Both the position numbers and the translations under genes were made by a program. Under the pieces are notes generated by a model, which was given only the letters and a program-made list of their open reading frames with translations, did not search any database and had not been told where the DNA came from. This document shows positions 1 through 64,000 of a stretch of DNA of 64,000 nucleotides, piece after piece. Location: sequence record OR352956.1; one strand, written 5' to 3'. The DNA is from Escherichia phage AV126. Within the stretch, counting starts at the first letter, position 1. Every line of letters starts with the position of its first letter.

Positions 1-1
1 G

Positions 2-1750
2 GAACACCGTTTTGTATTCTATAAGAAAAAGAAATCAAAGAAACATTTCGAGATTCTTGTAGGAGATCTTATTGCATTACAGCAAATAGGAAAACCCCTT
101 CAAGGTTATGTAGAAAATCCATTCGGTAAACGTGTTCCTTTTAACATACCTGGTAAAAAGAGCACTTACTTAAAAATACACGAGGTTATTTCAACAGATG
201 ATAAGAAATATTGTTTTGAGACTCCAAGCAGCTATATTGTCTTTAGACGTGGCGATCACTGCTTCGTTACTGGGAATAGCGGCAAGTCTCGTCTGCTATT
301 GCTGAAAGCTTTAAAATACGCCTACAAAGACCCTTTGTTTGGTGGAATACTTTTCCGTAAGAACACCACTGCTCACCGTAAACCAGGTGGTCTGTTTACA
401 GAAGCAAAACGTTTGTATCTTCCTTTACAACCGCACGTAAAAGAAAGTACAATGGATATCATTTTTGAAGCCACTGGTGGTGGAACCCTCAAATTTGACC
501 ATTTGGAAAATGATAATGTAACAGCAGAAACAAACCATCAGGGTACACAGTATTCAATGGTAGGTTTTGACGAGTTAACCCACTTCACGCAATATGAAAT
601 GCTATATCTTCTGGGACGTATGCGTTCAGAATCGGAAACAAGTTTCATGTTGTGCACATGTAACCCTGACGCAGATAGCTGGGTTTTGAATTGGGTGTTA
701 CCTTATCTTGATGAGGGTGGTTATCCTAGAGAAGATATGTGTGGTAAACAAAAATATTTCATCATTGTTAACGATGAACCTGTTTTTGCTGACACACCTG
801 AAGAACTGAAAGAAAAATATCCAGAAAACTGTTTCATGGAAAACCCTAATACAGGGGAGACAGTTGTTATTGAACCACAAACTTTCGTATTTATTGGTGG
901 GACAATATTTGATAACCCAGAACTGATTAGGCTTAACCCTAATTACTTAGCACAGCTTAAATCACAAACAGCAATTAAAAGAGCACAGCTTCTGGATGGT
1001 TGTTGGTTTGCACGTATCCAGAAAGAATCTTTCTTTCAACGTGAATGGTTACATAAAATATCTTATAAAGATGTTCCTAACAATCTTAAACTAATGCGAG
1101 CCTGGGATAAAGCTGTTTCAGTTCCTACAGAAACTTACCGTTATCCAGACTATACAACATCTGTCAAAATGGGTAAAGATCAAGACGGTAATATCTACAT
1201 CTTTGGTGACTATGACTATGACGCTGTGGATGAGAAAAGTAAAATTTTCGGAAGGTTTAGAAGACTACCTGGGGAAAGGGATAATCTGATTCTTAATCAA
1301 TGTAAGATTGACGGACCAGAAGTTACAGTAGTGCTTCCTAAAGACCCGTCTGGTGCTGGGACAATAGAATATACAGAGTCTGCAAAGAAACTTATTCTAG
1401 AAGGTTTTGTTGTTAAACCAGATGCTATGCCAGGTAACAAGAAAAAGCTTCAGCGTTTTATGCCTTTTAGTAGTGCGTGTCAAAATGGTTTTGTTTATAT
1501 TGTTGAAGATTCTTTCCCTAATGTGGAAACTCTAACCCACTTTTATAAAGAATTGGAATCTTTCAATGGTGAAAGATCTACAGCCACTATTAAAGATGAC
1601 ATTCCCGATGCTGCTGCTTCTTGTTTCAATACTCTGTCAAAAGAGAATACTTTCAAGGCAGTAGCTATCCCTGCAACAACAAATGCTCCTACAGGATACA
1701 GTAGAATGAACAGCGGATTTCACCAACCGTATAGTGTCCGTAAAAGATAA
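2..1750 (+). CDS. terminase large subunit (5'-truncated by window edge)
   Basis: Frame open from position 2 to TAA at 1748-1750; P-loop-like GNSGKS and Walker-B-like VGFDELTHF, Asp-rich C-terminal half; immediately upstream of portal gene. Confidence 0.65.
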   Translation, partial: EHRFVFYKKKKSKKHFEILVGDLIALQQIGKPLQGYVENPFGKRVPFNIPGKKSTYLKIHEVISTDDKKYCFETPSSYIVFRRGDHCFVTGNSGKSRLLLLKALKYAYKDPLFGGILFRKNTTAHRKPGGLFTEAKRLYLPLQPHVKESTMDIIFEATGGGTLKFDHLENDNVTAETNHQGTQYSMVGFDELTHFTQYEMLYLLGRMRSESETSFMLCTCNPDADSWVLNWVLPYLDEGGYPREDMCGKQKYFIIVNDEPVFADTPEELKEKYPENCFMENPNTGETVVIEPQTFVFIGGTIFDNPELIRLNPNYLAQLKSQTAIKRAQLLDGCWFARIQKESFFQREWLHKISYKDVPNNLKLMRAWDKAVSVPTETYRYPDYTTSVKMGKDQDGNIYIFGDYDYDAVDEKSKIFGRFRRLPGERDNLILNQCKIDGPEVTVVLPKDPSGAGTIEYTESAKKLILEGFVVKPDAMPGNKKKLQRFMPFSSACQNGFVYIVEDSFPNVETLTHFYKELESFNGERSTATIKDDIPDAAASCFNTLSKENTFKAVAIPATTNAPTGYSRMNSGFHQPYSVRKR

Positions 1751-1753
1751 TTG

Positions 1754-1782
1754 TTGACAAAAGTCACTTTAAAGTGTATTAT
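1754..1782 (+). promoter_or_regulatory. sigma70-like promoter, TTGACA-N17-TATTAT, upstream of portal gene
   Basis: Consensus -35 at 1754-1759, 17 nt spacer, -10 at 1777-1782; second TATAAT at 1804-1809; in terminase-portal intergenic gap. Confidence 0.5.
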
Positions 1783-1851
1783 AACTAGATAGGTGAGGTT
1801 GTATATAATACAGCCTTGCCTTAACGATTTTATACCTGACTGGAGGAACAA

Positions 1852-3417
1852 GTGTCAACAGGAAAAAGAACGTACACTAAAAAGTCAGAATACTGGGACA
1901 AAGGTGCTGCAAATAAAGCTGCTCTCTCTCCAACAAAAGAAGCAGAGAAAGAGAAAACGTTACTCCTGTCACCTGAAATAGGAACGATCGGATTAAACTC
2001 AATCAAAGCATTTACGAATTTCATGCAACCTTATGAGACTCGTTTCCCAGAATGTATTCGCACTTTTAAAGAGATGGGTGAAGACCCTGATGTAGCTACT
2101 GCTCTTGACGCTACATATATCTTTGTAGATAGAGCATTCTTTGATTTCAAGATAAAATACAATGTAAACTCGGCAAAGTCAAGAAAAGCTGCTAAGTTTA
2201 TTGATTACATGTTACGCAATATGCAAGCCCCTCTACGTCAATATGTTAGATCACTTTTGACATATAAGCAATATGGTTTTGCATTCGCAGAGAAAGTTTA
2301 TGAGTTGGATGAAGATCCTAAAAGTCCTTACTTTGGGTATTGGCGATTGACCAAACTGGCTTTTAGACCACAAGACACTCTTCACATGGCTCAACCTTTT
2401 ACATATTCGGCAGACGGACGTTCTATTCTATCTGTTAACCAGAATATCACCAATACGATGTTAGCTCCAGGTAATACAACTTTAGAAACTGGTATTAAAG
2501 AAATTCCTTTCAGTAAAGTTTTATTTGTTGGTAGCAACATTACAGAGAATAACCCACTAGGAGTTAGTCCGCTTTTAGCTGTATATCGTAGCTGGCGTGA
2601 AAAATCTCTTATTCAGGAATTTGAGGTTATTGGGGTATCTAAAGATTTAGGTGGTATGCCAGTTCTTAAGGTTCCAAGTGACATTCTAAACAGGGCATCT
2701 TTAGATCCTGCTGGGGATGAAGCACAATCTCTTCGAGTTCTCCAAGCCAACATCGCTAACCTGCACTCTGGTGAGCAAGCCTACATGGTATTGCCTTCAG
2801 ACGTTTATGAAGGCACAGTGATGCGTCAATACGATCTCGTATTCCAAGGTGTTGATGGCACGGGTAAACAGTTTGACACTCAAGCACTAATCAAACAACG
2901 CAAGCTAGATATTTATAACCGCTTTGGTGCGGGTGTGTTGATTATGGGTGATGGTGATGCAGGAAGTTTTGCGCTTTCTGACAACAAACAAACACTATTG
3001 TCTCATTTTATTGAGCGAGATGTAGATATTGTTGTAGAAGCTATAAACTCTCAACTGATCCCTCAAACACTACGACTAAACAATATCTTCCTTTCTGATG
3101 AAGATATGCCTAAGTTTGTCAGTGGTGAAATGGGTGATCCTGATATTGAAGTAAATGCTAAAGCTATTCAGCAGTTGGTAGCCTCTGGTGCAATACCTTT
3201 AACCCCAGAAGTTATTAACGAGTTCCTTGAAAAAATTGGTTTTGAATATCGTATCCCTGACGATATTGTTGCCAATAAAGAGAAATTCTTTGAATTCATG
3301 GATAACTATATGCCTGACAAAACTTCACGATCAGGAGATGGTTTAGCTACAGCGGGAACTGGAACGTCTGATACTGTTTCTGCTTTAGATCCTTCAGCAC
3401 AAAACCTGTCGAATTAA
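1852..3417 (+). CDS. portal protein
   Basis: GTG start with GGAGG SD 5 nt upstream; 521 aa; position after terminase and before protease/scaffold/capsid. Synteny and size only. Confidence 0.6.
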   Translation: MSTGKRTYTKKSEYWDKGAANKAALSPTKEAEKEKTLLLSPEIGTIGLNSIKAFTNFMQPYETRFPECIRTFKEMGEDPDVATALDATYIFVDRAFFDFKIKYNVNSAKSRKAAKFIDYMLRNMQAPLRQYVRSLLTYKQYGFAFAEKVYELDEDPKSPYFGYWRLTKLAFRPQDTLHMAQPFTYSADGRSILSVNQNITNTMLAPGNTTLETGIKEIPFSKVLFVGSNITENNPLGVSPLLAVYRSWREKSLIQEFEVIGVSKDLGGMPVLKVPSDILNRASLDPAGDEAQSLRVLQANIANLHSGEQAYMVLPSDVYEGTVMRQYDLVFQGVDGTGKQFDTQALIKQRKLDIYNRFGAGVLIMGDGDAGSFALSDNKQTLLSHFIERDVDIVVEAINSQLIPQTLRLNNIFLSDEDMPKFVSGEMGDPDIEVNAKAIQQLVASGAIPLTPEVINEFLEKIGFEYRIPDDIVANKEKFFEFMDNYMPDKTSRSGDGLATAGTGTSDTVSALDPSAQNLSN

Positions 3418-3444
3418 AAATATTTAATATTTTTTAATTTTCTA

Positions 3445-3473
3445 TTGACAAAACAACAAATATCCTGTAGACT
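3445..3473 (+). promoter_or_regulatory. sigma70-like promoter, TTGACA-N17-TAGACT, with upstream A/T tract
   Basis: -35 at 3445-3450, -10 at 3468-3473; AT-rich UP-like tract 3415-3443; between portal and protease genes. Confidence 0.4.
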
Positions 3474-3509
3474 AAGATTTATGGGATATCTGTTTTTAAG
3501 AGGTTTCAA

Positions 3510-3989
3510 ATGGAACTCAATAAAGATACACTGTGGGAACTCTTCAAAACCTTCGCTGGTTTTAAAGAGAATTCTGAATCCCAACAAGATTCTATACCAT
3601 CTCAAAAACCTGAAACTCTAGTCAAACAAAATAAATTTGATGAAGAAAAGATGCAGGTTATTGAGGTCTTGTATTGTCCACCTGAAGAAGACGATCTCCA
3701 CGGAGAGCGCATGTCTGATTTGGAAATCAGGAAGATGGTTGACAACTTCAATGAGAATATTACCAACATTAGTGGTAATCTTGGTCACATGAAGAACACC
3801 GATAAGTTTTCTCCAATTAAAGCTTGGGTAAATGAAGTCGATTGTTACATTGGTGACGAACTCGTTGTGGAAGGAACTCCCCTCGTTAAAATCCAATTCA
3901 ACGACCCTGAATTATATCAAGCTCGTAAAGACGGCGTTCTTAAAGGTTTGAGTATAGGCGCAATGGGCGTTAAAGTCAAGAAGGACTAA
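3510..3989 (+). CDS. putative prohead protease
   Basis: 159 aa between portal and scaffold; His in DLHGERM and Ser in GLSIGAMG resemble the HK97-type prohead protease His/Ser pair; synteny plus weak motif. Confidence 0.4.
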   Translation: MELNKDTLWELFKTFAGFKENSESQQDSIPSQKPETLVKQNKFDEEKMQVIEVLYCPPEEDDLHGERMSDLEIRKMVDNFNENITNISGNLGHMKNTDKFSPIKAWVNEVDCYIGDELVVEGTPLVKIQFNDPELYQARKDGVLKGLSIGAMGVKVKKD

Positions 3990-3991
3990 TC

Positions 3992-5107
3992 GTGGCAAAT
4001 ACATATTTAACTAACGTAGACTTTTCAGGAAAAGCTACGGAAGAGTCACTAGGTGCTCATATTGCTTACACTTTTGATTTTCAAGGTGGAGCGGCATCTG
4101 GTTATAATACCCCCCTTTTATTTAAGTCAGACGGATCTCCAGACATAACTTTTGAAAAGTTAGAAGCTCTCACTAAAATGGGAGAAGATGTTACAGAGTT
4201 ACGTAAAAGCTATATTCAACAAGTGATGGATCGCATCTCTGAAAAAGTGCGTGAAAAATTTGAAGCTGGTTGGGATTGGGTTTACGTTATTGATGCTGAC
4301 TTCGATGCGAACGTTGCAATTTTCTGTTCAGATAACGGTATGTTCTCTGTTGGCTTTAAAGTTGACGGACTGAATGTTGAAGTTGAAGAGGTTGCTAAAC
4401 CTGTTGTTCGTGTTACTGATTATCAAGTTGTTGATGGTGATGTAATGATCTCCATTGATTTCTTTGAGGACGTTTTAGACGATGCTTTGAGTAATCTCGT
4501 TAAGAGTTCCTTGAAACAAAGTCAAGTTAAAGATTATTTAGTGAAAGCTCACGCTAAAGCTAATACAAACTCTGTGGATGCAGAGGCTAACCCCGCAGGT
4601 GATAAATCTGCAAACACAACTGGAATCAATAAAGGAGAAACCCCTTTGGAAAATATCAACAAAGAAGAATTCCTGAAATCTGCTGAATTCCAAGAACTGA
4701 TGAAAGCACAGATCGCTGAAGCTGTAGAAAAAGCAGCCGCAGATGCACGTGCAGCCGCAGAACTTGAAGCACAGGAAAAAATTGCTAAGGCAGAACAGGA
4801 AGCAGAAGAACTTCGTAAAGCTGAACAAGCTCGTATCGAAGAAGAATATACAACTGTTGTTAAATCCTATTCTTTCGTAGAAGAAGACAAAGTTGAAGCT
4901 CTCGTTAAATATCTGGTAGACAATAAAGATATCGCTGAAACTATCGTCAAAGCATTCGAAAAAGCACGTGCAGAAGTGGACGCAGTTAAGAAAGAATTTG
5001 GAACAGAACGTGGTGTTGATGTGATCAATACTCAACCTGTAGCTAAATCTTCTTCTGAACTGATTAGTCAGAAAGCTGCTGAACTTAAAAAAGCCCAGAA
5101 ACAATAA
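3992..5107 (+). CDS. capsid scaffold protein
   Basis: GTG start; 371 aa, acidic, long Ala/Glu/Lys coiled-coil stretch (AEAVEKAAADARAAAELEAQEKIAKAEQEAEELRKAEQARIEEE); between protease and capsid genes. Confidence 0.55.
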   Translation: MANTYLTNVDFSGKATEESLGAHIAYTFDFQGGAASGYNTPLLFKSDGSPDITFEKLEALTKMGEDVTELRKSYIQQVMDRISEKVREKFEAGWDWVYVIDADFDANVAIFCSDNGMFSVGFKVDGLNVEVEEVAKPVVRVTDYQVVDGDVMISIDFFEDVLDDALSNLVKSSLKQSQVKDYLVKAHAKANTNSVDAEANPAGDKSANTTGINKGETPLENINKEEFLKSAEFQELMKAQIAEAVEKAAADARAAAELEAQEKIAKAEQEAEELRKAEQARIEEEYTTVVKSYSFVEEDKVEALVKYLVDNKDIAETIVKAFEKARAEVDAVKKEFGTERGVDVINTQPVAKSSSELISQKAAELKKAQKQ

Positions 5108-5126
5108 TCTTAGGAGATTAAATTAA

Positions 5127-5525
5127 ATGGCTAAAGGAATTACTTTATCTAACTCTCGCCAGGAATTCGGACACCTGGTTCTGGGTGGAGTGTTTAGCTC
5201 TGACCTTGGACACTGTGTACGTGAAGTTAACCTGGTTAAAACAGCAACCATGAAAATTGGTTCTATCCTGAAAGCTGACAACACTGAAGCTGCTAAAGCT
5301 GAAGCTGCCGATGCTGCTAAAGTTCTGATTTGGACTGATGCTCTGTTCGGTATTGACGATGTAGCAGTAGGTGACACTTTCACCGCAGTTGTTGGCGTAC
5401 GTGATCTTACTCTGAACCGCTTTGCAGTATACTACAAAGATGGCTCCCTGGTAGATGACGCTGGCGTAGCAGCACTGGAAACACATGATCTGAAACTGAC
5501 CGAAAAAGTCGTTTTCACTTCTTAA
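5127..5525 (+). CDS. putative head decoration protein
   Basis: 132 aa, AGGAG SD, codon-optimised, directly upstream of major capsid gene (lambda D-E-like arrangement). Confidence 0.4.
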   Translation: MAKGITLSNSRQEFGHLVLGGVFSSDLGHCVREVNLVKTATMKIGSILKADNTEAAKAEAADAAKVLIWTDALFGIDDVAVGDTFTAVVGVRDLTLNRFAVYYKDGSLVDDAGVAALETHDLKLTEKVVFTS

Positions 5526-5546
5526 TTTTAATAGGAGATTAATATA

Positions 5547-6548
5547 ATGCCAGCAGTAATTTTAGATCAGGTTGTAGATTTCAGCCCTATGATCGAACTT
5601 CAGGATTCCCCTGATACACTGATTGCCAGCCTGAATCTGTTCAGTGTTGACTATCATTCAACTACCGCTATTGAAATCGGTAAAGAAAAAGCTGAAGATG
5701 CTCTGATCTCCGCTCGTGAGCGTGGTGGTGAGCGTAACTTCCTGACCATGAAAAATCCAGAACTGAAAGCGTTCCGCATTCCGTTCTTCCCTCTGGATAA
5801 AAACATCAAAGCTCAAGATATTCAATCTTTCCGTAGCTTTGCAATGGCAGGAATCAATGACTCTCTGCGCACAGACGCTGAAGTTGTTAACCGCTATATG
5901 TCCCAGATTCTGCGTGACGTAGCAAAAACCAAAGAGAAAATCTTTGCAGAAGCAGTTATGGGTCGTGCCTATAACGGCGTAGGTGGTGCAGCTAACTCTG
6001 CATACAACTGGTATACTGAATGGGGTGCTACCCAGAAATCTGTTGCTGTAGACTTTGCTTCTACCACTGTTTCTCCAGCAGCCACTATCGAACAAGAAGC
6101 TCGTGCTTACATCATCGATACTAAACAAGATGGCTCTACCGCTACCCGTATCGTAGCTCTGTGTTCTCGTGAATTTTTCGCATCTCTGGTTAACTCCCCA
6201 TTTGTTCGCCAAGCTTATCAGTATTTCCAGGGAACTCCTAACCTTCTGCGTGACCGCCTTAGCGGTAACATGGATGTTCAGGTGTTCGAATGGAACGGTG
6301 TAACTTACATTGAAGATATCCACGGTAACATCCCTGCTGGTGAAGCATATGTTCTGCCTATGGGTATCGAAGGTATGTTCCAGGCGCACTACGCTCCTGC
6401 GGATACTCCAGAACTGGCTAACACCCAGGCTCGTGAACTGTATACCTTCATGATCAGCCAGCACCGCACTATTCAGCTTCAGTCTGAATTCTCGCTGCTC
6501 GCAGTTAACACCCGTCCAGAACTGGTAGTTAAACTGACTACGGCTTAA
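5547..6548 (+). CDS. major capsid protein
   Basis: 333 aa; AGGAG SD; strongest codon optimisation in window; followed by strong intrinsic terminator; lambda-E-like size and position. Confidence 0.7.
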   Translation: MPAVILDQVVDFSPMIELQDSPDTLIASLNLFSVDYHSTTAIEIGKEKAEDALISARERGGERNFLTMKNPELKAFRIPFFPLDKNIKAQDIQSFRSFAMAGINDSLRTDAEVVNRYMSQILRDVAKTKEKIFAEAVMGRAYNGVGGAANSAYNWYTEWGATQKSVAVDFASTTVSPAATIEQEARAYIIDTKQDGSTATRIVALCSREFFASLVNSPFVRQAYQYFQGTPNLLRDRLSGNMDVQVFEWNGVTYIEDIHGNIPAGEAYVLPMGIEGMFQAHYAPADTPELANTQARELYTFMISQHRTIQLQSEFSLLAVNTRPELVVKLTTA

Positions 6549-6568
6549 TAGAACTCTGTTAAGATTAG

Positions 6569-6602
6569 AGGCTCGTCCGTGATGGGCGAGCCTTTTCTGT
6601 TT
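6569..6602 (+). terminator. intrinsic terminator after capsid gene
   Basis: AGGCTCGTCC-gtgat-GGGCGAGCCT hairpin followed by TTTTCTGTTT. Confidence 0.7.
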
Positions 6603-6632
6603 ACAATAAGAGTTTACAACGAGGAGATTGAT

Positions 6633-6977
6633 ATGTCAAACCCAGAATTGAAACGTTACTTTAGTTATCACGAAATGATTCGTGATTTCGAATCGCTTTC
6701 ACCACTGATCGATGCTGATAAAACATTAGTATCTGCGCCACCAATGTCTTTCTATCTGAAAGATGGTCGTATTGCATTAGGTGGAAACTTCATTCACTTC
6801 CTCACGCGTTTGAGAGAAGAAACAGGTATTCTTGTGCATCCTTTTGCAAGTGAAGAACACATGGGTTACTATCTTGTAAGTTACGAAGACTATGCACCTG
6901 TAAAAATCAAAGAAGAAGTTTTAAAAGTAGAAGCGGTAGACACTCCAGCTAAAAAACGTTCCCTTCGTAAAAAATAA
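6633..6977 (+). CDS. hypothetical head-tail connector region protein
   Basis: ATG at 6633 with GAGGAG SD; ORF-track start 6579 lies inside the terminator hairpin and is rejected; 114 aa. Confidence 0.5.
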   Translation: MSNPELKRYFSYHEMIRDFESLSPLIDADKTLVSAPPMSFYLKDGRIALGGNFIHFLTRLREETGILVHPFASEEHMGYYLVSYEDYAPVKIKEEVLKVEAVDTPAKKRSLRKK

Positions 6978-6986
6978 GGTGGGCTT

Positions 6987-7535
6987 ATGCTGAATGCGGT
7001 AGAGTTGGCACCACTGATCCGAATTCTTGTTTATAACCCTTCTCAAGAAGTATTGCCAGATGCAATGCTGATTCAGATCATCCAGACTTGGATTGATATT
7101 ATAGGGAATGAAGATAAGGATAAGTGTGCAGTATTGTGGAACAGCTTGATTTCTGTTTTAGAGTATTTATGGAACAACGATGTTCTTAATAACAATACTC
7201 AAACAGGAGGAGCTATGTCCCGCAGAGAAAAGATGGGTGAAGTCGAAGTTGAAGTTAAATTTAACAACGGTCAAGTAACTTATAAGTCTCCGTGGGAAGA
7301 TATTTATCATAACTATTTAAATGGTCTTATGGTTATTCCTGGGTGCACGGCAGGACGAGGAGCAACCAGTAAAGTTCTTATTGGTGGTGTTGATGCTCGT
7401 GAGATTGATCGAGTAAACAGCGATCCTAACTCTGTAAATGGTCTTGGTAATGTTGCAAGTGTTGATCGTAATACACGCAACGTTAATTATTTGCGGAATT
7501 ATGGACCTGTTTCTTTTTATCGTAGGGACAAATAA
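6987..7535 (+). CDS. hypothetical head completion/connector protein
   Basis: 182 aa; AAGGTGGG SD; tandem with neighbours in head-tail joining region. Confidence 0.5.
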   Translation: MLNAVELAPLIRILVYNPSQEVLPDAMLIQIIQTWIDIIGNEDKDKCAVLWNSLISVLEYLWNNDVLNNNTQTGGAMSRREKMGEVEVEVKFNNGQVTYKSPWEDIYHNYLNGLMVIPGCTAGRGATSKVLIGGVDAREIDRVNSDPNSVNGLGNVASVDRNTRNVNYLRNYGPVSFYRRDK

Positions 7536-8023
7536 TGGAAAGTGAGATCTTACCAGGTGATGATACGGATTGGGAAACCATTATCAAAAAGATGATGGAC
7601 CTTGAACAAGTTCAAATCGAAGCTGGTTTTTTAACAAACAAAAGGCATCCTGAATCAGATCTCACTATTCCTGCAATAGCAGCTATTCAACAATATGGTA
7701 ATGAAACAAATAACATACCTGCTCGCCCTTTTATAACAGATGGTGCTGTTATCTCACAGAACAATATCGCTAAAAAGATGAAGCAGGTGTTTGCAAATTA
7801 CTTAATGAATAATGTCGGGTTAGCTGTTTTTGAGCCTATAGCGAGAGCCTCTAGAGAAGGAATAGCTCAAGCGATTGCAATGCAACGTTATCGTCCTTTA
7901 TCTCCTGTGACAATTAAGATACGACAAGATAAAGGCAACTATTCTAATCATATCTTAATAGATACGGCATACATGATAAATGCAATCGAAACAAAAATCA
8001 CAAAAAGCAAGTCTAAAAAATAA
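7535..8023 (+). CDS. hypothetical head-tail joining protein
   Basis: 162 aa; start overlaps upstream stop (TAATG coupling). Confidence 0.5.
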   Translation: MESEILPGDDTDWETIIKKMMDLEQVQIEAGFLTNKRHPESDLTIPAIAAIQQYGNETNNIPARPFITDGAVISQNNIAKKMKQVFANYLMNNVGLAVFEPIARASREGIAQAIAMQRYRPLSPVTIKIRQDKGNYSNHILIDTAYMINAIETKITKSKSKK

Positions 8024-8024
8024 C

Positions 8025-8053
8025 TTGCATAAACTTTGTTTTTGATGTATACT
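8025..8053 (+). promoter_or_regulatory. candidate sigma70-like promoter, TTGCAT-N17-TATACT
   Basis: -35 at 8025-8030, -10 at 8048-8053; -10 is close to the downstream SD, so the leader would be very short. Confidence 0.3.
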
Positions 8054-8068
8054 AAAAAGGAGATACAA

Positions 8069-8485
8069 GTGTTACTAGATCAATTTACTCTCCTTGATCT
8101 AACTGAATACCAAGGTCGTAGACGAGTCTACAAAGAGGCGGTTGGTTCAGTTATTGCTAACTTAGAAAGTAGTGTAGAATATGAACCATTTACTATTGAA
8201 GCGGCAAGCTTACAACCGATATCTGGTAAAACACTGAATGCACTACCTGAAGGTTACAGATCTAAGGCTCAATATAGTTTCTGGACTAAAACAGAAATGA
8301 AGGGGTTACAACAAGAAACAGAACAGTTATCAGATCAAATATTGATAGATGGTAAATGGTATTCTGTTTATTCCCTTAAAGATTGGACCAGAACATCTTT
8401 CTTAGGCCATCATCACTGTGTTGCAATATTAGACGATCAAAACAACTCCTGGTCTTATGGAACAGAAGGAGGAAACTTTGGCTAA
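8069..8485 (+). CDS. hypothetical structural protein
   Basis: GTG start 6 nt after AAGGAG SD (ORF-track TTG at 8036 has no SD); 138 aa. Confidence 0.5.
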   Translation: MLLDQFTLLDLTEYQGRRRVYKEAVGSVIANLESSVEYEPFTIEAASLQPISGKTLNALPEGYRSKAQYSFWTKTEMKGLQQETEQLSDQILIDGKWYSVYSLKDWTRTSFLGHHHCVAILDDQNNSWSYGTEGGNFG

Positions 8486-9116
8486 TATTTACCAACAAAT
8501 AGAAGCATACGAAAATGCCATCTACTTAAATATAGGTGGCTTCCTTCAAGAATTAGTGGGGTTGCCAGTCTATGTTATGGATAAGCCATTCATTAAACCG
8601 GATACTCCTTACCTAGCACTACGTATTATCACTTCCAGCGATTCTGGAGGTTGGTCTTACCGAAGCTCTATTCAAAATGATATGTATTCCTACGAGATGG
8701 ATAATACCTACGAGATTGAACTTGTAGCCTATCGTGGAAGACCTACCACTTTGATGAGCTATGTTCTGGCTGCTCTCCGTGGTGCAGAGGAATTAAAATA
8801 CAAACATCTCTATTCTAAAGGTCTTGGTTTTTTAGGAGCCTCTAATATAGCTCAAGCCAATACGATTGTAGACGGAGATAAGACTGAATTAAGAGCGCGT
8901 ATGGTTATGACGTTCAACACTCGTATGAGTATTGAAGATATTGCTACTACACCAATAGAAGCAATCAACATGCACATCCGTTCATTCAGAGATAGTTACA
9001 ATGATCCTATCCCTTTAGATTTAATTCTAAACAGGGTTTATGCAATTACTTTGGTTCCAGGCGAATACTCGTCAGTTAATCAAAATGGATCATTATTTAA
9101 CAACCCTACCGAATAA
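8478..9116 (+). CDS. hypothetical tail completion-type protein
   Basis: In-frame TTG at 8478 sits 6 nt after AAGGAGG SD (ATG at 8457 has no SD); overlaps upstream gene end; 212 aa; precedes sheath gene. Confidence 0.45.
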   Translation: MANIYQQIEAYENAIYLNIGGFLQELVGLPVYVMDKPFIKPDTPYLALRIITSSDSGGWSYRSSIQNDMYSYEMDNTYEIELVAYRGRPTTLMSYVLAALRGAEELKYKHLYSKGLGFLGASNIAQANTIVDGDKTELRARMVMTFNTRMSIEDIATTPIEAINMHIRSFRDSYNDPIPLDLILNRVYAITLVPGEYSSVNQNGSLFNNPTE

Positions 9117-9150
9117 ACTCATTGGAATTAAGTTTCTAACAGGAGCATAA

Positions 9151-10524
9151 ATGGCAACTTTTCGTGAAAAGGTAGCAACCGTAACTTTACTGTATGGTGC
9201 TACATCAATTCGTGAAACCCAGTTCGATATTCCTCTGATCCTTACAGGTCAGAACGTAACTGGCGAAGCGATTCAATATTACTCTTCTTCCGATGCACTT
9301 TTGGAAGCAGGTTATGGATTAAATGATCCAGCGTATATTATGGCAGTCAAACTGTTTAACGGTTTGTTCCCACCAGATCAAGTCATGGTTGGTAAGCGTG
9401 AAGTTACAAACTTTACTCTAACTCCAATCGTAGAAGATAGTGCAACTTACACAATTACCATCAAAAATGGTACCAAGAAAAAAGAATTTAAATTCATTGC
9501 TGATGACACTGCAACTGCACAAGAGATTGTAGTTGGTCTTACTGAAATGATCAATGCAGATCTTGTTTATGGCTCACTGTTTACAGTAGCTAACAACGGC
9601 GCTGCAATGACTTTCACTCCAGTAGAAGGTAAGTTTGGTTCTATTGACAGCACAGGTTTCACTCAAGAAACTGTCTATGCTAATGCTATTACGGAAGATA
9701 TTGCTGCTCTGCATGATATTGATAGTAGCTGGTTCTGGACCCTTTCAGATTCCCATGAAACAGAAGATGTTCTAGCTTTGGCTGCATGGGTAGAAGAGAA
9801 TGATAAAGTTTACTTCTTCTCTAGCTCTGAACCTGGAATTAAAACGAAAGCAGAAGACAACGTTCTGGAACGACTGAATGACCTCGGTTATAATAACACT
9901 TGCTTTGCATTGTGGATGACCGATGCAGATTCTGTATTCCCAGAAGCAGCAGTTGTTGGTGCTATCTGTTCTCGTCAACCTGGTTTAACTACCCTTCACG
10001 GTAAAACACTGGTAGGTGTAGAGATCGAGAAACTAGATCAGACTTCGGAAAACAATATTGTTCAACAGAACGGTAACATCTATCGTAAAGAGCATGGAAC
10101 TCTGTTCTATCGTGATGGATTGATGGTTAGCGGTTTCTTTGTTGACTATGTTGTTCATGCTTTGTGGTTTAAAGCTCGCACAGAAGAATCACTGTTTACA
10201 CTGTTTAAACAACAGTCTATGCTGGGTGGTGGTGTTCGTGCTACTTCAAACGGTCTAGCTTTGATTCGACAAGCTGTTCTGGCTAACCCGATCCAAGTAG
10301 GTATCCTCAACGGTTCCATCGCTAATGAAGTTGTTACTTCTGAAGAGACTGGTTTGCGTGTCGATCTGAAACCTATTGTTTATATTCCTTCTCGTGCCGA
10401 TATGACCGATGCGCAAATCAATGCTCGTCTGGTTGATGGGATGAAGATTGAATATGTTTACGCTGGCTTCTTCCATTACGTTAAAGTTCAGGTCAACGTC
10501 CTGACTAACCGTACTGCAAACTAA
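9151..10524 (+). CDS. tail sheath protein
   Basis: 457 aa immediately upstream of 159 aa tube-like gene and chaperone/tape-measure block; synteny and size. Confidence 0.55.
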   Translation: MATFREKVATVTLLYGATSIRETQFDIPLILTGQNVTGEAIQYYSSSDALLEAGYGLNDPAYIMAVKLFNGLFPPDQVMVGKREVTNFTLTPIVEDSATYTITIKNGTKKKEFKFIADDTATAQEIVVGLTEMINADLVYGSLFTVANNGAAMTFTPVEGKFGSIDSTGFTQETVYANAITEDIAALHDIDSSWFWTLSDSHETEDVLALAAWVEENDKVYFFSSSEPGIKTKAEDNVLERLNDLGYNNTCFALWMTDADSVFPEAAVVGAICSRQPGLTTLHGKTLVGVEIEKLDQTSENNIVQQNGNIYRKEHGTLFYRDGLMVSGFFVDYVVHALWFKARTEESLFTLFKQQSMLGGGVRATSNGLALIRQAVLANPIQVGILNGSIANEVVTSEETGLRVDLKPIVYIPSRADMTDAQINARLVDGMKIEYVYAGFFHYVKVQVNVLTNRTAN

Positions 10525-10527
10525 TAC

Positions 10528-10550
10528 GGCGGGGGTTAAGCCCCCGTTAT
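10528..10550 (+). terminator. hairpin after sheath gene (weak terminator/attenuator)
   Basis: CGGGGG-ttaag-CCCCCG stem-loop, poor U-tract (TTATCAAAATAAAG). Confidence 0.35.
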
Positions 10551-10570
10551 CAAAATAAAGAGGATCTATA

Positions 10571-11050
10571 ATGGATAAAATGCTTACTGGCGTAATGGCC
10601 TACGACCCATCTCAAGTTATCCTTTCATTAGGTGGTTGGGAACCGTGGGGTTTTGCGGCTGATACTAAAATCGTTATTGCTAAATCTAACGATATTATCA
10701 ACCCTTATTCAGGGACTGATGGGGACGTTTCATTAGCTTTGAGTCGTAACCGTTTGGGAACACTCACAATGTCTTTGCAACGCACATCTCCAGCTAACGA
10801 AGTACTTGCAACATATGCACAAACAATGTATTCTACTCGTCAAGTAGCATTCAGTGTTTACTTGGAAGACCCACGTGGCTATTACATTAGCACGATTGGA
10901 TGGATTCAAAGTCAGCCTGAAGATACTATTGGCGAAATGATTACAGAGAACCAATGGGTTATTGGTCTTAAAGATGCAAGCCTTCTGCGTAATGAAGTTG
11001 GTGTAGGTTTGAGCACCCTTAACTCAATCTCTGCTCTGACAATTCAATAA
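10571..11050 (+). CDS. tail tube protein
   Basis: 159 aa between sheath and chaperone/tape measure; GAGG SD; followed by strong terminator. Confidence 0.5.
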   Translation: MDKMLTGVMAYDPSQVILSLGGWEPWGFAADTKIVIAKSNDIINPYSGTDGDVSLALSRNRLGTLTMSLQRTSPANEVLATYAQTMYSTRQVAFSVYLEDPRGYYISTIGWIQSQPEDTIGEMITENQWVIGLKDASLLRNEVGVGLSTLNSISALTIQ

Positions 11051-11056
11051 TAAATA

Positions 11057-11078
11057 AAGGGCAGAAATGCCCTTTTTA
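11057..11078 (+). terminator. intrinsic terminator after tube gene
   Basis: AGGGCA-gaaa-TGCCCT hairpin followed by TTTTT. Confidence 0.7.
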
Positions 11079-11095
11079 TCATTAGAGAGGAAAAT

Positions 11096-11578
11096 ATGTC
11101 ACAAGAACAAGATAACACAATTCAAAAATATGCTCGACCAGAAGAAGTAGTTGAGATTCCGTTAGATGGAAACAGATCTGTTACTTTCCGTATTATGAAG
11201 TGGAGTCCATCTAAAGTGTTTGACAGGATTCCAGAATTGGGTAGTGTTCTGGTTGTTCCTATGACTATGTATAGCACAGCAACAATGTCCGCAGACGAAG
11301 ACCTTGAGTCACGTATTGCTATGGCACTGATCCAACTTTTTGCAGGTTTGGAAGAAAAGAATTTAACTGTCTTTTTGCGTAAAATTTTAGATGAGGTTTA
11401 TACTCAAGACGGTTATAACGTTGCAGAAAATTTTGATGAATTATTTATGGCTCACCCAGAACTAGTGTTAGATCTTACTGCTAAAGTTCTGGAGGTAAAC
11501 TACGGCCCTTTTTTCAAACGAGGTTTCGGAAAACTGTTCACACAGCTTCAGGCGATGACGAGTTTAGCAGCAAATTAA
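11096..11578 (+). CDS. tail assembly chaperone (short, zero-frame product)
   Basis: 160 aa between tube and tape measure; contains slippery heptamer T_TTT_TTC near its 3' end; -1 frame open across the overlap. Confidence 0.6.
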   Translation: MSQEQDNTIQKYARPEEVVEIPLDGNRSVTFRIMKWSPSKVFDRIPELGSVLVVPMTMYSTATMSADEDLESRIAMALIQLFAGLEEKNLTVFLRKILDEVYTQDGYNVAENFDELFMAHPELVLDLTAKVLEVNYGPFFKRGFGKLFTQLQAMTSLAAN

Positions 11579-11844
11579 CACCTGCGATTGAACATGCTAT
11601 CGACACAGCAACGAAAACCCTTACTTTGAAGTGGTATGAGGTTATTCTTTGCAAAGTCGTTAAAGATACCTCGGAAACACTGAAAACATTGGATAACTAC
11701 GGTGTAGATTATCTTTTAAAACTATATGAGTATTTAACATACGAAGAGTATGTTGAAGCCATGTATGTTAAAGACACTTCAATAAAGAGAAAACATCAAA
11801 ACCAGACAAATAAAATGTCAGATTTGTTTAAGAAACTTGTTTAA
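11096..11844 (+). CDS. tail assembly chaperone, predicted -1 frameshift fusion isoform
   Basis: Joining frame 2 (11096 to slip site) to frame 1 (to TAA at 11842-11844) gives about 249 aa; lambda G/GT-like arrangement upstream of tape measure. Confidence 0.5.
11509..11515 (+). other. -1 programmed ribosomal frameshift slippery site (T TTT TTC)
   Basis: XXXYYYZ heptamer in zero frame (codons TTT TTC); -1 frame is open and start-codon-free from 11485 through 11844. Confidence 0.55.
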
Positions 11845-11864
11845 TCCAACACGAGGAACATACT

Positions 11865-13853
11865 TTGTTAGAAATTAACGCCTCCAAAATTAGTAACGTG
11901 GTTACGTTTAAGGTGGACAAGAACAGTCTCAAGGAAGCAAAAGATGCCGTGTTGAGTGTTCAGAAGTTTGCAAATAAAATGCAACCCACTATGAACATGA
12001 CCAAGTTTAGACAACAAATGAAAGAGATTGAGCGTGAACTTAAGAAAGCTCAAACTCAAAGTCAAAAACCTATGCGAGCACCTACTCCCGCTGGAGCGGG
12101 TGCTCCTGTAGGCGGATCTGGCAGACCTAGAACTCCTAAAACCCCGCAAGGAAGAGAAGAAGAAAAAGCTCGTAAAGCTGCTGAACGCGAAGCTAAAGCA
12201 GCAGCACGTAGGGAAGACTTAGGTAATCTTCGTTTGCAGAACTTTAACTACAGAGCAAGAGCATTTAGTAAAGCCAGTCCTGGCGCTATGCAAGAAGCTA
12301 GAGACGTTATGGGTAAAGCTGTAGAGCAATACAAAAAGGGTGAAATAACTCTTCAACGTATGAACCAAGCTCTTGCTCACCAGTTGGATGCTTTACGCAG
12401 ATCTCATCGTGAAAAGAATGCTGAAATAGAAGACGAGGTTCGCGGTCGTCGCCGTATTCGTAGAGAGTTAGAAGCAGAAGCTAAAATGCGTATACGTATG
12501 CGAAATCGTGAACTTAGGGATATAGAACGAAATCGTAAGCGTGAATTAGCACAACAAAAACGTGATCGTGACCGTAGATATGGACAATTAAAAGAAGGTG
12601 CAGCAGGTCTTAATCCACGTATGATTGCATCCTCTTTGATAGGTGCTGGGCTGTTTGCAGGTGGTTCTGTAGTTGGTAACACGTTGATGAATACTAACGA
12701 AAGAATTAAACTTGTAAGCCGTGGTGCTGAAAACGTTCAGACAAACGCCAACGCTATTTTGGCAATGACAGCTTGGGGTGAACAGAACGGTGTAGACTCT
12801 GCAAATATTATTAAATCAATAGATAATATTAAAGACGTTCGTGAACGTCTTGGTAATACAGTTTTAGCTGCAAAGTGGAATGAGAAAGAAGGGAAGTGGA
12901 AAGGCGGTGATAATGGCATAACTGACATTATGAACTTGTTTGGATGGAATCCAGAACAGCTTAAACCTTTACAGAACGATCCTTTAGCTTTTATTCAGGC
13001 TACTGTTAATGAAGGTGAGCGTCGAGGTATGAACTCTGCTCAAATCGGGCGACTTCTTGAAAACCTTGGTGATGACCTTATGCACTACCAACGTATGTTT
13101 AGTAAAAACGGCGAAGGATATAATGAAGTATTGAAAATGCTTCAAAGAACAGGTGCAACATTAACTCAAGAACAAATAGATGCTTCTAAAGAGTTTACTC
13201 GTTTTGCTGCAACAGTTCAGCTTGTAGGTCAAGGTATGCAGAATCATTTCTTAGAGGGTTTTGTAAAAGCTTTACCTAAAGATGATTCTTGGTTGGATAA
13301 CGTTAAAGTGCTAGATCAGTTCGCCAAAGATTTAGGTGAAGAACTTGGTAAAACAACAGTTCAACTTGGTGGTTTTGCTAAAGAATTAGGAGATGGTTTC
13401 GGATCTTTTACCAATTGGCTTAAAGAAACATTCCCAGATACCTTCGGAGACAACACAGATCCTAATAAATCTTTGGCACAAAAAGCATACGAGGCAACGC
13501 AAAGTGGAGACAGCAATCCTGTAGCAGATTGGTTGTACAATTTAACAGGTATTGATACACAAGATATTGGTCGTATGTGGAGAGGAGAACAAACAAGGAC
13601 ACGTGCTTTTGGATTTGGTAATCCTCTTGAAGATTTACGTGAATCAGCCTATACACCTAACGTAAGTTTGGCTCGTAATCAACCTGTTGTTGAGAATACG
13701 GTAGCAATACCAAGTGATCTTATCAAAGTTACGATCAGCCCTTCTTCCGAGTTTGGAAATATTCTTGATGCAAGAATTCAAAATAGCGGAAATAGTATTT
13801 TCCAACGTTTGTCTCTTTCAACTCTAAGTGGACAATCTAACACTGGTGGTTAA
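11865..13853 (+). CDS. tail tape measure protein
   Basis: 662 aa; TTG start with GAGG SD; Arg/Lys/Glu coiled-coil N-half, Gly-rich hydrophobic segment (IASSLIGAGLFAGGSVVG); position after chaperone. Confidence 0.65.
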   Translation: MLEINASKISNVVTFKVDKNSLKEAKDAVLSVQKFANKMQPTMNMTKFRQQMKEIERELKKAQTQSQKPMRAPTPAGAGAPVGGSGRPRTPKTPQGREEEKARKAAEREAKAAARREDLGNLRLQNFNYRARAFSKASPGAMQEARDVMGKAVEQYKKGEITLQRMNQALAHQLDALRRSHREKNAEIEDEVRGRRRIRRELEAEAKMRIRMRNRELRDIERNRKRELAQQKRDRDRRYGQLKEGAAGLNPRMIASSLIGAGLFAGGSVVGNTLMNTNERIKLVSRGAENVQTNANAILAMTAWGEQNGVDSANIIKSIDNIKDVRERLGNTVLAAKWNEKEGKWKGGDNGITDIMNLFGWNPEQLKPLQNDPLAFIQATVNEGERRGMNSAQIGRLLENLGDDLMHYQRMFSKNGEGYNEVLKMLQRTGATLTQEQIDASKEFTRFAATVQLVGQGMQNHFLEGFVKALPKDDSWLDNVKVLDQFAKDLGEELGKTTVQLGGFAKELGDGFGSFTNWLKETFPDTFGDNTDPNKSLAQKAYEATQSGDSNPVADWLYNLTGIDTQDIGRMWRGEQTRTRAFGFGNPLEDLRESAYTPNVSLARNQPVVENTVAIPSDLIKVTISPSSEFGNILDARIQNSGNSIFQRLSLSTLSGQSNTGG

Positions 13854-13860
13854 TAAAATA

Positions 13861-13882
13861 CCTCGCTTCGGCGGGGTTTTTT
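13861..13882 (+). terminator. intrinsic terminator after tape measure gene (UUCG tetraloop)
   Basis: CCTCGC-TTCG-GCGGGG hairpin followed by TTTTTT. Confidence 0.75.
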
Positions 13883-13890
13883 CGTTTCCC

Positions 13891-13920
13891 TTGACACGAA
13901 GTTTCTATATGTGTTACAAT
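13891..13920 (+). promoter_or_regulatory. sigma70-like promoter, TTGACA-N18-TACAAT
   Basis: -35 at 13891-13896, -10 at 13915-13920, just after the terminator; followed by 5'-UTR hairpin GGAAGAT-cttgc-ATCTTCC (13931-13949). Confidence 0.5.
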
Positions 13921-13979
13921 AATCAATATGGGAAGATCTTGCATCTTCCTTTTGGCATTATCATTACTACGAGGTTATC

Positions 13980-14681
13980 ATGGCAGCAATGACTCCACAA
14001 CAGTCGGTGAGAGCCGTCTATAAGGCAGAACAGGAAATCAACTCTACCGAGAATAAAAATACCTCGGCATCTACTGTAAAGGGTGATAATGGTTTCTGCA
14101 TTTTAGCAAGTGTTTATAACAGTTCAAGTGATCAATACATTCAAAACTTTAAAGCAATTACTTTCGATTCAGTCCCTGAAATAGGTGTAACTCGTGAGGC
14201 AGATGTTACAAGTTTTCCAGTAGAATCAGGATCGGATGTAAGTGACCACGTTCAAATAAAAAACAACAGATTTAAACTTTCAGGTATAATTACCGAAACA
14301 CCAATTCGGCTTATGCGAGATCAATTATACAGTGCAGGTGTAAATGGAGCAAGGATTTCTCAAGCAATAGAATATCTAGACCAAATATTTGAGGCAAGAC
14401 AACCAATAGTTCTTTTGACAGAACACAGAACTTTTGAAAATGTTATCCTCAAAGGTTATTCGTATGATTATAAATCTGAATTTGCTATGCAATTTGATTT
14501 AGAGTTTGAACAAATCCGTCTCGTTTCTAAGGCCACTACTAACGCTATTGCTGTAAAAACAGCACCAAATAAGTCAACTGGTGGTGATGTGAAAGGTCAA
14601 GTTGCTTCGAATGGTCCTAAGTCAGATATTACAGTAAGAACTGCTGAAGCTACTAATACCCCAACAAACAACGGAGGTTAA
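13980..14681 (+). CDS. hypothetical tail/baseplate protein
   Basis: 233 aa, first gene after tape measure; GAGG SD. Confidence 0.5.
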   Translation: MAAMTPQQSVRAVYKAEQEINSTENKNTSASTVKGDNGFCILASVYNSSSDQYIQNFKAITFDSVPEIGVTREADVTSFPVESGSDVSDHVQIKNNRFKLSGIITETPIRLMRDQLYSAGVNGARISQAIEYLDQIFEARQPIVLLTEHRTFENVILKGYSYDYKSEFAMQFDLEFEQIRLVSKATTNAIAVKTAPNKSTGGDVKGQVASNGPKSDITVRTAEATNTPTNNGG

Positions 14682-14683
14682 TA

Positions 14684-15097
14684 GTGACAACTTATTCTAA
14701 AACAACAAGGTCTACAAGTAATGCAGGCTACAGTGCAGTTTATCTGGAGGACCATTCTACTTATTTTGCATGGTATCTGAAAACTGAAGAGTACCCTGAT
14801 CAAACATATACAGTTACATTGGATGGAGTTGATTATGACATTCGTTTAAGGTGGAACACTAGGGACGAGTCTTGGCAATGTCAGATAGGATTATCTGGAG
14901 ATGATCCAAGTATAAGTTTCAAAGTTACAAATGGTTTAGATCTTCTTAAACCTTATAAATATCTTGAAAGTGTGCCAGATGGTCAATTGTATATAGTAGA
15001 TACAGTTAAGATTAATGGTCGTCCTGGGTATACAACTACAGGTCGAGATAAACGTTTTGTATTGGTTTATATTGATAACAAACCTAATCAGGCGTAA
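14684..15097 (+). CDS. hypothetical baseplate protein
   Basis: GTG start after GGAGG SD; 137 aa. Confidence 0.45.
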   Translation: MTTYSKTTRSTSNAGYSAVYLEDHSTYFAWYLKTEEYPDQTYTVTLDGVDYDIRLRWNTRDESWQCQIGLSGDDPSISFKVTNGLDLLKPYKYLESVPDGQLYIVDTVKINGRPGYTTTGRDKRFVLVYIDNKPNQA

Positions 15098-15106
15098 GGA
15101 GATAAT

Positions 15107-16117
15107 ATGGCAGAAAGAGAGTATACAAAAGCTCCTGCCCCTAATTTAAACAGGGCATACAAATTATTAATTGGTTCTGCCACAAACACAATACAGAAGA
15201 GAACTAAGAACTCGGCATTTAAATCTACGGTAGATTTGGATACCAAGTTAGGGACAACAGAAAAATCCTCTTCTAATTTGTATTTGTTGCAAGACCATCA
15301 AATAACCTTCAGCATTAAGAAAGATAATAACAAAGATCCTAACCAAGCAGAGATTGTAGTTTATAACCTTTCGGATGATACTGTTAACTATATAAACCGT
15401 GGTATCCGAAATAACTTGGCTGTTGCTTTAGCGGTAGGATACGAAGGTGAAGAGTTGGTTATGGTCTTCAAAGGAACTATCCAGTGGGTTAGTGATACTT
15501 TTGACTCGGTAGACAGGAAAACCACTTTACACTGTTTGGATGGCGGTATTAACATTGCAGAAGCAAGAACAAGCCGCAGTTATCCAAAAGGAACTAAAAT
15601 CAAACGTGTTGTTACAGATTTGGTAAAGGATTTAGGAACTACAGAAGGTAATATACACGTAGATAATGATCAAACCTTATCTTCAGCAACAGCTATGTGT
15701 GGAAACACTTCACATTACCTAGAACATATTTGTAAAAGTATTGATCACAATGTGTCAATACAAGATGGATCTGTTTATGTCACTCCTCGTTCACAAATGT
15801 CTAGTGCACGTAGCGCCTATATTAGCCCTGAAACTGGTCTGATAGGAAGTCCAGAACCATTCCACAACGATATAAAACCTACTAAAAAAGTTACCAAGTC
15901 CTCTAAGAAGGCAAAGAAACCTACAGACGGTGTTAAATTCAAATGCCAAATGAATGGTGCAATATTACCAGAAAAAACAATCTGGTTAAAAAGCCGAGAT
16001 TATGATGGTCCATTTAAAGTTGTTTCTGTTTCTCACAATGGTGATAAAGAGGGTAAAGAGTGGGTTACTGAAGTGGAGTGTGTATCCGTGTCTGAAATAA
16101 TGACTAAGGAGAAATAA
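15107..16117 (+). CDS. putative baseplate hub protein
   Basis: 336 aa directly upstream of V-like spike and W-like genes (Mu gp44 / P2 gpD position). Confidence 0.35.
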   Translation: MAEREYTKAPAPNLNRAYKLLIGSATNTIQKRTKNSAFKSTVDLDTKLGTTEKSSSNLYLLQDHQITFSIKKDNNKDPNQAEIVVYNLSDDTVNYINRGIRNNLAVALAVGYEGEELVMVFKGTIQWVSDTFDSVDRKTTLHCLDGGINIAEARTSRSYPKGTKIKRVVTDLVKDLGTTEGNIHVDNDQTLSSATAMCGNTSHYLEHICKSIDHNVSIQDGSVYVTPRSQMSSARSAYISPETGLIGSPEPFHNDIKPTKKVTKSSKKAKKPTDGVKFKCQMNGAILPEKTIWLKSRDYDGPFKVVSVSHNGDKEGKEWVTEVECVSVSEIMTKEK

Positions 16118-16851
16118 TGGATGCATTGAATTTTGTCACAGCAATGCGTGGCTTAATGACAGAACAATTAGCAGAAGTCCATACAGCCTTGCCAGTCCGT
16201 GTGACTGGCGTTAATTATGGTGCTAAAACTGTCACTTTAGAATCTATTGTTAAAAACACACGATCTAGTGAAGATGAAATAGATTACCCTACTTTTGAAG
16301 ATGTTCCTTTTATGGTTAATGGCGGGGGGACAGGAAGAATCTCATTCCCTATTAAAGCTGGTGATTTAGGAACTGTTATATTTTCTGAAAGAGATCCTTC
16401 TAATGCACTGCAAACTAGTGGGGAAACCTCTTCATCATCCACTTTTATGCAGCCTTGTGGATTATACCCTATTTGTTTTATTCCCAAAATAGCTACAGGA
16501 ACAGATTCAACAGAAGCTGTAGATTCTGAAAAGGTAGTTATTTCTAATAACAAAAACACGTACGCTTCTTTCGACCCTACAGGTAATATTTCAATATGGA
16601 ATAGTCAAGGGATGAAAATAGATATTACTACCTCTGGTATTACTATTACAGATGGCACAGGGACTTTGGATCTAAAAGGTGGTAATTTAACTTTCAAAGG
16701 CGGCGTAGCAGATATTAATGGTCTTAAAATAGATCAGAACGGTTTGATGACAGATGGTAATGGCATCGGATTCCATACTCACACGCACACGGTTCGTAAC
16801 ATTCAGAGCGGTAGCTCAAGTGCCGAGTCCTTAAAACCAACAGGAGCCTAA
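16117..16851 (+). CDS. baseplate central spike protein (P2 gpV-like)
   Basis: PVRVTGVN and AGDLGTVIFSERD resemble the gpV OB-fold motif; C-terminal HTHTHT His cluster like metal-binding spike tips. Confidence 0.55.
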   Translation: MDALNFVTAMRGLMTEQLAEVHTALPVRVTGVNYGAKTVTLESIVKNTRSSEDEIDYPTFEDVPFMVNGGGTGRISFPIKAGDLGTVIFSERDPSNALQTSGETSSSSTFMQPCGLYPICFIPKIATGTDSTEAVDSEKVVISNNKNTYASFDPTGNISIWNSQGMKIDITTSGITITDGTGTLDLKGGNLTFKGGVADINGLKIDQNGLMTDGNGIGFHTHTHTVRNIQSGSSSAESLKPTGA

Positions 16852-16852
16852 C

Positions 16853-17479
16853 ATGGGAATCCCTTTTGACTTAAAGCTTGGACCAAACAACGACCTCATC
16901 ATGGACGATGGGGATTTGGTCCTCACCACAACCAGAACAGAAATTGCAGCACAAACTCTTGGGATAACTCTGAACACGTATCGTGGAGAGTGGTTTTTAA
17001 ATACTAACTTCGGTGTTCCTTACTTACAAGAGATTATTGGTGTTGCTAGAAAGAAAGATATTGTAGACAGAATATTTTTAGCGGAGATTGCCAAAAACGT
17101 TTACATAGATACAATAAACAGTTATAAATCTGCTTATGACATGGACCAACGTTATTACTCAATGACAGTTATGGTGACAGTTGGAGCAGATACAGTAACA
17201 TCCATATTCAATACTCAACCTTCTGAAGAGTTTATTTACCCTGAAGCTGGTGAAGATAATGCAGCGATCATTTGTGAAGCTTACAGTATTGTTGAGAATT
17301 CGAATAGACTTTATCGCTTTATCAACTTTGTTGGTTTGCCACGTGATACCTACTCTACTTGGTGGAATGAATGGTCTACAGAGTCAGCAGGGGAAAGAAT
17401 CATGGTTAACGAAAAAGGTGATGCATTAGCTACAAACAATAATTTCGGTATAACAGCTATGACAGGAGTAGAAGAATAA
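16853..17479 (+). CDS. baseplate wedge protein (gp25/gpW-like)
   Basis: N-terminal DLVLTTTRTEIAAQTLGITLNTYRGEWFLNTNFGVPY matches the characteristic gp25/gpW motif. Confidence 0.55.
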   Translation: MGIPFDLKLGPNNDLIMDDGDLVLTTTRTEIAAQTLGITLNTYRGEWFLNTNFGVPYLQEIIGVARKKDIVDRIFLAEIAKNVYIDTINSYKSAYDMDQRYYSMTVMVTVGADTVTSIFNTQPSEEFIYPEAGEDNAAIICEAYSIVENSNRLYRFINFVGLPRDTYSTWWNEWSTESAGERIMVNEKGDALATNNNFGITAMTGVEE

Positions 17480-17952
17480 TGGCAGATTTAACTACGATCA
17501 AAGTTTCTGATCTTACACAAACAACCTCTGTATCTGATACAGATTTCTTTGTAACAGATCAGGCTGGAATAACAAAGAAGACTTCTTTGAAAGTGCTGTT
17601 GAGTGGTGCAGGGGTAACTAGAAACCGTTTAAATGCACGGGGAACAGTAACTAGCACTTTGGCATTAGATATTAGTTCAGCAGAATATTTTTCGGCAACC
17701 TTATCTTCTGCAACGTGCACAATTAGTTTTACTAATATTCCAGTAGCAACGAATGCAGTTTTAAACTTTACTTTATCTTTGCGTCAAGGAAGTGGCGCAA
17801 ATAAAGTCGTATGGCCTTCTTCTGTAAAATGGAGTTTTGGTCGTTCCCCAGTTTTGAGTTATCGTCAAGGTGCAACAGACACTTTTGAGTTTATCAGTTA
17901 TGATAATGGTGCAACTTGGACAGGTAGCTTAGTTTTAGCAGGAGTTATTTAA
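17479..17952 (+). CDS. hypothetical baseplate/tail protein
   Basis: 157 aa, Ser/Thr-rich, start overlaps upstream stop. Confidence 0.45.
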   Translation: MADLTTIKVSDLTQTTSVSDTDFFVTDQAGITKKTSLKVLLSGAGVTRNRLNARGTVTSTLALDISSAEYFSATLSSATCTISFTNIPVATNAVLNFTLSLRQGSGANKVVWPSSVKWSFGRSPVLSYRQGATDTFEFISYDNGATWTGSLVLAGVI

Positions 17953-20828
17953 TGTCAAGAGTTAAGCACAATATTGACAACACGTTTCAGTTGATTGAAG
18001 GGTTGGTTCAGTTTCTGGAAAGAAATACTGGGCTTACTATAGATCCTACGGTTCAGCACTACATTATCAACCCACAAAACGTATTGGCGAACAACAGACA
18101 CTTTATTAACTGGACAGCGCAGGAAGGGCAACCAAACGGTGACGCTACTACCGAAGGTCAATCTGTGCTTATCACTGGTTTTGCTTATGCATATTTGGCT
18201 ACAGGGGATAAAAAATATCTTGAATCTGCCGAAAAGTATTGGCAAGCTTATATAGATGGCTTCTTCGGGGGCCAACCTATTCCTGATCCTCCGGCTAAAT
18301 ATCGTCCCAACTGGATCATCAATGGTAAAGAACCACGTTTAGCACATTACCCTCTCACAGACGATGGGTATCCTACGCACGGTGGGTTCAAAGGTAGCAT
18401 GATGACTTGGATTAACGGAAGAACTGTTATTCCTAAAGGTGCGCCACATTGGGGAGAATATTTAGATAAAGCTTGGTTTGCTTTCAATGGCAATCTTGGT
18501 TGGAACTCCGTTAACGCAACAGTTTATGCAATTAACCCAGACGGTTCAACCAACTGGAAAGAATATGGAGATCAGTGGGACGTTGAATGGATTATAGATC
18601 GTCTAGGACGTAAAGTTGATTGGGATGGTAACATTTTATCTACAGGTCACAGCTTTGCAGAATATGGAACAGTGCAACTTAAAAATGCTTCTGTGAACGG
18701 GGATTATAAATTCAACTATGCTACATGCAACCCTGTAGAACACGGTGGATATCTGCTTAAGCGTAATGAGATGTGGCATAACCGTCCTGTAAACGTTCCG
18801 GTAGAGTTAGGTTATCAAGATAATGCTTCCGATGCTGAAACGTGGTGGTGCGATGCAAACTACTTGATGTATCAGATCACAGGGGAGAGAAAATATTGGC
18901 TTTGCTGGCAATCTTCTTTATTGTTGTGTCAAGACTACTCAAACATTGATATGTTTGATAAATTCTTCCGTAGATCTACGACAGCGATAATTCCTTTTAC
19001 AGATGGTATATCTTATGATTACTCATATCCATCTACAGCAATACCTAAATACTCTCGTGACGAATTAGGCTACACAGTAATTCGCCAAGATGTTGCAGCC
19101 CAAACAACTCTAGAACAACAGGCAGTTTGGTTCAGAGTGGATCAGAATTCAAAACTGCGTATTGAGTTTCAAGGTGTAGATGATGCAGGGGAAGGTATTC
19201 TTTTCCGTCCAGAATTAGAATTAAGCAAGACTAAGAGTGAAACAGACACAGTGACATATCGTTGTGGCTTACCTCTTGGTGCAGCTAATATGACTAAGAT
19301 GGATATACCTTTATCTAGTTTTATGCGCACCGAACCTCCTGGAGGTGGTGTATATATTATTGCTGAACCTAGAATCATTGTTGACTGGGGAAGCAATACT
19401 GTGATACAATATAAATATGCAACTGGTATTGCTGGGACAAATAGTGATCAGATAGTTTCTGCTAATATGGATTCAGATGGTGGTTTTACTGTTGGGTTTT
19501 GGTTAACACCAACTAAAACAGCCAATTTAAAATCTATTACGTATCGTTCATACGCAGATGATTTTAACATCACTATTACGGATTCCGCAGGTTGGAGATG
19601 GTGGGCCATGTTAGAAAAAACAAATTCTACATGGGTTACTAAAGCTTTAAGTCCTGCTGATTTCAAATTAAGTACTTGGCAACCTAATCACGATGACACA
19701 GAGACAAAACCTTCGTCAATAAACCTGACTGCTATTGATCAGATCAATATTGCATTGGATTCTGAACCTGCAAATGGCTTGACGGGGGCAATCGATTTTT
19801 ATTGCGTTAACGATATCCCATCTTTGTATTCTTCAGCCACTGGTGATGATTACACAATGTATTTCAGGGTTACAGTTTCATCTGAAAATCCTTATACAGC
19901 AAAACTTGGAGATTGTACAATACTGGACTACAAACTTGACAGTTTGAATTATACTCCAGGAATCATTCCATTTTCTAATATTAGTGATCCTAACACAGCA
20001 TTATATGACGGTTGGCGCGGTATTCCTTACCCAGGTTATCAATACCCATCCTTATATTGTTTTAAAGGGAGAGATATTGATTGGGTTCGTATGAACAACA
20101 GTATAGACTTTTTATATGATTCACAAATGTGGTTTTATAATAAGTTTGCCCCTGTGATGCCTGGGCCAATGGCACAAGCTTATGTTTGGGATCGTTGGGA
20201 TGCTCATAAATACGGAAACAAGAATGAGTTCACAATGTATCATTGGAACGATAAAGCTTGGGATGGTTATGAAGCACGAGCATTCTTCTGTGCGTGTCAT
20301 ACAGTATACGAACTGAAACAACGAGGAGCAGAAGTTCCTGAAAAACTTTTAACAGTTTGTAAAAACTGGATCAACTATCTGAAGTGGTTCCAAGACAACA
20401 ACGAAGGAAGAACACCAACAATATTTTATCCCAATGGAGAAGTGGCAGCGCCTGTAGATGACTTTACAAGTCACATGTCTGCGCTCTTTATGGCAGGATG
20501 TGCTATAATGGGGATGGCTGGATATGATTCAGAAATTCCTAACATTAAAATAGTAGCAGACCGCTGTTTTGAACTTATTCAGGAAAATTATATTGTTCTT
20601 GGTCCTAATCATGTTATGAATGGCTGTTGGAGTTCCGCTCCTAGACCAGATAGTGATAACGGAGTCTTCTTTGGCTTCCACGCTGGAGAGTTGTTACGTG
20701 GTTTTGGGTTGTATGCTTTATACAAAAAACTTAATCCCCAAAATGCATTACCTGTTTTGGATTCGAGCAATATTCCTGCACTTACTGTTTTGACAATGGC
20801 AAACATTAGTGTGGACGTTACCGAGTAA
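17952..20828 (+). CDS. large tail-associated protein, possible glycan-hydrolase-like tailspike
   Basis: 958 aa, Trp/Tyr/Asn-rich; inserted between baseplate W-like and J-like genes; function inferred from position only. Confidence 0.3.
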   Translation: MSRVKHNIDNTFQLIEGLVQFLERNTGLTIDPTVQHYIINPQNVLANNRHFINWTAQEGQPNGDATTEGQSVLITGFAYAYLATGDKKYLESAEKYWQAYIDGFFGGQPIPDPPAKYRPNWIINGKEPRLAHYPLTDDGYPTHGGFKGSMMTWINGRTVIPKGAPHWGEYLDKAWFAFNGNLGWNSVNATVYAINPDGSTNWKEYGDQWDVEWIIDRLGRKVDWDGNILSTGHSFAEYGTVQLKNASVNGDYKFNYATCNPVEHGGYLLKRNEMWHNRPVNVPVELGYQDNASDAETWWCDANYLMYQITGERKYWLCWQSSLLLCQDYSNIDMFDKFFRRSTTAIIPFTDGISYDYSYPSTAIPKYSRDELGYTVIRQDVAAQTTLEQQAVWFRVDQNSKLRIEFQGVDDAGEGILFRPELELSKTKSETDTVTYRCGLPLGAANMTKMDIPLSSFMRTEPPGGGVYIIAEPRIIVDWGSNTVIQYKYATGIAGTNSDQIVSANMDSDGGFTVGFWLTPTKTANLKSITYRSYADDFNITITDSAGWRWWAMLEKTNSTWVTKALSPADFKLSTWQPNHDDTETKPSSINLTAIDQINIALDSEPANGLTGAIDFYCVNDIPSLYSSATGDDYTMYFRVTVSSENPYTAKLGDCTILDYKLDSLNYTPGIIPFSNISDPNTALYDGWRGIPYPGYQYPSLYCFKGRDIDWVRMNNSIDFLYDSQMWFYNKFAPVMPGPMAQAYVWDRWDAHKYGNKNEFTMYHWNDKAWDGYEARAFFCACHTVYELKQRGAEVPEKLLTVCKNWINYLKWFQDNNEGRTPTIFYPNGEVAAPVDDFTSHMSALFMAGCAIMGMAGYDSEIPNIKIVADRCFELIQENYIVLGPNHVMNGCWSSAPRPDSDNGVFFGFHAGELLRGFGLYALYKKLNPQNALPVLDSSNIPALTVLTMANISVDVTE

Positions 20829-20836
20829 GGGGTAAA

Positions 20837-22990
20837 ATGAAACAAGCTATATTTACTGTCACGCGAGACAAGAGAGTAAATGCGAGTTCATTTAACTACA
20901 CGACTGTTGATGGAACAGCAGTCGCTGGTAGAGATTATATTGCAAAATCGGGAACACTTGTGTTCCCTGATGATGCTGATTCTGCTACCATTGTGGTTGA
21001 AGTATTTGAACGACCAAAGAACTCAATAGATCTTAACTTCTCCCTCCAAGTTTCAGGGATTAGTCAAAATAACATGATGGTTGAAACGACCATCAATTGT
21101 ATTATAACTACGATCCAAGAAAATACTACTCCAATAACTTGGACTACAAAAGACGTTAAAATGTTCTCTCCTATGTATTGGACAATAGATTCTCAAGCAA
21201 CGGAAAGTTGTTCTATTGTATCTCATGGAGACTCTTTTACTGCAAGATTTGTAAACAGAACAACAGCAGGTTTGGCAGGGGTTATCTGGAGCACAGTTGA
21301 CAAATATGACCATAAAGGTGTTGGGTATTTACCCCACACAGATTTAAGTTCAGAGAAACTTTGGTTTAAAATGGAAATTAGTCAAAACATGCCAGGTTTT
21401 AAAGAAGAACCTTTGGTGCCAACTTTGACTGTAACTCTCTTGGATAAAAGTGTCCACTATGTTAGTTTAGGATTTTATGCTTCAGATATTTCAGAAGATG
21501 GTAAAACAGCTACAATCAAATTAGATTTTGGTAATATCTTTTCTGGTCCTAATAACGATATTCCTTTGGACATGAGTGCTGTAGATAATATTTTCTTCTC
21601 TTTGATTACAGCAAGGTATGAAGAAATAGAAGAGATTGTGCCTATTGATAGTCAAGAGGCTTGGTTTACTTTCACTCTCCTTGAACCTACTTCTGGTTAT
21701 AGCATCATGAAAGTCAGCAACCTTGTCCAGCCTGAACATGATATTCGTATGTGCACATCTTATGATGATATGTATAACCTGACTCCAGAGAGAGTTATTT
21801 ATAATACATATGCGCTAGGTTATCGTGGGATGATTAACCATTATAACGGAATGTCCCATTATTATGAGTTCTCATGGAATGGAACATCTTGGGCTTTAAA
21901 TAGATCTGTCTTCCTGAATCCTGCCACAGAAGCTTGGCTAAATAGTTTCCATTCTATAGCAAACGAGAAGGGCTACACAATAATGAACTCTTTAAGTTTT
22001 GAATTGATGAGCACAGTTTGTCCTGTAGAATGGGTCCAGCATGATTGGAACGATGCTCTTGCAGCAACAGGGTATGAACCTCCTAGTTATGTGTTGTCTC
22101 CAACTATTGACGAAGGTATGGAATATTTGCAAAATGTTATTAATAAAATAGCATCTATTTCGCAAGCTAATAATATTCCAGTTGTCATTCAAATTGGTGA
22201 GCCTTGGTGGTGGTATAATACAGCAAGTAAAATGCCTTGCATATATGATTACACTACCAAACTGGCATTCAACACAGAAACAGGTTTATTTGCACAAGAT
22301 GCAGGAACAATAGATAATTATAAAACAGGAACGCCGTTTGACGAATACTATGCATTTTTGTCTCGTAAACTAGGATTAAGAGTTACAAAGTTTGCAACAG
22401 ATACTAGAGCAACTTACCCAGGAGCCAAGGTAACATTGCTTCCGTTCTTGCCATCAATTATCGGCAACGGTTTGATGGAGTTTGTTAACTTCCCTAAAGA
22501 TTATTATATCCCAGAAAACTTCGACTTTTATTGTTCAGAATGTTATGACTGGTTGTTGGAAGGTAAGATGGAAAAATCTTTTGACGCTATCACAATACCT
22601 AATGAACAATTAGGTTTTAGTTATGATAAGATACATTATCTTGCAGGTTTTGTTCCAGATGCTACTCTTGCACCTTTGTATGGCTTTGATCCTAAATCAA
22701 ACTACCGCACATATCTTTGGAAGATGATTATAGGTAACATAGTGTTGAACGCCAATAAGTTTGACGGACTTACACAATATATATGGGCCTATCCTCAAAT
22801 AATGCATGATTCTATCACGGTAGTTAATTCTCAATCCCAAGTTTTCTATATGGGTAACGTGCCTTTGAACGTTTATTTACAGGATATCACTCTTAAACAG
22901 GTAAATGTTGAGATTGCCACCATAAGTGGAATTACATTAGCCACTAAATCTGGAGAAGATTTAGTAACAACACAAAAATTTTATATATAG
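20837..22990 (+). CDS. tail-associated protein with N-terminal Calx-beta-like domain
   Basis: N-terminus TVDGTAVAGRDYIAKSGTLVFPDDAD matches Calx-beta signature (DGTA..G.DY....GTL.F); 717 aa. Confidence 0.4.
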   Translation: MKQAIFTVTRDKRVNASSFNYTTVDGTAVAGRDYIAKSGTLVFPDDADSATIVVEVFERPKNSIDLNFSLQVSGISQNNMMVETTINCIITTIQENTTPITWTTKDVKMFSPMYWTIDSQATESCSIVSHGDSFTARFVNRTTAGLAGVIWSTVDKYDHKGVGYLPHTDLSSEKLWFKMEISQNMPGFKEEPLVPTLTVTLLDKSVHYVSLGFYASDISEDGKTATIKLDFGNIFSGPNNDIPLDMSAVDNIFFSLITARYEEIEEIVPIDSQEAWFTFTLLEPTSGYSIMKVSNLVQPEHDIRMCTSYDDMYNLTPERVIYNTYALGYRGMINHYNGMSHYYEFSWNGTSWALNRSVFLNPATEAWLNSFHSIANEKGYTIMNSLSFELMSTVCPVEWVQHDWNDALAATGYEPPSYVLSPTIDEGMEYLQNVINKIASISQANNIPVVIQIGEPWWWYNTASKMPCIYDYTTKLAFNTETGLFAQDAGTIDNYKTGTPFDEYYAFLSRKLGLRVTKFATDTRATYPGAKVTLLPFLPSIIGNGLMEFVNFPKDYYIPENFDFYCSECYDWLLEGKMEKSFDAITIPNEQLGFSYDKIHYLAGFVPDATLAPLYGFDPKSNYRTYLWKMIIGNIVLNANKFDGLTQYIWAYPQIMHDSITVVNSQSQVFYMGNVPLNVYLQDITLKQVNVEIATISGITLATKSGEDLVTTQKFYI

Positions 22991-22998
22991 GAGTAAAA

Positions 22999-25005
22999 AT
23001 GTCAACTACAATTACTAATTTACCCGAAACATCAAAAGTTAATGGTTCTGATTACCTGGTTTTAGACCAACCTGATAAGACTGTTAAAAGCACAGTTTCC
23101 AACTTTCTTAAAGTTGCTGGAATATACAAGCATTTCTCCTCTTTTTACGAGATGATTGCATCCACGGAGGAAGAGTTACCTGTAGATTCAGTATGCTCAA
23201 CCGGCGGCACAATGTGGGTTAGGTCTGCTACTCAGCCGGCATTAACATCCTTTACCCCTATAAGTGCGATTTGCGGAGATGATTTCGGCATAACCGCTGG
23301 AGGGTCTGTCCCTGGCCAGACCATATCTGATTTCCTAACTGTAGCTTACACATCTGGGTGCCGTGGGTACTTCAAGTCAGTCGGTGAAGTTACTGTAACC
23401 AGCAGTATAGAACTATTGTCGATTGATAAAAACTTAGTTGTTGATTGGTCTGGCATAAAGCTGTTCGGGGCCTCTGATGGGGTGGAAATGCACCTGTCAT
23501 CAACCGAGATTCAGTCTTCACTTCTTGCTGATATGGATCGTGGCTCTACAGTTGTGCGGGTGGCCGGGGCTGTAGAGGGTGATTTGATTTACATAGAGGA
23601 TAACGAGAAGTACGAGACTCAGTGGGGATTTAACTCCAGGGAGTTGTTTATTGCAGAGCGTGAGTCTGGTTCTGATATGAAAATTGATCGACCTTCCCTT
23701 TTCAGGCACTTGATCGCAAACAACGTTAAGGTGAACAGGTACAAACCAGTAAGGTTGATTTTCAACAACTTCAAGATGGAGCATTTCAATAACCGTGATA
23801 ACTCATCTTTTGTGAATGTAGGCTCCGTGTCATTCGGGACTTCATCTTCGTGGTTTCGCGGTTTTTATATGCCTGTTTTTTCTGGTGACGTGGAGACTAG
23901 CGGCGGTTCTTCATACTCATTGATAGCTTGCTACATGCCGAGGGTTGGTAATGTAGTTGCTAATAGGTGTCAATACCCTATTAGCCCAGCAGCAGGCACT
24001 TATGACACAGTTATTGAGAGCATCACAGCAACATTCTGCCGACATGCTGCCGCTCCAACAACTTGGTTCAATAAGTTTGAGGTTAAAAAGTGCTTCGGCT
24101 ACAACAACTTCGCCACGATGGACTCCCACGCGGGTTTTGATGCTAAATGGCGTAATGTGTTCGCAACGGAAGAACAAGACATGCCGAATATAAGATGCAT
24201 TGGTGGTGAGATTACCGATATCAATATAGTTGCCAGCTTAGGTACAACCCCTGCGGAAGACCCCCAGATAGGTCTCGTTACATTCACTGGTGATGCTTCT
24301 ATGTACAGAGATTGGATTGCCACTAATGTTACGCTCAATTATAAGAACCGAACCGATGATATTTTCGCATTACCATGGCAGGCTGATAATGTCTATTACG
24401 AAAATATTAACTGCATGGGGGGCTTTATTAGATGCGCAAACACAGCATCAAAAATAAAAACAGTAACATTAACAAACATCAATGCCAGCGTGAGACTGGT
24501 AGGTAACTGCGGAAATCTGAAAACATTAATAAACAACAGGGTAATTCCAGATGGTAGTTTCTACATGTATGAGAATGCACCGAACGCGAAGAGAACTACA
24601 TTATGGGAAGTTAACTGTGGGCATACTTCGGGGGCGTCTGCTAACAAAGTTTTAAAGATTTTTGATAACTATGGAACATCAGAATCACAAAACCTACTAG
24701 TAAAAGTTAAGTCGTGCTCTTCATATAATAACGGAGGATCCGTTGCTTATATTGAGAAGACGTACCTAGTAAATCATAAGCTCAGCGCGAACTCTTCCGC
24801 GTCGATATCAGGACCTGTGAATGAAACTCGCATAAACGGCGTGACAGATTCGGACATATCACTCAATGTAACATTAACTAATTCTGCGGGATACACACAG
24901 TCACCAGATATAAACGCGCATTTCTTTGAGCTAACTATAGCTACAGCCACAAGTAGACCGAATAACGTATTCGGTATAACTGTAGAGATATCAAAACTCA
25001 ATTGA
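22999..25005 (+). CDS. tailspike / receptor-binding protein (chimeric)
   Basis: 668 aa; AT-rich conserved-looking N-terminal anchor (MSTTITNLPETSKVNGSDYLVLDQ), then body with higher GC and different codon usage. Confidence 0.5.
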   Translation: MSTTITNLPETSKVNGSDYLVLDQPDKTVKSTVSNFLKVAGIYKHFSSFYEMIASTEEELPVDSVCSTGGTMWVRSATQPALTSFTPISAICGDDFGITAGGSVPGQTISDFLTVAYTSGCRGYFKSVGEVTVTSSIELLSIDKNLVVDWSGIKLFGASDGVEMHLSSTEIQSSLLADMDRGSTVVRVAGAVEGDLIYIEDNEKYETQWGFNSRELFIAERESGSDMKIDRPSLFRHLIANNVKVNRYKPVRLIFNNFKMEHFNNRDNSSFVNVGSVSFGTSSSWFRGFYMPVFSGDVETSGGSSYSLIACYMPRVGNVVANRCQYPISPAAGTYDTVIESITATFCRHAAAPTTWFNKFEVKKCFGYNNFATMDSHAGFDAKWRNVFATEEQDMPNIRCIGGEITDINIVASLGTTPAEDPQIGLVTFTGDASMYRDWIATNVTLNYKNRTDDIFALPWQADNVYYENINCMGGFIRCANTASKIKTVTLTNINASVRLVGNCGNLKTLINNRVIPDGSFYMYENAPNAKRTTLWEVNCGHTSGASANKVLKIFDNYGTSESQNLLVKVKSCSSYNNGGSVAYIEKTYLVNHKLSANSSASISGPVNETRINGVTDSDISLNVTLTNSAGYTQSPDINAHFFELTIATATSRPNNVFGITVEISKLN

Positions 25006-25026
25006 CACACCACAAATAAAAACTAG

Positions 25027-25042
25027 TCCTGCTTCGGCGGGG
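25027..25042 (+). terminator. UUCG-tetraloop hairpin after tailspike gene (no U-tract)
   Basis: CCTGC-TTCG-GCGGG, same motif family as terminator at 13861; followed by GTAATCATT. Confidence 0.3.
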
Positions 25043-25072
25043 TAATCATTGAGAATAACAATAGGAGTACAT

Positions 25073-25171
25073 ATGGAATCTCAACTCAGTCAACCTAAGC
25101 AGGTTATCAACGTCAAAGTGAACAAGCAGAGTATCGCTCATGATTTAAAAAGTAATGAGAACGCACTATGA
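25073..25171 (+). CDS. small hypothetical protein (32 aa)
   Basis: ATG 7 nt after AGGAG SD; stop overlaps next start (ATGA). Confidence 0.3.
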   Translation: MESQLSQPKQVINVKVNKQSIAHDLKSNENAL

Positions 25172-25410
25172 GAAAATTTTTAATAGGTATGTTCTGTACA
25201 TATCCTGATAATAAAGTCAGTTCTACTAAAGTCTGGAACGCTGTAGGCATGTCGGTTATGACAGGCATGTTTATCTTTTTAGGAATAGAAAAAGAAATTC
25301 CTGAATGGATGGGTTGGGCTTTTGTTTTCATGATAACCCCTTCTCGCCTCATGAAAAATCTTATTGATTTACGTTGGGGCAGATCACAATCTACCAAAGA
25401 GGATGACTAA
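25168..25410 (+). CDS. small membrane protein, holin-like topology
   Basis: 80 aa; two hydrophobic segments (VWNAVGMSVMTGMFIFLGI; WMGWAFVFMITP) and charged C-terminus (RWGRSQSTKEDD). Confidence 0.3.
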   Translation: MRKFLIGMFCTYPDNKVSSTKVWNAVGMSVMTGMFIFLGIEKEIPEWMGWAFVFMITPSRLMKNLIDLRWGRSQSTKEDD

Positions 25411-26897
25411 TGGACGAATATGGTTTGACAGATGCGGGATTTGTAATCCCGACTTTTGACGATGTTTTAAACAACTACATGACAGCAGTAAAAAACACAT
25501 TTGGTGCAGATGCAGCCACTTCGGAAGATACTGTGATCGGACAACTGTTTAGAATAATTGCATACACAGATTACACATTGTGGGAAGGTATGCAAGGGGT
25601 TTATAATACTCAAACACTGGATGGTGCAGAAGGTATTTATCTTGACGAAATCTTTTCTAAACGTGGTTTCTATCGAGCAGGGGCAGCAGCAAGTACAGGT
25701 TATGCATATGTTAAGAGTAATAACAAAGCAGCTTGGACTTATGAGCTAGGCACGGATATTTACTTCAACTCTGATAGTGATATGAACTACTATGTTAGCA
25801 CACCAACTATGTTGAATGCTAAGATTGCAGCTTATCAAATCTCTCGTGCTAATGCAACTGCTACAGGTGTTCCAAATATTACTTTTTATGCACAAAGTGC
25901 GGTAGACGGAGGACTAAACAGTAAAACACTTGCACCTGGTTCTTCTACATTTATAACAGATCTTGAAACTTTTATCAAGGCGAACTTAACAGAGGCTGAT
26001 CGTAGTCTTGTATTTTCTGATTCTGGTAACTTGTCAATTGGTTTTACTTCTTTAACCAGTGATACTCCAGTGGGATTAGTAACTCCTATCAAATTTTATG
26101 CTAGTGTTCCAGTTGGAACCAAATGGAGTGAAATTCCGGTAGTTGCAGCAGAGAAAGGATACAATCCGGTGGGTGTGGAGTCTATTACAGGGATATCTTC
26201 TACCTTTACAGGTTATCTTGATAGTGGTAACTTCTATTCGTTTTCTCCTGGTCGAGATGTTGAGACAGATGCAGAATTCCGCTCTCGTTTCAATGACAAC
26301 GTTGACGAAGCTAACGCAGGGACACGAGCAGCTATTGTGAAAGCTCTGTTACTTACAGATGGTGTTACTAAGGTGAAGATTTATGATAACCCTACGTTAC
26401 ATGATCAAGAACATGCTCCAGCTATGACTTTCCAGACTATAGTCTATGGAGGGAGTGCTGAAGAAGTTGCTGAAGTTATTTACAAAACTAAACCAATCAA
26501 CAGTTTGACACATGGAACAACTAATATAACTGTTACAACGGAAGACGGAGGACAAGAAATTATTCGTTTTTCTCCTGGTGCTTCTGCTACGTATTCCGTA
26601 AAACTTGTTTATCAAACTGTCAACGGAACAACTTTAAGTGGAACAGAAAAACAAAACATTGTAGAAGCTTTACAAAACCTGCAAGCTTACTTTGAATTAG
26701 GTTCTTCAGTAACGAACGATCAAATCAAAGGTGTTATTTATGCAGCACTTGCTTTTGGACGCTTGACTTCTCTTCGTGTTTATGTTAAACTTAATACTGA
26801 GGATGACAGTAAATATACAGAGAATAATATAGTTCCTGCTTATAATGTTGTCCCTTCTTTTGACCTTGATAACATTTCTTACGAGTATGGAGTGTAA
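25410..26897 (+). CDS. baseplate J-like protein
   Basis: 495 aa; LDGAEGIYLDEIFSKRGFYRAGAAASTGYAYV resembles the baseplate-J motif; followed by I-like gene and tail fibre. Confidence 0.45.
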   Translation: MDEYGLTDAGFVIPTFDDVLNNYMTAVKNTFGADAATSEDTVIGQLFRIIAYTDYTLWEGMQGVYNTQTLDGAEGIYLDEIFSKRGFYRAGAAASTGYAYVKSNNKAAWTYELGTDIYFNSDSDMNYYVSTPTMLNAKIAAYQISRANATATGVPNITFYAQSAVDGGLNSKTLAPGSSTFITDLETFIKANLTEADRSLVFSDSGNLSIGFTSLTSDTPVGLVTPIKFYASVPVGTKWSEIPVVAAEKGYNPVGVESITGISSTFTGYLDSGNFYSFSPGRDVETDAEFRSRFNDNVDEANAGTRAAIVKALLLTDGVTKVKIYDNPTLHDQEHAPAMTFQTIVYGGSAEEVAEVIYKTKPINSLTHGTTNITVTTEDGGQEIIRFSPGASATYSVKLVYQTVNGTTLSGTEKQNIVEALQNLQAYFELGSSVTNDQIKGVIYAALAFGRLTSLRVYVKLNTEDDSKYTENNIVPAYNVVPSFDLDNISYEYGV

Positions 26898-26899
26898 AA

Positions 26900-27529
26900 A
26901 TGGCAGTGAGTGTTGACCATGTAACAACTTGGGCCAGTATCAATGAAGACGTTAAAAACCTTCTGATTGAAGATTTTAAATCTTCTCCTAACATTGTCAA
27001 GCTCCTCTACATCGTATCCAGTGAAAAGCAAAAGATAGATCAGGCAATGATCTATCTTGCTAAACACCGCTTGATCTCCACAGCCACAGGCAAATACCTA
27101 GATATCTTAGGAGAAGAAATGGGGATCGAACGTAATGGCTCTGATGATGAAGAGTATAGAACAATATTAAAAATCAGGGCTTACCGCGTAGCCTCATCGG
27201 GGACTCGTGGTGACATAATTGATATCTTCGCCCGTTTCACAGGAACCGAGCGTGAAACGCTTAATACTTACGTAGGTTTGAATAAAACCTTTGATGTGTT
27301 TTTCTACAACCTGTGTCTTCAATCTGATCAAGCTTTAGAGCAGTTGCTAAGTGTTTTTCCTATTATTAGCAGCTACCGTCTTGGAGCAAAAGCAGGATCA
27401 GCTTTTGGTTTTAGTTCTTATTATGCTACCAAACCGCCTCATGGTATTGGTGGTTTAGGTTCCCTGTACATGGAATCTACTGGGGATGAAACAGGACGCA
27501 TGTGTACGCTTCTCAAGCAAATAGATTAA
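26900..27529 (+). CDS. putative baseplate/tail protein (P2 gpI-like position)
   Basis: 209 aa between J-like gene and tail fibre. Confidence 0.35.
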   Translation: MAVSVDHVTTWASINEDVKNLLIEDFKSSPNIVKLLYIVSSEKQKIDQAMIYLAKHRLISTATGKYLDILGEEMGIERNGSDDEEYRTILKIRAYRVASSGTRGDIIDIFARFTGTERETLNTYVGLNKTFDVFFYNLCLQSDQALEQLLSVFPIISSYRLGAKAGSAFGFSSYYATKPPHGIGGLGSLYMESTGDETGRMCTLLKQID

Positions 27530-27538
27530 GGAGTTTAA

Positions 27539-28600
27539 ATGGCGAAGCCAATATATTATCCTGACTGGGCTACACAAACTGTAACGCTCCCAGGAACTTT
27601 AAACACAAACAAAATTAGACCTAAAGAAACCATCCGCACAGTTGGTATGGATTATGGTCAAATCATGACTTGCGAAGAAATGAACTGGATTCTTAATAAT
27701 ATCGGTTTATGGATTCGTTATTTGGTGGATGACTTTATTCCAACTTTACCTAATACTTACTTGCCTTTAGTTGGAACTAAGATTACAATGGCAGGTGATG
27801 CTACTGGTGAGGCTACTTGGAACGGTGATAAAGAAGTTATTTTATCTATCCAAGTTCAAGATAACAGTCATAATCACTTATCGGCAAACATTACAGATGC
27901 TACTAGTTCAATAGTAACACCAAATGTGTTGGTAAAACGTGATGCAGGTGGTGCTATTTATGGTGGTGATGTTTATGTTAATGGTACTTCCACAACAGAT
28001 CCTGCAACCCTGTTTTTCAAGAACTTTGCAGGACAGACTAATGGTGAGATTTCTGCCGAATACCAAAGTGGAGGTCAGCTTTATATTTATCGTAGAAATC
28101 CTAGCACAGGTAGTGTAGCCGCAGGTGTTCGTTTATATGATGCAGGTTATGTTCTAATAGACAATCCAAGATCAAACAATGGACAAGACACTTCAAACGG
28201 AAATGCTTTAGTTCGCTTAGATTATCTGAATTCTCGTTTGACCTCTCTTCAGAACACATTGCAGACGAATATTAACACTGTTCAAAACAACTTGAATAAT
28301 GTTAACAACAACCTCTCTTCTCGTATAAACAATGTAGAAAGTAATCATCAAAGTCAGATTACAAATAACTACAACTATGCTAACGGAACCTTTGTAAGAG
28401 ATATTCGTTATACTAGCCAGGGTGTGTATTATCCGCCAGGGAACGAAGTTTCTTGGACTTATATCTGTTCTTCTGGTTATGTTCTTTCTGGTATTATTGT
28501 TCAGGAAACAGGTCGTAGTTCTGCGGATAACATTGGTGGGGTTTACTTCAAACGCCTCCAGCGCAACGTTAACGGAAACTGGTACGATATTGGAGGCTAA
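27539..28600 (+). CDS. tail fibre protein
   Basis: 353 aa; Asn/Gln/Thr-rich with coiled-coil (LDYLNSRLTSLQNTLQTNINTVQNNLNNVNNNLSSRINNVESN); directly upstream of tail fibre assembly gene. Confidence 0.55.
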   Translation: MAKPIYYPDWATQTVTLPGTLNTNKIRPKETIRTVGMDYGQIMTCEEMNWILNNIGLWIRYLVDDFIPTLPNTYLPLVGTKITMAGDATGEATWNGDKEVILSIQVQDNSHNHLSANITDATSSIVTPNVLVKRDAGGAIYGGDVYVNGTSTTDPATLFFKNFAGQTNGEISAEYQSGGQLYIYRRNPSTGSVAAGVRLYDAGYVLIDNPRSNNGQDTSNGNALVRLDYLNSRLTSLQNTLQTNINTVQNNLNNVNNNLSSRINNVESNHQSQITNNYNYANGTFVRDIRYTSQGVYYPPGNEVSWTYICSSGYVLSGIIVQETGRSSADNIGGVYFKRLQRNVNGNWYDIGG

Positions 28601-29146
28601 ATGATATTTACAAATTTTAAAAAGTATATTCCTGAAGATCCTGAACTAAAAGAATTGGTAGAAGCAGAGAACATTCTTTTCCTTCGTTGTGATCAAGGTT
28701 ACGATTGGTATGATTTACGTAGCACAGAATTCAATAACGATAAAATGAAAGTCGTTTTTGATGATCAAAATCGTATTGTGTTTTGGAATACTGATCCTAC
28801 ACTACTTTGCCCTGAAGATCTTTCTATAGCACAAGTAGACTTTAATATAGATACTTTTGAGGATATTAGGAACAAGGTTTTAGATTTAGAAACCTTAACT
28901 CTTAAGGATAAAGAGTATTCCCGTGAAGAGTTGATGACACAAACTAGTGCAAAGATTCGCTCTTTACAAGAAACAGCGGTAGCACTTATAACACCTTTAC
29001 AATATGCTAAAGATTTAGAAATGGCTACTGAAGATGAATTAGCTTATCTTAAAAATCTTCAAGTTTATGTGGTTAAACTAAACCGTGTTCCGCTTCAAAA
29101 AAACTATCCTTACGCTATAGATTGGCCTACATTACCGACGGAATAA
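28601..29146 (+). CDS. tail fibre assembly protein (Tfa-like chaperone)
   Basis: 181 aa; C-terminus (LQYAKDLEMATEDELAYLKNLQVYVVKLNRV...IDWPTLP) matches the conserved Tfa motif. Confidence 0.7.
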   Translation: MIFTNFKKYIPEDPELKELVEAENILFLRCDQGYDWYDLRSTEFNNDKMKVVFDDQNRIVFWNTDPTLLCPEDLSIAQVDFNIDTFEDIRNKVLDLETLTLKDKEYSREELMTQTSAKIRSLQETAVALITPLQYAKDLEMATEDELAYLKNLQVYVVKLNRVPLQKNYPYAIDWPTLPTE

Positions 29147-29155
29147 GGGATCACT

Positions 29156-29491
29156 ATGGAATTTCAAGAAGCATGGGGACTTGCAAAGGATGCAATCATC
29201 CCTTTAATCGGAGTCATCTGGTTCTTTTTCAAACAAAAAATGGATAAATTCGGCTCTGATCTTGAGGAAATGGAGGAGAAAAGTCGAGAGCTAGAGAAGA
29301 AGTTGGTCTTTGTTGAATCAACTTATGCAACTAAAGCCGAACTTACCCAGATGCTAAATCAAATTAACTCTACATTAATGGCAAATAATAACACTCTTGA
29401 GCAAAAGATTGAAAAGATTATGGACCTCAAGAATGCTACTATTCAAATGATGCTAGATGACATAGTTAAACGTACACAGAATAAGGGGTAA
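29156..29491 (+). CDS. membrane-anchored coiled-coil protein (holin- or spanin-like topology)
   Basis: 111 aa; single N-terminal TM (AIIPLIGVIWFFF) then coiled coil; GGGATCAC SD. Confidence 0.3.
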   Translation: MEFQEAWGLAKDAIIPLIGVIWFFFKQKMDKFGSDLEEMEEKSRELEKKLVFVESTYATKAELTQMLNQINSTLMANNNTLEQKIEKIMDLKNATIQMMLDDIVKRTQNKG

Positions 29492-29494
29492 TTA

Positions 29495-32400
29495 ATGGCA
29501 ACATTCCCAACATATCCAGCAACGTCTCTTGAACAGGGCGTAGATCTGGTTATTTTCTCGTCTAACCAACTCCATGATGTTATTAATGGAAGTGCTACAG
29601 AGAGTATTGAAACAGAATCAGGGTTGATACCAACCCTGAGAAAAGCCCTTGTTGACAACTTTTTCTTTAAAAGTCCATTAGATTGGGCGCAAGGCACAAA
29701 CGAAACAGTTTTTAACCAACTTCGTTATTTCCAGAACGGAGTGTTGAGTGGTTATTACTATGCGCCTAATGCTACGCTGGTAAACCCAATTCCTATGCAA
29801 GGGACTCCAGTAGGAGATAACAACTGGGTATTGTGGGGACTGAAGACAGAACAACTAGCAACAGAAGTCACCCCTTGGGTATATTCTGGTGCAACTGGTT
29901 ATGAAACAGTAATCAGTCCTCCCTACATCTTTGATAGTGCTATTGTTACAATCAATGGTGTTATTCAGGTTCTGGGAGAAGCTTTCCGCATAGAAGATAG
30001 TAAAATCATTTTATCTGAACCTTTGGGACATGATCCTGCAACAGGACTGCCAAACAAGCTTTTTGCCTATATTGGTAAAATCGTAGCTTCCGCAGATACA
30101 GATCCTAACTTAGAAAACCGTCTTGTCAGTTTAGAAACAAAAACTGAAGAACTGACAGAAAGCATGGATAAAGTACCTTTACAAACTATTGCTCGTAAAT
30201 ACGGTTTGTTGGATGACGAAGTAGCTTACGCAACAGCGGGTCAATCATTAACAGGGATTAAAGCTCTGTATGATCCGGTAGCACAATCTTCCTACACATT
30301 GCCTCCTAACATCACAGGGACTTTAACATCTTTGTCTGTTTCTGGAGTAATGACTTATTCTGGCGGATCTGTAGATCTTTCTGCATTAGCTGTTGAACGT
30401 GGACAGTTTGTTCATTTGCCTACAAGCTTTGGTAATAATGTAACTCTGACAGCTAAAAATCAGACGATTGGGCGTGGCGCTGGTCGCTATCGTTGGGCGG
30501 GAAGTTTACCAAAAAGTATTTTAGCTTCTGATACATTGGAAACAAGTGGTGGATTAGGTCCAAATGCATGGGTTCTAACTAATACAGAAGGACTGTTAAC
30601 CCCTCGTGGTGGAACATACAACGATTTATTCGATGTTGTCCACTTGTCAGAATTTGCTAACAATACAACTACATATACCACACCAGAAGCAGCTTTCCAG
30701 GCGGCACTGTTAGCAGCAAAAGCTTCGAAAAGTAAGATTCTCGACGCTTACGGTTGCGATATGACTTTCACGACAAGCTCTTTTGATATTCAAGATATCA
30801 CTTTGCGTGGGGGTGTGTTCCGTGGTCAACGCGACTATCGTGTGCAAAATGCTACAGTAGAAGGCACAACTTTCCGTAACTCTCGTGTTATGTATTGGGG
30901 TGGTGCTGTGCGCATGTTCGATTGTTTGTGGGACGGTGCTCCTCGCGCAGGTCAAGTTGGTAGCTTGGTATTCCAAGGCAACCCAATATCAGGTACTTTT
31001 GAAATTGATAATTGTACTTTTAAAAATGGGTTATATGGCATCCTTCAACAAGGAACAGGGGAACCAGTAACACGCGGTGTCTTCCGTAACCTTACCTTCA
31101 TGGACATGCAAGGTGATGCAATAGAACTGAACGTCATCAATAAACATTATGATGATGGTTGTGTGATTGAGAATATTTACCTGTCTAATATCGATGGGAC
31201 TAACGCTCCTATTCCTCTGTCCAACTGGGGTATCGGTATTGGTGTAGCTGGTAAAGGACCATATGGTTACGGAATCCCTGATGATCAATATTGCAAGAAT
31301 ATTACAATTCGTAACGTTTTTGCAAAACGTTGTCGTCAGATTGTCCACGTAGAAGTTGGCCGTAATATTTCTATCGAAAACATTCATGGCGATCCAGATC
31401 AAACTGTATCTGTTGGGACAGGTTTGGCAACTGGCGCAGTTGTAATGTATGGAAGTAAAGATTTTACGATTGATGGTGTTTACGGAGAGCCTAAAACAGA
31501 CGGTAGCACACTTGCAAGTAATATCCGTATGATTTATTTGGAGTGGGGAACTAACGCAGTTCTGGACGAAGAGGGCAATCCGGTAGTTCCGGCACAGGGC
31601 AGACCTTCAAACCCATGCTTTAACTATTCTGTTCGTAACATTCACACCAAAACTGGGCGTGTTTTTGCAGGAGTTTCCGCTGGGCCAGGTTATGAAAACA
31701 GAGTCAGCTTTGAGAATATCCGTTGTGCTGCGTTGCAGTTGTTCGGTGTAGCTTCTTGGCTTTCAATGTCTAACATCACCTGTAATATCTTTGATTGTGT
31801 TGGTCAACCTGAATCTGGTCCAGGGACATTTTATGATGGATTCTTCCGTAGAGAAAAATCTGTTCTTGAGATGGTTAACGTAAACTGTTACCCAGATGGC
31901 AAGACTATGGTTACTGGTCGTCCACAGTGGAGCCGTTGCCGTTACTCTGATATTCATCGTGTCAACTGTAATGTTGAAGCTAATATGTATACCAATATCG
32001 CAGGTGGTATTGGAGCTATTGTAGGGACAACTGGCAAAGTTTATTACTTAGAGCCTAACCCTAGCCGAAACATTGATGGGATGCATTTCCCAACAGGGAA
32101 GGAGTTTGACAAAGGGGATATGATAGTCAAAGCGGATAATACGTTCTTCCTTGTAACAACAAGTGGGGCATACATTCCAGATATCCCAGCTTTCGGTATT
32201 CGAGCTACACAGGCAGGAGATACCTTCCTGACACAGAACTTGACTCCTAACGGGACAGCAACAAACGCTTCTTGGTTGTATCACTATCCTCTGTCAGCAG
32301 GAACACGTATCCGTATTCCTGGTGCTGGTGTAGGTGGAGCAGATTTGGACACAGTTATTACTCGTGCACCTTATCAAGATAATGATACGTGGACTAACCC

Positions 32401-32548
32401 AGTTAAAATAGACATTGCAGATCCAATTGTAACGCCTACGAGTGCTGGAGTTAGAATCAAAACCATACCTAACGATTCTAGTAATGTTTCTGTAGGTAAT
32501 ACTGCGGTTATTCGCCCAACACCAGTGGTAGATGTGCCAACAACCTAA
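29495..32548 (+). CDS. tailspike protein with right-handed beta-helix (pectate-lyase-like) domain
   Basis: 1017 aa; central region with periodic Asn/Ile/Val/Gly repeats typical of parallel beta-helix (NITIRNVF, ISIENIHGD, VFRNLTFMDMQGDAIELNV). Confidence 0.5.
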   Translation: MATFPTYPATSLEQGVDLVIFSSNQLHDVINGSATESIETESGLIPTLRKALVDNFFFKSPLDWAQGTNETVFNQLRYFQNGVLSGYYYAPNATLVNPIPMQGTPVGDNNWVLWGLKTEQLATEVTPWVYSGATGYETVISPPYIFDSAIVTINGVIQVLGEAFRIEDSKIILSEPLGHDPATGLPNKLFAYIGKIVASADTDPNLENRLVSLETKTEELTESMDKVPLQTIARKYGLLDDEVAYATAGQSLTGIKALYDPVAQSSYTLPPNITGTLTSLSVSGVMTYSGGSVDLSALAVERGQFVHLPTSFGNNVTLTAKNQTIGRGAGRYRWAGSLPKSILASDTLETSGGLGPNAWVLTNTEGLLTPRGGTYNDLFDVVHLSEFANNTTTYTTPEAAFQAALLAAKASKSKILDAYGCDMTFTTSSFDIQDITLRGGVFRGQRDYRVQNATVEGTTFRNSRVMYWGGAVRMFDCLWDGAPRAGQVGSLVFQGNPISGTFEIDNCTFKNGLYGILQQGTGEPVTRGVFRNLTFMDMQGDAIELNVINKHYDDGCVIENIYLSNIDGTNAPIPLSNWGIGIGVAGKGPYGYGIPDDQYCKNITIRNVFAKRCRQIVHVEVGRNISIENIHGDPDQTVSVGTGLATGAVVMYGSKDFTIDGVYGEPKTDGSTLASNIRMIYLEWGTNAVLDEEGNPVVPAQGRPSNPCFNYSVRNIHTKTGRVFAGVSAGPGYENRVSFENIRCAALQLFGVASWLSMSNITCNIFDCVGQPESGPGTFYDGFFRREKSVLEMVNVNCYPDGKTMVTGRPQWSRCRYSDIHRVNCNVEANMYTNIAGGIGAIVGTTGKVYYLEPNPSRNIDGMHFPTGKEFDKGDMIVKADNTFFLVTTSGAYIPDIPAFGIRATQAGDTFLTQNLTPNGTATNASWLYHYPLSAGTRIRIPGAGVGGADLDTVITRAPYQDNDTWTNPVKIDIADPIVTPTSAGVRIKTIPNDSSNVSVGNTAVIRPTPVVDVPTT

Positions 32549-32557
32549 TGGAAATAG

Positions 32558-32585
32558 AGAGGGGGGATTCCCCCCTCTTCTTCCA
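32558..32585 (+). terminator. hairpin terminator after tailspike gene
   Basis: AGAGGGGGG-att-CCCCCCTCT 9 bp stem followed by TCTTCC. Confidence 0.5.
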
Positions 32586-32614
32586 ATAGAATGGTCTAAT
32601 AATAGGAGAGATAA

Positions 32615-34639
32615 ATGAATTTAACAAGACCTAATAGTGCGATAGCCGATCTGGTAGAAGCTACTTATCGAAAACGTCGCAGTTTTGAGGCAGGTTTTAC
32701 ATTACGTAATTCCCGTGAAGTTTTGCTGTTAGCGGCAGAAGGGAATTATTACCAATGGAAAGGAACTTTTCCTAAAGTAGTTCCAGCAAACTCTACGCCA
32801 GCCACCACAGGCGGTATTTCTTCCCTTGCATGGCAAAGTGTTGGGACCGCTGATGATATAGCAATTATCAATGCCAAGTTTACGGCAATGCAGCAACAGA
32901 TTGATGATCTGTCGGAAACAATACCTGAAGCTGGTAAATCGGCTTATCAGATCGCACTTGATAATGGTTTTGTTGGAACAGAAGCACAATGGCTTGCTTC
33001 TTTGAAAGGGGATACTGGTGCTCAACTTAATATTAAAGGATCGTTAGCAAGCACTAGTGAACTACCATCTACAGGTAACGTTGCAGGGGATGGTTATATC
33101 GTAGGCGATGTGATTTACGCTTGGGACGGTTCTGTTTGGAAACTTATTTCTTCTCTTGGACCAGAAGGGAAATCAGCTTACGAGGTATGGTTGGCAGATG
33201 GTAATACAGGATCTGTTTATGACTTTCTTGCCTCTATAAAAGGTGATAAAGGAGACGTTGGTCCTACAGGTCCACAGGGTGCACCTGGTGTCAACGCTAA
33301 TGGTTTTGATTACCGTGGAGATTTGCCTTCTACAAGTAACTTACCACAACCTAACTCTGAAAACGTAAGCCAAGCTTATTCTATTAATGGTAATCTTTAT
33401 GTCTCTAATGGGACAGCTTGGGTCAACATGGGTAATATTGTTGGTCCTCAAGGTCCACAAGGTGAGGCAGGTAAAGACGGTCTAGATGGAACAGATGGAG
33501 ACGAAGGGAAATCTGCATATCAAAGTTGGCTGGACGCTGGTAATGAAGGGACAGAAGTAGATTTTATTGCCTCGCTTAAAGGTCCAAAAGGAGACAAGGG
33601 AGAGCAAGGAGAACGAGGACCACAAGGCGAATTAGGTCCACAAGGACCAGTGGGTGCAACAGGATCAGGTTTAGAGATTATCGGGGTTCTGAACAGCGAA
33701 GCTGAACTTCCTCCGACTGGAGAAGTAGGTGACGCATATAAAATTAATAATGATTTGTATGTTTGGGTTCAAGATGCTACGGAATGGATGAATGTTGGTA
33801 GTCTTGGAGGAACATCAATTACAGCTAAAGGTCATGTTCCGAACAGTGAAGCTCTACCTGTTTACAATAACTATGGTGATGCCTACTTAACTGAAGACAC
33901 TAGTAATCTTTACATCTATACCTACGATCAAGACACCAATTCCGCATCTTTTGTTGACATGGGAAGTATTAAAGGCGACAAAGGTGAAAAAGGGGATAAA
34001 GGAGATAAGGGTGATCCTGGAACAAACGGAACCAACGGTACTGATGGGACCAACGGTAAGGACGGCGCACAGTGGTTTGTAGCAACAACTAATCCAGTCG
34101 CAGGAGACGGTGTTATCAATGATTACGCCTTCAATACTACCACTGGAGCAGTGTTTAAGAAAACAGATTCTTCTACGTGGACACTTATAGGAACTCTTCC
34201 TAGTATACCAGAAGCCCCTCAAGACGGCTTGACGTATGGTCGTTCTGATGGAAACTGGATCGAAATATCAGGATCAGATCCTACGGAAGCTATAACACCA
34301 ACTAGAGTTACAGCAGGTTTCATGGAACTTGAAACAACTACTACCAACTCTGGAGCATCTTGGACTCCTTCTGGAACTTCCAATATGTATGTTGTTACAG
34401 TAACTGACGCTCTGACAGTTGGAGCATGGCCTGGTGTCACTGGCTCTACAAAACCTAAAGCGTTTTCAGCAATGATTTATTTGATTCAAGATACAACGGG
34501 ACACACGGTTACACTAGATGCGTCTTATGGAGCACTAAATGATACAGAAATAGCAACTACTGCTAACGCAGTAACAATTTTGCAATTAACGTATCCTGGT
34601 GTGGGTGATATCGTGGACATGGTTGTTGTAACACGATAA
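32615..34639 (+). CDS. collagen-like repeat tail fibre protein
   Basis: 674 aa; four Gly-X-Y blocks alternating with repeated GKSAYQ...SLKG modules; own terminators on both sides. Confidence 0.65.
   Translation: MNLTRPNSAIADLVEATYRKRRSFEAGFTLRNSREVLLLAAEGNYYQWKGTFPKVVPANSTPATTGGISSLAWQSVGTADDIAIINAKFTAMQQQIDDLSETIPEAGKSAYQIALDNGFVGTEAQWLASLKGDTGAQLNIKGSLASTSELPSTGNVAGDGYIVGDVIYAWDGSVWKLISSLGPEGKSAYEVWLADGNTGSVYDFLASIKGDKGDVGPTGPQGAPGVNANGFDYRGDLPSTSNLPQPNSENVSQAYSINGNLYVSNGTAWVNMGNIVGPQGPQGEAGKDGLDGTDGDEGKSAYQSWLDAGNEGTEVDFIASLKGPKGDKGEQGERGPQGELGPQGPVGATGSGLEIIGVLNSEAELPPTGEVGDAYKINNDLYVWVQDATEWMNVGSLGGTSITAKGHVPNSEALPVYNNYGDAYLTEDTSNLYIYTYDQDTNSASFVDMGSIKGDKGEKGDKGDKGDPGTNGTNGTDGTNGKDGAQWFVATTNPVAGDGVINDYAFNTTTGAVFKKTDSSTWTLIGTLPSIPEAPQDGLTYGRSDGNWIEISGSDPTEAITPTRVTAGFMELETTTTNSGASWTPSGTSNMYVVTVTDALTVGAWPGVTGSTKPKAFSAMIYLIQDTTGHTVTLDASYGALNDTEIATTANAVTILQLTYPGVGDIVDMVVVTR
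33242..34066 (+). repeat. interrupted collagen-like Gly-X-Y triplet repeats (coding)
   Basis: Blocks at about 33242-33292, 33443-33511, 33581-33670, 33974-34066. Confidence 0.8.
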
Positions 34640-34642
34640 CAG

Positions 34643-34669
34643 AAGCCCCGAAAGGGGCTTTCTTTTTAT
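34643..34669 (+). terminator. intrinsic terminator after collagen-like gene
   Basis: AAGCCCC-gaaa-GGGGCTT hairpin followed by TCTTTTTAT. Confidence 0.75.
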
Positions 34670-34680
34670 GGAGGGTTTAA

Positions 34681-37353
34681 ATGTTTCCAATTCCAATATT
34701 TACTATTATGACCAGCACTGGTGTCGTTCCTCTGCCAGCAGGTATTGTTAAAAAAGTAATCACTTTAGATTACCCAGATAATGCTGGTAATTCTAATAGC
34801 AGTTTAGCAATTTTGCTTAATGATGGCAGATTGTTTACTCAAGGCGCAAACCTTTTTGGTGAGATTGCAGATGGAACTCGTAGTGCACGATTCAATAATT
34901 TCCACTTAGCTTCTACTGTAGTAGCGGATGTGTTTACCGCAGATCGTTGTTTTGTTATTAAAACTAACAGTGGGGGATGGCAATATTCAGGATTGACAGC
35001 AGGGTTAGTAGGATCTATAGCAGCAGGTGGGACGGATGCATGTGTAACTACTTGGACCAGCTTTCCATCTGTAATAACAGGGACTATCTCTTTAGCCAAT
35101 CTTAAAGAGGTTAAGGGAGGATATAACAACACTCTCTGGTTAATGAATAGTGGTGTTCTTTATGGATCGGGTCAAAACACAGTAGGCAGTTTAGGTGCAA
35201 GTACTACTAACGAAGTTTCTACTCCTCGTCAGATAACAAGTGCAGCAGTTGCTTTTGATGCAGGTTACAACCAATGCTCTTATGTCAACAATGTGGGAAC
35301 CTTGCGTGTTTGTGGAGCCAGCAAAGGTTTAGCAGGTAACAATAACACAACAAAAGCTTTTGTAAATGCTACGATATCCACTACTGAAACAGTGTATGTC
35401 AAAGATTACATCAATACCGTTTCCCAGACAATAGTTGTAGGAGATACCTCCGGCGGCACGGGTACAGTAAACTACTTATATGTTAGGTCTAATACAGAAA
35501 CAACCTACACTAAACTGGATACCTTTGCAGCAGGTTTCTCAACATGGAAGTTTCCACCAAGCCGCCACTCTTTTTTCGTTGGGATCAATAATTCCTTGTG
35601 GGCTATTGGTAAGAACTACACTGCAAACTTAGGTTTGGGGTATGATTCTGCGAGCGGAGATCCACTTCAAGTGGGAAAACCAGTTAAACCTGAAGGAGTG
35701 GGTTCCTGGGATATAAACAAGCTCACAAGCGTTCATACGCTGAATATGGATGTTACTAACCAATTAGGTTATCAAGGAACCTTTTTCGTTTATAATGGAG
35801 ATATGTATTATTCCGGTATTTGGAAAGATGGGAAAGCCTCGTATCTGTTCAATAGTGGTCTAAACTATAATAAATTCACACCAATAGCAAGCTCCGTGAT
35901 TACGGGTGATATTCTGGCAACTGGCTTAACTACAGATTCTTTAGGAATTTGTATTGTAGGTGGAACTAAACAGTTGACACATTCTGTTAGCCCAGAAGGA
36001 GGTAAACTTTTCAATATTAAATACACTTCTTCTGCCCCTGCAAACATGACAATATCATCTACTGGTTTAATGACTTTCCATGCAGAAGGTGGTTTTGATG
36101 CAGGTATGACAGCCTTAAACGCTGAAGGAACAACTTTATCAGATACCTCTGGAGGATATGCTTCAACATTGAGTGTTTACACCCCTAGCTTATCTGCGAT
36201 GGATGTAGGAACAACACAAACAATGGTAGCAGAAATAACGCCAACAGGAGCAGCAAGCTTACCTGGTATGGTTGTTGAGTATACAACTACAGATCCTAAT
36301 GTTGCTACAGTAGATCCTACAACTGGTGTAATAACTGGTGTTGGTGATGGTGGTTGTAGAATTGGTTGCACAGCTACGTATCAAGGTGTTGTTACCGCTT
36401 CTGATAGTTCTTATTTAACGGTGAACGCTGTTGCGGGAAAGGAGTTAGCTCCATCTCCGAGTAGTAGTCTAACGGTTCTAAACGGATATTTCAACCACTC
36501 GGCAGATGGGGCAATTACGTTCCCAATTTTATCGGGTACTGTCACACCAGCTAACTTTGTAGTTAAGGTGGATGACGTTGTAATACCTTCAAATAAAGTA
36601 ATATTTAGAAATAAAGCTTTCTCTACAGTGGATAGTTATCCAGCAGGAGAATATAGACTGGCTATTGAATTTGCAAGTGCTTCAGTAGTGAATAGTGTTG
36701 ATGTGTCTATGGAAGCAAATCCAGATCTTTTAGAATTATGGGGCGGCAACAGAATTGGTTATTCTACAAGCCCAGCCTCACAATTCTTAAAAGGTTGTGC
36801 TAACTTAAGACGAATAACTTCTGATTGTTTTAGTAACACATCTTACACCGGAACATCTATAAGTGGTATCTTCTCTGGCTGTACAAGTTTGACAGCTATC
36901 CCTGAAGGATTATTCAGTGATGCTTTATTTCCTTCAATGACAACAATGTCAAGCACGTTTGAAGGTTGTACATCTTTAACATCTATTCCTTCAGATTTAT
37001 TTAAGAATCTATCAAAAGTTACAAGATATTCTTACACCTTTAAAGATTGCACCTCTCTTGCAGAAGTTCCAGCAGGAATGTTTGATAATATTCCAACGAA
37101 AGTGACCTCTTTAACAGCTACATTCCAAGGTTGTTTAGGACTTACAGATTTTAATAAGATCTTTAATGACAACCCAGGGTTAACTGTTTGTGGTAAACGT
37201 GGAGCATTATCTTCTTTCTTTAGTGGATGCACAAATCTTACAGGAACAGGAACAACATTAACAAATACATTAGGCGGAGTAGCTAATAGTTACCTATTCA
37301 GGTATTGCACAAAACTTTCGGATTATAACAACATTCCTTCCGGTTATAAATAA
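34681..37353 (+). CDS. adhesin-like tail fibre protein with RCC1-like, Ig-like and BspA-type LRR repeats
   Basis: 890 aa; GGAGGG SD; N-terminal beta-propeller-like repeats, Ig-like segment (VATVDPTTGVITGVGDGG), C-terminal F.GCTSLT..P repeats. Confidence 0.55.
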   Translation: MFPIPIFTIMTSTGVVPLPAGIVKKVITLDYPDNAGNSNSSLAILLNDGRLFTQGANLFGEIADGTRSARFNNFHLASTVVADVFTADRCFVIKTNSGGWQYSGLTAGLVGSIAAGGTDACVTTWTSFPSVITGTISLANLKEVKGGYNNTLWLMNSGVLYGSGQNTVGSLGASTTNEVSTPRQITSAAVAFDAGYNQCSYVNNVGTLRVCGASKGLAGNNNTTKAFVNATISTTETVYVKDYINTVSQTIVVGDTSGGTGTVNYLYVRSNTETTYTKLDTFAAGFSTWKFPPSRHSFFVGINNSLWAIGKNYTANLGLGYDSASGDPLQVGKPVKPEGVGSWDINKLTSVHTLNMDVTNQLGYQGTFFVYNGDMYYSGIWKDGKASYLFNSGLNYNKFTPIASSVITGDILATGLTTDSLGICIVGGTKQLTHSVSPEGGKLFNIKYTSSAPANMTISSTGLMTFHAEGGFDAGMTALNAEGTTLSDTSGGYASTLSVYTPSLSAMDVGTTQTMVAEITPTGAASLPGMVVEYTTTDPNVATVDPTTGVITGVGDGGCRIGCTATYQGVVTASDSSYLTVNAVAGKELAPSPSSSLTVLNGYFNHSADGAITFPILSGTVTPANFVVKVDDVVIPSNKVIFRNKAFSTVDSYPAGEYRLAIEFASASVVNSVDVSMEANPDLLELWGGNRIGYSTSPASQFLKGCANLRRITSDCFSNTSYTGTSISGIFSGCTSLTAIPEGLFSDALFPSMTTMSSTFEGCTSLTSIPSDLFKNLSKVTRYSYTFKDCTSLAEVPAGMFDNIPTKVTSLTATFQGCLGLTDFNKIFNDNPGLTVCGKRGALSSFFSGCTNLTGTGTTLTNTLGGVANSYLFRYCTKLSDYNNIPSGYK
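36781..37340 (+). repeat. BspA-type leucine-rich repeats (coding, about six copies)
   Basis: Repeated FSGCTSLTAIP / FEGCTSLTSIP / FKDCTSLAEVP / FQGCLGLTDF / FSGCTNLTG / FRYCTKLSD units. Confidence 0.6.
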
Positions 37354-37355
37354 GA

Positions 37356-37385
37356 AAAGGAGCCATTTGGCTCCTTTCTTTTATA
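37356..37385. terminator. bidirectional terminator between convergent modules
   Basis: AAAGGAGCC-attt-GGCTCCTTT hairpin with T-rich flanks on both strands; between + strand stop (37353) and - strand ssb stop (37410). Confidence 0.7.
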
Positions 37386-37409
37386 AAAACTCTTTATAAA
37401 TCAATAAGA

Positions 37410-38297
37410 TCAGAACGGAATATCATCATCGAAGTCCATCGGAGGTTCTTCTTGATTACTTGGAGTTGGTTCTGGTTGTGGTTCAGGCTTTTTAACTTCT
37501 TTCTTCTCTTCTTTCTTAGGTTGTTCTGCGGAACCACGAATGGCAGCAGCAACTTTATCAGACAGAGCTAGAACTTTACGAGCAGAATCAATCAGATCTT
37601 CTACAGATACAGTCTTAATGGTATGGTCTTTACAAGCATTGAGGATAGCGTGACCAACAGATGCCCCAAGATCATAATCATTAATATCAACGCCACGAGA
37701 TTCAGCAATTTCAGATTTCAGCGTGACAGTTGCAGATTGAACAACCCCAGCGATATCGAAAGCATCGCCTTTAACACCATTACGAATCAGTTCCAGTGCA
37801 CCATTTACTGCGTGACCAGTTTCCAGACCTACAGTATCACGTTTTTTATAGGACTGTTTAGGAGCAGCATCGTTGGAACCTTTATTGCCAGAAGATTTGT
37901 TAGACTTCTGAACACCATCGGTAGACAATACTGTAATACGAGATTTTTTAGTATTGTAGTAAGTTTTACCGCCTTTATTATCAACGCGATCAATATCAAT
38001 ACTTACTTCTACACCTTTTTCAATAGTGATCCAGTTATCACCTTCTTTAACTTGCAGGTTTTCATAACCTTCTTTCAGTTCAATGTCACCAAGAGAAATC
38101 CAAACACCTTTCTCATCTGGTTTAGCACCTTTCTCTTTCAGAACAAGAGAAGCTCGGTGAGTTGAAACAATCGTTTTTCCTTCCCAATGAAAAGTTTTAG
38201 GTTCAGCGAATTTATCCAGTTTAACGTAGTCTACGATACCAGTTGCATAAGTTACGGTTTTGCCTTTACGATCAGTTTCAGTATTAATTACGGACAT
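37410..38297 (-). CDS. ssb: single-stranded DNA-binding protein
   Basis: 295 aa; AGAGGAG SD; Gly/Asn-rich linker and acidic tail ending MDFDDDIPF, identical to the E. coli SSB C-terminal tip. Confidence 0.85.
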   Translation of the reverse strand: MSVINTETDRKGKTVTYATGIVDYVKLDKFAEPKTFHWEGKTIVSTHRASLVLKEKGAKPDEKGVWISLGDIELKEGYENLQVKEGDNWITIEKGVEVSIDIDRVDNKGGKTYYNTKKSRITVLSTDGVQKSNKSSGNKGSNDAAPKQSYKKRDTVGLETGHAVNGALELIRNGVKGDAFDIAGVVQSATVTLKSEIAESRGVDINDYDLGASVGHAILNACKDHTIKTVSVEDLIDSARKVLALSDKVAAAIRGSAEQPKKEEKKEVKKPEPQPEPTPSNQEEPPMDFDDDIPF

Positions 38298-38313
38298 TAT
38301 TATCTCCTCTACA

Positions 38314-38706
38314 TTACATTAATTTTGCACAGAAAGAGCGGAGTCTTTCCATATCATCTTGCTCTAACAGGTATTTACCTTTACCTATTCCAACTCCAAT
38401 TTCACCATTAGGAAAATGAACTATTTGCACTGGGAAACCTCCGAGTTTAATTGTGGCAGCTTTGCCTTCTTCGTCTATAACGTTTCGGATTGTATCTTGC
38501 AGTGAAATGAATTCTTTGTTTGTAACAGTGGTTTCAATTATTTCAGATGTTTCAACACGAGCAGTTAGCTTCTTGTTTCCACCTTGAATAACCAAAATTT
38601 GAAAATAAAAAGAGTTGTCAAGACCTACAACATTTTTCTCAACTAGTGTTAAACTGGTATAATTTCCATAAACAGTTTCAACAGCTATCTTAGAACGTTC
38701 AGTCAT
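38314..38706 (-). CDS. hypothetical protein
   Basis: 130 aa, tandem with ssb. Confidence 0.5.
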   Translation of the reverse strand: MTERSKIAVETVYGNYTSLTLVEKNVVGLDNSFYFQILVIQGGNKKLTARVETSEIIETTVTNKEFISLQDTIRNVIDEEGKAATIKLGGFPVQIVHFPNGEIGVGIGKGKYLLEQDDMERLRSFCAKLM

Positions 38707-38751
38707 TGAATGCTATCCTATCATAAAATGTTTAATATTGTCAAGCTTTAA

Positions 38752-39348
38752 TTACCAAGGAATATCATCTTCTTCTTCCGATTTGGTATCTACTTGAGGC
38801 GGACGTGGAACATTAACCTCTTTAACAAAGCGAAGATATGGGAAACGCGTAGCGATTTTAATAACATGTTTGGCATCTTCTCTAACATCTTTGTGCAAGA
38901 AGCAGATCCCTGTTTCCAAAGTTGTTTCAAAATCTTTAGAGTAATAACAATCCTTTCCATCAAATGCAGCCTGGCAGATGGACAGATCAAACTCATTCAG
39001 AAAGGTTGTCATTACATTTGGGTCCATAATCATAAGGTTGCAAAGCTGACCATCACGTTCAAATTCAAAAACGTGTTTAAGACCAGTAACACCCTCGTAG
39101 TTATCCGAAGCCTCTTTGTTTCCTAGTTTACGAATATTAGTTCCCATCAAAGCAGATGCAATCAAGTCTTGTATTTGCTCTTCTGATCGATGTGCAGGAA
39201 GAGACGTGTAAAAATCCAGATCACGTCCAGCAATATCAAGAATACGCCAATCACGAACAGCACCGCCAGCCAAGACAGAATTAGGATCAGCGATCTTTAA
39301 TACGGTAAGAATTTCTTTGGCAATATTGATTTGTTTTGATTTAGTCAT
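38752..39348 (-). CDS. nucleotidyltransferase, CCA-adding/poly(A) polymerase head-domain-like, with SSB-tip-like C-terminus
   Basis: LAGGAVRDWRILDIAGRDLDFY matches the GG.VRD....D.D signature; only 198 aa; ends SEEEDDIPW. Confidence 0.5.
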   Translation of the reverse strand: MTKSKQINIAKEILTVLKIADPNSVLAGGAVRDWRILDIAGRDLDFYTSLPAHRSEEQIQDLIASALMGTNIRKLGNKEASDNYEGVTGLKHVFEFERDGQLCNLMIMDPNVMTTFLNEFDLSICQAAFDGKDCYYSKDFETTLETGICFLHKDVREDAKHVIKIATRFPYLRFVKEVNVPRPPQVDTKSEEEDDIPW

Positions 39349-39559
39349 TGATACGCTCCACAGTTACTTTAACAATATCGTCCATATTAATCTCATCTCC
39401 CAAGACTTCAATAACACCTTCCTCATAAAGTCGAGCACATTCTTCCCATACTTCTGCTTCCGTCATTCCACCTTCAATCTTATTTGCAAGACCTTTAATA
39501 ACATCTTCATTTTGTTCATCAATAAGAATTGAAACATTAAAGCTCACTAGTTTACGCAT
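39341..39559 (-). CDS. hypothetical protein
   Basis: 72 aa acidic ORF, tandem with neighbours. Confidence 0.45.
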   Translation of the reverse strand: MRKLVSFNVSILIDEQNEDVIKGLANKIEGGMTEAEVWEECARLYEEGVIEVLGDEINMDDIVKVTVERIND

Positions 39560-39569
39560 TGTTTTCTCC

Positions 39570-39737
39570 TTATACCTCTAAATGGAAAGTTTCTTTAGAT
39601 ACAAAATCGTATCCACCTTTTTCAAGCCAGTCATTGTAAACCTCATCGGCTTGAGACTCTATCATAAAATACCGAGTGGTAACTTCGTCTCCGACAATAC
39701 GCACAATTTTATAGCAAATCATGATACCATTTCCCAT
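39570..39737 (-). CDS. small hypothetical protein (55 aa)
   Basis: Below ORF-track cut-off; fills gap; MGNGIMICYKIVRIVGDEV... Confidence 0.35.
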   Translation of the reverse strand: MGNGIMICYKIVRIVGDEVTTRYFMIESQADEVYNDWLEKGGYDFVSKETFHLEV

Positions 39738-39928
39738 TAATCTTCCTCCAGATCAATTTCATTATAGCAATGTATGCAGTAGCCATCGTTGTGCATATGC
39801 TGTTCATAAGACATATCTTTACCACAAGACCAACAACGAATATCACCATCGTCCCATTCACGTTCTTCTTCGCCTTCAAATGCATCTGGTAGGTAAGGCA
39901 TACCAAGACAATGTAAATCGTAATGCAT
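39737..39928 (-). CDS. small zinc-ribbon protein
   Basis: 63 aa from ATG at 39928 (AGGAGGAG SD); CWSCG...CIHCY cysteine pairs; longer ORF-track start 40033 overlaps polymerase gene and is rejected. Confidence 0.5.
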   Translation of the reverse strand: MHYDLHCLGMPYLPDAFEGEEEREWDDGDIRCWSCGKDMSYEQHMHNDGYCIHCYNEIDLEED

Positions 39929-39941
39929 ATCTCCTCCTATA

Positions 39942-39959
39942 AAGGGGCAGAAGCCCCTT
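39942..39959 (-). other. RNA hairpin between polymerase and downstream gene
   Basis: AAGGGGC-ttct-GCCCCTT on - strand; followed by SD rather than U-tract. Confidence 0.3.
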
Positions 39960-39977
39960 ATAAAACAATATGTTAGA

Positions 39978-42900
39978 TCAATGACAGGATGCCCAGGAAT
40001 TACCCACGTCATATCCGGCAGTAAGCTGAACATTAAGATTGTAAAATTCTCCAGCCTTAGTAACAGCTAAAGCAGCAAGTTCACCTGCCCGACTATAGGC
40101 TGTAAACCATCCACCTTTGGGAGATTCATGAATGTTAGCCCAAATTTGCCCTGTCTCTTTTTCCTTATTATGCTTCCATTCTTCAACTTTAGCAAGGCAT
40201 TCTTTATCAATTTTCTTTTGTTCTTCAGGATCGTCTACTTTCTTCCAACCTAATGATTCAGGTGAAAACCATTTAAATTCTACAAGGCTACGAGAAACTT
40301 CAAGCTGGGCTTCATCGTGATATGCAATCATTTGTTGCACGAAGTCTTTATTCTTCCAGTCATCTTTAAAGAAGTCAACACTTAGCCCTTCTTCTTCGAT
40401 CATGTCGTCATAAATAACCATTGCACGTTTAGCACAGATAACCCCACCACTTTGGAACAGAGAGTTAAGAATCGCGTGAGCAGAACGAGTAGGAACCTTA
40501 CGACCGTCAATACCCAAAACATACTGTTTACCAGTCTTAACCCAGAAATCGTTTAAACGTTCTTTAAGACGCGCCAGTGGGAATGCAGCTTCCCAGAAAG
40601 CATCGAACACCAGTTGCCCTGTGTATTTATCGCTACCAATTGTTTTAGCAACCTTGTCTGCTTGAGCGCCGTACGTGCAGTTACCTGTCAACGTGATAAA
40701 ACCATTCTGACGCATAACAAAAGATTCATTCTTGGTTGAGATACAGAATACATCTGTTACTCGTGAAAAAGCTTTTGTCAACCTCTGTCCTGAAATAGTT
40801 TGTCCGTTATTGATTGCCAACGTTAACATGCCATCTTTTTGAACAGAACCATACGCAATATTACCTGTCATATTGATAGCCAAAGAAACAGCGTCGCTAA
40901 TCTTACCTTTCTTTTGACGGATAACAAGACTGCCGTTTGGACGCTTATGACCATCTGCCATCCAGAATGCCTCTAAGAATGCTTCCAACACAGCTTGACC
41001 TTGATTAGCAATTAATGTAGACCAGTCCACTTCGTGCTTATTTTGACCCACTTCAACGCCACATTTAGTCAAAAATTCCCTAAACTGACTCTTATTAGGA
41101 CGTAATGAATGCATCGTTCCAGATACATACTCGTCAAATGTGAAGATATCTCCCACAGCCTCACGTGCTTCTTCTAAGAATTTTTTCTCATCTTGATCTA
41201 CCGTGACTGTAATACCCATTACTTTATTTCTGGCTTTGCTAGACCACTTATAGTAGCCATCCGAAAGAAGCCAGCCTAAGAAACGACCTTCTTCCACTGT
41301 TAGAGTAGACACCACACCAGATCGCCCTGCTGCAATTATGTTTGACTCCGAGTTTAAATCCTCTGTAGATCTACGCTCCACTTGCATATACTTAACATTG
41401 TTACCATCTGATCGCATAGTTTTTCTCTGTGCGTTAATCCACATATGATCGTTAGTAACTTCTACTTTGAACCACTTGTTACCGAGAGAGACAACTTCTG
41501 CATCGTTATAGTCCCACAGCTTAAGAATAGGGGTATATTCGTAAAGAGCGGTGTGAGTATTATAAGATAAAACTTCATCCCCTACAAAAAGATCTTTACG
41601 TTTCTTCCAACCCGTTCTTGTTAACACTTCCGTATTATCTACAGGTACACAACCGTATTTAACGCTCTTAGCAGGACCACGTTCAAACTTACGTCCAATA
41701 ATATCAGTAATATGTTTTGCCATCATAGTATGCACATCGTTTGGTTTTTCTAACAGAAGTGCATTACAGTAAGCATGATCAGGATTATCATATCTCCACG
41801 TATAATGCGACTCAATCTTCGCCTCTAATGAATCAAAGTCATAACCAATCTGGAAGTATTTAGGAACCTCTACACCAAACAGGTTACGCATCTGCCATCC
41901 AAACAAAGAGGTAACACGAGGAATATTGGCTACAGACCTATGCTTCATACGAGAGGTTGCTGCATCGCATGTAGCCGCTGGCGTAGGTATACGTCCATCT
42001 GCACGAACTGCTGCCAAGAAACCTTTGTTGTATTCTTGATCTTCTTCGTCTTCTTCCCAATCAGCACCGCCACCTAAAATAGAGTTCCTACGATGCTTAT
42101 ACGTTAAGTATTCTACAATCTGTGTAGCATAAGGAAACTTCTCACCCAAAGCTTGCAGGTTAGGACAAATTTCTTTTTCCTGACCTTTGGTAAAACATGG
42201 GTTAGTCAATACTTTAAGACCGCGACCTTTACCTTTTGCTATACGCTCTTGAATCTTCCTTTCCAAGGTTTCCGGTGTGCACTCCAGATGATCACAACGG
42301 TCCTGACAAAAATTAGAAGATAGAGTTTGCTCAACGTAAGCTCGAATACCTTTCTGAAGTTCTTCCTCACTCTTTTTAATCTTGGTGCCAGATTTAAGAG
42401 TCAAATCTTTATCTTTATATTCCGATGGTACCCAACCTAATCCTACAAGCCAGTTTTTAATATGGGTTGTATCGTTTAATGTTGCAGGGATGTGAGGATC
42501 ACATAAAGGCTCATCTGCTGCAACTGGCAGTTTCCACTCTTTCCCCAACATAACTAACCACCAATCTCCATCCCTCTCTTCCAAATGACCATCATGTTTC
42601 TTAGCAAAATTGATCATATGGTTAGTTGGCTCTAAGTTCTTTTTAATTTGCAACTTAGGTGGAATAAAAGCCTTAAGATAGCCTTTTGTTGCTGGTTTAG
42701 GTGGCAAAATAGGCTCAACGAGTAAACGAAGACGCTCCATTTCTGCATCCAAAAAAGCAAGGTTCTCTTCTGCTTGCTTCATGTTAAAAGCAAACCCACG
42801 GTGTTCCTGGCGCGTGATAATGTCTGCTACACGTTGTTCAAGTTCAAATGGACCTTCCCATTTATCATAATCCCCCCATTCTTCCATGAGGTAATTATAT

Positions 42901-43547
42901 ACACTTGTGTTGGCTTTGTTATCATAGATACAGTAATAAAGCATATCCGCAGCAAAAGTCTTAAATCGATCTTCTTCTGGAATCTCTTTACGGAAATCTA
43001 TTTTTACATCCCCACCTGCCTTTCGAGAAAGTGCTGCCAAACTATGTCCTGATTTGCCCTCAATCTTTCGATCTGGGTTTAACACTTTACTCAAAATCAA
43101 GGAGTCAATAAGTTTTACCTTATTTTTGCCCCACGTATTATATTTAACACTGTAATCTAATCCATAAAACAGTTTTGTAGCCAACCAGTCGTAGTTGATA
43201 CCGTTGTGAGCCACAGCCATTTCAACCAGATATTCAGGCTTGTCTTTAAAATAACCTTCATGATTAATAAAGTCTGGGAAATCTTTTAGTTGAAAATGCG
43301 TGTAATCTTGCGCCACATACTCTTTAAGAACATATGTGTATTTACCATCTGACTCTTCATAAGGACGCCCATCAAAGATGTATTTAGGGCCATCGTGGAA
43401 AGCTACTATTTCTCCTGTTTCATGGTTCTCTAAGACAATACAGTGCATTTGAAATGTGTCTTTGAGACGATAAGGACTAGCTAAATAATCAATAGTGTCA
43501 TTATTCAACAATCCGTTTGCTTCAATATCCCATGTAAACTTACTCAC
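39978..43547 (-). CDS. family A DNA polymerase with 3'-5' exonuclease domain, interrupted by an intein
   Basis: 1189 aa; exo motif WDIEANGL; motif A-like DFDSLEAK; motif B split (RGPAKSVKYG / CTYGAQADKVA) by 324 aa insert. Confidence 0.85.
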   Translation of the reverse strand: MSKFTWDIEANGLLNNDTIDYLASPYRLKDTFQMHCIVLENHETGEIVAFHDGPKYIFDGRPYEESDGKYTYVLKEYVAQDYTHFQLKDFPDFINHEGYFKDKPEYLVEMAVAHNGINYDWLATKLFYGLDYSVKYNTWGKNKVKLIDSLILSKVLNPDRKIEGKSGHSLAALSRKAGGDVKIDFRKEIPEEDRFKTFAADMLYYCIYDNKANTSVYNYLMEEWGDYDKWEGPFELEQRVADIITRQEHRGFAFNMKQAEENLAFLDAEMERLRLLVEPILPPKPATKGYLKAFIPPKLQIKKNLEPTNHMINFAKKHDGHLEERDGDWWLVMLGKEWKLPVAADEPLCDPHIPATLNDTTHIKNWLVGLGWVPSEYKDKDLTLKSGTKIKKSEEELQKGIRAYVEQTLSSNFCQDRCDHLECTPETLERKIQERIAKGKGRGLKVLTNPCFTKGQEKEICPNLQALGEKFPYATQIVEYLTYKHRRNSILGGGADWEEDEEDQEYNKGFLAAVRADGRIPTPAATCDAATSRMKHRSVANIPRVTSLFGWQMRNLFGVEVPKYFQIGYDFDSLEAKIESHYTWRYDNPDHAYCNALLLEKPNDVHTMMAKHITDIIGRKFERGPAKSVKYGCVPVDNTEVLTRTGWKKRKDLFVGDEVLSYNTHTALYEYTPILKLWDYNDAEVVSLGNKWFKVEVTNDHMWINAQRKTMRSDGNNVKYMQVERRSTEDLNSESNIIAAGRSGVVSTLTVEEGRFLGWLLSDGYYKWSSKARNKVMGITVTVDQDEKKFLEEAREAVGDIFTFDEYVSGTMHSLRPNKSQFREFLTKCGVEVGQNKHEVDWSTLIANQGQAVLEAFLEAFWMADGHKRPNGSLVIRQKKGKISDAVSLAINMTGNIAYGSVQKDGMLTLAINNGQTISGQRLTKAFSRVTDVFCISTKNESFVMRQNGFITLTGNCTYGAQADKVAKTIGSDKYTGQLVFDAFWEAAFPLARLKERLNDFWVKTGKQYVLGIDGRKVPTRSAHAILNSLFQSGGVICAKRAMVIYDDMIEEEGLSVDFFKDDWKNKDFVQQMIAYHDEAQLEVSRSLVEFKWFSPESLGWKKVDDPEEQKKIDKECLAKVEEWKHNKEKETGQIWANIHESPKGGWFTAYSRAGELAALAVTKAGEFYNLNVQLTAGYDVGNSWASCH
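40680..41651 (-). mobile_element. intein with double-LAGLIDADG-type homing endonuclease in polymerase motif B
   Basis: Insert begins CVPVDNTEVLTRTGW, has TNDHMWI block B-like motif and FLGWLLSDGYY / FLEAFWMADGHK, ends FITLTGN before Cys +1; in frame, 972 nt. Confidence 0.7.
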
Positions 43548-44341
43548 TATTCCTCCTTTCTAATGTTCTCCAGAACCCACTGAAGTTCTTTTAAACTTAA
43601 ACTTCTTACTCCCGCAGTTTTACTAGCTTCAGTTTTAAGTAACGGGTAAGCCTCAATGATACGTGTTTTAAGATCAGAAGTCAAGGCTTTTAAAAAATAG
43701 GTAGATGCTTCAGATAAAGAATCTTCTTCTGTTAGCACTTTACCTGCGCTTGCTCCGGCTCTCCTAACGGCTATGTCGTAGTCTTTGCTGTTACCTAATA
43801 CGAACAGTCGATTCTCTCCTAAAACAACGGGAGAACGCTTCTGGCTGCGTTTAATCCATATCTGGAATACACAAGGAACATCCCAAGGTTCTCCATGAAG
43901 AATAAAAGATCCTTTGGGACACTCTTCTTCGTGAAGAAGATGCATATAAGGATTTAGTTTGTGTGCAAAAAAGATTTTTTGAAATGTGCGAGGCAAGATA
44001 AAACAAATACCACCTTCGTTATCCAACATTTCAGCACAATGGTTAAAGAACTTAATGGCAAGACTAGCATTTTTTCCAAATGGAGGATTACCGACAAAAG
44101 CAGTTACACTACCAACAGACTCAACAGATTGAGCTAAAAAATCTGCCTCAATACAATCTTCAAACTTAGGGTCAATATCAAAAGAAGTTATGTTTTTAAA
44201 ACAAGAAGAGAAAGCTCCTTCTCCCGCAGATGGTTCTACGTAGTTAGCTTCCTCTCCAAAAATTTCTTTGATCTTATCACATAAGAACCCCGCATAAGCG
44301 GGGTTAGTGTAATATTGATCAAGTGTGTTCAACTTGCTCAA
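43547..44341 (-). CDS. N6-adenine DNA methyltransferase (gamma-class motif order)
   Basis: 264 aa; SAM motif VEPSAGEGAF then catalytic NPPF (FVGNPPFGK); no adjacent restriction endonuclease. Confidence 0.75.
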   Translation of the reverse strand: MSKLNTLDQYYTNPAYAGFLCDKIKEIFGEEANYVEPSAGEGAFSSCFKNITSFDIDPKFEDCIEADFLAQSVESVGSVTAFVGNPPFGKNASLAIKFFNHCAEMLDNEGGICFILPRTFQKIFFAHKLNPYMHLLHEEECPKGSFILHGEPWDVPCVFQIWIKRSQKRSPVVLGENRLFVLGNSKDYDIAVRRAGASAGKVLTEEDSLSEASTYFLKALTSDLKTRIIEAYPLLKTEASKTAGVRSLSLKELQWVLENIRKEE

Positions 44342-44350
44342 TAGTCCTCC

Positions 44351-44782
44351 TTAGTTGTTAGCGAACTCAATAGTGAGGTCAACTTTACCATCATCAGAAA
44401 TAACCATGTTTTTGGTATTTTTAAAGATGATATCTACTTTACCTTCGCTTACACGACAGAATGCAACACCATCTGCAACTTTATCAATATAATATTTGTA
44501 AGAAAGAATACCCACTTTACTACGACCAGCACCTTTTGTGAAAGAAGGGCTTACATCGAAACGGAAACCTTTAGAAGAAACAACACGGTAAGAACGTCCA
44601 GTTGGGATATGTTCAATAACAGAGACATTGTTCTCAACAACTTTTACAGCAAACTCTTCAGGATGATCCTCAACAATCATGTGTGGGATGGCAAATGCCA
44701 ACGCTTGTTTGTGTTTAATAACACCAGCACCCAGAGCACCAGCAGCTTTAACTTTTGCATTCAGATCGATTGTCATACGCAT
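44351..44782 (-). CDS. hypothetical protein
   Basis: 143 aa; AGAGGAG SD; own promoter. Confidence 0.5.
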   Translation of the reverse strand: MRMTIDLNAKVKAAGALGAGVIKHKQALAFAIPHMIVEDHPEEFAVKVVENNVSVIEHIPTGRSYRVVSSKGFRFDVSPSFTKGAGRSKVGILSYKYYIDKVADGVAFCRVSEGKVDIIFKNTKNMVISDDGKVDLTIEFANN

Positions 44783-44815
44783 TTTTACTTCTCCTCTTGT
44801 TTGGTTGATGAGACA

Positions 44816-44844
44816 AGTATAAGTCCCTTCCGTAAAGTTGTCAA
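44816..44844 (-). promoter_or_regulatory. sigma70-like promoter (- strand), TTGACA-N17-TATACT
   Basis: -35 at 44844-44839, -10 at 44821-44816 (- strand); downstream of terminator. Confidence 0.5.
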
Positions 44845-44847
44845 CAG

Positions 44848-44876
44848 GTATTTTTAATAAAAGGGCCGAAGCCCTT
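44848..44876 (-). terminator. intrinsic terminator after primase-helicase gene
   Basis: On - strand AAGGGC-UUCG-GCCCUU followed by UUAUUAAAAAU; overlaps stop codon. Confidence 0.6.
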
Positions 44877-46653
44877 AATAGTTGCTATCCGTAGGCAAAT
44901 TAGCAGGATTGTTGAAATACTGCTCTTTGTCATGCAGAGTTGCAGTTCTAATGTCATAGTAAAACTGCCCTGCCGGACCAGTTTCCGAGAACTCACGGTT
45001 TTTTAGGATAAAGCAATGAGTCGTATTGCGTTCTACAGGGTCTTCAGCGGCTTTATCTCGTTCCAAAGCCAAGGTAATACCAGCACCTTTAGCCAAGAAA
45101 CTACTACCCATTGCATCGTCCTCTGTTAAGTGTTCATTGCCACCATTAGCCGACTTCTTAACGTGTGAGATGACGATAATGGTTATAGCATACTCTTTCA
45201 TGATGCGCTTCAACCATGTTGCTAACTCTTCCTGGGCTTGAACATCCATACCAGAAAGCAAATCAGAATAAGGGTCGATAACAAGAATTGTTACTCCAAA
45301 ATAGATGATCATCTCCAAAACTTTTTCTTTGATAGACTCCACATCTGCTCCACGATCATCACACACATAAAAACGTGGTGATCCATCTTCTCTTTCGTAA
45401 AAATCTAGGATTTTTTCTTTATTCTCTTCCAAGATTTGAAATTTCTCTTCCGGTGTTTTCCTGTGTAGAGGAATATGCAGGAACGAGGACAACAGGTTAC
45501 GAGAATATTTCTTATAAGTTGCTTCCAAGGACAGAATACCTAGGGTATGTTCTGGGTGCGCAACAATAATATGTTTGGTGATCTCGTTCACCATCAAAGT
45601 TTTACCGATACTGGTCTTTGCCAGGATAACTGTAATCTCTTCCTCTACTAAACCACCACCCAGCATATTTGCAGCAACACGCATAAAAGGAGGCAAGGTA
45701 ATCATCTTGGATTCCAAGCATTCTAATGCAGCTTCATACAAGACATTAGAAGCATAAACACCTGCTGGGGTGTATAGACGAGCACTCCAAAAAGCTTTTA
45801 CGAAATCTTTTGCACGACCTTCTTCCAGATACTGATTGGCATCCTTAAGATCCATCTGCATACGGTAGACTTTGTTACGAGGCAGCACCTTAACAATATT
45901 TTCAAATGCCTCGTTACCTGCTTTGTCGTTATCCATGCAAACAATAATCTTCTTAAATTTTTCAAAGAAAGGATATTGTGCCTGAACTTGTTTATACATA
46001 CTGGTTTCACCAGTTGTGCCACTTACTACGGCTGGAAGCTCATATTTACTGTCCAAGTTTTCAGATAGCATTTGATAAGCTGCCAGAGCATCGTGTTCAC
46101 CACCTGTAATTACAACAGTATGAGAACGATCTGCAAAACGAATTTGTCCAAAAAGATCTACATCTTTACCTACTTGACCAATAGGTTTACTGAAATCTTT
46201 AGGATGAATACGACGCTTAAAACCAACCAATTCTTTACCGATGGTAGTTGGATATAAACAACTTTCTACTACCATCTGATCTCCTTCCTGACGGTATTCA
46301 TAACGAACACCATAGAAAGATGAAACTTTTTCTTTAATGCCTCGATAACCACGTGGGTTGGTTGATGTTTCTTGAACAATTTTACGATGAATCTGTTTAT
46401 TAAATTCCGAACCCACAATCTCCTCCTCTTCTTCTAAAACTTCACCATTTTCTCGTAACCATTCTACGCTAGGAATAGTGTATTCACACGCAAAGCACTT
46501 AGCACCTTTATGCTCTCCATTAGAATCTAATCCATAAACCATCAGGTTATTACGAGAGCGATCCTTGCCATTTTTCATGCAGCGCGGACAACCTGTATGT
46601 CCTTCCTTGCTAAGATCAACATCAAATCCATATTTAGTTATAATGTGCGACAC
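44875..46653 (-). CDS. bifunctional DNA primase-helicase (T7 gp4-like)
   Basis: 592 aa; N-terminal Zn-binding (CPRC...CFAC), TOPRIM acidic cluster (CMDNDKAG), C-terminal P-loop (AKTSIGKT) and Walker-B-like (ILVIDPYSD). Confidence 0.8.
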   Translation of the reverse strand: MSHIITKYGFDVDLSKEGHTGCPRCMKNGKDRSRNNLMVYGLDSNGEHKGAKCFACEYTIPSVEWLRENGEVLEEEEEIVGSEFNKQIHRKIVQETSTNPRGYRGIKEKVSSFYGVRYEYRQEGDQMVVESCLYPTTIGKELVGFKRRIHPKDFSKPIGQVGKDVDLFGQIRFADRSHTVVITGGEHDALAAYQMLSENLDSKYELPAVVSGTTGETSMYKQVQAQYPFFEKFKKIIVCMDNDKAGNEAFENIVKVLPRNKVYRMQMDLKDANQYLEEGRAKDFVKAFWSARLYTPAGVYASNVLYEAALECLESKMITLPPFMRVAANMLGGGLVEEEITVILAKTSIGKTLMVNEITKHIIVAHPEHTLGILSLEATYKKYSRNLLSSFLHIPLHRKTPEEKFQILEENKEKILDFYEREDGSPRFYVCDDRGADVESIKEKVLEMIIYFGVTILVIDPYSDLLSGMDVQAQEELATWLKRIMKEYAITIIVISHVKKSANGGNEHLTEDDAMGSSFLAKGAGITLALERDKAAEDPVERNTTHCFILKNREFSETGPAGQFYYDIRTATLHDKEQYFNNPANLPTDSNY

Positions 46654-46665
46654 TTTGTTCTCCTG

Positions 46666-46944
46666 TTAAAATGGTTCGTTAGTCTCCATCATATATTCTG
46701 CTTCTAGTTCTTCCATGTGCTTTCTAAATTGGAAAGCAATTTCTGCTACAGTTACATTTAAATCTTTTTCAAAAACTTCTGTAGATCCTTCATAAAAACG
46801 AATACCGTCAATTAAAAGCCCTCCGTGGTAATCCCAATCGCTTTCACGAGAAAGTGGATTAGGTTCTTCATAATAGTAATCCACCTCCACGACCAAGGCT
46901 TTCCCGTTACGAGCGGTGTATTCAAAATCAAAAGTGTTAATCAT
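46666..46944 (-). CDS. hypothetical acidic protein
   Basis: 92 aa, Glu/Asp/Tyr-rich. Confidence 0.45.
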   Translation of the reverse strand: MINTFDFEYTARNGKALVVEVDYYYEEPNPLSRESDWDYHGGLLIDGIRFYEGSTEVFEKDLNVTVAEIAFQFRKHMEELEAEYMMETNEPF

Positions 46945-47888
46945 TATAACTCCTCAAATAAAAGCCTACGACGCTCATTCAACACATCAATGTGATAATG
47001 AGTCCTGACATACTTAGCTAATGCTAATCCTTTCTCCATGCAAACATCGGGAGCACTTAATAAGTATTCCGTAATATCTTTCCACTCGGAAGGTGTTTCA
47101 GCAAAGAATAACAAATCTTTAAACTCTTGTGTATGATAATTCTCACGAGGAGAGCAGATTAAAGGTAAACCCTTAGCACCTGCCTCAAGAATTTTAAGAT
47201 TGCTTTTTGCATTATTAAACACGTTATCGATCAATGGTGCAAGACTGATTTGATGACCATCGTAAGATTCCATGTAGTTGGCATATGGTCTTACACCTTC
47301 ATAAACACAAGTTGGTGCTACATTTTCCCTGATTAAAGACCATTCACGACTACTTAAAACTTCAGAATCCCTACGAAAACCACATATTGTAAGATCTTTA
47401 CCAAAATCGGGCAAGATAGCCAAATCTTGTTTATGTGTTTCACTTCCAGCCCAGACTAATGGAGTTTTGGAGTAGCGATCACGGGTCAACACAAATTGAC
47501 CTTCATCGTAAGGAAGTCCATTAGGGATTATGTGCACATTATCATTGTATTGTGAAAGTTCAACTTGCAAGGCAGGTGTCGTAGTTGTAACAAGATCACT
47601 GTGCTCTAAAAACCATTTTAAATGTTCACGAATACCTGATTCAAAAATACCTTCTAACATGTGTCCTTTTGGAATAACTAAAGAGTCATCCAAATCCATA
47701 ACCATTTTAAAGCCTAGGTTTTTAAGGGCTAAAAAGCCCTCTTTACCTTTTGTTGGCACTCCGTTAAAAACGAAAACGTTGTGTTTAGGTTGTGAAGAGA
47801 ACTGCCTTGAGTAAGGCAGCACTACCCTATGGAAATCGCAGACACTATAATTGATTCCGTTACGATTGTCAAGAATTATTTGTCCCAT
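46944..47888 (-). CDS. glycosyltransferase, GT-B fold (paralog 1)
   Basis: 314 aa; C-terminal SNLKILEAGAKGLPLICS resembles GT1/GT4 motif; paralog of 47896-48843. Confidence 0.55.
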   Translation of the reverse strand: MGQIILDNRNGINYSVCDFHRVVLPYSRQFSSQPKHNVFVFNGVPTKGKEGFLALKNLGFKMVMDLDDSLVIPKGHMLEGIFESGIREHLKWFLEHSDLVTTTTPALQVELSQYNDNVHIIPNGLPYDEGQFVLTRDRYSKTPLVWAGSETHKQDLAILPDFGKDLTICGFRRDSEVLSSREWSLIRENVAPTCVYEGVRPYANYMESYDGHQISLAPLIDNVFNNAKSNLKILEAGAKGLPLICSPRENYHTQEFKDLLFFAETPSEWKDITEYLLSAPDVCMEKGLALAKYVRTHYHIDVLNERRRLLFEEL

Positions 47889-47895
47889 ACTTCAC

Positions 47896-48843
47896 CTACA
47901 AACTTTCAATAACCTGGCGTCGCAACTCGTTTGCATCTGCCAGATTATAATGTGTTCGAACATGTTCAGCCAAGAACAAGCCACGATCTTCCCGATAATT
48001 TGGATTGCGAAGAAGCTTAACAATTTCGTAATGCCATTCTGCTTTATTCTCTGCGTAAGCAACAGCGCGAGCATCTACAGGGTTAAAATAAGGTAATACC
48101 TTAGAACAAACAATTGGAATACCTTTTGCTCCAGCTTCCAGGATTTTGAGATTGCTTTTACAATTATTAAAATCATTATCTACCAAAGGAGCTATAGCAA
48201 TAGCATGACTTTCGTAAACACTCATGTAATTATCTAAATCTTTTACAGCGGCTTTATATTTGGCATTTGGTAAATTTCTGCGAATCTTAATCCACTCTTG
48301 TCCCGTGATGCTTTGTGATGCTTCATATCCCGCAATAGTAAGAAGTTCATCATCGAAAGTATTAGAGACTAGTCGTAAGTCTGGTTCGTGACTAGCACCG
48401 CCAGCCCATACAACAGGGGTACCGGATGAACGATCATTTGACAAAGTGAATTGTCCGCTATCAAAAGGAAGTGCATTTCGGATCACAACAACATTCCTAT
48501 TTAAGTGACGGATCTTATATGCCAAATATTCCGTAGTCACAATAACCACATCAGCAAGCTTAACCATAGCTACAATAGCATGAGTGTTTGACTCGTATAG
48601 ACTTGCTAAATAATGTTCTGGATTAAGTTGGTAAAAATCATCTAAGTCTACAACAACCTTAACACCTTGACGTTTCAAAGATAAAACGTATTCTGCACCT
48701 TTAGAGTGGATACGGTTAAACACAACAACATCTTTCTTAGGTTGAATATTATTGTTGTTAAATGGTATAACAATACGATGATAGTCACAACCGCTGTGAG
48801 GTTTTGCATCAATTTTTAGTTTAGACCATTTTTTATTTGACAT
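47896..48843 (-). CDS. glycosyltransferase, GT-B fold (paralog 2)
   Basis: 315 aa; same N-terminal (CDYHRIVIPF) and C-terminal (SNLKILEAGAKGIPIVCS) motifs as neighbour. Confidence 0.55.
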   Translation of the reverse strand: MSNKKWSKLKIDAKPHSGCDYHRIVIPFNNNNIQPKKDVVVFNRIHSKGAEYVLSLKRQGVKVVVDLDDFYQLNPEHYLASLYESNTHAIVAMVKLADVVIVTTEYLAYKIRHLNRNVVVIRNALPFDSGQFTLSNDRSSGTPVVWAGGASHEPDLRLVSNTFDDELLTIAGYEASQSITGQEWIKIRRNLPNAKYKAAVKDLDNYMSVYESHAIAIAPLVDNDFNNCKSNLKILEAGAKGIPIVCSKVLPYFNPVDARAVAYAENKAEWHYEIVKLLRNPNYREDRGLFLAEHVRTHYNLADANELRRQVIESL

Positions 48844-49516
48844 GTGCTAGTGCCTCCTCATAGGAAATTCGGATTTTCCCATTTTTAATATCCTCTAAAG
48901 ATGCTTTATATTCTTCCCAGTTAATCCCAATAGCAGCCTCTTTCTCTTCTTTTGTCAGGTTAGCAAAAGGCATAGGATTGTTTCCAAAAACATCGTCTGG
49001 GTGGATATAAGCCATGATACGAAGTGGACAAGGTGTTGCCTGAATACCATGATTCAAACCAGCAGCTTGCAAACGGTGTCCCCATTCAGCATCTTCAAAA
49101 CCATAACCGTGAGTGTAAGGACGGAAATAACCCATCTTCTCAACAACGGAACGAGAATACATTGCAAATTGACACATTGCAAGTTCCCAGAGAATAACTT
49201 CTCCTTTGCTTCCAACAACTTTATCTTTGAAATACTCCGGCATACCAAAGAAATCCCATCCTCCAGAGACAGCTTGATCTACAAAGTATGTTTCCCATCC
49301 CTCCATGACTGGGTAGCAATCATCGTCAAAAATAAACCAATAATCATAACCTTCTTCATAAAACTGGTGCATAAGTTCATTCCTGGCATAAGCTACACCT
49401 TTACGATCTGGATCGTTGAATACTCGAAAATCTGCACGTGGATCTGTTACAAGGTAGTCTTTAAGTGGACGGACACCTACAGTGATAACACCCACTCCGA
49501 TTTTAATATTTTCCAT
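48833..49516 (-). CDS. glycosyltransferase, GT-A-like (DxD)
   Basis: 227 aa; YARNELM and WFIFDDDCYP acidic DxD-type motif. Confidence 0.5.
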   Translation of the reverse strand: MENIKIGVGVITVGVRPLKDYLVTDPRADFRVFNDPDRKGVAYARNELMHQFYEEGYDYWFIFDDDCYPVMEGWETYFVDQAVSGGWDFFGMPEYFKDKVVGSKGEVILWELAMCQFAMYSRSVVEKMGYFRPYTHGYGFEDAEWGHRLQAAGLNHGIQATPCPLRIMAYIHPDDVFGNNPMPFANLTKEEKEAAIGINWEEYKASLEDIKNGKIRISYEEALAHVK

Positions 49517-49524
49517 TTTCTCTC

Positions 49525-50088
49525 CTAAATAGTTTTACTGTGATCGTGACAGTGTAATAAATGATGTATAGACCGTTGAGGATTTGTTTGACCTAATCTG
49601 TAAATGTGAAACAGATACATTCCCCGCATCAATCCTAACCTCTTTCCTTTTTCATGTAAAGTGCGAGAGAAAATTAAGTCGAATTGGATAGATTTTTCTT
49701 CGAAAGGAATTTCGTTCCACAACGATTTTCTAAAAAGCAAAAAGAAACCTGCCAGAGGTGTTCCGAAAGGAACTTCTTCAACACTCACTTTATGATATTC
49801 TCTTGCAATCTTAGCATATTCTATATGGTTTAGAATATCTGGATCATCGTTAATTTGGTTAGAGAAAAGCTGATAACCACTACCTAACCTGTTACAAGTT
49901 GCACCTATTACATCAAAAGGTGGGTTTGAAATAACAAGCTCTTCAAGCATAGATGGTTGATCAGGCAGGAGGAACATTGTATCGGTATCTCTTAAGCACA
50001 CCCAACTATCATCTGGAAGAACGGCAATAGCTTCATTGATAGCCTTGCCGATATTTCCTGTCAGATAGGGAGTAATATAATAAATCAT
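49525..50088 (-). CDS. putative GT-A-like glycosyltransferase
   Basis: 187 aa; CLRDTDTMF DxD-like motif; tandem with other glycosyltransferases. Confidence 0.35.
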   Translation of the reverse strand: MIYYITPYLTGNIGKAINEAIAVLPDDSWVCLRDTDTMFLLPDQPSMLEELVISNPPFDVIGATCNRLGSGYQLFSNQINDDPDILNHIEYAKIAREYHKVSVEEVPFGTPLAGFFLLFRKSLWNEIPFEEKSIQFDLIFSRTLHEKGKRLGLMRGMYLFHIYRLGQTNPQRSIHHLLHCHDHSKTI

Positions 50089-50104
50089 TCTCCCCTCCGT
50101 TATA

Positions 50105-50296
50105 TTAACTGTCAGCTACAATCCCACGTTTAATCATTTCTTGTTGGATTTGGATGACACGATCTCGTGCTTCCATATATTCTTTAAAAGATTCTTGGAG
50201 ATGGTCACGAGCTACATCCCGTAGTTTAATCAGTTTGTCGTTTGTCACTTCTTGAAGAGAGATTTCGCCAGTTTCATTGGTCCCAAGCGTTTTCAT
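50105..50296 (-). CDS. hypothetical protein
   Basis: 63 aa. Confidence 0.4.
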   Translation of the reverse strand: MKTLGTNETGEISLQEVTNDKLIKLRDVARDHLQESFKEYMEARDRVIQIQQEMIKRGIVADS

Positions 50297-50552
50297 TTAC
50301 AACCTCCTTAATAGCTACTGCACAGTTCTTACAAATACATTGACCTTTGTTCTTAGAAATTTCAATGTAAGGTTCATTTTCGTTTTCTCTGCGTCGTGAA
50401 TCGTATATTACAGTATTGAAGCAGACAACGCAAATGTTTTTAATAACGACATATTTTTGCACTTTTTGCTTAGTGCGAAAATTGACTTCAATGACTTCTC
50501 CCATCAGTGAATCTCCCCTAAAATGTTGTTTTGAGACATTACTGCGGAGCAT
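50274..50552 (-). CDS. small Cys-rich (zinc-ribbon-like) protein
   Basis: 92 aa; CVVC...CICKNC. Confidence 0.4.
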   Translation of the reverse strand: MLRSNVSKQHFRGDSLMGEVIEVNFRTKQKVQKYVVIKNICVVCFNTVIYDSRRRENENEPYIEISKNKGQCICKNCAVAIKEVVNENAWDQ

Positions 50553-50788
50553 TCTACAGCATCATGAGTCCTTGCAAAACGCTCCCACAGCACAGCATCT
50601 ACTTTAAGAACCATACAAGGATAAATACTGTCGTTGATCATATCAATGCTATATTTATCTACATCCTTTTCATCTTCCATAAACAAAGTAGCGTATGCTT
50701 CCAAATGTTTACGGGTGTAGTATACGTCCTCTTCGGTAAGACCGACAACCAGGTAACTTGCTACAACAACAGTATTATCTTCTTGCAT
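50504..50788 (-). CDS. hypothetical protein
   Basis: 94 aa from ATG at 50788 (GGGGAG SD); ORF-track start 50851 overlaps upstream gene. Confidence 0.4.
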   Translation of the reverse strand: MQEDNTVVVASYLVVGLTEEDVYYTRKHLEAYATLFMEDEKDVDKYSIDMINDSIYPCMVLKVDAVLWERFARTHDAVECSAVMSQNNILGEIH

Positions 50789-50789
50789 T

Positions 50790-51311
50790 TTAACTCCCCT
50801 TTGGTAGATAGAAACCATGCACTTTATCTCGATAAACAAGACGCATATCACGCTCCCAGTGTGTCCTTATATTCCGTTTCTTGAAGTATAGAGCACCTTT
50901 AGTAACATCTAAAACAGACCGCAATTCAGGAAAATGTTTCTCTAAATAAAGTAAACGTTCCGCTATTGCTTTTGCTTCCTGCCACTTATCTTTTTCTGTT
51001 ACGTTAAAAGTTTTCGCATATGAGAATTGCCCTTTCTGGAACAAGACTCCTCTGACTGTGTTAGGGAAGTATGTATCATTTCTTCTGTTGATTACTACAT
51101 TCCCAACGGCATTCATTCCTTTTTTACCCAGACCTCGACCTTCTGCGTAAATTGCACAAGCTAATAGAATTTTATCATTATATTGCTTTGTACATTTGTG
51201 AACTACTTTAGCAGTTTTTACGTTTGCAGCTTCGGCTTTCGCCACAACAGGTGTAAATGTAAAAGCAGTTAAGGATAGTAACGCAACTGTTACAAAGTTT
51301 TTTATCAGCAA
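50790..51311 (-). CDS. secreted cell wall hydrolase, SleB/CwlJ family (putative signal-peptide endolysin)
   Basis: 173 aa; TTG start after AAAGGAGG SD; signal peptide (MLIKNFVTVALLSLTAFTFTPVVAKA); VGNVVINRRNDTYFPNTVRGVLFQKGQFS matches family core. Confidence 0.7.
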   Translation of the reverse strand: MLIKNFVTVALLSLTAFTFTPVVAKAEAANVKTAKVVHKCTKQYNDKILLACAIYAEGRGLGKKGMNAVGNVVINRRNDTYFPNTVRGVLFQKGQFSYAKTFNVTEKDKWQEAKAIAERLLYLEKHFPELRSVLDVTKGALYFKKRNIRTHWERDMRLVYRDKVHGFYLPKGS

Positions 51312-51343
51312 ATTTTGCCTCCTTTTTAAGTTAACGAACTTCT

Positions 51344-51372
51344 AGTATAACACGATAGAGGCTTTATTGCAA
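51344..51372 (-). promoter_or_regulatory. sigma70-like promoter (- strand), TTGCAA-N17-TATACT
   Basis: -35 at 51372-51367, -10 at 51349-51344; directly after G-rich hairpin 51373-51392. Confidence 0.45.
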
Positions 51373-51392
51373 GAGGGGGATTTCTCCCCCTC
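51373..51392 (-). other. G/C-rich hairpin between TerD-like gene and hydrolase promoter
   Basis: GAGGGGGA-tttc-TCCCCCTC 8 bp stem; no U-tract; similar to palindrome at 32558-32578. Confidence 0.4.
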
Positions 51393-51410
51393 AAAATCAT
51401 TTGTTAATTA

Positions 51411-52013
51411 TTATGGACATTCATACCATTCTTTTTTACCACCGAAGGCCATCACCACATCGCAAATATCCAGACCAGCTTTACCTACACCATATGCTTT
51501 CAGTTTCCATTCCCCATCTTCACGAACCAAGGAAGCCACGTGGCAGATTGTGTTGCCAGCTACTTCAGGAGCTAGGAAGTCAAAATCCAGAATTTCCACA
51601 TTGCGCTCGGAGTCGAAGATTTTAAGCATACCTTCAGAAGCATGACCAAAACGTTTCAGACCTGTATCATCATCAATGGTCAGAACAAAGGCAATCTCTT
51701 GTGCATCAGGAGAGATTTTAGCCAGAGTAATATCAATCTGCTCCATGCTGCCAGTCCCATCACGAACATCGTCACCAGCGAAGGTAGAACGTTCAGGATC
51801 AAACTTGTTAGCATAGCAAACCAGATGACGTGCAGACAGCATTTCAGGATTGCCAGCGGCATTGTGACGACAAACCAGTGCACTTACATCCAGATCCAGT
51901 TTAGAATCAGATTTCCAAGAGAATTCCAGGCGCAGTTCTTTCAGAGCCGGAGCAACTTTCTTCAGGGAAATTTTTTCGCTAGAGCCTTTTTTCAGGGAAA
52001 TTTTATCATTCAT
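51411..52013 (-). CDS. terD: TerD-domain protein
   Basis: 200 aa; N-terminal duplicated motif MNDKISLKKGSSEKISLKK parallels the start of bacterial TerD; GDDVRDGTGS resembles TerD Ca-binding motif. Confidence 0.75.
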   Translation of the reverse strand: MNDKISLKKGSSEKISLKKVAPALKELRLEFSWKSDSKLDLDVSALVCRHNAAGNPEMLSARHLVCYANKFDPERSTFAGDDVRDGTGSMEQIDITLAKISPDAQEIAFVLTIDDDTGLKRFGHASEGMLKIFDSERNVEILDFDFLAPEVAGNTICHVASLVREDGEWKLKAYGVGKAGLDICDVVMAFGGKKEWYECP

Positions 52014-52028
52014 CTTTTGTCTCCTCTA

Positions 52029-52298
52029 TTATTTAAGTGTAATACCAGTTACAGTCAATTCTACTTCCAAAAGCTTAGATGTGTTTTGGATTGCTACTAA
52101 TTGTGCATGATGGTTTAGTTCTACAGCAGAATAATCATTTTCCCCATCATCTACTTTTAAATAAACAATAACTTCACTAAGGTCTAAACCATTTTCGTCA
52201 AATGCATTTTCATAGACGAAAGTATCTCCTACATCCAAATCTTTAATGGTAAGGCATCGTTTATTTACTTTTTGCTCATCAATTTCGAAGTTTAACAC
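52029..52298 (-). CDS. small hypothetical protein (paralog B of 53320-53598)
   Basis: 89 aa; shares DL.VGDTF.Y..A.DE.GLD and C-terminal VELTVTGITLK with paralog A. Confidence 0.5.
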   Translation of the reverse strand: MLNFEIDEQKVNKRCLTIKDLDVGDTFVYENAFDENGLDLSEVIVYLKVDDGENDYSAVELNHHAQLVAIQNTSKLLEVELTVTGITLK

Positions 52299-52527
52299 TT
52301 CTTCCTCCTAATGTTATCTCCGGTTTGTATATACGAAGAATTATAGCATTTTCATTTTCTTTGTCAACCCATTCTTCATAATCGGGCCATACATGAATCT
52401 CTACTCTACTTACAATATTTTCCATCCGCACAGTCCCAATGAAATATTCTTTGAGACTGCGCATAATGAAAGCTTCTCTCTCGCGCCAATAATTTTCTAC
52501 GACTTGAGAGGCAAGCTCGTCGATCAT
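52279..52527 (-). CDS. hypothetical protein
   Basis: 82 aa; start overlaps vWA gene stop. Confidence 0.4.
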   Translation of the reverse strand: MIDELASQVVENYWREREAFIMRSLKEYFIGTVRMENIVSRVEIHVWPDYEEWVDKENENAIILRIYKPEITLGGRSVKLRN

Positions 52528-53318
52528 TTTTTAGCACCTACCTTAACAACCCACTCTCCGAACTCTTCAGATAAGAGTTTGTCATAAAGCTCTGAATCTG
52601 TCAAGTCTAAATCTTTAATGCCAATAAAACCAACATTGTCATAAGCATTTGCCAGTTCTTTCAGGAAGCTGAACTTCTCATTACCAACGCCAACCATGAA
52701 CCAATAGATAGGCTTATTCTTATTCTCTTCAATAAGACGACGAACAGCACTAGGATCACCATTCTCACCATCTGTCTGGAAGAATACAACACCAGGAGTA
52801 ACGTCAGCACCTGGTTCAGATACAGCTACAACTTTTTCACGCTCTACAGATACTGTTTCAGTTTTACCCAGCAGACGATTAAAGAAGCCTTTCTTTGGAG
52901 CCTCCTCTTGTACCACTTGTTTAGTGGTAACATATTTGGTAACAGTGCCAAAATACTCATCGTAGATATCTGCCATTACAGGGGCGTAATTTGTTCCACC
53001 TCCGATACGAACATTACGCATACATTTACCAACATAGTCATCGTAAACGTCTGCTGTTGCTGGAGTAAGCTCTTGAGAACTCGTATTGAAGGCCCACATG
53101 TCAATTTGTTCATTATCGTCGAACAGCATACCAAAAGGAAGCAGTTTGCCTACAAAATCACTCACTACCCCACGAGTATATAGACCATGCATACTACCAG
53201 AAATATCTAGAGCACATGCTACACGAAGAACAATCTTACCTTCATTCAGGTTCTTATTCTTTTTCAGAGAGAAAGCAAGGTTTTCTTGACGTTTTTTCAG
53301 GCTGATTTTCTCGGACAT
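52524..53318 (-). CDS. von Willebrand factor A domain protein (TerY-like)
   Basis: 264 aa; MIDAS motif DISGSM; N-terminus MSEKISLKK shares the EKISLKK motif with the TerD-like protein. Confidence 0.7.
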   Translation of the reverse strand: MSEKISLKKRQENLAFSLKKNKNLNEGKIVLRVACALDISGSMHGLYTRGVVSDFVGKLLPFGMLFDDNEQIDMWAFNTSSQELTPATADVYDDYVGKCMRNVRIGGGTNYAPVMADIYDEYFGTVTKYVTTKQVVQEEAPKKGFFNRLLGKTETVSVEREKVVAVSEPGADVTPGVVFFQTDGENGDPSAVRRLIEENKNKPIYWFMVGVGNEKFSFLKELANAYDNVGFIGIKDLDLTDSELYDKLLSEEFGEWVVKVGAKK

Positions 53319-53319
53319 A

Positions 53320-53598
53320 TTATTTCTCCTTCTTAAGTGTAATATTGGTAACTTCTAAATCTACTTCCACCATATTTGTATCTGGTGGGATGCAATGAGT
53401 ATAGCCTCGTTGTGCTAGTGATCCATTAATACAGATCGCACTGTTTGTGGAATTTTTAATGAACACCAAGTTACGGTAGGTATCCAACCCTGCGTCTTCA
53501 TAGGCATCATAATACATGAATGTGTCCCCTATGCCAAGGTCTTCGAAAGCAATAGGTAAATCCTGACACTTTTCTTCTTGAATATTGAATCTAAACAC
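53320..53598 (-). CDS. small hypothetical protein (paralog A of 52029-52298)
   Basis: GTG at 53598 after GAGGAGG SD gives 92 aa aligning end-to-end with paralog B; ORF-track start 53664 overlaps upstream gene. Confidence 0.45.
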   Translation of the reverse strand: MFRFNIQEEKCQDLPIAFEDLGIGDTFMYYDAYEDAGLDTYRNLVFIKNSTNSAICINGSLAQRGYTHCIPPDTNMVEVDLEVTNITLKKEK

Positions 53599-54154
53599 GC
53601 ATACCTCCTCTACCAATTTTGAAGCCCAAATCGTAAGCTTCCTTAGTGATCTTTTGTAACTCACTTATAGGAAGTGTTACAAGAGGATCATCTTCTTCAA
53701 TTTCCATCTTGTCATCTTCTGTTTCAATGAGAGTATTATGCACTTTGTGATAAGGGTTGTCAACACGTTTAAACTTATTCTTTTCTGTGCTGAAAAAACA
53801 ATCTGGATCTTCTTCACCATCACCCCAACCTTGGTTAGGATCTCCGTCAGATTGTTCTGTAGGGATTTCACCTGTAAAATACTCTTCCAGCACCATAGCG
53901 ATACCGTCCCTTGGATTCGAGGAATGCATTAAATCACAAACCTTACCCCAATCCATAGCCCATTCGAACCGTTCACGAACGCCATTTTCATTCTCCTTTC
54001 CAGAGAAAACACAACCATAACTATCATAGTTGCCATACATCTCTTCAATAACAACACCATCCTTCAAAAGAAAGAGATAGCAAGGTGATCCGTCGAAAGA
54101 AGTAGAAAGGGCAGCTTTGCCCGATTCCTTACACAAAAAGCTAAAACAACCCAT
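53591..54154 (-). CDS. hypothetical protein
   Basis: 187 aa, Cys-containing N-terminus, acidic C-terminal half. Confidence 0.45.
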   Translation of the reverse strand: MGCFSFLCKESGKAALSTSFDGSPCYLFLLKDGVVIEEMYGNYDSYGCVFSGKENENGVRERFEWAMDWGKVCDLMHSSNPRDGIAMVLEEYFTGEIPTEQSDGDPNQGWGDGEEDPDCFFSTEKNKFKRVDNPYHKVHNTLIETEDDKMEIEEDDPLVTLPISELQKITKEAYDLGFKIGRGGMRV

Positions 54155-54351
54155 TACAAACCCTCCTTCAGATTATCAAGAGCTACAGTGGTTTCACAAA
54201 ATTCTCCATATGCTTTATGATGTTCTAGAAAAGCTTCAGGTCCACCCCAATCATTATCGTGTGTATTCCAACCATCAATAAAAGCATCTTCAATGATTGT
54301 GATCAGTTCCTGTCGAGTCAACGTAATGGTATCAGGTTTTGGATTATGCAT
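54154..54351 (-). CDS. hypothetical protein
   Basis: 65 aa; start overlaps upstream stop. Confidence 0.4.
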   Translation of the reverse strand: MHNPKPDTITLTRQELITIIEDAFIDGWNTHDNDWGGPEAFLEHHKAYGEFCETTVALDNLKEGL

Positions 54352-54517
54352 CTTCTTTCTCCTCTAAAATATGAAACCCATAGCTACAATAGTCCTGAAA
54401 GGTTTCGTGTGCAAGATCTTCTATATCCTCTTGAGACATATCATCTTCAATTTCGATATCCACAACCTCATTGCATCCACACCAAGCAGTTTCAATATTC
54501 ACTCGTAAAGTTTTCAT
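54344..54517 (-). CDS. small hypothetical acidic protein (57 aa)
   Basis: Below ORF-track cut-off; ATGA overlap with upstream gene; MKTLRVNIETAWCGCNEVVD... Confidence 0.3.
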   Translation of the reverse strand: MKTLRVNIETAWCGCNEVVDIEIEDDMSQEDIEDLAHETFQDYCSYGFHILEEKEDA

Positions 54518-54720
54518 TCTTCTTCCTCATTAAATTCCACATCAGAAATAACTTTAAATCTACCAAAGTTACGACAACCTTCATAGATATATCCATCACG
54601 ACAAGCTGCAAAAATATCTGGAGTTTGTAGCTGGGTCATTGGGGCAAAGCGTTTCTCTTCGTCATAACGAACACCTATTTCTCCAGCTTGTTCGTCAAGC
54701 ATGTATACACGGATTCTCAT
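54514..54720 (-). CDS. hypothetical protein
   Basis: 68 aa; ends EEEE; coupled to neighbours. Confidence 0.4.
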   Translation of the reverse strand: MRIRVYMLDEQAGEIGVRYDEEKRFAPMTQLQTPDIFAACRDGYIYEGCRNFGRFKVISDVEFNEEEE

Positions 54721-55829
54721 TTACCCAACCCCTTCTTAACAGCGTCAACCATCCCATCTTCGAGAGATTGAACTTCATTGATGTAATCAACACGGGCAGC
54801 ACGGGCTTCCGTATTGATGCGGTTAGTTTCTTCCAACATTTTAACCAAGTTTTCCTGATCGTGACGCAGAGTTTCAATATCCAACACTTGACGGTTAGCC
54901 AGTGCTGCTGCTTCGATCTGATTCTGTGTGGCAAGATCGCTACCCAGTTTAATTGCCAGGTTAAATTCATCAAGAACGTTATTCTGTGTCTCTGCGGCTT
55001 TCATTTGACGTAAGCTTTCAATATACATTGAGAAGTTAGCAGAGTAAGCAGGAATAACATTATTTACTATGTTACGCGCAGATCGCATTAAGCTTGCAGA
55101 AACTTTTTGCATACCTTGCACACGTGGTCCCATTTGGACACACAGTAGGCGCAATGCTTTTAAATCCGCAATACGAATCTCCAGAAGATCCAAGGTATCT
55201 CGGATCGCTTGTCGCTGTTCTACCGCATCTTCTGGAAGAGCAGCCAAAGCTTGTTCTTCTTTTTCATAGGTCGCTGTTAGAAGCTGCATATCTCGGTTCA
55301 AACTTGCAGCATATTGTCCAATAGCTTGATGTAGCTTTTCAAGGTATACCAAAGAATCTTCTTCTTTGCGAATATCCATTTGAAGGTTCTTTACCAACTC
55401 TTCAATACGGTTATTAACATTATCAAACTCCCCAAACAGGTCTTCTTTCATACCCATAACTTTTTTAATGAGTTTAGTAATACCCTTGCTTTGTTTAATA
55501 GAGTTTGGATCAAGTTGTTTTGCCTGTTTAATCAAAGCTGTGAGTCGTTCACTCATCTGATCGCCTTGATTACTACGTTGATGTTTTAATACCTCAGCAT
55601 TCAAGGAACGCAAGGTTGTTCCTGCCTCTGCCCCAATCTCTTCGATCTCTTGTCGGGTCATAGAAGGCAAAACTGGAACTTCTTGCGGTGCCGCTGGTGC
55701 ATAAACAGGACTGGCATCTAACACGCTTGGAGCGAATACAGATTTACTTGCATCTGTTGTTGCAGCGAATACACTCATTTCAGACTTCTTCTGACCACCA
55801 GTAGCTGCTTTTAAAAATGGACTTGTCAT
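54717..55829 (-). CDS. TelA-like helical protein
   Basis: 370 aa, Ala/Pro-rich N-terminus then long helical/coiled-coil body; assignment by size, composition and Ter context only. Confidence 0.35.
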   Translation of the reverse strand: MTSPFLKAATGGQKKSEMSVFAATTDASKSVFAPSVLDASPVYAPAAPQEVPVLPSMTRQEIEEIGAEAGTTLRSLNAEVLKHQRSNQGDQMSERLTALIKQAKQLDPNSIKQSKGITKLIKKVMGMKEDLFGEFDNVNNRIEELVKNLQMDIRKEEDSLVYLEKLHQAIGQYAASLNRDMQLLTATYEKEEQALAALPEDAVEQRQAIRDTLDLLEIRIADLKALRLLCVQMGPRVQGMQKVSASLMRSARNIVNNVIPAYSANFSMYIESLRQMKAAETQNNVLDEFNLAIKLGSDLATQNQIEAAALANRQVLDIETLRHDQENLVKMLEETNRINTEARAARVDYINEVQSLEDGMVDAVKKGLGK

Positions 55830-56416
55830 TCTTCATTCTCCTCTTCTGCATCTCTTATATATGGTGAAACACCGTACTCTTTAGCTACTTTAACCCAATC
55901 ATCCCATTTATATAACCATAATTTTCCTTCAGTTCCTTCTTTATCTGATTTCAACCACATGTTAGGTTGCTTGCCTGGGTACATGCGATTAGGTTTACGA
56001 TTATAACCTCTAACACATCTTGTCGCAAACCTATCTACCAGAACAAGAACATATTTATATTCGTGGTTCAACGGCTCTTTGGAAGTGGCTTTAGGATTAG
56101 CCCCTAATTCTGCTGCCAGTTTTTGCCAATGAGCACCGTGCCTACTAAACTTACCCATACAACCATCAATAGCATGAGCAATTTCGTGCTTCATTGTATC
56201 CACGATCATATCTCTTGTGGAGTTCTTATGCAAGTGCCAATTTACAACAACAATTTTATCTCGGTAGTTGCACCAACCGAAAGAGTTATTCACTTTGTTT
56301 CTAACACAAGCTTTATATCCTGCTTCACGTAACATGTTGTAGTAAACAGGAAAATCTTCTTTTATTTCCTGCATCACTTCCCACCACAAGAGTTGCAAGT
56401 CTCTCTCGGTATGCAT
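55826..56416 (-). CDS. putative zinc metallopeptidase (SprT-like HExxH)
   Basis: 196 aa; MKHEIAHAIDGCMGKFSRHGAHW has HExxH plus downstream His. Confidence 0.4.
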   Translation of the reverse strand: MHTERDLQLLWWEVMQEIKEDFPVYYNMLREAGYKACVRNKVNNSFGWCNYRDKIVVVNWHLHKNSTRDMIVDTMKHEIAHAIDGCMGKFSRHGAHWQKLAAELGANPKATSKEPLNHEYKYVLVLVDRFATRCVRGYNRKPNRMYPGKQPNMWLKSDKEGTEGKLWLYKWDDWVKVAKEYGVSPYIRDAEEENEE

Positions 56417-56419
56417 AAC

Positions 56420-57013
56420 TTACACCTTAAAAGCGAAATGCGTGGTCGTGGCTTCAAAATCAGGGCCAGATAAACTTGCACTGAAATCTGAAATATTTGT
56501 AATTAAAAAGCTTTTATGCATACCTAACACAGCCACGCTTTCAATATCTTCTACTAACATTTCAATCATGTTAGAAACATGGCTGAACGTATAGTTTTGT
56601 TTTTTGATGGTGTAGAAAGAAAGACTCCCACCTGCTGTATAAGATACCTCTTCAAAATCTTTAATCGTATATTGTGTGCCATCAGTAAAGAAAATGGTAG
56701 CTTTATTAGTAGCACGTTTCTTGTTTTTTGGTCCTTTTTTACGTTTACTGCGAGTAGGCAAACCGTTTGGAAATACCGTAGCTACAAATTCTTCAGGAGA
56801 AACCTCCTTACCGAAATCATAACCGTAAGAAACAGCGTCTATAAACTCGTCGTCTTCATTTTTAAAATAATGAAAATAGGGCCAATTTGAGAGATTATCG
56901 AGCATCTTATGCTCATCCACAGCAGAGAACGTATCCCTCAAAGCACGTGTGATTTGCAAAGCATTAGGCAAACTTTTAACACCTGTAATGGAAGTACGAA
57001 TAGAAATTGTCAT
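56420..57013 (-). CDS. hypothetical protein with basic patch
   Basis: 197 aa; TRSKRKKGPKNKKRATNK. Confidence 0.45.
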   Translation of the reverse strand: MTISIRTSITGVKSLPNALQITRALRDTFSAVDEHKMLDNLSNWPYFHYFKNEDDEFIDAVSYGYDFGKEVSPEEFVATVFPNGLPTRSKRKKGPKNKKRATNKATIFFTDGTQYTIKDFEEVSYTAGGSLSFYTIKKQNYTFSHVSNMIEMLVEDIESVAVLGMHKSFLITNISDFSASLSGPDFEATTTHFAFKV

Positions 57014-57027
57014 TGTTTTTCTCCTTA

Positions 57028-57465
57028 TTAACGTCGCTTGCTACGAGATGAACTCTTTTTACTTAAAGGGCTATTGTAAGATTTACGAGTTGTATAGCTA
57101 CTATTTGTTTTAAAAGTTTGTCTCGGCTTTTCATAAGTTTTTATCTCTTGTTTAGGCTTACCATAAAAATTAGTTTTCGGCTTAGGTGTATTATAATGCT
57201 TATTAATAATCGTTCTGTTATCGTTATAATCTCCACTGCTACGATTACTACCGCCACTCATCATATGCCCTAACAACATACCTGTAGCAAACTCACCAAC
57301 ACCGCTACTACTAGAACCGCCACCATTGTTGATAATAGTTGTATCTCCGTCAGATCCTTGTTGAGCGTATTGTTGAGGAGGTTGTTGGTATTGTGCAGGA
57401 TTTGTTTCATCCTCGCAAGCTGTTAAAAAGATACAACCAATTAAAATCAGGGCTAGTTTTTTCAT
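57028..57465 (-). CDS. putative lipoprotein
   Basis: Start MKKLALILIGCIFLTAC: signal peptide with lipobox LTAC; Gln/Gly/Ser-rich then basic C-terminus; ORF-track N-terminal extension rejected. Confidence 0.55.
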   Translation of the reverse strand: MKKLALILIGCIFLTACEDETNPAQYQQPPQQYAQQGSDGDTTIINNGGGSSSSGVGEFATGMLLGHMMSGGSNRSSGDYNDNRTIINKHYNTPKPKTNFYGKPKQEIKTYEKPRQTFKTNSSYTTRKSYNSPLSKKSSSRSKRR

Positions 57466-57652
57466 ATTTGCTTTCCTCGTTTTGGCTATTAATACATCTG
57501 TGTTTGAAATCTCCAGAGAAGCAATAAAGTTGCTCTCCATCTCGGTATAAACTCACTTTACTGCCGTTGATTACGCTTGTCAATACAAAAATTACAACAA
57601 ACAACCCTATTGCAAAACAGATATTTTCAAACACAACCAACAAGTATTTCAT
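57407..57652 (-). CDS. small membrane protein
   Basis: 81 aa; N-terminal TM (ICFAIGLFVVIFVLTSVI); 3' end overlaps lipoprotein start in another frame, so one of the two starts may be wrong. Confidence 0.35.
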   Translation of the reverse strand: MKYLLVVFENICFAIGLFVVIFVLTSVINGSKVSLYRDGEQLYCFSGDFKHRCINSQNEESKYEKTSPDFNWLYLFNSLRG

Positions 57653-57999
57653 TTTAAAAATACCTCATCATCAGTTTCATTATCCCAGAAGAACAAATCC
57701 CAACCATTTGGATCGTTCCATTTGGCTGCTGGAGAAGTCCATATTTGTTCGATATCAATATTCAAAACTTCACCGTTTCGTTTTGAAACAGCTTTAGTTA
57801 ATTCCCAACGAGATACAGGCTCTACTTCTCCTGAACCACTTCCACAACAAGCTACAACATTAGGAGGCAAATTAATTGGATCTTTGGTCACAATCATAAC
57901 GCTTACCCCAGGGTAAACTTTTGAAAGATAGTCTGAAATGTAATCCACATCACCAGATAAATCCCAAACAAGTTCTTGAATTTCATCAAAATTATTCAT
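57649..57999 (-). CDS. hypothetical protein
   Basis: 116 aa acidic/Trp-rich; AGGAG SD. Confidence 0.45.
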   Translation of the reverse strand: MNNFDEIQELVWDLSGDVDYISDYLSKVYPGVSVMIVTKDPINLPPNVVACCGSGSGEVEPVSRWELTKAVSKRNGEVLNIDIEQIWTSPAAKWNDPNGWDLFFWDNETDDEVFLK

Positions 58000-58041
58000 A
58001 AGTCTCTCCTATAAAATAGCCTCCCGAAGGAGGCTCATCTA

Positions 58042-59016
58042 TTAAACAGCAGCTTCTTCTTTTTCAGGGAAGATAAAGCTTGCAATAACACCAAGAGCTA
58101 ATGTGCCTAGAACAATCATCAGACTTACGTTAGGGGAAATATCATGCGGGAGGAATGACCATTTGGCATGAAGTGTTTCACCGAACGGGTGATACATAAG
58201 TTTAGCACCAACAAACACCAGAACCACAGCAACAGCTTTCTCTAAGTGAACCAGATATTTCACAGCTACACTTAACACAAAGAAAAGTGCACGTAAACCA
58301 AGAACAGCCATCAGCATTGCAGAATAAACTAGCAGAGGTTCTTGTGTCACCCCGATCACAGCCGGAACTGAATCAAAAGAGAAGACAATATCTGTAAGCT
58401 CAATAACAAACACACAAAGAAGAGCAGGAGTTGCATATTTAATACCATTCTTAATGGTAATGAACTTTTCACCATCCAGTGCATTGTGCACAGGCAGAAC
58501 TTTACCTACTAAACGAACAGCCCAATGCTTAGAGTAATCAATATCCTCTTCTTCGTCACCACCTTTGATGATAGCCACGGCAGACCAGGCTACAATCAAA
58601 CCGAACAACACTTGGACCGACCAATGAAGGTTAAACAAAGCGGTGCCTGCTGCAACAAAAATACCTCGGAAGACAATGGCTCCTGCAATCCCCCAAAGTA
58701 AAATCTTATGTTGGAGATGTGTGCTCTTAATTCCAAAGCTTGCAAAAATTGCCATGAACACCATCAGGTTATCTACAGAAAGACTCTTTTCCAACACATA
58801 ACCACTTAGGAAAAGCGCGGCAAACTCTTTACCATGTTCTACCCAAATGAATGCGTAATATCCTAAAGCTAAAGCAATCCAAAAAACAGACCAAAGCAAA
58901 GCAGATTTAATTCCAATTTCTTTATTCTCTTTATGACCAAAGAAATCGATACCAATAGACAATGCCAAAATACCAACTAAAACAACTACATCAATAATTG
59001 GGAAACCGAGTTGCAT
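58042..59016 (-). CDS. terC: TerC-family integral membrane protein
   Basis: 324 aa, multiple TM segments; EKSLSVDNLMVF and FSFDSVPAVIGVT match the two TerC signature repeats. Confidence 0.75.
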   Translation of the reverse strand: MQLGFPIIDVVVLVGILALSIGIDFFGHKENKEIGIKSALLWSVFWIALALGYYAFIWVEHGKEFAALFLSGYVLEKSLSVDNLMVFMAIFASFGIKSTHLQHKILLWGIAGAIVFRGIFVAAGTALFNLHWSVQVLFGLIVAWSAVAIIKGGDEEEDIDYSKHWAVRLVGKVLPVHNALDGEKFITIKNGIKYATPALLCVFVIELTDIVFSFDSVPAVIGVTQEPLLVYSAMLMAVLGLRALFFVLSVAVKYLVHLEKAVAVVLVFVGAKLMYHPFGETLHAKWSFLPHDISPNVSLMIVLGTLALGVIASFIFPEKEEAAV

Positions 59017-59033
59017 TCTTTTCTCCTCTCTTT

Positions 59034-59052
59034 GCGGGGAACTATTCCCCGC
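59034..59052 (-). other. RNA hairpin in TerC 5' leader
   Basis: GCGGGGA-actat-TCCCCGC immediately upstream of the TerC SD. Confidence 0.35.
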
Positions 59053-59064
59053 TTCATGTGATAT

Positions 59065-59092
59065 ATCTTACTCTTTTTAAGAACTATGTCAA
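59065..59092 (-). promoter_or_regulatory. candidate sigma70-like promoter (- strand), TTGACA-N16-TAAGAT
   Basis: -35 at 59092-59087, -10 at 59070-59065; upstream of TerC. Confidence 0.35.
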
Positions 59093-59095
59093 CAC

Positions 59096-59317
59096 TTATT
59101 TTGTTGAATGAGAGGAAAAGATTCCTCGTAATACAGCCAGAATAAACGAAACACAAACCACGGTCCAGAAGGTTACTGGGACAGTGATATCTGCATGACC
59201 CATAACTTCAGCAACATAGTTGTAAGCCAGCAACAGTAACCAAGCTGGAATCAAACTAAGCATAAAAGCAATAACAAAAAAGCTTACCACTGCAACAATA
59301 CCTGCAAAAACACCCAT
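59096..59317 (-). CDS. small membrane protein
   Basis: 73 aa, two hydrophobic helices. Confidence 0.45.
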   Translation of the reverse strand: MGVFAGIVAVVSFFVIAFMLSLIPAWLLLLAYNYVAEVMGHADITVPVTFWTVVCVSFILAVLRGIFSSHSTK

Positions 59318-59329
59318 ACTAATCTCCTC

Positions 59330-59815
59330 TTAAAGTTTATAAATAGTCACATCGTGACCAGCTTTTACTAAAGTTTCTTTGATCATGACTTCAATGATAG
59401 CCCAATTACCTCCAGCATGACCTGCACCTATCATAGGTAGACCAATCTTATGTGCTGGCTGATCTCCTTTATCGTAATTGTGTAAGTCCATTGCCATAGC
59501 TGCAAGAGCATCATACAGCGCATCATAATCTAGTTGACGACCTTTACTATTGTATCCATAACGATACTGTCCATAAAGGTTGTATACCATAGGGTTAGGA
59601 TAATCTTCTGGTTCCCCTAAACTAAAAGAACCAAGCTTTTTCTGGTTTCCTGCTCCTGTAGCTAAATCTGCTTCGTATGCATATGGAAACGCATATTTTA
59701 TTTGTGGGGCAATGCCTGCCCCCATATTACACATACAGTTGCAACAATGAGCAATAACAGTTACTTCACCTGCTTTAGCGGCATCAATAAGATTACCTGT
59801 TTTCATTTTAAGCAT
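59330..59815 (-). CDS. macro-like domain protein (ADP-ribose binding/processing fold)
   Basis: ATG at 59815 after AGGAG SD; VTVIAHCCNCMCNMGAGIAPQI and KIGLPMIGAGHAGGNW align with macro motifs but with substitutions; 161 aa. Confidence 0.45.
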   Translation of the reverse strand: MLKMKTGNLIDAAKAGEVTVIAHCCNCMCNMGAGIAPQIKYAFPYAYEADLATGAGNQKKLGSFSLGEPEDYPNPMVYNLYGQYRYGYNSKGRQLDYDALYDALAAMAMDLHNYDKGDQPAHKIGLPMIGAGHAGGNWAIIEVMIKETLVKAGHDVTIYKL

Positions 59816-59828
59816 TTTTAGCTCCTTA

Positions 59829-60656
59829 TTACAGAATGTGTTGTTTTGTGTAACGATCCAAGAATTCAAAGTTTTCAGCATACTTTGCAATCCGATTGTA
59901 GCCTTCAGCTAAACAGCCGAAGAAAAGTTGTTCCACATAGTAGTGTGGCAATTGGCTAAGAATGATTTTGAAGTCTTCATGATTTTGGCCCATAAGATAC
60001 TTAATAGGACGAACAAGGCACTGTGCATCACGTTCTTCATTAATCATTTTAACAAACGCTTCTGGTGTATTAATGTAGTTAAAATTCAGTTTAGCTTCAG
60101 TATCTGCTTGATTACCTTCGTATTTTGCAAAATACAAGAAGTAAACATCATTTTTAACTTGATTTTCATCAAGAATCTCAATCAGTTTGTCTTCATGCGT
60201 TCCGGTGATATTTACATCATCAATGAACACCAACTTCTTATCACCCCAGAATTCTTTGTTGCAGTAGAATGTATCCCCATCAATAAGTTTCTTACGACTA
60301 GCTTTATCCAAGAAGCCATAATCGTTAATATAACTAACTTTACGATGAATAATATCCAGTTCTGCTGAACGACCTTGATCATATTGTGCTTGCAACATAT
60401 TAAAGTAATTAATAAAATGATCTGTCATCATTGTTGCAGCATTATGCACATGGTTATAAGGAGAAGGAATGATAACAAATTGTTCCCCAATATGTTTCAT
60501 TGCCACTTGAGCAAAAAACTGAAGTGCCAATTCTTTACCCATACGACGCGCAGCTTGGTTACTGCCAAATTTCAATTTTGAATAATCTTTGATATCAAAA
60601 GTAGCAGTTTCCAGGTCATCAAATTTATTTGCAAAAATTTGAGTTTGATTACGCAT
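59829..60656 (-). CDS. phosphoribosyltransferase-like protein (type I PRTase fold)
   Basis: 275 aa; KLVFIDDVNITGTH resembles PRPP-binding motif; does not resemble Prs. Confidence 0.45.
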   Translation of the reverse strand: MRNQTQIFANKFDDLETATFDIKDYSKLKFGSNQAARRMGKELALQFFAQVAMKHIGEQFVIIPSPYNHVHNAATMMTDHFINYFNMLQAQYDQGRSAELDIIHRKVSYINDYGFLDKASRKKLIDGDTFYCNKEFWGDKKLVFIDDVNITGTHEDKLIEILDENQVKNDVYFLYFAKYEGNQADTEAKLNFNYINTPEAFVKMINEERDAQCLVRPIKYLMGQNHEDFKIILSQLPHYYVEQLFFGCLAEGYNRIAKYAENFEFLDRYTKQHIL

Positions 60657-61326
60657 TTACAATTTCTCCTCTTTTAAGTTTCTCTAGTAAGTCGTTAGGG
60701 TTCTTAATATGACAGAAGTTAATCCCTATGTCAACACATTTTCCATCAAATTCTTCGCTGTCCCCAACATGTAAAATCTCTTCAGCCTTCAAAGGAATGC
60801 TTGAATATGTGGCGGTCCTAACAAAGAATCTAGGATCTGGTTTACACAACAGATGTTCGTCTGAAAAATGCATAAATTCAAAACAATTCCAACTGTCAAA
60901 CATACAAGCACGACGCAAAATATCCCCAGATATAAAATTAGTATTGCTTTTAATACTAAGATCATATTTACCAGACAAGTATAGCAAACAAACTGGCAAA
61001 TCTAAAGCAATATGTGGAGGAAATTTAAGAAACCATTGCTCACACTCAAAACGCATTTGTGCAGATTCTACAGGGGTTAAACCTATCTTTCTTCCCAACA
61101 TATTCCATGCATATGCTACACCTTCTGCACACCCATTTAGTGCAGCATTATCCATAATTTCTTTGGCATCTTTATAGGCTTCTTTTGCGGCACGTTCAGA
61201 CATTCTACCATATGTGGCAATAGTGTGCGTACGTGCATCTGCATAGTTTTGATTGGCAGAAATAAGAGTATTCCATACATCAAAAGAGATATGTTTTATT
61301 GTCATATTAGGCCCACCATGCATCAA
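60649..61326 (-). CDS. HAD-superfamily hydrolase-like protein (atypical motif I)
   Basis: 225 aa; motif I FDVWNTL (DxW, not DxD), motif III-like LLCKPDPRFF, motif IV-like HVGDSEEFD. Confidence 0.45.
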   Translation of the reverse strand: MMHGGPNMTIKHISFDVWNTLISANQNYADARTHTIATYGRMSERAAKEAYKDAKEIMDNAALNGCAEGVAYAWNMLGRKIGLTPVESAQMRFECEQWFLKFPPHIALDLPVCLLYLSGKYDLSIKSNTNFISGDILRRACMFDSWNCFEFMHFSDEHLLCKPDPRFFVRTATYSSIPLKAEEILHVGDSEEFDGKCVDIGINFCHIKNPNDLLEKLKRGEIVNA

Positions 61327-61912
61327 GATTTAAGTTACTATCTACCACAACTTGTTCTATGTGGTAGCCTTTTATCTGTATCCCACTGTTTAAGAGCATA
61401 TCATATGCTTCATTGAAACGCAACTTATCTTCTGCGGAATATAAGCGAGCATTATAAAATCGGTAATCAATTTCTTCAACATTAGAAGAAATACGGAAGA
61501 AGTTTGTTTCTACTTCAGGATCACTTGCTGAAGTCTTAATGTGAACTTCTCCATAATTTTCTTTACTTAGATCCATGAAAAGAACACAGGCAACATGTTT
61601 AAACATTCGTTCCAGTTTGTAACGAACAACATTGAAACCTGCATTCTCAAGTTTCTCTACACATTGCAACATTAACGTAGTGTCGAGATCGCTTTGATAC
61701 TTTGTTAACATACGATCACGTTGAGACTTTGTATCCCGATGTAAATCAATTGTTGTGCATTTGGCACCAATGATCTTAGCTGCTTTCATCAACTCTTCAG
61801 AACTAACGTTAGATAAAGTAAGATGAAAATGGGCTTTCCACACTTTTTTAGCAGGAATGCCAAAAGATTTATCCCCGCTATTTGGCATGTTAACTACTAC
61901 ACTATGTTGCAT
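61307..61912 (-). CDS. hypothetical protein
   Basis: 201 aa; single HLTL motif only. Confidence 0.45.
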   Translation of the reverse strand: MQHSVVVNMPNSGDKSFGIPAKKVWKAHFHLTLSNVSSEELMKAAKIIGAKCTTIDLHRDTKSQRDRMLTKYQSDLDTTLMLQCVEKLENAGFNVVRYKLERMFKHVACVLFMDLSKENYGEVHIKTSASDPEVETNFFRISSNVEEIDYRFYNARLYSAEDKLRFNEAYDMLLNSGIQIKGYHIEQVVVDSNLNLDAWWA

Positions 61913-61927
61913 TACTTATCTCCTCAC

Positions 61928-62152
61928 TTAAAATGGAAGTCTTTGAAGTTCATCTCCTCCGATATCAAGTAATTTAGCAACATCTCGATCAGAAAGCAAC
62001 TCTTTTCTTTGTAAAATATCTACAAGGGTTGCAAGAATATCCTTAACGTCCCGATCACTGTTCTTCAAAAGTTCTCCTGCCGTCCCTACCCTATCTCCTA
62101 CAGCAAAATATGTAACCATAAAACCTCCTAAGTTAATCTGATTGCCAACCAC
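61928..62152 (-). CDS. hypothetical protein
   Basis: 74 aa; overlaps nrdG 3' end. Confidence 0.35.
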   Translation of the reverse strand: MVGNQINLGGFMVTYFAVGDRVGTAGELLKNSDRDVKDILATLVDILQRKELLSDRDVAKLLDIGGDELQRLPF

Positions 62153-62603
62153 TTGCCGTTTTGGTCCATAATCTTTGATTATCTGACCCTCTGAAAGGTT
62201 TTGTAGTTGGATTGTTTATTTCATACTTTCCGTCTACAATAATGTCAACAAGATTTTTAATATACAAAGGCACTTCCTCAAAAGTATATCCTGTATACAC
62301 CATTATATCTTTGCTTGACCCATAAACGTCTCTAACCTTTTCTATAAGGTTTTTAACATTGTAAATATTCTGCGGATCTAATGGCTCTCCTCCTAAAATT
62401 GTTAAACCTTTTACAAACGGTCTTGACAAATCTTTTAAAACTTGCTCTACATTTTCGTGAGTGAACGGTTTCCCATAAGAATAAGACCAGGCTTTTTGGT
62501 TAAAACAGCCACGACAACCGTGGCTACAACCACTAACCCAGAGGGAGCACCTAACTCCCTCACCATTAATAAGATCTACAGGTTCATATCCTGCAAAATT
62601 CAA
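62133..62603 (-). CDS. nrdG: anaerobic ribonucleotide reductase activating protein (radical SAM)
   Basis: 156 aa; CxxxCxxC cluster (GCSHGCRGC); immediately downstream of nrdD, start overlaps its stop. Confidence 0.85.
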   Translation of the reverse strand: MNFAGYEPVDLINGEGVRCSLWVSGCSHGCRGCFNQKAWSYSYGKPFTHENVEQVLKDLSRPFVKGLTILGGEPLDPQNIYNVKNLIEKVRDVYGSSKDIMVYTGYTFEEVPLYIKNLVDIIVDGKYEINNPTTKPFRGSDNQRLWTKTASGWQSD

Positions 62604-64000
62604 AGATGTTTCTCCCTTTGCAAAACTTCCTGCATTTTACCTTTGTTGTAAGGCCGTGAATTAGGGGCAGAAAGATACCCTGATACACGTCTAACTACAG
62701 AAATAGTTTCTTCTTCATGGTTGCCACAATCAGGACACTCAAACCCTTTAGCCGTTGCCTTAAATTCTCCATGAAAACCACACTTAAAGCATTGATCCAC
62801 GGGCTGATTAATACCAAAATAGTGAATATGTTCATAAGCGTAGTCTACTAAAGTCTCCAAAGCTTCTAAGTTATTCTTTAAGTTTGGTGTTTCGACATAA
62901 CTTATGTTACCACCATTGCTAATCTGTGCAAAACCTGCTTCATAATCCCATTTTTCAAAAGGATTTGTTACCAACCAAACAGGTTGATGAAAAGAGTTAG
63001 TAAGATAGTCTCTTTCTACCAAACCTGGGTATTTTTCATTTAAAGCTGTTGCAAACTTATAGCACAAAGATTCTGCTGGAGTTCCATAGAGACTAAACGC
63101 CAGGTTAGATCGTTCTTTAAACACAGCACACACATCTTTCATATGTTGCAGAATGTTTTTACCAAGTTCCTTTTTATCTTTTTCTTCTGGATAAAGGATT
63201 TCCAAAGCTTCGGCAAGACCTACATAACCAATACTAATAGAAGCATAACCACCTTCAAACAAAACACCAATTTCATCATTGGCATTTAAACGCGCTAAAG
63301 CCCCTTCCATGAAAAGAATAGGGTTTTCAGATGCTTTGGTATGTCTGATACGGTTTACACGTAGCATGTGAGCATCGTAGGCTATCTCCATATGTTTATT
63401 AAGAAGATCGGTGAAAGATTCTCCTTTACTTCTCGCTTCCGCAGCAATCAGTGGCAAATTGATAGAAACTACTCCAAGGTTGAATCGTCCATCATATTTT
63501 TCTCCTTGTTCGGTGGCATAGTACGACAAAAAGGAACGACAACCCATACTCGTAACAGTACCATCTGCTGATCCCGTAACTTCTTTGTTCAAAGGAACAG
63601 AAATAAAGTCTGGATAAATACGATCAGCACAACATGCCAAAGCTTGTTGCTTAAGGTCATAGTTAGGATCACTAGGTTTCATGTTAACACCTTCTTGTAA
63701 AAAGAAAATAACTTTAGGGAATACAGGCGTTACATGATCTTTGCCTAGACCATTACTATGCACTTTAAGATAGTTAGCTGTGATCATTCTGCCAAAAACA
63801 GAGGTATCCAGACCCATACTGATTGTAATAAAAGGAGATTGTCCATTTACACTCATTAAAGTATTAACCTGATACAAGAGAGTTTGCATAGCATCATATA
63901 CATCTTGTTCGGTCATTTCCAGGGCTTCTTTCCTTGCATAACAGCCGTAGCGACGTTTGGTTATCTCCATGTTTTTAAGGAAACTAGCTTCAACATAAGG
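62600..64000 (-). CDS. nrdD: anaerobic ribonucleoside-triphosphate reductase (class III), N-terminus beyond window
   Basis: Frame open to window edge; C-terminal Zn-ribbon cysteines (CFKCGFHGEF...CPDCGN) and glycyl-radical motif RVSGYL. Confidence 0.85.
   Translation of the reverse strand, partial: PYVEASFLKNMEITKRRYGCYARKEALEMTEQDVYDAMQTLLYQVNTLMSVNGQSPFITISMGLDTSVFGRMITANYLKVHSNGLGKDHVTPVFPKVIFFLQEGVNMKPSDPNYDLKQQALACCADRIYPDFISVPLNKEVTGSADGTVTSMGCRSFLSYYATEQGEKYDGRFNLGVVSINLPLIAAEARSKGESFTDLLNKHMEIAYDAHMLRVNRIRHTKASENPILFMEGALARLNANDEIGVLFEGGYASISIGYVGLAEALEILYPEEKDKKELGKNILQHMKDVCAVFKERSNLAFSLYGTPAESLCYKFATALNEKYPGLVERDYLTNSFHQPVWLVTNPFEKWDYEAGFAQISNGGNISYVETPNLKNNLEALETLVDYAYEHIHYFGINQPVDQCFKCGFHGEFKATAKGFECPDCGNHEEETISVVRRVSGYLSAPNSRPYNKGKMQEVLQREKHL

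Follow-up and report, generated by a model that had tools for sequence, protein, structure and literature searches.

Which form of RNA polymerase transcribes the structural genes of Escherichia phage AV126, and from which start signals? The window analyzed here – a 64,000-nucleotide stretch of this genome (OR352956.1) – contains a string between terL and the portal gene, at 1754–1782, that closely resembles an Escherichia coli promoter. An earlier note grouped it with six others as a family of near-consensus sigma70-type promoters on both strands, several with a TATACT −10 element. From their presence in front of late structural genes, it proposed that host RNA polymerase transcribes the late module with little modification, or that phage factors act on these promoters.

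The window derives from a Phapecoctavirus, a phAPEC8-like E. coli myovirus that is ~99% identical to several GenBank phages (99.2% to Phapecoctavirus genomes over the first 8 kb). Only 1630 nt (2.5%) of the window is non-coding. In GenBank records of the genus, promoters of the structural module are annotated rarely or not at all; elsewhere, MZ726793 annotates a sigma70 promoter at the orthologue of one of the seven sites, 59065. The literature that we searched contained no start-site mapping, expression data or transcriptome for Phapecoctavirus or Stephanstirmvirinae. Phapecoctaviruses find wide use in therapy studies against pathogenic E. coli, and our analysis gives their genus a cleaner transcription-unit map.

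Position, strength and frequency of the sites

All seven strings are present verbatim. Each lies wholly within an intergenic gap and points toward the downstream gene:

1754–1782, plus strand: P1754, TTGACA-N17-TATTAT, 12.6 bits, 4 nt after the terL stop codon
3445–3473, plus strand: P3445, TTGACA-N17-TAGACT, 12.0 bits, 36 nt upstream of the gene at 3510
8025–8053, plus strand: P8025, TTGCAT-N17-TATACT, 7.9 bits, in a 45-nt gap before a minor-head/neck gene (8069)
13891–13920, plus strand: P13891, TTGACA-N18-TGt-TACAAT (extended −10), 12.8 bits
44816–44844, minus strand: P44816, TTGACA-N17-TATACT, 13.5 bits, 33 nt upstream of a hypothetical gene (44351–44782)
51344–51372, minus strand: P51344, TTGCAA-N17-TGt-TATACT, 10.8 bits, 32 nt upstream of a SleB-like cell-wall hydrolase gene
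59065–59092, minus strand: P59065, TTGACA-N16-TAAGAT, part of a cassette at 59017–59095

The earlier note overlooked an eighth such site:

38715–38744, minus strand: P38715, TTGACA-N18-TGa-TAGGAT, 11.2 bits

Compared with TTGACA/TATAAT, sites 1754, 13891 and 44816 match at 11 of 12 positions, 3445 and 59065 at 10 and 8025 and 51344 at 9 (8025 and 59065 were counted by hand from the site strings). The −35 hexamer is exactly TTGACA at five of the seven; 8025 and 51344 have the moderate −35 elements TTGCAT and TTGCAA (4 of 6). The term 'near-consensus' is thus apt for five sites and too generous for these two. All seven −10 hexamers, and that of P38715, read TAnnnT. The seven spacers comprise one N16, five N17 and one N18, and P38715 also has N18. 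A TGn extended −10 is found at 13891 (TGT), 51344 (TGT) and 38715 (TGA) and is kept in their orthologues, while TG directly abuts the hexamer (−14/−13) at 1754, 3445 and 8025 and is missing at 44816 and 59065.

To gauge how often such sites would arise by composition, we scored the 17 intergenic gaps of at least 40 nt against composition-matched shuffles. Sense-oriented sites of at least 7.5 bits occur in 8 of the 17 gaps, a count that none of 500 shuffles attained (mean 1.25, maximum 6), and sites of at least 9 bits in 7 (0.27 in shuffled gaps). The antisense orientation of the same gaps yields one site at the lower threshold and none at the higher. Across the window there are 13 copies of TTGACA-N16-18-TANNNT, where shuffles give 3.8 ± 2.0 and none of 100 reaches 13; 10 of the 13 matches are co-oriented with genes. 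In a hybrid of the window and the near-identical genome OR437326, 56 sites score at least 10.8 bits, and 48 of them run in the local gene direction. Promoter-like matches at 9 of 12 positions, by contrast, show no enrichment over shuffles (47 versus 52.6; 62 versus 49.8 in a second scan); the strong intergenic sites alone stand out.

Conservation across relatives

We compared the sites with their counterparts in four distant relatives – phiWec179, phi92, FKP3 and Tr1 – whose flanking genes are 67–82% identical to those of the window. Over 27 orthologue comparisons, the −35 hexamer is 94% identical and positions 1, 2 and 6 of the −10 hexamer are 99% identical, versus 60% for −10 positions 3–5. 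The spacer sequence is 65% identical, and the 10 nt upstream and downstream are 61% and 68% identical. Spacer length is constant at every site but P1754, where the N17 of the window and of phiWec179 is replaced by N18 in phi92, FKP3 and Tr1. Hexamers that are kept while spacers and inner −10 bases drift are the pattern expected of working sigma70 promoters. Two control look-alikes, the antisense and intragenic strings at 3951 and 26973, decay in the relatives. An IMG/VR scan with the portal protein returned only six loci, all of which agree with the other relatives.

Placement, orientation and selective conservation agree with the description of these strings as sigma70-type promoters on both strands, and we conclude that all seven very probably serve host RNA polymerase as genuine start signals. 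Their portrayal as one family does not hold, as 59065 is the only one that forms part of a repeated cassette, and TATACT drifts at orthologous sites. TATACT, though present at three of the seven, was accordingly rejected as a class signature: P51344 orthologues read TACAAT, TAGAAT and TATAAT.

Probable promoters and terminators of the structural arm

Several structured elements adjoin the plus-strand promoters:

1791–1821, plus strand: 14-bp hairpin from about +3 of the predicted P1754 transcript, −20.8 kcal/mol, z −4.8
3416–3444, plus strand: UP-element-like A/T tract directly upstream of the P3445 −35 element
3455–3497, plus strand: 16-bp hairpin with a U5 run, −13.2 kcal/mol, z −3.4 (equalled in stability by none of 200 shuffles)
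13860–13882, plus strand: intrinsic terminator (stem 13860–13877 plus T run) after the tape-measure gene, adjoining P13891
13930–13953, plus strand: 8-bp hairpin with UUUU from about +4 of the P13891 transcript, −8.7 kcal/mol, z −0.5

P1754 sits 69 nt upstream of the portal start (1852). Its orthologues in the four relatives and the IMG/VR loci keep TTGACA and TAnnnT with an N17 or N18 spacer, and the terL–portal gap of rV5, which belongs to a different subfamily, carries TTGCCA-N17-TGgTACAAT. A hairpin of −16 to −21 kcal/mol is present in all eight orthologous gaps, rV5 included, and is built from at least four different stem sequences. These hairpins begin at +1 to +12 in eight genomes from two subfamilies and have tails with 4–7 U in 10 nt; the tail in the window is only moderately U-rich. 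ASO2A annotates a terminator at 1791–1821, and the rV5 annotators likewise placed one downstream of the portal promoter. The hairpin may terminate or attenuate the terL unit, stabilize the 5′ end of portal mRNA, or do both.

P3445 precedes a probable head-maturation protease gene (PHROGs match), which is followed by scaffold, decoration and major head genes. A/T-rich tracts of varying sequence occupy the position of the 3416–3444 tract, a putative UP element, in all relatives. The 5′ arm of the 3455–3497 hairpin includes the spacer and −10 element of P3445. This hairpin is a predicted terminator for portal read-through that overlaps the promoter, and transcripts initiated at P3445 would hold only its 3′ arm. 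The P3445 site is invariant in relatives save for TAAACT in Tr1 and TAGAAT in L015, and the hairpin block that overlaps it is nearly so. Near-invariance of this kind is consistent with a double constraint from promoter and putative terminator; the block is conserved as a whole, so its conservation is not attributable to the promoter alone. We also considered the inverted repeat as an operator and set this aside, as the terminator overlap accounts for the near-invariance and the 5′ arm of the repeat in Tr1 has two mismatches that are not compensated.

P8025 is the weakest and least certain of the sites. TTGCA[AT] and TATACT are unchanged in five genomes. The entire 45-nt gap is highly conserved, however, and conservation therefore cannot tell a promoter from another function here. 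Its −10 element ends 15 nt before a GTG start codon, which would place the predicted start site inside the Shine-Dalgarno sequence.

P13891 heads a ~23 kb unit, with 59 nt separating it from the first baseplate/tail gene (13980). The terminator that adjoins it is annotated in ASO2A and conserved in phi92 and Tr1. Orthologues of P13891 all keep TTGACA, N18 and TGn, with TATCAT, TAAAAT and TAAAAT as −10 elements and fully diverged spacers. The sequence of the downstream hairpin is kept in phiWec179, while phi92 and Tr1 hold different hairpin-capable sequences at this position; taken alone, the hairpin is non-significant against shuffles. No other gap of this arm holds anything beyond terminators and ribosome-binding sites.

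The claim that the promoters stand in front of late structural genes is therefore borne out at 1754, 3445, 8025 and 13891, which precede the portal, head, neck/tail and baseplate blocks, and does not extend to 44816, 51344 and 59065.

Probable promoters, terminators and a repeated cassette in the other arm

On the minus strand, the promoters are accompanied by the following elements:

44856–44874, minus strand: terminator, GGGCTTCGGCCC then TTTTATT, after a primase/helicase gene and upstream of P44816
51373–51392, minus strand: hairpin GAGGGGGAGAAATCCCCCTC, abutting the P51344 −35 element; terminator of the upstream TerD-like gene
59017–59095, minus strand: complete early-type cassette preceding the TerC gene

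Orthologues of P38715 in phiWec179, phi92, FKP3 and Tr1 keep N18 and TGn. Only 8 nt separate the −10 element of P38715 from an ATG (38706), so that its mRNA is predicted to be leaderless or nearly so. The hypothetical gene downstream of P44816 is without a homologue in the four distant relatives, and the promoter accordingly has no orthologue there; Dam methylase and DNA polymerase genes come after this gene. P51344 precedes a gene with a Hydrolase_2 match, and its orthologues have TTGCAA or TTGCCA, N17, TGn and a −10 element of TACAAT, TATACT, TATAAT or TAGAAT. The hairpin at 51373–51392 is annotated as a terminator in ASO2A and has equivalent G/C hairpins in all relatives.

The cassette at 59017–59095 combines P59065, a conserved initial transcribed sequence (ATATCACATGAA), a GC hairpin (59034–59052; −14.6 kcal/mol, z −4.7) and a leader that is rich in A and G and bears a Shine-Dalgarno sequence. 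Changes to the hairpin in phi92 and Tr1 are compensatory. The cassette aligns end to end with 15 cassettes in the early region of OR437326 (121.7–128.4 kb), giving ~16 copies in total. RNAalifold returned no structure for the cassette alignment, as the MAFFT alignment was out of structural register, and copies were instead folded one by one. Counted from the predicted start, their stem-loops begin at +1 to +7; an A-rich tail comes next, so they cannot be terminators. An IMG/VR scan with a 15-mer of the cassette gave 26 hits on 24 contigs, two of which – both phi92-like – have two each; most single-hit contigs are presumably chance.

The cassette invites comparison with the PeSLs of T4-like phages, in which the stem-loop is reported to be a tested terminator and to lie upstream of an A/T tract and promoter (Arbiol et al. 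2010, PMC2839356; Comeau et al. 2014, PMC4122927). Among the sites here, only the 59017–59095 cassette and its ~15 OR437326 copies resemble PeSLs: both combine a strong sigma70-like early promoter with a G/C stem-loop, are short, repeated and intergenic, and sit beside small ORFs without known function in a plastic part of the genome. They differ in that the cassette stem-loop lies downstream of the start, where its A-rich tail leaves no termination possible.

A transcription-unit model

We consider it highly likely that the sites are promoters at the operon boundaries of a phAPEC8-like myovirus and that the E. coli holoenzyme reads them by the usual sigma70 contacts: the −35 hexamer would be touched by region 4, T−12, A−11 and T−7 by region 2, and the TGn present at some sites by region 3. 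Together with intrinsic terminators, the promoters would split both genome arms into transcription units. P1754 would serve the portal gene; P3445 the protease–scaffold–decoration–major head block, ending at a strong terminator (6567–6598); P8025 the neck, sheath and tube genes; and P13891 ~23 kb of baseplate and fiber genes. In the other arm, P59065 would drive TerC, P51344 the cell-wall hydrolase, P44816 the Dam and DNA polymerase block and P38715 two genes, one of them SSB-like. A start 6–8 nt downstream of each −10 element, the strength of each promoter and independence from a phage specificity factor are predictions of this model. A point against this explanation is that transcripts from P8025 (15 nt) and P38715 (8 nt) would have truncated or absent leaders.

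With four sites placed before the portal, head, neck/tail and baseplate blocks, recognition by a holoenzyme of sigma70-like −35 and −10 specificity is the most economical account of the structural module. The earlier note's statement that host RNA polymerase transcribes this module stands to that extent, whereas its 'little modification' is an extrapolation.

Host-type transcription of this phage group is already described, computationally, for rV5, and T5 offers an experimental precedent. In rV5 (Vequintavirinae), Kropinski et al. (2013) predicted 33 sigma70-like promoters genome-wide and suggested that RNA polymerase modification might not occur (PMC3606486). Like rV5, the phage studied here is a large rV5-like E. 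coli myovirus with TTGACA-N15-18-TAnnnT promoters in all modules, including before structural genes, and with terminators that adjoin promoters. The layout is orthologous in two gaps: promoter, hairpin and portal gene occur in the same order after terL, and a terminator is followed by a promoter after the tape-measure gene. The two phages differ in subfamily and their DNA is not alignable. The conservation test given here has no counterpart reported for rV5 (PMC3606486).

The pre-early, early and late promoters of T5 are all used by the host sigma70 holoenzyme, as determined by primer extension (PMC7472727). T5 and the present phage are both virulent coliphages without an annotated RNA polymerase gene in the records examined, and both have sigma70-type promoters before structural genes. 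T5 is an unrelated siphovirus, however, and its promoter use and timing come from primer extension, while the promoters here are predicted from sequence. Near-consensus promoters before structural genes leave late timing, if any, unexplained – the same question already posed for T5, with sigma70-type promoters everywhere. Host-type promoters in coliphages are textbook, and much of the present picture is routine in this respect.

Alternative explanations

The host holoenzyme could recognize the same sites while phage factors restrain or boost the structural-arm promoters, in which case 'little modification' would be wrong. We hold this to be possible, though not the likelier state of affairs. 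Candidates would include an anti-sigma factor or a protein like Srd, activation or repression by a phage protein, coupling to replication, or an antiterminator acting on the P1754 and P13891 hairpins by a logic like that of lambda PR′–tR′ and Q. The recurrence of hairpins at +1 to +12 after the portal promoter in both subfamilies argues for such control, as do the terminator calls made there by the ASO2A and rV5 annotators and the hairpin with UUUU after P13891. The rV5 authors themselves proposed an Srd-like anti-sigma protein (PMC3606486), and T5, whose sigma70-type promoters fall into three temporal classes with an unknown switch, encodes the RNA-polymerase-binding protein gpT5.026 (PMC7472727). 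Terminator-like hairpins follow P1754 and P13891, as a lambda-type late promoter with Q antitermination would have it, with U tracts that are imperfect; the P13891 hairpin is no more stable than shuffles. Moreover, the early-cassette hairpins cannot terminate, so a promoter-downstream hairpin alone does not mean attenuation. No sigma, anti-sigma or HTH regulator was found among 25 window protein queries (15 against Pfam, 10 against PHROGs), whose matches were confined to the Ter family, SprT, hydrolase, portal and protease. Within the window, Rfam gave nothing at gathering threshold.

5′-terminal stem-loops are known to stabilize E. coli mRNAs, as in the ompA leader. Like ompA-type leaders, P1754, P59065 and the early cassettes have stable hairpins a few nucleotides from the predicted 5′ end; the starts here are predictions, however, and the P1754 hairpin could equally terminate the upstream unit. 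We suggest, as a speculation that is rather unlikely to prove correct, that the hairpins at start sites serve this phage lineage as a regulatory device in their own right and are not incidental terminators. This suggestion draws on the portal promoter, where structure but not sequence is kept across two subfamilies, and on the ~16 early cassettes that pair a promoter with a 5′ stem-loop. The hairpins could act as 5′ stabilizers or processing sites that set mRNA lifetime, or, at P1754 and P13891, as attenuators relieved by a putative phage factor. Such relief, if true, would account for the late switch that is otherwise missing. In addition, the repeated cassette might be a PeSL-like recombination module with the order of elements reversed.

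It is very unlikely that the hexamers are kept for terminators, ribosome-binding contexts or PeSL-type recombination cassettes, with most sites inactive as promoters. The P3445 −10 element does lie within a terminator hairpin arm, the P8025 gap is conserved throughout and P59065 is one copy of a repeated cassette, of the sort that is reported to mediate modular shuffling in T4-like phages. But P13891, P38715, P51344, P59065 and P1754 keep only hexamers, spacer length (N17 or N18 at P1754) and, in part, TGn, with all sequence in between diverged, a pattern that terminator or ribosome-binding-site constraint would not yield. PeSL cassettes themselves are reported to include functional promoters.

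Highly improbable, too, is that structural genes are transcribed mainly from a separate phage-specific late class, as in T4, with the sigma70-like sites playing a minor part. In its favor is an eight-copy MEME motif, TggTAaAAtA, upstream of rV5 late genes, which the rV5 authors likened to a T4 late promoter (PMC3606486). We re-read this published motif as an ordinary extended −10 element, TGn plus TAAAAT: two of the eight copies (P036 and P051) have TTGACT or TTGACA at −35 in that paper's table, the rV5 terL–portal and post-tape-measure gaps contain −35-like hexamers 17 nt upstream of a −10, and the orthologous sites here consist of a −35 plus an extended −10. rV5 is also without gp33, gp45 and gp55 homologues (PMC3606486). 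In the window the T4-type late motif TATAAATA occurs at chance level (7 versus 5.1 expected) and in no gap upstream of a structural gene; with −35 hexamers conserved and the other structural-arm gaps holding only terminators and ribosome-binding sites, we rejected this class. TGNTANNNT alone was too loose to serve as a signal (249 versus 201). T4-type middle promoters (MotA/AsiA) were likewise rejected: the MotA box TGCTTtA, centered at −30, occurs five times in the window versus 1.9 expected, with all matches intragenic and three of the five antisense.

Finally, chance matches in A/T-rich intergenic DNA are refuted as an explanation: loose matches are as common as in shuffles, but the gap counts, the nearly empty antisense orientation and conservation across genera all speak against it.

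Candidates outside intergenic gaps

Three further minus-strand candidates overlap reading frames:

52340–52367, minus strand: TTGACA-N16-TGc-TATAAT, 12 of 12, 14.3 bits, the best score in the window
47844–47872, minus strand: TTGACA-N17-TATAGT, 13.5 bits, within the first 45 nt of gene 46944–47888
57555–57583, minus strand: TTGACA-N17-TAAAGT, 11.3 bits, upstream of gene 57028–57540

The first lies inside the 3′ end of ORF 52279–52527, 41 nt upstream of the start of gene 52029–52298, and is alignable only in part in phiWec179. At the second, the hexamers are retained and the spacer has diverged in phiWec179, Tr1 and phi92. The third is covered only by a doubtful, overlapping ORF; it is kept in phiWec179 and is present in FKP3 as TTGACA...TAGTAT.

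Strong sigma70-type sites are concentrated in intergenic gaps

The first 8 kb of the window share 99.2% identity with Escherichia phage iGC_PHA_EC001 and ~99% with many further Phapecoctavirus genomes – phAPEC8-like myoviruses of ~150 kb in the subfamily Stephanstirmvirinae. G+C content is 35–43%, and annotations of relatives define two arms:

1-37353, plus strand: structural arm (large terminase end, portal, head, neck, tail, baseplate and fibre genes)
37410-64000, minus strand: other arm (DNA polymerase, Dam methylase, primase/helicase, glycosyltransferase-like genes, Ter-like stress cluster, anaerobic ribonucleotide reductase)

All seven promoter candidates of the earlier note, named here by coordinate, are present where it had placed them, on the same strands.

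Consensus hexamer letters matched, of 12 (P8025 and P59065 counted by hand)
P1754, plus strand: 11
P3445, plus strand: 10
P8025, plus strand: 9
P13891, plus strand: 11
P44816, minus strand: 11
P51344, minus strand: 9
P59065, minus strand: 10

A search of the window for the strict motif returned 13 TTGACA-N16–18-TANNNT sites versus 3.8 expected (0 of 100 shuffles), 10 of them in the local gene direction. Under a gene model combining the ORF list with relatives' annotation, only 1630 nt (2.5%) of the window is non-coding, and each of the seven sites lies wholly within this DNA, aimed at the next gene.

We scored a simple sigma70 weight matrix at every position, using approximate hexamer frequencies after published compilations, so that scores are rough. 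A sense site of ≥7.5 bits occurs in 8 of the 17 gaps of ≥40 nt, the eighth site being P38715, which the note had not listed; composition-matched shuffles of the same gaps averaged 1.25 and reached 8 in 0 of 500. At 9 bits, 7 gaps carry a sense site versus 0.27 in shuffles. The antisense orientation gave 1 and 0 at the two thresholds. Across the window, loose 9/12 promoter-like matches were not enriched over shuffles. The promoter signal is restricted to strong intergenic sites. In a composite of the window and the parts flanking it in OR437326, a near-identical genome, 48 of 56 sites ≥10.8 bits followed the local gene direction on all four genome arms, a bias that covers the tRNA region and a small-ORF region at 121.7–128.4 kb.

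Conservation follows the promoter hexamers

We compared the sites with orthologous gaps, found via flanking genes, in four divergent subfamily members – phiWec179, phi92, Klebsiella phage FKP3 and Citrobacter phage Tr1 – whose flanking genes are 67–82% identical to the window at the DNA level. P44816 fell outside this comparison, since the distant relatives lack the gene downstream of it.

Identity to the window across 27 orthologue comparisons
-35 hexamer: 94%
-10 positions 1, 2 and 6: 99%
-10 positions 3-5: 60%
Spacer: 65%
10 nt upstream: 61%
10 nt downstream: 68%

Every compared site except P1754 keeps its spacer length (P1754: N17 in the window and phiWec179; N18 in phi92, FKP3 and Tr1). 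This is the information profile expected of a working sigma70 promoter. Across the window and the relatives, P13891 keeps TTGACA-N18-TGn with wholly different spacers and a -10 of TACAAT, TATCAT, TAAAAT or TAAAAT; P51344 keeps TTGCAA or TTGCCA, N17 and TGn with TATACT, TACAAT, TATAAT or TAGAAT. Antisense intragenic look-alikes at 3951 and 26973, examined as controls, decay in the relatives, and six more IMG/VR relatives agree at both gaps flanking the portal gene. The observation holds, and these sites very probably function.

TATACT is invariant only at P8025; the varied -10 hexamers of orthologues rule it out as the signature of a special class.

A probable role for host sigma70 holoenzyme

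The most economical reading of these sequences is that the sites are promoters for the host sigma70 holoenzyme, with host-type promoters and intrinsic terminators delimiting transcription units on both arms. The strong conservation of TTGACA suggests that sigma region 4 must still contact the -35, which would count against takeover of these sites by a factor of the AsiA/MotA or gp55 type. The T4 late motif occurs at chance level over the window, MotA-box patterns there are only intragenic noise, and no candidate regulator emerged when 25 protein queries from the window were scanned.

The earlier note had proposed that host RNA polymerase transcribes the late module with little modification, or that phage factors act on these promoters. 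This interpretation is supported in part: the conserved TTGACA and the lack of a T4 late or MotA class favour sigma70-type recognition, but sequence reveals neither firing time nor absence of phage factors, and only four of the seven sites precede structural genes. A search of the Phapecoctavirus literature found no start-site or transcriptome data.

In the Vequintavirinae phage rV5, 33 sigma70-like promoters were predicted genome-wide, and its authors concluded that the phage might leave RNA polymerase unmodified (PMC3606486). They also reported a 'late' MEME motif, TggTAaAAtA (PMC3606486), which, set against orthologous gaps, reads as TGn plus TAAAAT – an extended -10; for two copies the paper itself tabulates a -35 of TTGACT or TTGACA. 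In T5, host sigma70 holoenzyme transcribes all three temporal classes, the switch between which is still unknown (PMC7472727). As host-type promoters, the sites described here are ordinary: earlier work on this phage group had already described the same kind.

Promoters are packed against terminators and hairpins

Promoters and terminators are closely packed:

13860-13882: terminator abutting the -35 of P13891
44856-44874: terminator abutting the -35 of P44816
51373-51392: terminator abutting the -35 of P51344
3455-3497: hairpin at P3445 (16 bp plus U5, -13.2 kcal/mol, z -3.4)

The 5' arm of the 3455-3497 hairpin contains the P3445 spacer and -10, so as predicted from sequence, read-through from the portal gene can terminate here, and transcripts started at P3445 would hold only the 3' arm. 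This double constraint, promoter and terminator hairpin, would account for the near-invariance of the block among relatives. An UP-element-like A/T tract precedes the -35. The next gene probably encodes the head-maturation protease; scaffold, decoration and major head genes follow, then a terminator with a 13-bp stem (6567-6598).

Downstream of P1754, a 14-bp hairpin starts at about +3 (-20.8 kcal/mol, z -4.8). Eight genomes, among them rV5 of another subfamily, share the order promoter-hairpin-portal, their stems representing at least four unrelated sequences; rV5 also has the window's terminator-then-promoter order after the tape-measure gene. This recurrent hairpin just after predicted start sites is the least ordinary element, and could be a 5' stabiliser, processing site or attenuator.

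P59065 belongs to an early-region repeat family

Nearly every gap among the small ORFs of OR437326 at 121.7–128.4 kb (L011 21735-28500, L011 being part of that genome) carries the same cassette: TTGACA-N16-TAA(G/A)(A/C)T, gTATCACATAGG, a G/C hairpin, an A/G-rich leader and ATG. The gap before TerC (59017-59095) aligns with it end to end, and P59065 therefore belongs to this family of ~16 copies. The other six sites have nothing in common except their hexamers, so the seven do not form the single family first described. In 16/16 copies the hairpin starts between +1 and +7 of the predicted RNA; A-rich sequence comes after it and a U tract is lacking, so it is no terminator. Some phi92-like IMG/VR contigs contain copies as well. 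In composition and setting the cassette is similar to the PeSL cassettes known from T4-like phages, yet it lacks two of their defining features: its stem-loop is not a terminator, and it lies downstream, not upstream, of the promoter. The ASO2A GenBank record already annotates the P59065 orthologue as a sigma70 promoter, with zero promoters in the structural module.

Additional sites and annotations

Further sites were identified on the minus strand:

38715-38744, minus strand: P38715, absent from the earlier note, TTGACA-N18-TGa-TAGGAT
52340-52367, minus strand: 12/12 match with TGn, inside an annotated CDS
47844-47872, minus strand: strong site inside an annotated CDS
57555-57583, minus strand: strong site inside an annotated CDS

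The P38715 -10 ends 8 nt ahead of the ATG at 38706, with no Shine-Dalgarno sequence ahead of it (38707-38751, minus strand) in the window or phiWec179, which predicts a leaderless mRNA. phi92, FKP3 and Tr1 have GAGGA between the orthologous -10 and the start codon, a position that would leave it out of the promoter's own transcript. The three intragenic sites are co-oriented with genes and may point to internal promoters or to wrongly called gene starts; at 47844 and 57555 relatives keep the hexamers while the spacer has diverged.

In the region 6549-6640, the gene listed at 6579-6977 probably starts at ATG 6633, behind the Shine-Dalgarno sequence GAGGAG (6621-6626), leaving an 84-nt gap with the strong 6567-6598 terminator after the major head gene. 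A candidate antisense site, TTGACA-N17-TAAACT (6611-6639, minus strand), overlaps this GAGGAG and ATG; its TAnnnT is kept in three relatives. In OR437326, ~800 unannotated bp at 120.3–121.1 kb (L011 ~20280-21080), where two gene blocks of opposite orientation meet, contain a leftward TTGACA-N17-TATACT that has no annotated gene after it.

The Ter-like stress-protein cluster (51411-59016, minus strand) is phage-encoded:

51411-52013, minus strand: TerD
52524-53318, minus strand: vWA-TerF-like
54717-55829, minus strand: TelA
55826-56416, minus strand: SprT-like protein
58042-59016, minus strand: TerC

Several GenBank records labelled 'Campylobacter phage' (B15, C3; MG065650 and MG065656) share 99% or 75% identity with this group of E. 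coli phages; such host labels look doubtful. The tail-fibre gene (22999-25167), with a 162-nt gap after it, encodes 668 aa, against 921 aa for the ASO2A counterpart and 743 aa for that of iGC_PHA_EC001, a length difference that indicates a variable receptor-binding region. The DNA polymerase ORF (39978-43547, minus strand) carries a 325-aa in-frame insert (residues 633-957, window 40677-41651) that ASO2A polymerase, 98–99% identical elsewhere, lacks. Weak, sub-threshold Pfam matches to a Hint module (E 0.024) and LAGLIDADG_3 (E 0.0018) make an intein the probable identity of the insert. At 1104 aa, the polymerase of phi92 is long as well.

Follow-up and report, generated by a model that had tools for sequence, protein, structure and literature searches.

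The DNA analysed here (the window) is a stretch of 64,000 nt from Escherichia phage AV126 (OR352956.1). It represents a Phapecoctavirus, that is, a phAPEC8-like myovirus of the Stephanstirmvirinae (~150-kb myoviruses); about 60 Phapecoctavirus genomes, among them phAPEC8, ESCO5/13 and ZCKP1, match its segment 10500-12500 with 99.3-99.8% identity, and the GC content of the genome is 39%. The locus of interest contains, in this order, the tail sheath gene, the tail tube gene, a tail assembly chaperone gene, an overlapping open reading frame in the -1 frame and the tape measure gene. The genes and sequence elements discussed below are as follows.

9151-10524: tail sheath gene (Pfam DUF3383).
10571..11050, plus strand: gene for the tail tube (major tail) protein, a 159-aa ORF, the upstream neighbour of the chaperone gene.
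11096..11578, plus strand: tail assembly chaperone gene with its short product G (160 aa, 18.2 kDa), the zero-frame translation.
11485..11578, plus strand: overlap of the 3' end of G with the open -1 frame, 94 nt in which the -1 frame contains no ATG, GTG or TTG.
11491..11496, plus strand: internal Shine-Dalgarno-like (SD-like) GGAGGU, 12 nt upstream of the heptamer, the proposed 5' stimulator.
11506..11512, plus strand: second phased heptamer, C_CCT_TTT, overlapping the main heptamer.
11509..11515, plus strand: slippery heptamer T_TTT_TTC, phased as X_XXY_YYZ and located within the overlap, the proposed -1 shift site.
11515..11844, plus strand: -1 frame segment T, 109 codons plus stop, proposed to be translated only after the shift.
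11522..11529, plus strand: conserved GGTTTCGG, 6 nt past the heptamer (9 nt in Vequintavirinae).
join(11096..11515, 11515..11844), plus strand: predicted fusion GT (249 aa, 28.8 kDa), with base 11515 read twice.
11865..13853, plus strand: tape measure protein gene (662 aa), with a TTG start preceded by GAGGA, the downstream neighbour.

The G protein belongs to the Pfam family Phage_TAC_15 (PF21822; E 1.3e-23, 84.3 bits against a cut-off of 22 bits) and to the 'tail assembly chaperone' family phrog_3840 (2.8e-55), and a tblastn search with G matched 358 phage records. The ATG of G is preceded by GAGAGGA, with an anti-SD duplex of -6.4 kcal/mol, and its stop codon is TAA at 11576-11578. The tail tube ORF scores 24.4 bits against Pfam KPP10_Orf10, slightly below the 25-bit cut-off, matches phrog_280 (3.1e-35) and is named tail tube or major tail protein in relatives. 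The tape measure ORF, which starts 20 nt past the GT stop, matches phrog_16051 (tail length tape measure protein) with 1246 bits. The T segment matches phrog_16039, a family of unknown function, and shows no match in Pfam; a search of the PDB with the G and T sequences yielded no matches.

The zero-frame codons at the heptamer are CCT (11507-9), TTT (11510-12) and TTC (11513-15), within the context GGC CCT TTT TTC AAA that encodes G-P-F-F-K. In the -1 frame, stop codons (TAA) stand at 11482-11484 and at 11842-11844, with an open stretch between them that begins at 11485. An earlier note, made on this DNA from the letters alone, had placed T_TTT_TTC at 11509-11515 in a 94-nt overlap with an open -1 frame, and all these coordinates hold. 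The same note described the -1 frame as free of start codons up to the tape measure gene; this is true of the overlap but not of the remainder, which contains TTG at 11626, 11689 and 11824 and ATG at 11761 and 11815. The fusion that it proposed, 11096-11514 joined to the frame ending at 11844, has the right end, but the conventional join is 11096..11515 plus 11515..11844. A slip at the overlapping C_CCT_TTT would produce a protein identical to that from a slip at T_TTT_TTC; C_CCT_TTT is conserved in the Stephanstirmvirinae only and is missing in the Vequintavirinae, which have TGT as the codon before TTT TTC. The +1 frame has no open stretch here other than 11568-11591, which rules out a +1 shift.

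In-frame slippery heptamers number 54 in the 13,164 codons of plus-strand ORFs of at least 100 aa in the window, that is, 0.41% per codon, and therefore a heptamer by itself means little. A long open -1 frame follows just one of these 54 sites, the T_TTT_TTC at 11509 (109-110 codons); the next-longest -1 extension is 47 codons, and all others are 26 codons or fewer.

The locus was compared with 16 others, from six Stephanstirmvirinae (phi92, PsgM04F, phiWec186, KP2025, KP13-16 and 05F01), nine Vequintavirinae (rV5, 18-1-2, SSE121, Hena1, KB57, CB7, SNUABM01, CR9 and UPEC06) and one Vibrio phage (S4-7), giving 17 GenBank-derived loci with the window. The G proteins are 24-83% identical to that of the window in an alignment of 15 sequences from which phiWec186 and UPEC06 were left out. 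T_TTT_TTC is found at the same place, within the motif NYG[P/C]FF, in 16 of the 17 loci, window included, and all 44 loci retrieved from IMG/VR possess both the heptamer and the open -1 frame, although one of the two IMG/VR search patterns demanded FF in the protein, which biases the amino acids but not the choice of codons. Altogether, the heptamer is present in 60 of 61 loci (window included), at G identities down to 28% (~30%). The exception is Vibrio phage S4-7, which has the heptamer A_AAT_TTT instead, about four codons upstream in the alignment, a pattern that would be expected if function rather than sequence is conserved. Past the G stop, the -1 frame is open for 206-278 nt in all loci (242-278 nt in those derived from GenBank; the 206 nt belong to a contig that ends there); in the relatives, it opens shortly upstream of the heptamer and ends just before the tape measure gene.

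The compared sequences are phylogenetically related rather than independent, and part of the nucleotide conservation reflects protein constraint because the heptamer encodes a conserved Phe-Phe and the SD-like element overlaps Leu-Glu-Val. Among 19 representatives less than 88% identical over 51 nt, the third-codon positions within the heptamer are T, T and C in every case, whereas the adjacent third positions show majorities of 37-74%, even in the codons of Asn and Tyr, which are just as conserved. From the codon usage of the window (CCT 0.51, TGT 0.58, TTT 0.57 and TTC 0.43), the chance of the heptamer is approximately 0.12 per independent lineage.

The product of the -1 frame is conserved as well. 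In tblastn searches, the -1 translation from 11509 is matched in phi92-like phages over 100% of the query, overlap included, with 59-67% identity (E ~1e-26). An alignment of 19 T segments shows R-F-R, with an invariant F, right after the shift site, followed by a variable, Gly/Ser-rich linker of ~16-46 residues and then by a conserved domain of ~70 residues. The predicted GT would accordingly consist of G residues 1-140, Q-T-R-F-R, a short linker and the conserved C-terminal domain of ~70 residues; a structure prediction of the fusion without an alignment reached a pLDDT of 40. The tryptic peptide predicted to span the GT junction is VLEVNYGPFFQTR, and the corresponding zero-frame peptide of G is VLEVNYGPFFK. 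The GGTTTCGG element has a dual coding capacity, specifying G-F when read in frame 0 and R-F-R when read in frame -1. The base before the conserved GGTTTC is A or C in all 35 unique contexts, which yields Arg (AGG or CGG) in the -1 frame, whereas the frame-0 residue at this base varies among R, D, G, S, T and I. The -1 frame therefore appears to be under selection upstream of the G stop, which indicates a selected stretch that would be reachable by frameshifting only.

Among the alternatives to a frameshift, one is that the -1 ORF is a separate small gene, whose translation starts at TTG 11626 or follows the G stop by termination-reinitiation, and that no fusion is made. Most public records indeed treat it as a gene of its own, several of them with a hypothetical protein of 72 aa over the stretch corresponding to 11626-11844, and PHROGs keeps T as a family of its own, phrog_16039. 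In several relatives (PsgM04F, KP13-16, 05F01 and SSE121), the -1 frame contains an ATG ~21 nt past the G stop, and independent synthesis of T is therefore possible in those phages. However, the first -1 start codon in the window, TTG 11626, has no SD sequence (best anti-SD duplex +0.1 kcal/mol versus -6.4 for G and -5.9 for the tape measure gene), and the first ATG comes only at 11761. Where the first -1 start codon lies differs among the relatives, several of which lack one until far downstream. Moreover, the T domain begins with LSPxV..A, so that conserved residues including the invariant A28 lie upstream of residue 38, the first possible start (TTG 11626). A separate gene would account neither for the R-F-R kept in the -1 frame within the overlap, where the frame-0 residues vary, nor for the frozen synonymous positions of the heptamer, and we regard it as very improbable.

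A second alternative retains the fusion but changes the mechanism: RNA polymerase would slip on the T6 run and put one extra U into the mRNA, from which GT would then be made by normal translation. The site does contain a homopolymeric T run, and a one-base insertion would lead to the same protein. The title of Vladimirov et al. 2022 reportedly suggests a mechanism other than frameshifting for the chaperones of T4-like phages, which would favor such slippage. Transcriptional slippage is also used by other length-ruler systems (PMC5009743). Nevertheless, slippage in bacteria occurs on runs of ~9 A or T (PMC5009743), whereas the run here consists of only six T followed by C and is never longer in the 60 loci, where the exact X_XXY_YYZ phase with Z = C is kept. 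In addition, a strong SD-like element is enriched upstream at a distance that stimulates -1 shifts and would have no role in slippage. This mechanism appears slightly less probable still. Finally, a chance heptamer beside a chance open frame, with no functional shift, might seem acceptable given that, at 0.41% of codons in an AT-rich genome, one heptamer per 31-codon overlap is not rare, but the comparative data effectively refute this reading and leave it a negligible probability, with the architecture and the heptamer kept in 60 of 61 loci across two subfamilies, the -1 frame conserved at the protein level and the only long -1 extension among the 54 heptamers of the window found here.

The same evidence, in particular the conserved heptamer, the open frame, the frozen synonymous sites and the lack of a ribosome-binding site for T, argues strongly for the conserved G/GT-type -1 frameshift that the earlier note had postulated. 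In our assessment, it is highly probable, on sequence grounds, that this is a G/GT-type tail assembly chaperone gene decoded by programmed -1 ribosomal frameshifting.

The GGAGGU upstream of the heptamer is likely to act as a stimulator of the shift. Its predicted duplex with the 3' end of 16S rRNA has an energy of -10.6 kcal/mol; no more than 0.047% of 9-nt windows come to about this level, which corresponds to 18 sites on the plus strand of the 64 kb. The element is made of minority codons, CTG accounting for 15% of Leu codons and GAG for 25% of Glu codons. According to the Atkins et al. review (PMC5009743), the working distance of SD-like elements that stimulate -1 shifts is 9-14 nt, and such elements are a major feature of dnaX and of ~56% of IS elements. 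The strongest upstream anti-SD pairing of 35 unique relatives has a median energy of -7.1 kcal/mol, compared with -3.0 at random positions of the same loci, and energies of -7 kcal/mol or lower are found in 54% of these relatives versus 5% of the background; both comparisons are confounded by the encoded, conserved Leu-Glu-Val and by the relatedness of the sequences, and the role of GGAGGU is what we infer from them. In lineages that have lost GGAG at Leu-Glu-Val (KB57-like phages, CB7/CR9-like phages and an uncultured clade), GGAGGT, AAGGTGG or GGGAGAGG occurs another 7-10 nt upstream, and these relocated elements lie beyond 14 nt.

Downstream of the heptamer, no shared 3' structure was detected among minimum free energy folds of the following 90 nt in 16 phages, and relatives fold differently. 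A single hairpin is common to them, GGUUU-NNN-AAACC at GGUUUCGG, with 4-5 bp, 6-9 nt past the heptamer, with an energy of -0.7 kcal/mol in the window and -0.7 to -4.8 kcal/mol in relatives. We rejected this hairpin as a demonstrated stimulator given its marginal stability in the window and a sequence that is accounted for by the dual coding. RNA structure downstream of 11515, which the earlier note had put forward as a check, finds no support, and the putative frameshift is probably independent of such structure.

Under the proposed mechanism, the majority of ribosomes would read 11096-11578 and release G. A minority would slip one base back on U_UUU_UUC, with one tRNA-Phe on UUU in the P site and another on UUC in the A site; the slipped tRNA pair would re-pair with UUU_UUU, and reading would continue in the -1 frame to 11844, with the release of GT. 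The slip would probably be promoted by pairing of the 16S rRNA 3' end with GGAGGU. The efficiency of the shift is expected to be low. A point against the frameshift is that, in E. coli, U_UUU_UUA and U_UUU_UUU are much less shift-prone than A_AAA_AAG (PMC5009743); no measurement was found for U_UUU_UUC. The lambda proteins contact the tape measure protein through the G part and the major tail protein through the T domain; a G:GT ratio of ~30:1 is critical, and virions contain neither product (PMC5009743). By analogy, the G part might coat the tape measure protein here, and the T domain might recruit the tail tube protein, its presumed partner (10571-11050), so that tube polymerisation would begin on the tape measure. 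A low, fixed G:GT ratio would be set by the efficiency of frameshifting, and both proteins would be absent from the virion.

A joined coding sequence is absent from all of the ~20 public records inspected for phAPEC8-, phi92- and rV5-like phages. They list the chaperone as a 160-aa protein and either leave T unannotated or give it as a 'hypothetical protein' of its own with an implausible start, which bears out the suggestion that the site would be useful for annotation. A literature search for frameshifting in phAPEC8-, phi92- or rV5-like phages or in Phapecoctavirus found no report, and no mention of a frameshift was found in the rV5 paper. The gp050 of the rV5 record is a -1 frame ORF whose annotated start is placed three bases ahead of the heptamer. 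The record of phage CB7 carries the remark 'MS/MS confirmed' for the sheath, tube and tape measure proteins and lacks it for the G and T ORFs, a small hint that fits non-virion chaperones. A search of 5.8 billion proteins with GT as the query for a natural in-frame G-T fusion recovered none: all 41 homologues are ~160 aa long and cover the G part only, and the two-frame layout is therefore always kept in this set. Annotation as join(11096..11515,11515..11844) would provide the correct tail assembly gene and remove a spurious orphan family in phage groups (phAPEC8-, phi92- and rV5-like) many members of which are under study as therapeutic candidates.

Knowledge of the G/GT strategy dates back to 1993 and 2004. 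A conserved class of such frameshifts in dsDNA phages, including P2 E/E+E' and Mu, is said to have been described by Xu, Hendrix and Duda in 2004. The present locus is a member of this well-known kind that is missing from the public annotations examined, and it changes no concept. All the sequence-level defining features of the class that we tested are found here: the upstream ORF is a tail assembly chaperone homologue (PF21822, phrog_3840); a correctly phased slippery sequence (codons TTT TTC) lies inside the overlap; the second ORF overlaps the first and lacks a start and ribosome-binding site of its own, the overlap being start-free and TTG 11626 without an SD sequence; the gene pair is located directly between the tube gene and the tape measure gene; and the site and the two-frame architecture are kept among diverged relatives (60 of 61 loci). 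As in lambda, the gene pair lies between the major tail and tape measure genes, a second ORF without initiation signals overlaps the first in the -1 frame, and the predicted products are a short, abundant one and a longer, rare one with a common N-terminus. The lambda heptamer is G_GGA_AAG, in contrast to U_UUU_UUC here; the G protein belongs to Phage_TAC_15 and not to the lambda gpG family, with no detectable similarity to lambda G or T; and the phage is a ~150-kb lytic myovirus.

The E. coli dnaX and IS cassettes share with this locus the combination of a heptamer and an internal SD-like sequence 9-14 nt upstream of it (GGAGGU at 12 nt in the window). In dnaX, a strong 3' stem-loop is present and the shift amounts to ~50%. 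Here, by contrast, no stable stem-loop or pseudoknot is found 5-9 nt past the site, nor is there any convincing 3' structure, and the tRNA involved would be tRNA-Phe instead of tRNA-Lys. The locus might be a simple natural case of -1 shifting at U_UUU_UUC in E. coli, possibly with the SD-like element upstream as its sole stimulator.

The closest parallel comes from related myoviruses. The passages on the frameshift site in a 2025 paper on Pseudomonas phage Adele propose a -1 frameshift at 'GTTTTT' in the chaperones of Vandenendeviridae and Andersonviridae (Felix O1/Moogle-like phages), which are described there as related to the Vequintavirinae and Stephanstirmvirinae (PMC12846349). These passages test the site in those two families only and do not mention an upstream SD-like element. 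The virion modules are related, and the Vequintavirinae read tgTTTTTTC, which contains the 'GTTTTT' motif; the two sites are therefore probably homologous. The subfamily of the window differs in reading cccTTTTTTC, where the preceding base is C and the 'G' of the motif is not kept. The present findings would extend the proposal of a poly-T chaperone frameshift to two further subfamilies. A more far-reaching reading, which we consider possible but somewhat doubtful, is that SD pairing alone drives the shift, that the stimulator has been kept by moving, and that the U6 site together with the 5' stimulator is ancestral to an order-level clade of large lytic myoviruses. If true, the U6 site and a 5' stimulator that pairs with rRNA would be an ancient shared character of this clade, including Vandenendeviridae and Andersonviridae.

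The tail tube gene (10571-11050) matches the Pfam family KPP10_Orf10 with 24.4 bits, slightly below the gathering threshold of 25. Its PHROG, phrog_280, is classed as 'head and packaging / virion structural protein', a category that does not fit the position of the gene and the tail tube annotations in the relatives. Between this gene and that of the tail assembly chaperone, a hairpin resembling a terminator, AAAGGGCAgaaaTGCCCTTT with TTAT directly after it, is found at 11056-11075, and terminators are annotated around the same junction in some related records. Through this hairpin, the chaperone and tape measure genes could be transcribed less strongly than those of the sheath and tube. The tape measure gene starts with a TTG codon at 11865, preceded by GAGGA and located 20 nt past the stop codon of GT, the proposed -1 frameshift product of the chaperone gene; the same start is given in the RefSeq records of relatives.

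Two further palindromes, both consisting of G/C runs, were identified in the course of the search of the window for predicted pairing with the 3' end of 16S rRNA (anti-SD scan):

32557-32585, G/C-run palindrome, GAGAGGGGGGAT-TCCCCCCTCTTC
51371-51395, G/C-run palindrome, AAGAGGGGGAT-TTCTCCCCCTC

These look like strong hairpins and are possibly terminators.

An in-frame A_AAA_AAC heptamer (29098-29104), 14 codons ahead of the stop in a 181-aa ORF (28601-29146), leads into a -1 extension that ranks second in length within the window. Here the -1 frame is open for 47 codons, to 29247, and overlaps the next ORF (29156-29491); the combination of this heptamer with an open -1 frame is probably due to chance.

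Close relatives of E. coli Phapecoctavirus in the chaperone region include several records that are labelled as phages of other hosts, for example:

MG065650, Campylobacter phage B15, 99-100% identity in the chaperone region
OP562383, Acinetobacter phage ABPW7, 99-100% identity in the chaperone region
OR584014, Pseudomonas phage PsgM04F, ~67% identity at the protein level in the T segment (the -1 frame part, 11515-11844)

The Campylobacter, Acinetobacter and Pseudomonas labels of these records look doubtful.

In the rV5 record (NC_011041), gp050 (1851-2219 of the fetched locus) is annotated in the -1 frame from position 1851, three bases 5' of the heptamer, and the first -1 start codon listed for this locus is not until 1971. 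The annotators of rV5 apparently recognised an ORF reaching back to the slippery site; the words frameshift, slippery and chaperone are all absent from the rV5 paper. The chaperone of Vibrio phage S4-7 (KX507046) is a distant homologue whose gene lacks T_TTT_TTC; another in-frame heptamer, A_AAT_TTT, is located some four codons further 5' (1800-1806 of the fetched locus), and the -1 frame is open as far as the tape measure gene. In this phage, the architecture appears to have been retained, with one slippery sequence swapped for another.

Follow-up and report, generated by a model that had tools for sequence, protein, structure and literature searches.

Phage phi92 reportedly carries a multivalent adsorption apparatus, the 'Swiss army knife' of Schwarzer et al. 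2012. Cryo-EM of its baseplate revealed three sets of six fibres or spikes on the gp145 wedge (PMC13450770). Fibres I and III are attached to the C-terminal domain of gp145, the paper describes gp139 as the initiator of the sheath, and gp143 was inferred to lie at the tip of the L-shaped fibre I (PMC13450770). The same 2026 paper does not mention gp141 and gp142, and leaves fibre II and the fibre I arm unassigned (PMC13450770). In rV5 (Vequintavirus), gp41, gp42 and gp43 were detected in virions by mass spectrometry, and gp34 is absent from the table of 19 proteins (PMC3606486). The absence of gp34 is weak evidence, because the table also lacks the hub and gp35. In phage N4, the gp64-gp65 heterodimer (PDB 9lc0, 9yf4) is a structural sheath and gating complex, attached near the head-tail adaptor (PMC13434306).

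The window analysed here is a 64,000-nucleotide stretch of Escherichia phage AV126 (OR352956.1). It comes from a Phapecoctavirus-like myophage (about 97% nucleotide identity to known E. coli phages) whose tail genes include a contractile sheath (DUF3383), tube and tape measure as well as a complete baseplate. Phapecoctavirus is the sister genus of Justusliebigvirus, the genus of phi92. In P2 and Mu, J follows directly after W. A previous sequence-only reading of the window had described a P2/Mu-like arrangement (hub, V, W, J, I, fibre, Tfa) with ORFs of 157, 958, 717 and 668 aa between W and J, at 17479-25005. The four ORFs lie exactly there, on the + strand, and every component of the gene order was found in that order. 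As many homologues exist for each of the four, they are genes and not chance ORFs. A fifth small gene (80 aa) had been overlooked; the W-to-J interval holds five extra genes compared with the simple baseplate of the P2/Mu type. The genes of the block and its flanks are as follows:

16853..17479, + strand: 208-aa W/gp25-like sheath initiator, orthologue of phi92 gp139, upstream flank (phrog_4233, phrog_120, synteny with phi92)
17479..17952, + strand: 157-aa small fibre-like protein, phi92 gp140 and rV5 gp43 (phrog_9017, rV5 alignment)
17952..20828, + strand: 958-aa conserved tail protein, phi92 gp141 and rV5 gp42 (modelled as a split (alpha/alpha)6 glycosidase-like barrel with beta-sandwich inserts)
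20837..22990, + strand: 717-aa protein, phi92 gp142 and rV5 gp34 (three Pfam domains above the gathering score)
22999..25005, + strand: 668-aa tailspike in the hypervariable phi92 gp143 slot (anchor plus exchangeable body)
25168..25410, + strand: 80-aa predicted membrane protein, phi92 gene 144 (phrog_1322 at 1.8e-27, phi92 annotation)
25410..26897, + strand: 495-aa J-like wedge protein, phi92 gp145, downstream flank (PF04865 at 2.5e-8, phrog_6 at 1e-42)

The 208-aa protein matched phrog_4233 (2e-79) and the baseplate wedge family phrog_120 (6e-20), and weakly Pfam GPW_gp25 (E 0.16). It is preceded by a Dit-like tube initiator, a plug, the hub and the central spike (PF18352/PF21930). Downstream, the J-like wedge protein is followed by an I-like protein (phrog_4056), a fibre (phrog_4465) and Tfa (PF02413). 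The 80-aa protein has a modest hydrophobic segment (aa ~21-45, peak mean hydropathy about 1.2). Neighbours among the four larger ORFs either overlap (ATGA) or are separated by 8 nt. Promoter- and terminator-like sites are no more frequent in the block than expected by chance. Both features are consistent with a single late operon.

There is 1:1 synteny between the block and phi92 genes 140-144. In the phi92 record, genes of 157, 958 and 719 aa are followed by endoN, a membrane protein gene and the wedge gene. Order, sizes (157, 958 and 717/719 aa) and the N-terminal anchor of the spike are shared one to one, whereas the slot-143 body is an endosialidase in phi92 and a different one, a predicted beta-helix spike of 668 aa, here. 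In rV5, gp43, gp42 and gp34 are the homologues of the 157-, 958- and 717-aa proteins, and gp41 is an anchor-bearing variable spike. The layout of rV5 is different: its 717-aa homologue is located downstream of the wedge genes, and a siphophage-like Dit/Tal/J module (gp40-gp37) lies between the spike and J. The elaborate multi-spike baseplate suggested by the sequence-only reading is supported by the phi92 orthology, the phi92 cryo-EM and the rV5 mass spectrometry, although the 668-aa protein is the only spike in the strict sense. This idea is already published. The general picture is unchanged by our finding, because a broad host range based on multiple spikes and fibres has been established for phi92-like phages since 2012. 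The block is the known host-recognition locus of phi92/phAPEC8-like phages, with a rare spike allele.

The tailspike gene and its 3' end divide into three parts:

22999..23109, + strand: conserved N-terminal anchor, aa 1-37, with similarity to about aa 42 (sequence conservation)
23110..25005, + strand: exchangeable receptor-binding body, aa 38-668 (TSP3 identity, family profile)
25028..25041, + strand: 5-bp GC-rich hairpin with a TTCG loop, just 3' of the stop codon (read from the sequence)

The 668-aa spike has a modular build, with a conserved anchor and an exchangeable body. The anchor recurs at 88-90% identity in more than 70 proteins whose bodies are unrelated, among them endosialidase, pectate lyase, SGNH, GDPD and BNR domains. 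The same principle governs branched tailspike complexes of Ackermannviridae such as CBA120 and AV101 (PMC10791037). Homology to Phapecoctavirus REC stops cleanly at 23110. From there, the body is 92-93% identical in amino acids and 90-92% in nucleotides to TSP3 of the Agtrevirus phages PC3, PH4 and RPN242 (Ackermannviridae). This near-identical body follows an N-terminal region of ~218 aa in Agtrevirus TSP3, instead of a 37-42-aa peptide, and related metagenomic proteins have a PF18668 domain in that region. Proteins that share the body begin with PF18668, T7-tail-fibre and other N-termini. The body of Serratia phage KKP_3264 (Justusliebigvirus) is 98% identical in amino acids; nucleotide identity to this phage was 92-99.8% within the cassette vs. 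69-83% in its flanks. The hairpin lies at the right end of the shared cassette, and Agtrevirus homology stops at 25042/25043. These data show a near-identical spike body moving among Phapecoctavirus, Justusliebigvirus (with a Serratia host) and Ackermannviridae. They also delimit the specificity cassette (23110-25042) and its junctions, which is what a phage engineer needs for retargeting.

Sequence comparisons indicate that the body is probably a right-handed beta-helix polysaccharide depolymerase. The 668-aa protein itself matched no Pfam family. It has 76 remote relatives. A family profile matched K1 lyase (1e-12), phi92 gp150, GH55, rhamnogalacturonase A and the tailspike of Sf6, and one relative (P0204, E 1e-16) carries PF12708 over the aligned region. 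The assignment of the fold relies on these remote links because the AF2 model failed (pLDDT 36.8, from a shallow alignment of 7 sequences).

The foreign history of the spike body, and the fact that the genes are extra relative to P2 and Mu (a P2-like prophage reads V-W-J-I), would agree with the whole block being a recent insertion, i.e. a mobile island or moron cluster unique to this phage and disrupting the W-J junction. Applied to the entire block, this explanation is already refuted, and we give it next to no credence. phi92 has these genes in identical order, as do the Phapecoctavirus, Justusliebigvirus and PVP-SE1-like records that were inspected or listed (among them REC and KKP_3264), and rV5 has them rearranged. 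G+C is flat over the block (0.38-0.40), which has no flanking repeats, integrase genes or tRNAs, and discordant history is confined to 23110-25042. Outside the spike body, nucleotide identity to Phapecoctavirus genomes was 97-98% (for REC, 98.2% over 13000-23110 and 97.5% over 25173-30000). The 958-aa protein is 99.8% identical to that of REC and 83% identical to the Justusliebigvirus orthologues. Recent exchange is limited to the spike body, and the remainder of the block is ancestral to the clade. The term 'inserted', used in the previous description, is correct relative to P2/Mu, but in Stephanstirmvirinae and Vequintavirinae the block is an ancestral feature and not recent.

The 157-aa protein matched phrog_9017 (1e-68) and eight more tail-fibre PHROGs over aa 55-157. 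Its C-terminal domain of ~100 aa is common to many phage 'tail fiber' families, and it is 43% identical to the C-terminus of rV5 gp43. An N-terminal anchor motif (aa ~5-45) aligned with the N-terminus of the 668-aa spike, with a Smith-Waterman score of 62 (22.7 ± 4.4 in shuffled sequences; 0 of 5000 shuffles reached 62). The motif was found in no other ORF of the window.

The 717-aa protein has three domains:

20846..21082, + strand: Calx-beta domain, aa 4-82 (PF03160 at 7.6e-11, matches to Na/Ca-exchanger CBD structures)
21155..21697, + strand: NCTSP_N domain, aa 107-287 (PF23844 at 5.9e-16, BLASTP to gp65 residues 51-109)
21731..22810, + strand: N4 gp64-type TIM barrel, aa 299-658 (PF23845 at 1.1e-78)

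The Calx-beta N-terminus recognised in the sequence-only reading was thus recovered by Pfam. PF23844 and PF23845 scored 58.7 and 265.2 bits, respectively, against a gathering cut-off of 27. The TIM barrel is 30% identical to N4 gp64 residues 113-408 (E 4e-35), and the motifs GEPWWWYN and ECYDW are invariant in the alignment. In the PDB, the protein matched N4 Gp64 (3.6e-31) and N4 gp65 (3.9e-12), and a profile search with the 717 family matched N4 gp64/gp65 and Calx-beta domains only, and no enzyme. The protein combines regions homologous to both partners of the N4 heterodimer, namely the N-terminal part of gp65 and the TIM barrel of gp64. Unlike in N4, both parts form a single polypeptide with the Calx-beta domain in front, and the ~950-aa receptor-binding extension of N4 gp65 is absent. 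The N4 homologues have been treated as a structural sheath and a protein-receptor binder. Relatives of the 717-aa protein are named 'non-contractile tail sheath' in related records. A six-fold sheath round a short non-contractile tube was considered for the 717-aa protein and rejected: the phage has a true contractile sheath (DUF3383), so this protein cannot be the tail sheath. The name reflects homology, not function.

Glycan deacetylase or hydrolase activity was proposed for the TIM barrel from Phyre2 (PMC8594841). The phi92-like phages are wecB/nfrB-dependent and share a Gp64-like domain (PMC8594841, PMC8669472, PMC11984140), and N4 also needs wecB/nfrB, i.e. the NGR glycan (PMC8669472). 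The dependence data cover phi92-like and rV5-like phages, with no Phapecoctavirus among them. From its domains and this literature, the 717-aa protein is a candidate NGR-glycan-binding or -processing subunit.

A search for glycosidase or esterase folds had been proposed for the two large proteins, and it was positive for the fold in both: the TIM barrel of the 717-aa protein and a twelve-helix (alpha/alpha)6 glycosidase-like barrel in the structure model of the 958-aa protein. Unlike in (alpha/alpha)6 glycoside hydrolases, the latter is split by two large beta-rich inserts:

18396..18779, + strand: first beta-rich insert, aa 149-276 (from the modelled secondary structure)
19008..19931, + strand: second and larger insert region, a beta-sandwich, aa 353-660 (from the modelled secondary structure)

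The inserts are CBM11/CBM22-like in Foldseek (CBM11 probability 1.00, TM 0.53-0.57, a match not tied to either insert). Sequence identity to (alpha/alpha)6 enzymes (GH8, GH76, GH88/105 and AGE-type epimerases) was 7-13%. The 958-aa protein had no match in Pfam/NCBIfam even at E = 5, belongs to no CAZy or curated GH family and has no detectable relation to N4 gp65. Its sole family signal was a weak local profile match to GH76 (E 2.5e-4, ~35 residues). The family alignment has 130 invariant columns, and invariant acidic residues are located at the N-termini of barrel helices (D64/E68, D294/E296, D750 and E913). In a P2-like prophage (P0166), fusion of the 958 module with P2 gpI locates the former on a wedge. 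In an SU10-like podophage (P0170) it is fused in a single chain to NCTSP_N and the TIM barrel, which links the 958-type and 717-type modules. In myo-, sipho- and podophages alike, the module has a constant length.

Phage tails often contain 'dead' enzyme folds. The 958- and 717-aa proteins might be purely structural adaptors that have lost their activity and scaffold exchangeable spikes in the manner of N4 gp64/gp65, a non-enzymatic sheath involved in NfrA binding and tail gating. Enzyme-family HMMs match neither of the two, and gp64-gp65 is described as a structural sheath/gating complex (PMC13434306). We consider this explanation unlikely. Many polar and acidic residues are invariant across homologues of 43-83% identity from unrelated phage types, and these residues lie at the barrel-helix N-termini (958 aa) and in GEPWWW and ECYDW (717 aa). 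The constant length of the 958 module across phage types speaks for an activity of its own rather than adaptation to one particular baseplate, and the CBM-like inserts of the model suggest at least sugar binding. Taken jointly, the two proteins might form a heterodimeric, catalytically active 'glycan-processing arm' (proximal fibre I, or fibre II, of phi92-like baseplates) and a module independent of morphotype; we hold this reading as possible though doubtful. If true, the 958 family would be an undescribed virion-borne glycoside hydrolase family whose substrate is a conserved glycan of enterobacteria, such as NGR. As a morphotype-independent module, the unit would be found on P2-like wedges (gpI fusion), on podophage adaptors (SU10-like fusion; the N4 sheath for the 717 part) and on siphophage tails.

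For the block as a whole, we favour a peripheral host-recognition module of the phi92/phAPEC8-type contractile-tail baseplate (probability roughly 70%). Each baseplate would hold six copies, attached to the J-like wedge protein at its outer C-terminal domain. The globular 958-aa and 717-aa proteins may form one complex, the proximal 'arm', which would also bind, and perhaps process, a conserved surface glycan. The candidate for this glycan is NGR, a wecB/nfrB-dependent polysaccharide that N4, rV5-like and phi92-like phages use. A trimeric 157-aa protein and a trimeric 668-aa tailspike would dock on the arm via their shared ~40-aa N-terminal anchor. The spike body, a putative exchangeable right-handed beta-helix depolymerase, would set strain (O- or K-antigen) specificity, and was presumably gained horizontally here, the same cassette being present in a Serratia Justusliebigvirus and, on another anchor, in Agtrevirus TSP3. 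By binding and cleaving glycan, the phage would draw its baseplate close to the outer membrane, where the Mu-S-like fibre (353 aa) would bind and rearrangement of the wedge would trigger sheath contraction, as described for phi92.

Alternatively, some of the block proteins might be located off the baseplate, as whisker- or head-spike-like decorations of the neck, collar or head. According to the phi92 structure paper (PMC13450770), gp140 is similar to the head spike gp52 of phage Pa223, N4 gp64/gp65 attach near the head-tail adaptor, and the phi92 baseplate models contain neither gp141 nor gp142. In an Enterobacter/E. coli prophage (L005), a 958-family gene lies between head-completion and tail-tube genes, a putative further one is ORF17 of S144, probably upstream of the sheath gene, and the fusion gene of the SU10-like podophage comes after the adaptor gene. 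This location is nevertheless improbable: in the clade, the genes are always within the baseplate operon between W and J, overlapping or closely spaced, and the gpI-958 fusion puts the module on a wedge. Moreover, the 668-aa anchor is common with gp143, inferred at fibre I on the wedge, and the fibre I arm and fibre II densities at the phi92 baseplate are still without an assigned protein. The baseplate module offers a concrete, testable proposal for the homologues of gp141 and gp142, large conserved proteins unplaced in the latest phi92 structure.

The ORF listing recovered the four genes claimed by the sequence-only reading at 17479-25005, on the + strand and at identical coordinates. The P2/Mu-like gene order was also borne out (hub, V, W, five extra genes, J, I, fibre, Tfa). 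Extra genes are present between W and J, as had been proposed, but there are five and not four, as an 80-aa ORF had been missed. The genes of the region are as follows.

13980, Dit-like tube initiator
14684, Pam3-gp18-like plug
15107, E217-gp41-like hub
16117, central spike (PF18352/PF21930)
16853-17479, W-like 208-aa protein (baseplate-wedge PHROG 6e-20; GPW_gp25 weak)
17479-17952, + strand, 157-aa ORF (ORF listing)
17952-20828, + strand, 958-aa ORF (ORF listing)
20837-22990, + strand, 717-aa ORF (ORF listing)
22999-25005, + strand, 668-aa ORF (ORF listing)
25168-25410, 80-aa ORF of the phage membrane-protein family phrog_1322
25410, Baseplate_J protein, followed by an I-like baseplate protein, a fibre and a Caudo_TAP assembly protein

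The junctions in the block are, from 5' to 3', two ATGA overlaps and two 8-nt gaps, and promoters and terminators inside the block did not exceed chance level. A gap of 162 nt separates the 668-aa gene from the 80-aa ORF. Most of this gap is taken up by a 32-aa ORF (25074-25172; MESQLSQPKQVINVKVNKQSIAHDLKSNENAL) that overlaps the start of the membrane-protein gene.

Megablast of 17000-25500 matched 132 phage records. The Phapecoctavirus (Stephanstirmvirinae) matches, among them the E. coli phages KKP 3954, nieznany, ESCO5 and REC, were 97-98% identical and covered about 76% of the query, split in two pieces. Serratia phage KKP_3264 (Justusliebigvirus) was the sole record covering 100%, at 82% identity. 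In phage phi92, the interval between genes 139 and 145 holds counterparts of all five extra genes: gene 140 (157 aa), gene 141 (958 aa), gene 142 (719 aa), gene 143 (endosialidase precursor) and gene 144 (membrane protein). The block is orthologous to the phi92 locus, and this gene-by-gene match identifies it as the adsorption locus already known as the 'Swiss army knife' (PMC8594841; PMC11984140). The orthology supports the multi-spike baseplate suggested earlier, a conclusion known from the literature since 2012. The alternative that the block is a recent island is effectively refuted, as G+C is flat across it and searches for tRNAs, Rfam families and flanking repeats found none there. Added here are the junction coordinates of the spike cassette, the anchor that the 157-aa protein has in common with the spike, and the fold and fusion partners of the 958-aa protein; together they give a testable assignment for unplaced parts of phi92-type baseplates. 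In the 2026 cryo-EM study of phi92, gp139 is the sheath initiator, gp145/gp146 form the wedge and the gp145 C-terminal domain carries the fibres in three sets of six; fibre I has an L shape and a tip inferred to be gp143, fibre III is gp147 and fibre II has no protein assignment (PMC13450770). From gene order, the phi92 central spike between gp137 and gp139 would be gp138.

The 668-aa protein is conserved only over its first ~42 residues (88-90% identity; tblastn and a large protein search). This N-terminal anchor was found on >70 proteins occupying the position of phi92 gp143, in front of endosialidase, pectate-lyase-like, Beta_helix, SGNH/GDSL, GDPD, BNR sialidase or NAGPA bodies, and the alignments show a modular build of anchor plus body. 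The body (aa 38-668) shares 98% identity with the protein of KKP_3264 and 92-93% with TSP3 (849 aa) of the Agtrevirus phages PC3, PH4 and RPN242 (Ackermannviridae), where the match covers the C-terminal 631 residues. For metagenomic proteins with different N-termini, among them a T7-tail-fibre N-terminal domain, the value is 76-85%. In nucleotide alignments, Phapecoctavirus REC is homologous up to 23110 and again from 25173, while Agtrevirus gene homology spans 23110 to 25042/25043 (90-92% nucleotide identity). KKP_3264 matches the window at 22783-25282 with 92-99.8% identity, compared to 69-83% in the flanks. The cassette at 23110-25042 thus has a history discordant with its flanks, and these alignments show that its exchange was clean and recent. 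Exchange of receptor-binding domains between Agtrevirus and distant virulent phages was reported earlier (PMC10791037), in a paper that gives no receptor for the TSP3 of PC3, PH4 or RPN242. Among 50,697 phage records, the same pairing of anchor and body was present only in KKP_3264, and the spike allele of the window is rare. At 25028-25041, 23 nt beyond the stop codon of the 668-aa gene, a small GC hairpin closed by a TTCG tetraloop coincides exactly with the end of the Agtrevirus homology; it is possibly a recombination boundary or a weak terminator, and it was not among the calls of the consensus terminator scan.

The 668-aa protein itself had no match in Pfam, PHROGs, NCBIfam or the PDB (phmmer), and its AF2 model, built from a 7-sequence alignment, reached a pLDDT of 36.8. 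Exhaustive phmmer retrieved 76 remote relatives, whose profile matched PDB entries of right-handed beta-helix depolymerases, namely K1 lyase (1e-12), GH55 glucanases, rhamnogalacturonase A, the Sf6 tailspike and phi92 gp150. One relative (E 1e-16 to the 668-aa protein) has PF12708 across the aligned region. We consider the protein, with moderate confidence, a putative beta-helix tailspike depolymerase.

The C-terminal ~100 residues of the 157-aa protein matched nine 'tail fiber' or structural-protein PHROGs, and this part is 43% identical to gp43 of phage rV5. Its N-terminal ~41 residues gave a gapless alignment with the anchor of the spike (Smith-Waterman score 62, compared to 22.7 ± 4.4 in shuffles, with 0 of 5000 reaching 62). 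BLASTP among the tail proteins of the window revealed no paralogy, and the likeness emerged only by Smith-Waterman with shuffles; an HMM of the anchor motif matched only the 157- and 668-aa ORFs in the window. In rV5, the 958-aa homologue gp42 is flanked by both anchor-bearing proteins (gp43 and gp41), whereas the 717-aa homologue gp34 lies downstream of the wedge genes. The virion proteome of rV5 includes gp41, gp42 and gp43; gp34 is absent from its mass spectrometry table of 19 proteins, which also misses other certain baseplate parts. No virion proteome of a Phapecoctavirus was found. Unlike the window, rV5 also harbours a siphophage-like module (distal tail protein, tail protein and 1279-aa 'central tail fiber J'; locus L009, 14693-20100) between the variable spike and the J-like wedge of its myophage baseplate operon.

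The Calx-beta N-terminus attributed to the 717-aa protein was confirmed, and two further Pfam domains were detected, all three over the gathering score.

aa 4-82 of the 717-aa protein, Calx-beta
aa 107-287 of the 717-aa protein, NCTSP_N
aa 299-658 of the 717-aa protein, TIM-barrel_NCTSP

Its PDB relatives were phage N4 Gp64 (3.6e-31) and the N4 'non-contractile tail sheath' gp65 (3.9e-12). BLASTP aligned aa 360-660 with residues 113-408 of N4 gp64 (30% identity, E 4e-35), aa 267-344 with residues 341-416 of gp65, and aa 101-159 with residues 51-109 of gp65; the motifs GEPWWWYN and ECYDW are invariant from N4 through to AV126. These alignments show domains of N4 type in the 717-aa protein. In N4, six gp64-gp65 heterodimers ring the short tail (PMC13434306); gp64 and gp65 are separate chains there, whereas both homologous parts are in a single chain in the 717-aa protein. 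AV126, in contrast to N4, has a contractile sheath gene (DUF3383), indicating that the 'non-contractile tail sheath' label in related records is a borrowed name and not a function. The Gp64-like domain is common to N4, Vequintavirinae and relatives, and was assigned as a poly-GlcNAc deacetylase by Phyre2 in the BASEL study (PMC8594841). In our searches, neither PgaB-like deacetylases nor GH families matched the TIM barrel; the PDB matches of the family profile were confined to N4 gp64/gp65 and Calx-beta domains, and the 'deacetylase' label therefore derives solely from the published Phyre2 statement. Sellner et al. found that wecB and nfrB are required by N4, Vequintavirinae and phi92-like phages, indicating that these phages use the NGR glycan and not ECA (PMC8669472).

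The 958-aa protein had no match in Pfam or NCBIfam. A 22-residue PDB match (phmmer) to a designed protein was discarded as spurious, and the possibility of a diverged N4 gp65 was rejected (hhalign probability 0.2%). In the large protein collection its family forms >300 clusters, most with a length of about 940 aa and an identity of 43-55%, and it occurs in 533 phage records (Stephanstirmvirinae, Vequintavirinae, jumbo phages with genomes of 240 and 350-370 kb, Rosemountvirus, phage 7-11, and phages of Erwinia, Vibrio and Aeromonas). The AF2 model, from 26 diverse homologues, was confident (pLDDT 85.4, pTM 0.81) and showed a barrel of twelve long helices interrupted by beta-rich regions at aa 149-276 and 353-660. 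A fold search had been suggested for this protein; the predicted fold is a glycosidase-like (alpha/alpha)6 barrel with CBM-like inserts, and the sequence profile matched GH76 weakly. The inserts resembled CBM11/CBM22-type modules in Foldseek, which was informative for them only, the whole chain giving uninformative TM values (<0.15) in global comparison with the PDB. BFVD contained full-length structural relatives annotated as tail fibres of Klebsiella and Alteromonas phages. The 130 invariant columns of the family include D64/E68, D294/E296, D750 and E913 at helix N-termini, compatible in the model with a putative active site; that the 958- and 717-aa proteins are instead inactive scaffolds seems to us rather unlikely.

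Fusions inform on where the 958-aa protein may sit. In a P2-like prophage, gpI, encoded directly after V, W and J, carries a 958-type module fused to its C-terminus (P0166; locus L008, 10001-13294), which places the module on a wedge. In an SU10-like podophage, a single chain (P0170; locus L007, 6691-11364) joins it to NCTSP_N and the TIM barrel, in place of the Calx-beta domain, which argues that the 958- and 717-aa proteins work together. Enterobacter and E. coli lambda-like prophages (L005/L006, 8319-12823) have a free 940-aa homologue (53% identical) after a 560-aa protein and before putative tail-tube genes, a neighbourhood suggesting that the siphophage module may be mounted elsewhere than on the baseplate. 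For the block itself, a location in the neck instead of the baseplate appears very improbable.

We propose that the 958- and 717-aa proteins form a conserved proximal arm at the wedge periphery. This arm would bind a conserved glycan and possibly process it; NGR would be the best candidate, by analogy with the dependence known from N4, Vequintavirinae and phi92-like phages. The 157-aa protein and the 668-aa spike would dock through their common anchor, and the spike would set the O- or K-antigen specificity. To our knowledge, gp141 and gp142 have so far been seen in no map by anyone, which speaks against the arm. The 2026 phi92 paper makes no mention of either protein, which also counts against it (PMC13450770).

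Downstream of the block, a 1017-aa protein (29495-32548) carries Tail_spike_N (PF18668) at aa 302-361 and is WcaM-like over aa 502-662; it probably corresponds to the colanidase spike gp150 of phi92, which it exceeds in length by about 200 aa. A 674-aa protein (32615-34639) with collagen-like Gly-X-Y repeats (NCBIfam Scl1/Lcl adhesin models, aa ~207-484) is at the position of the phi92 gp151 fibre. At ~37400-38300, both coding strand and GC skew switch from the late tail genes on the + strand to genes on the - strand, in agreement with the phi92 layout, where replication and glycosyltransferase genes run in the opposite direction.
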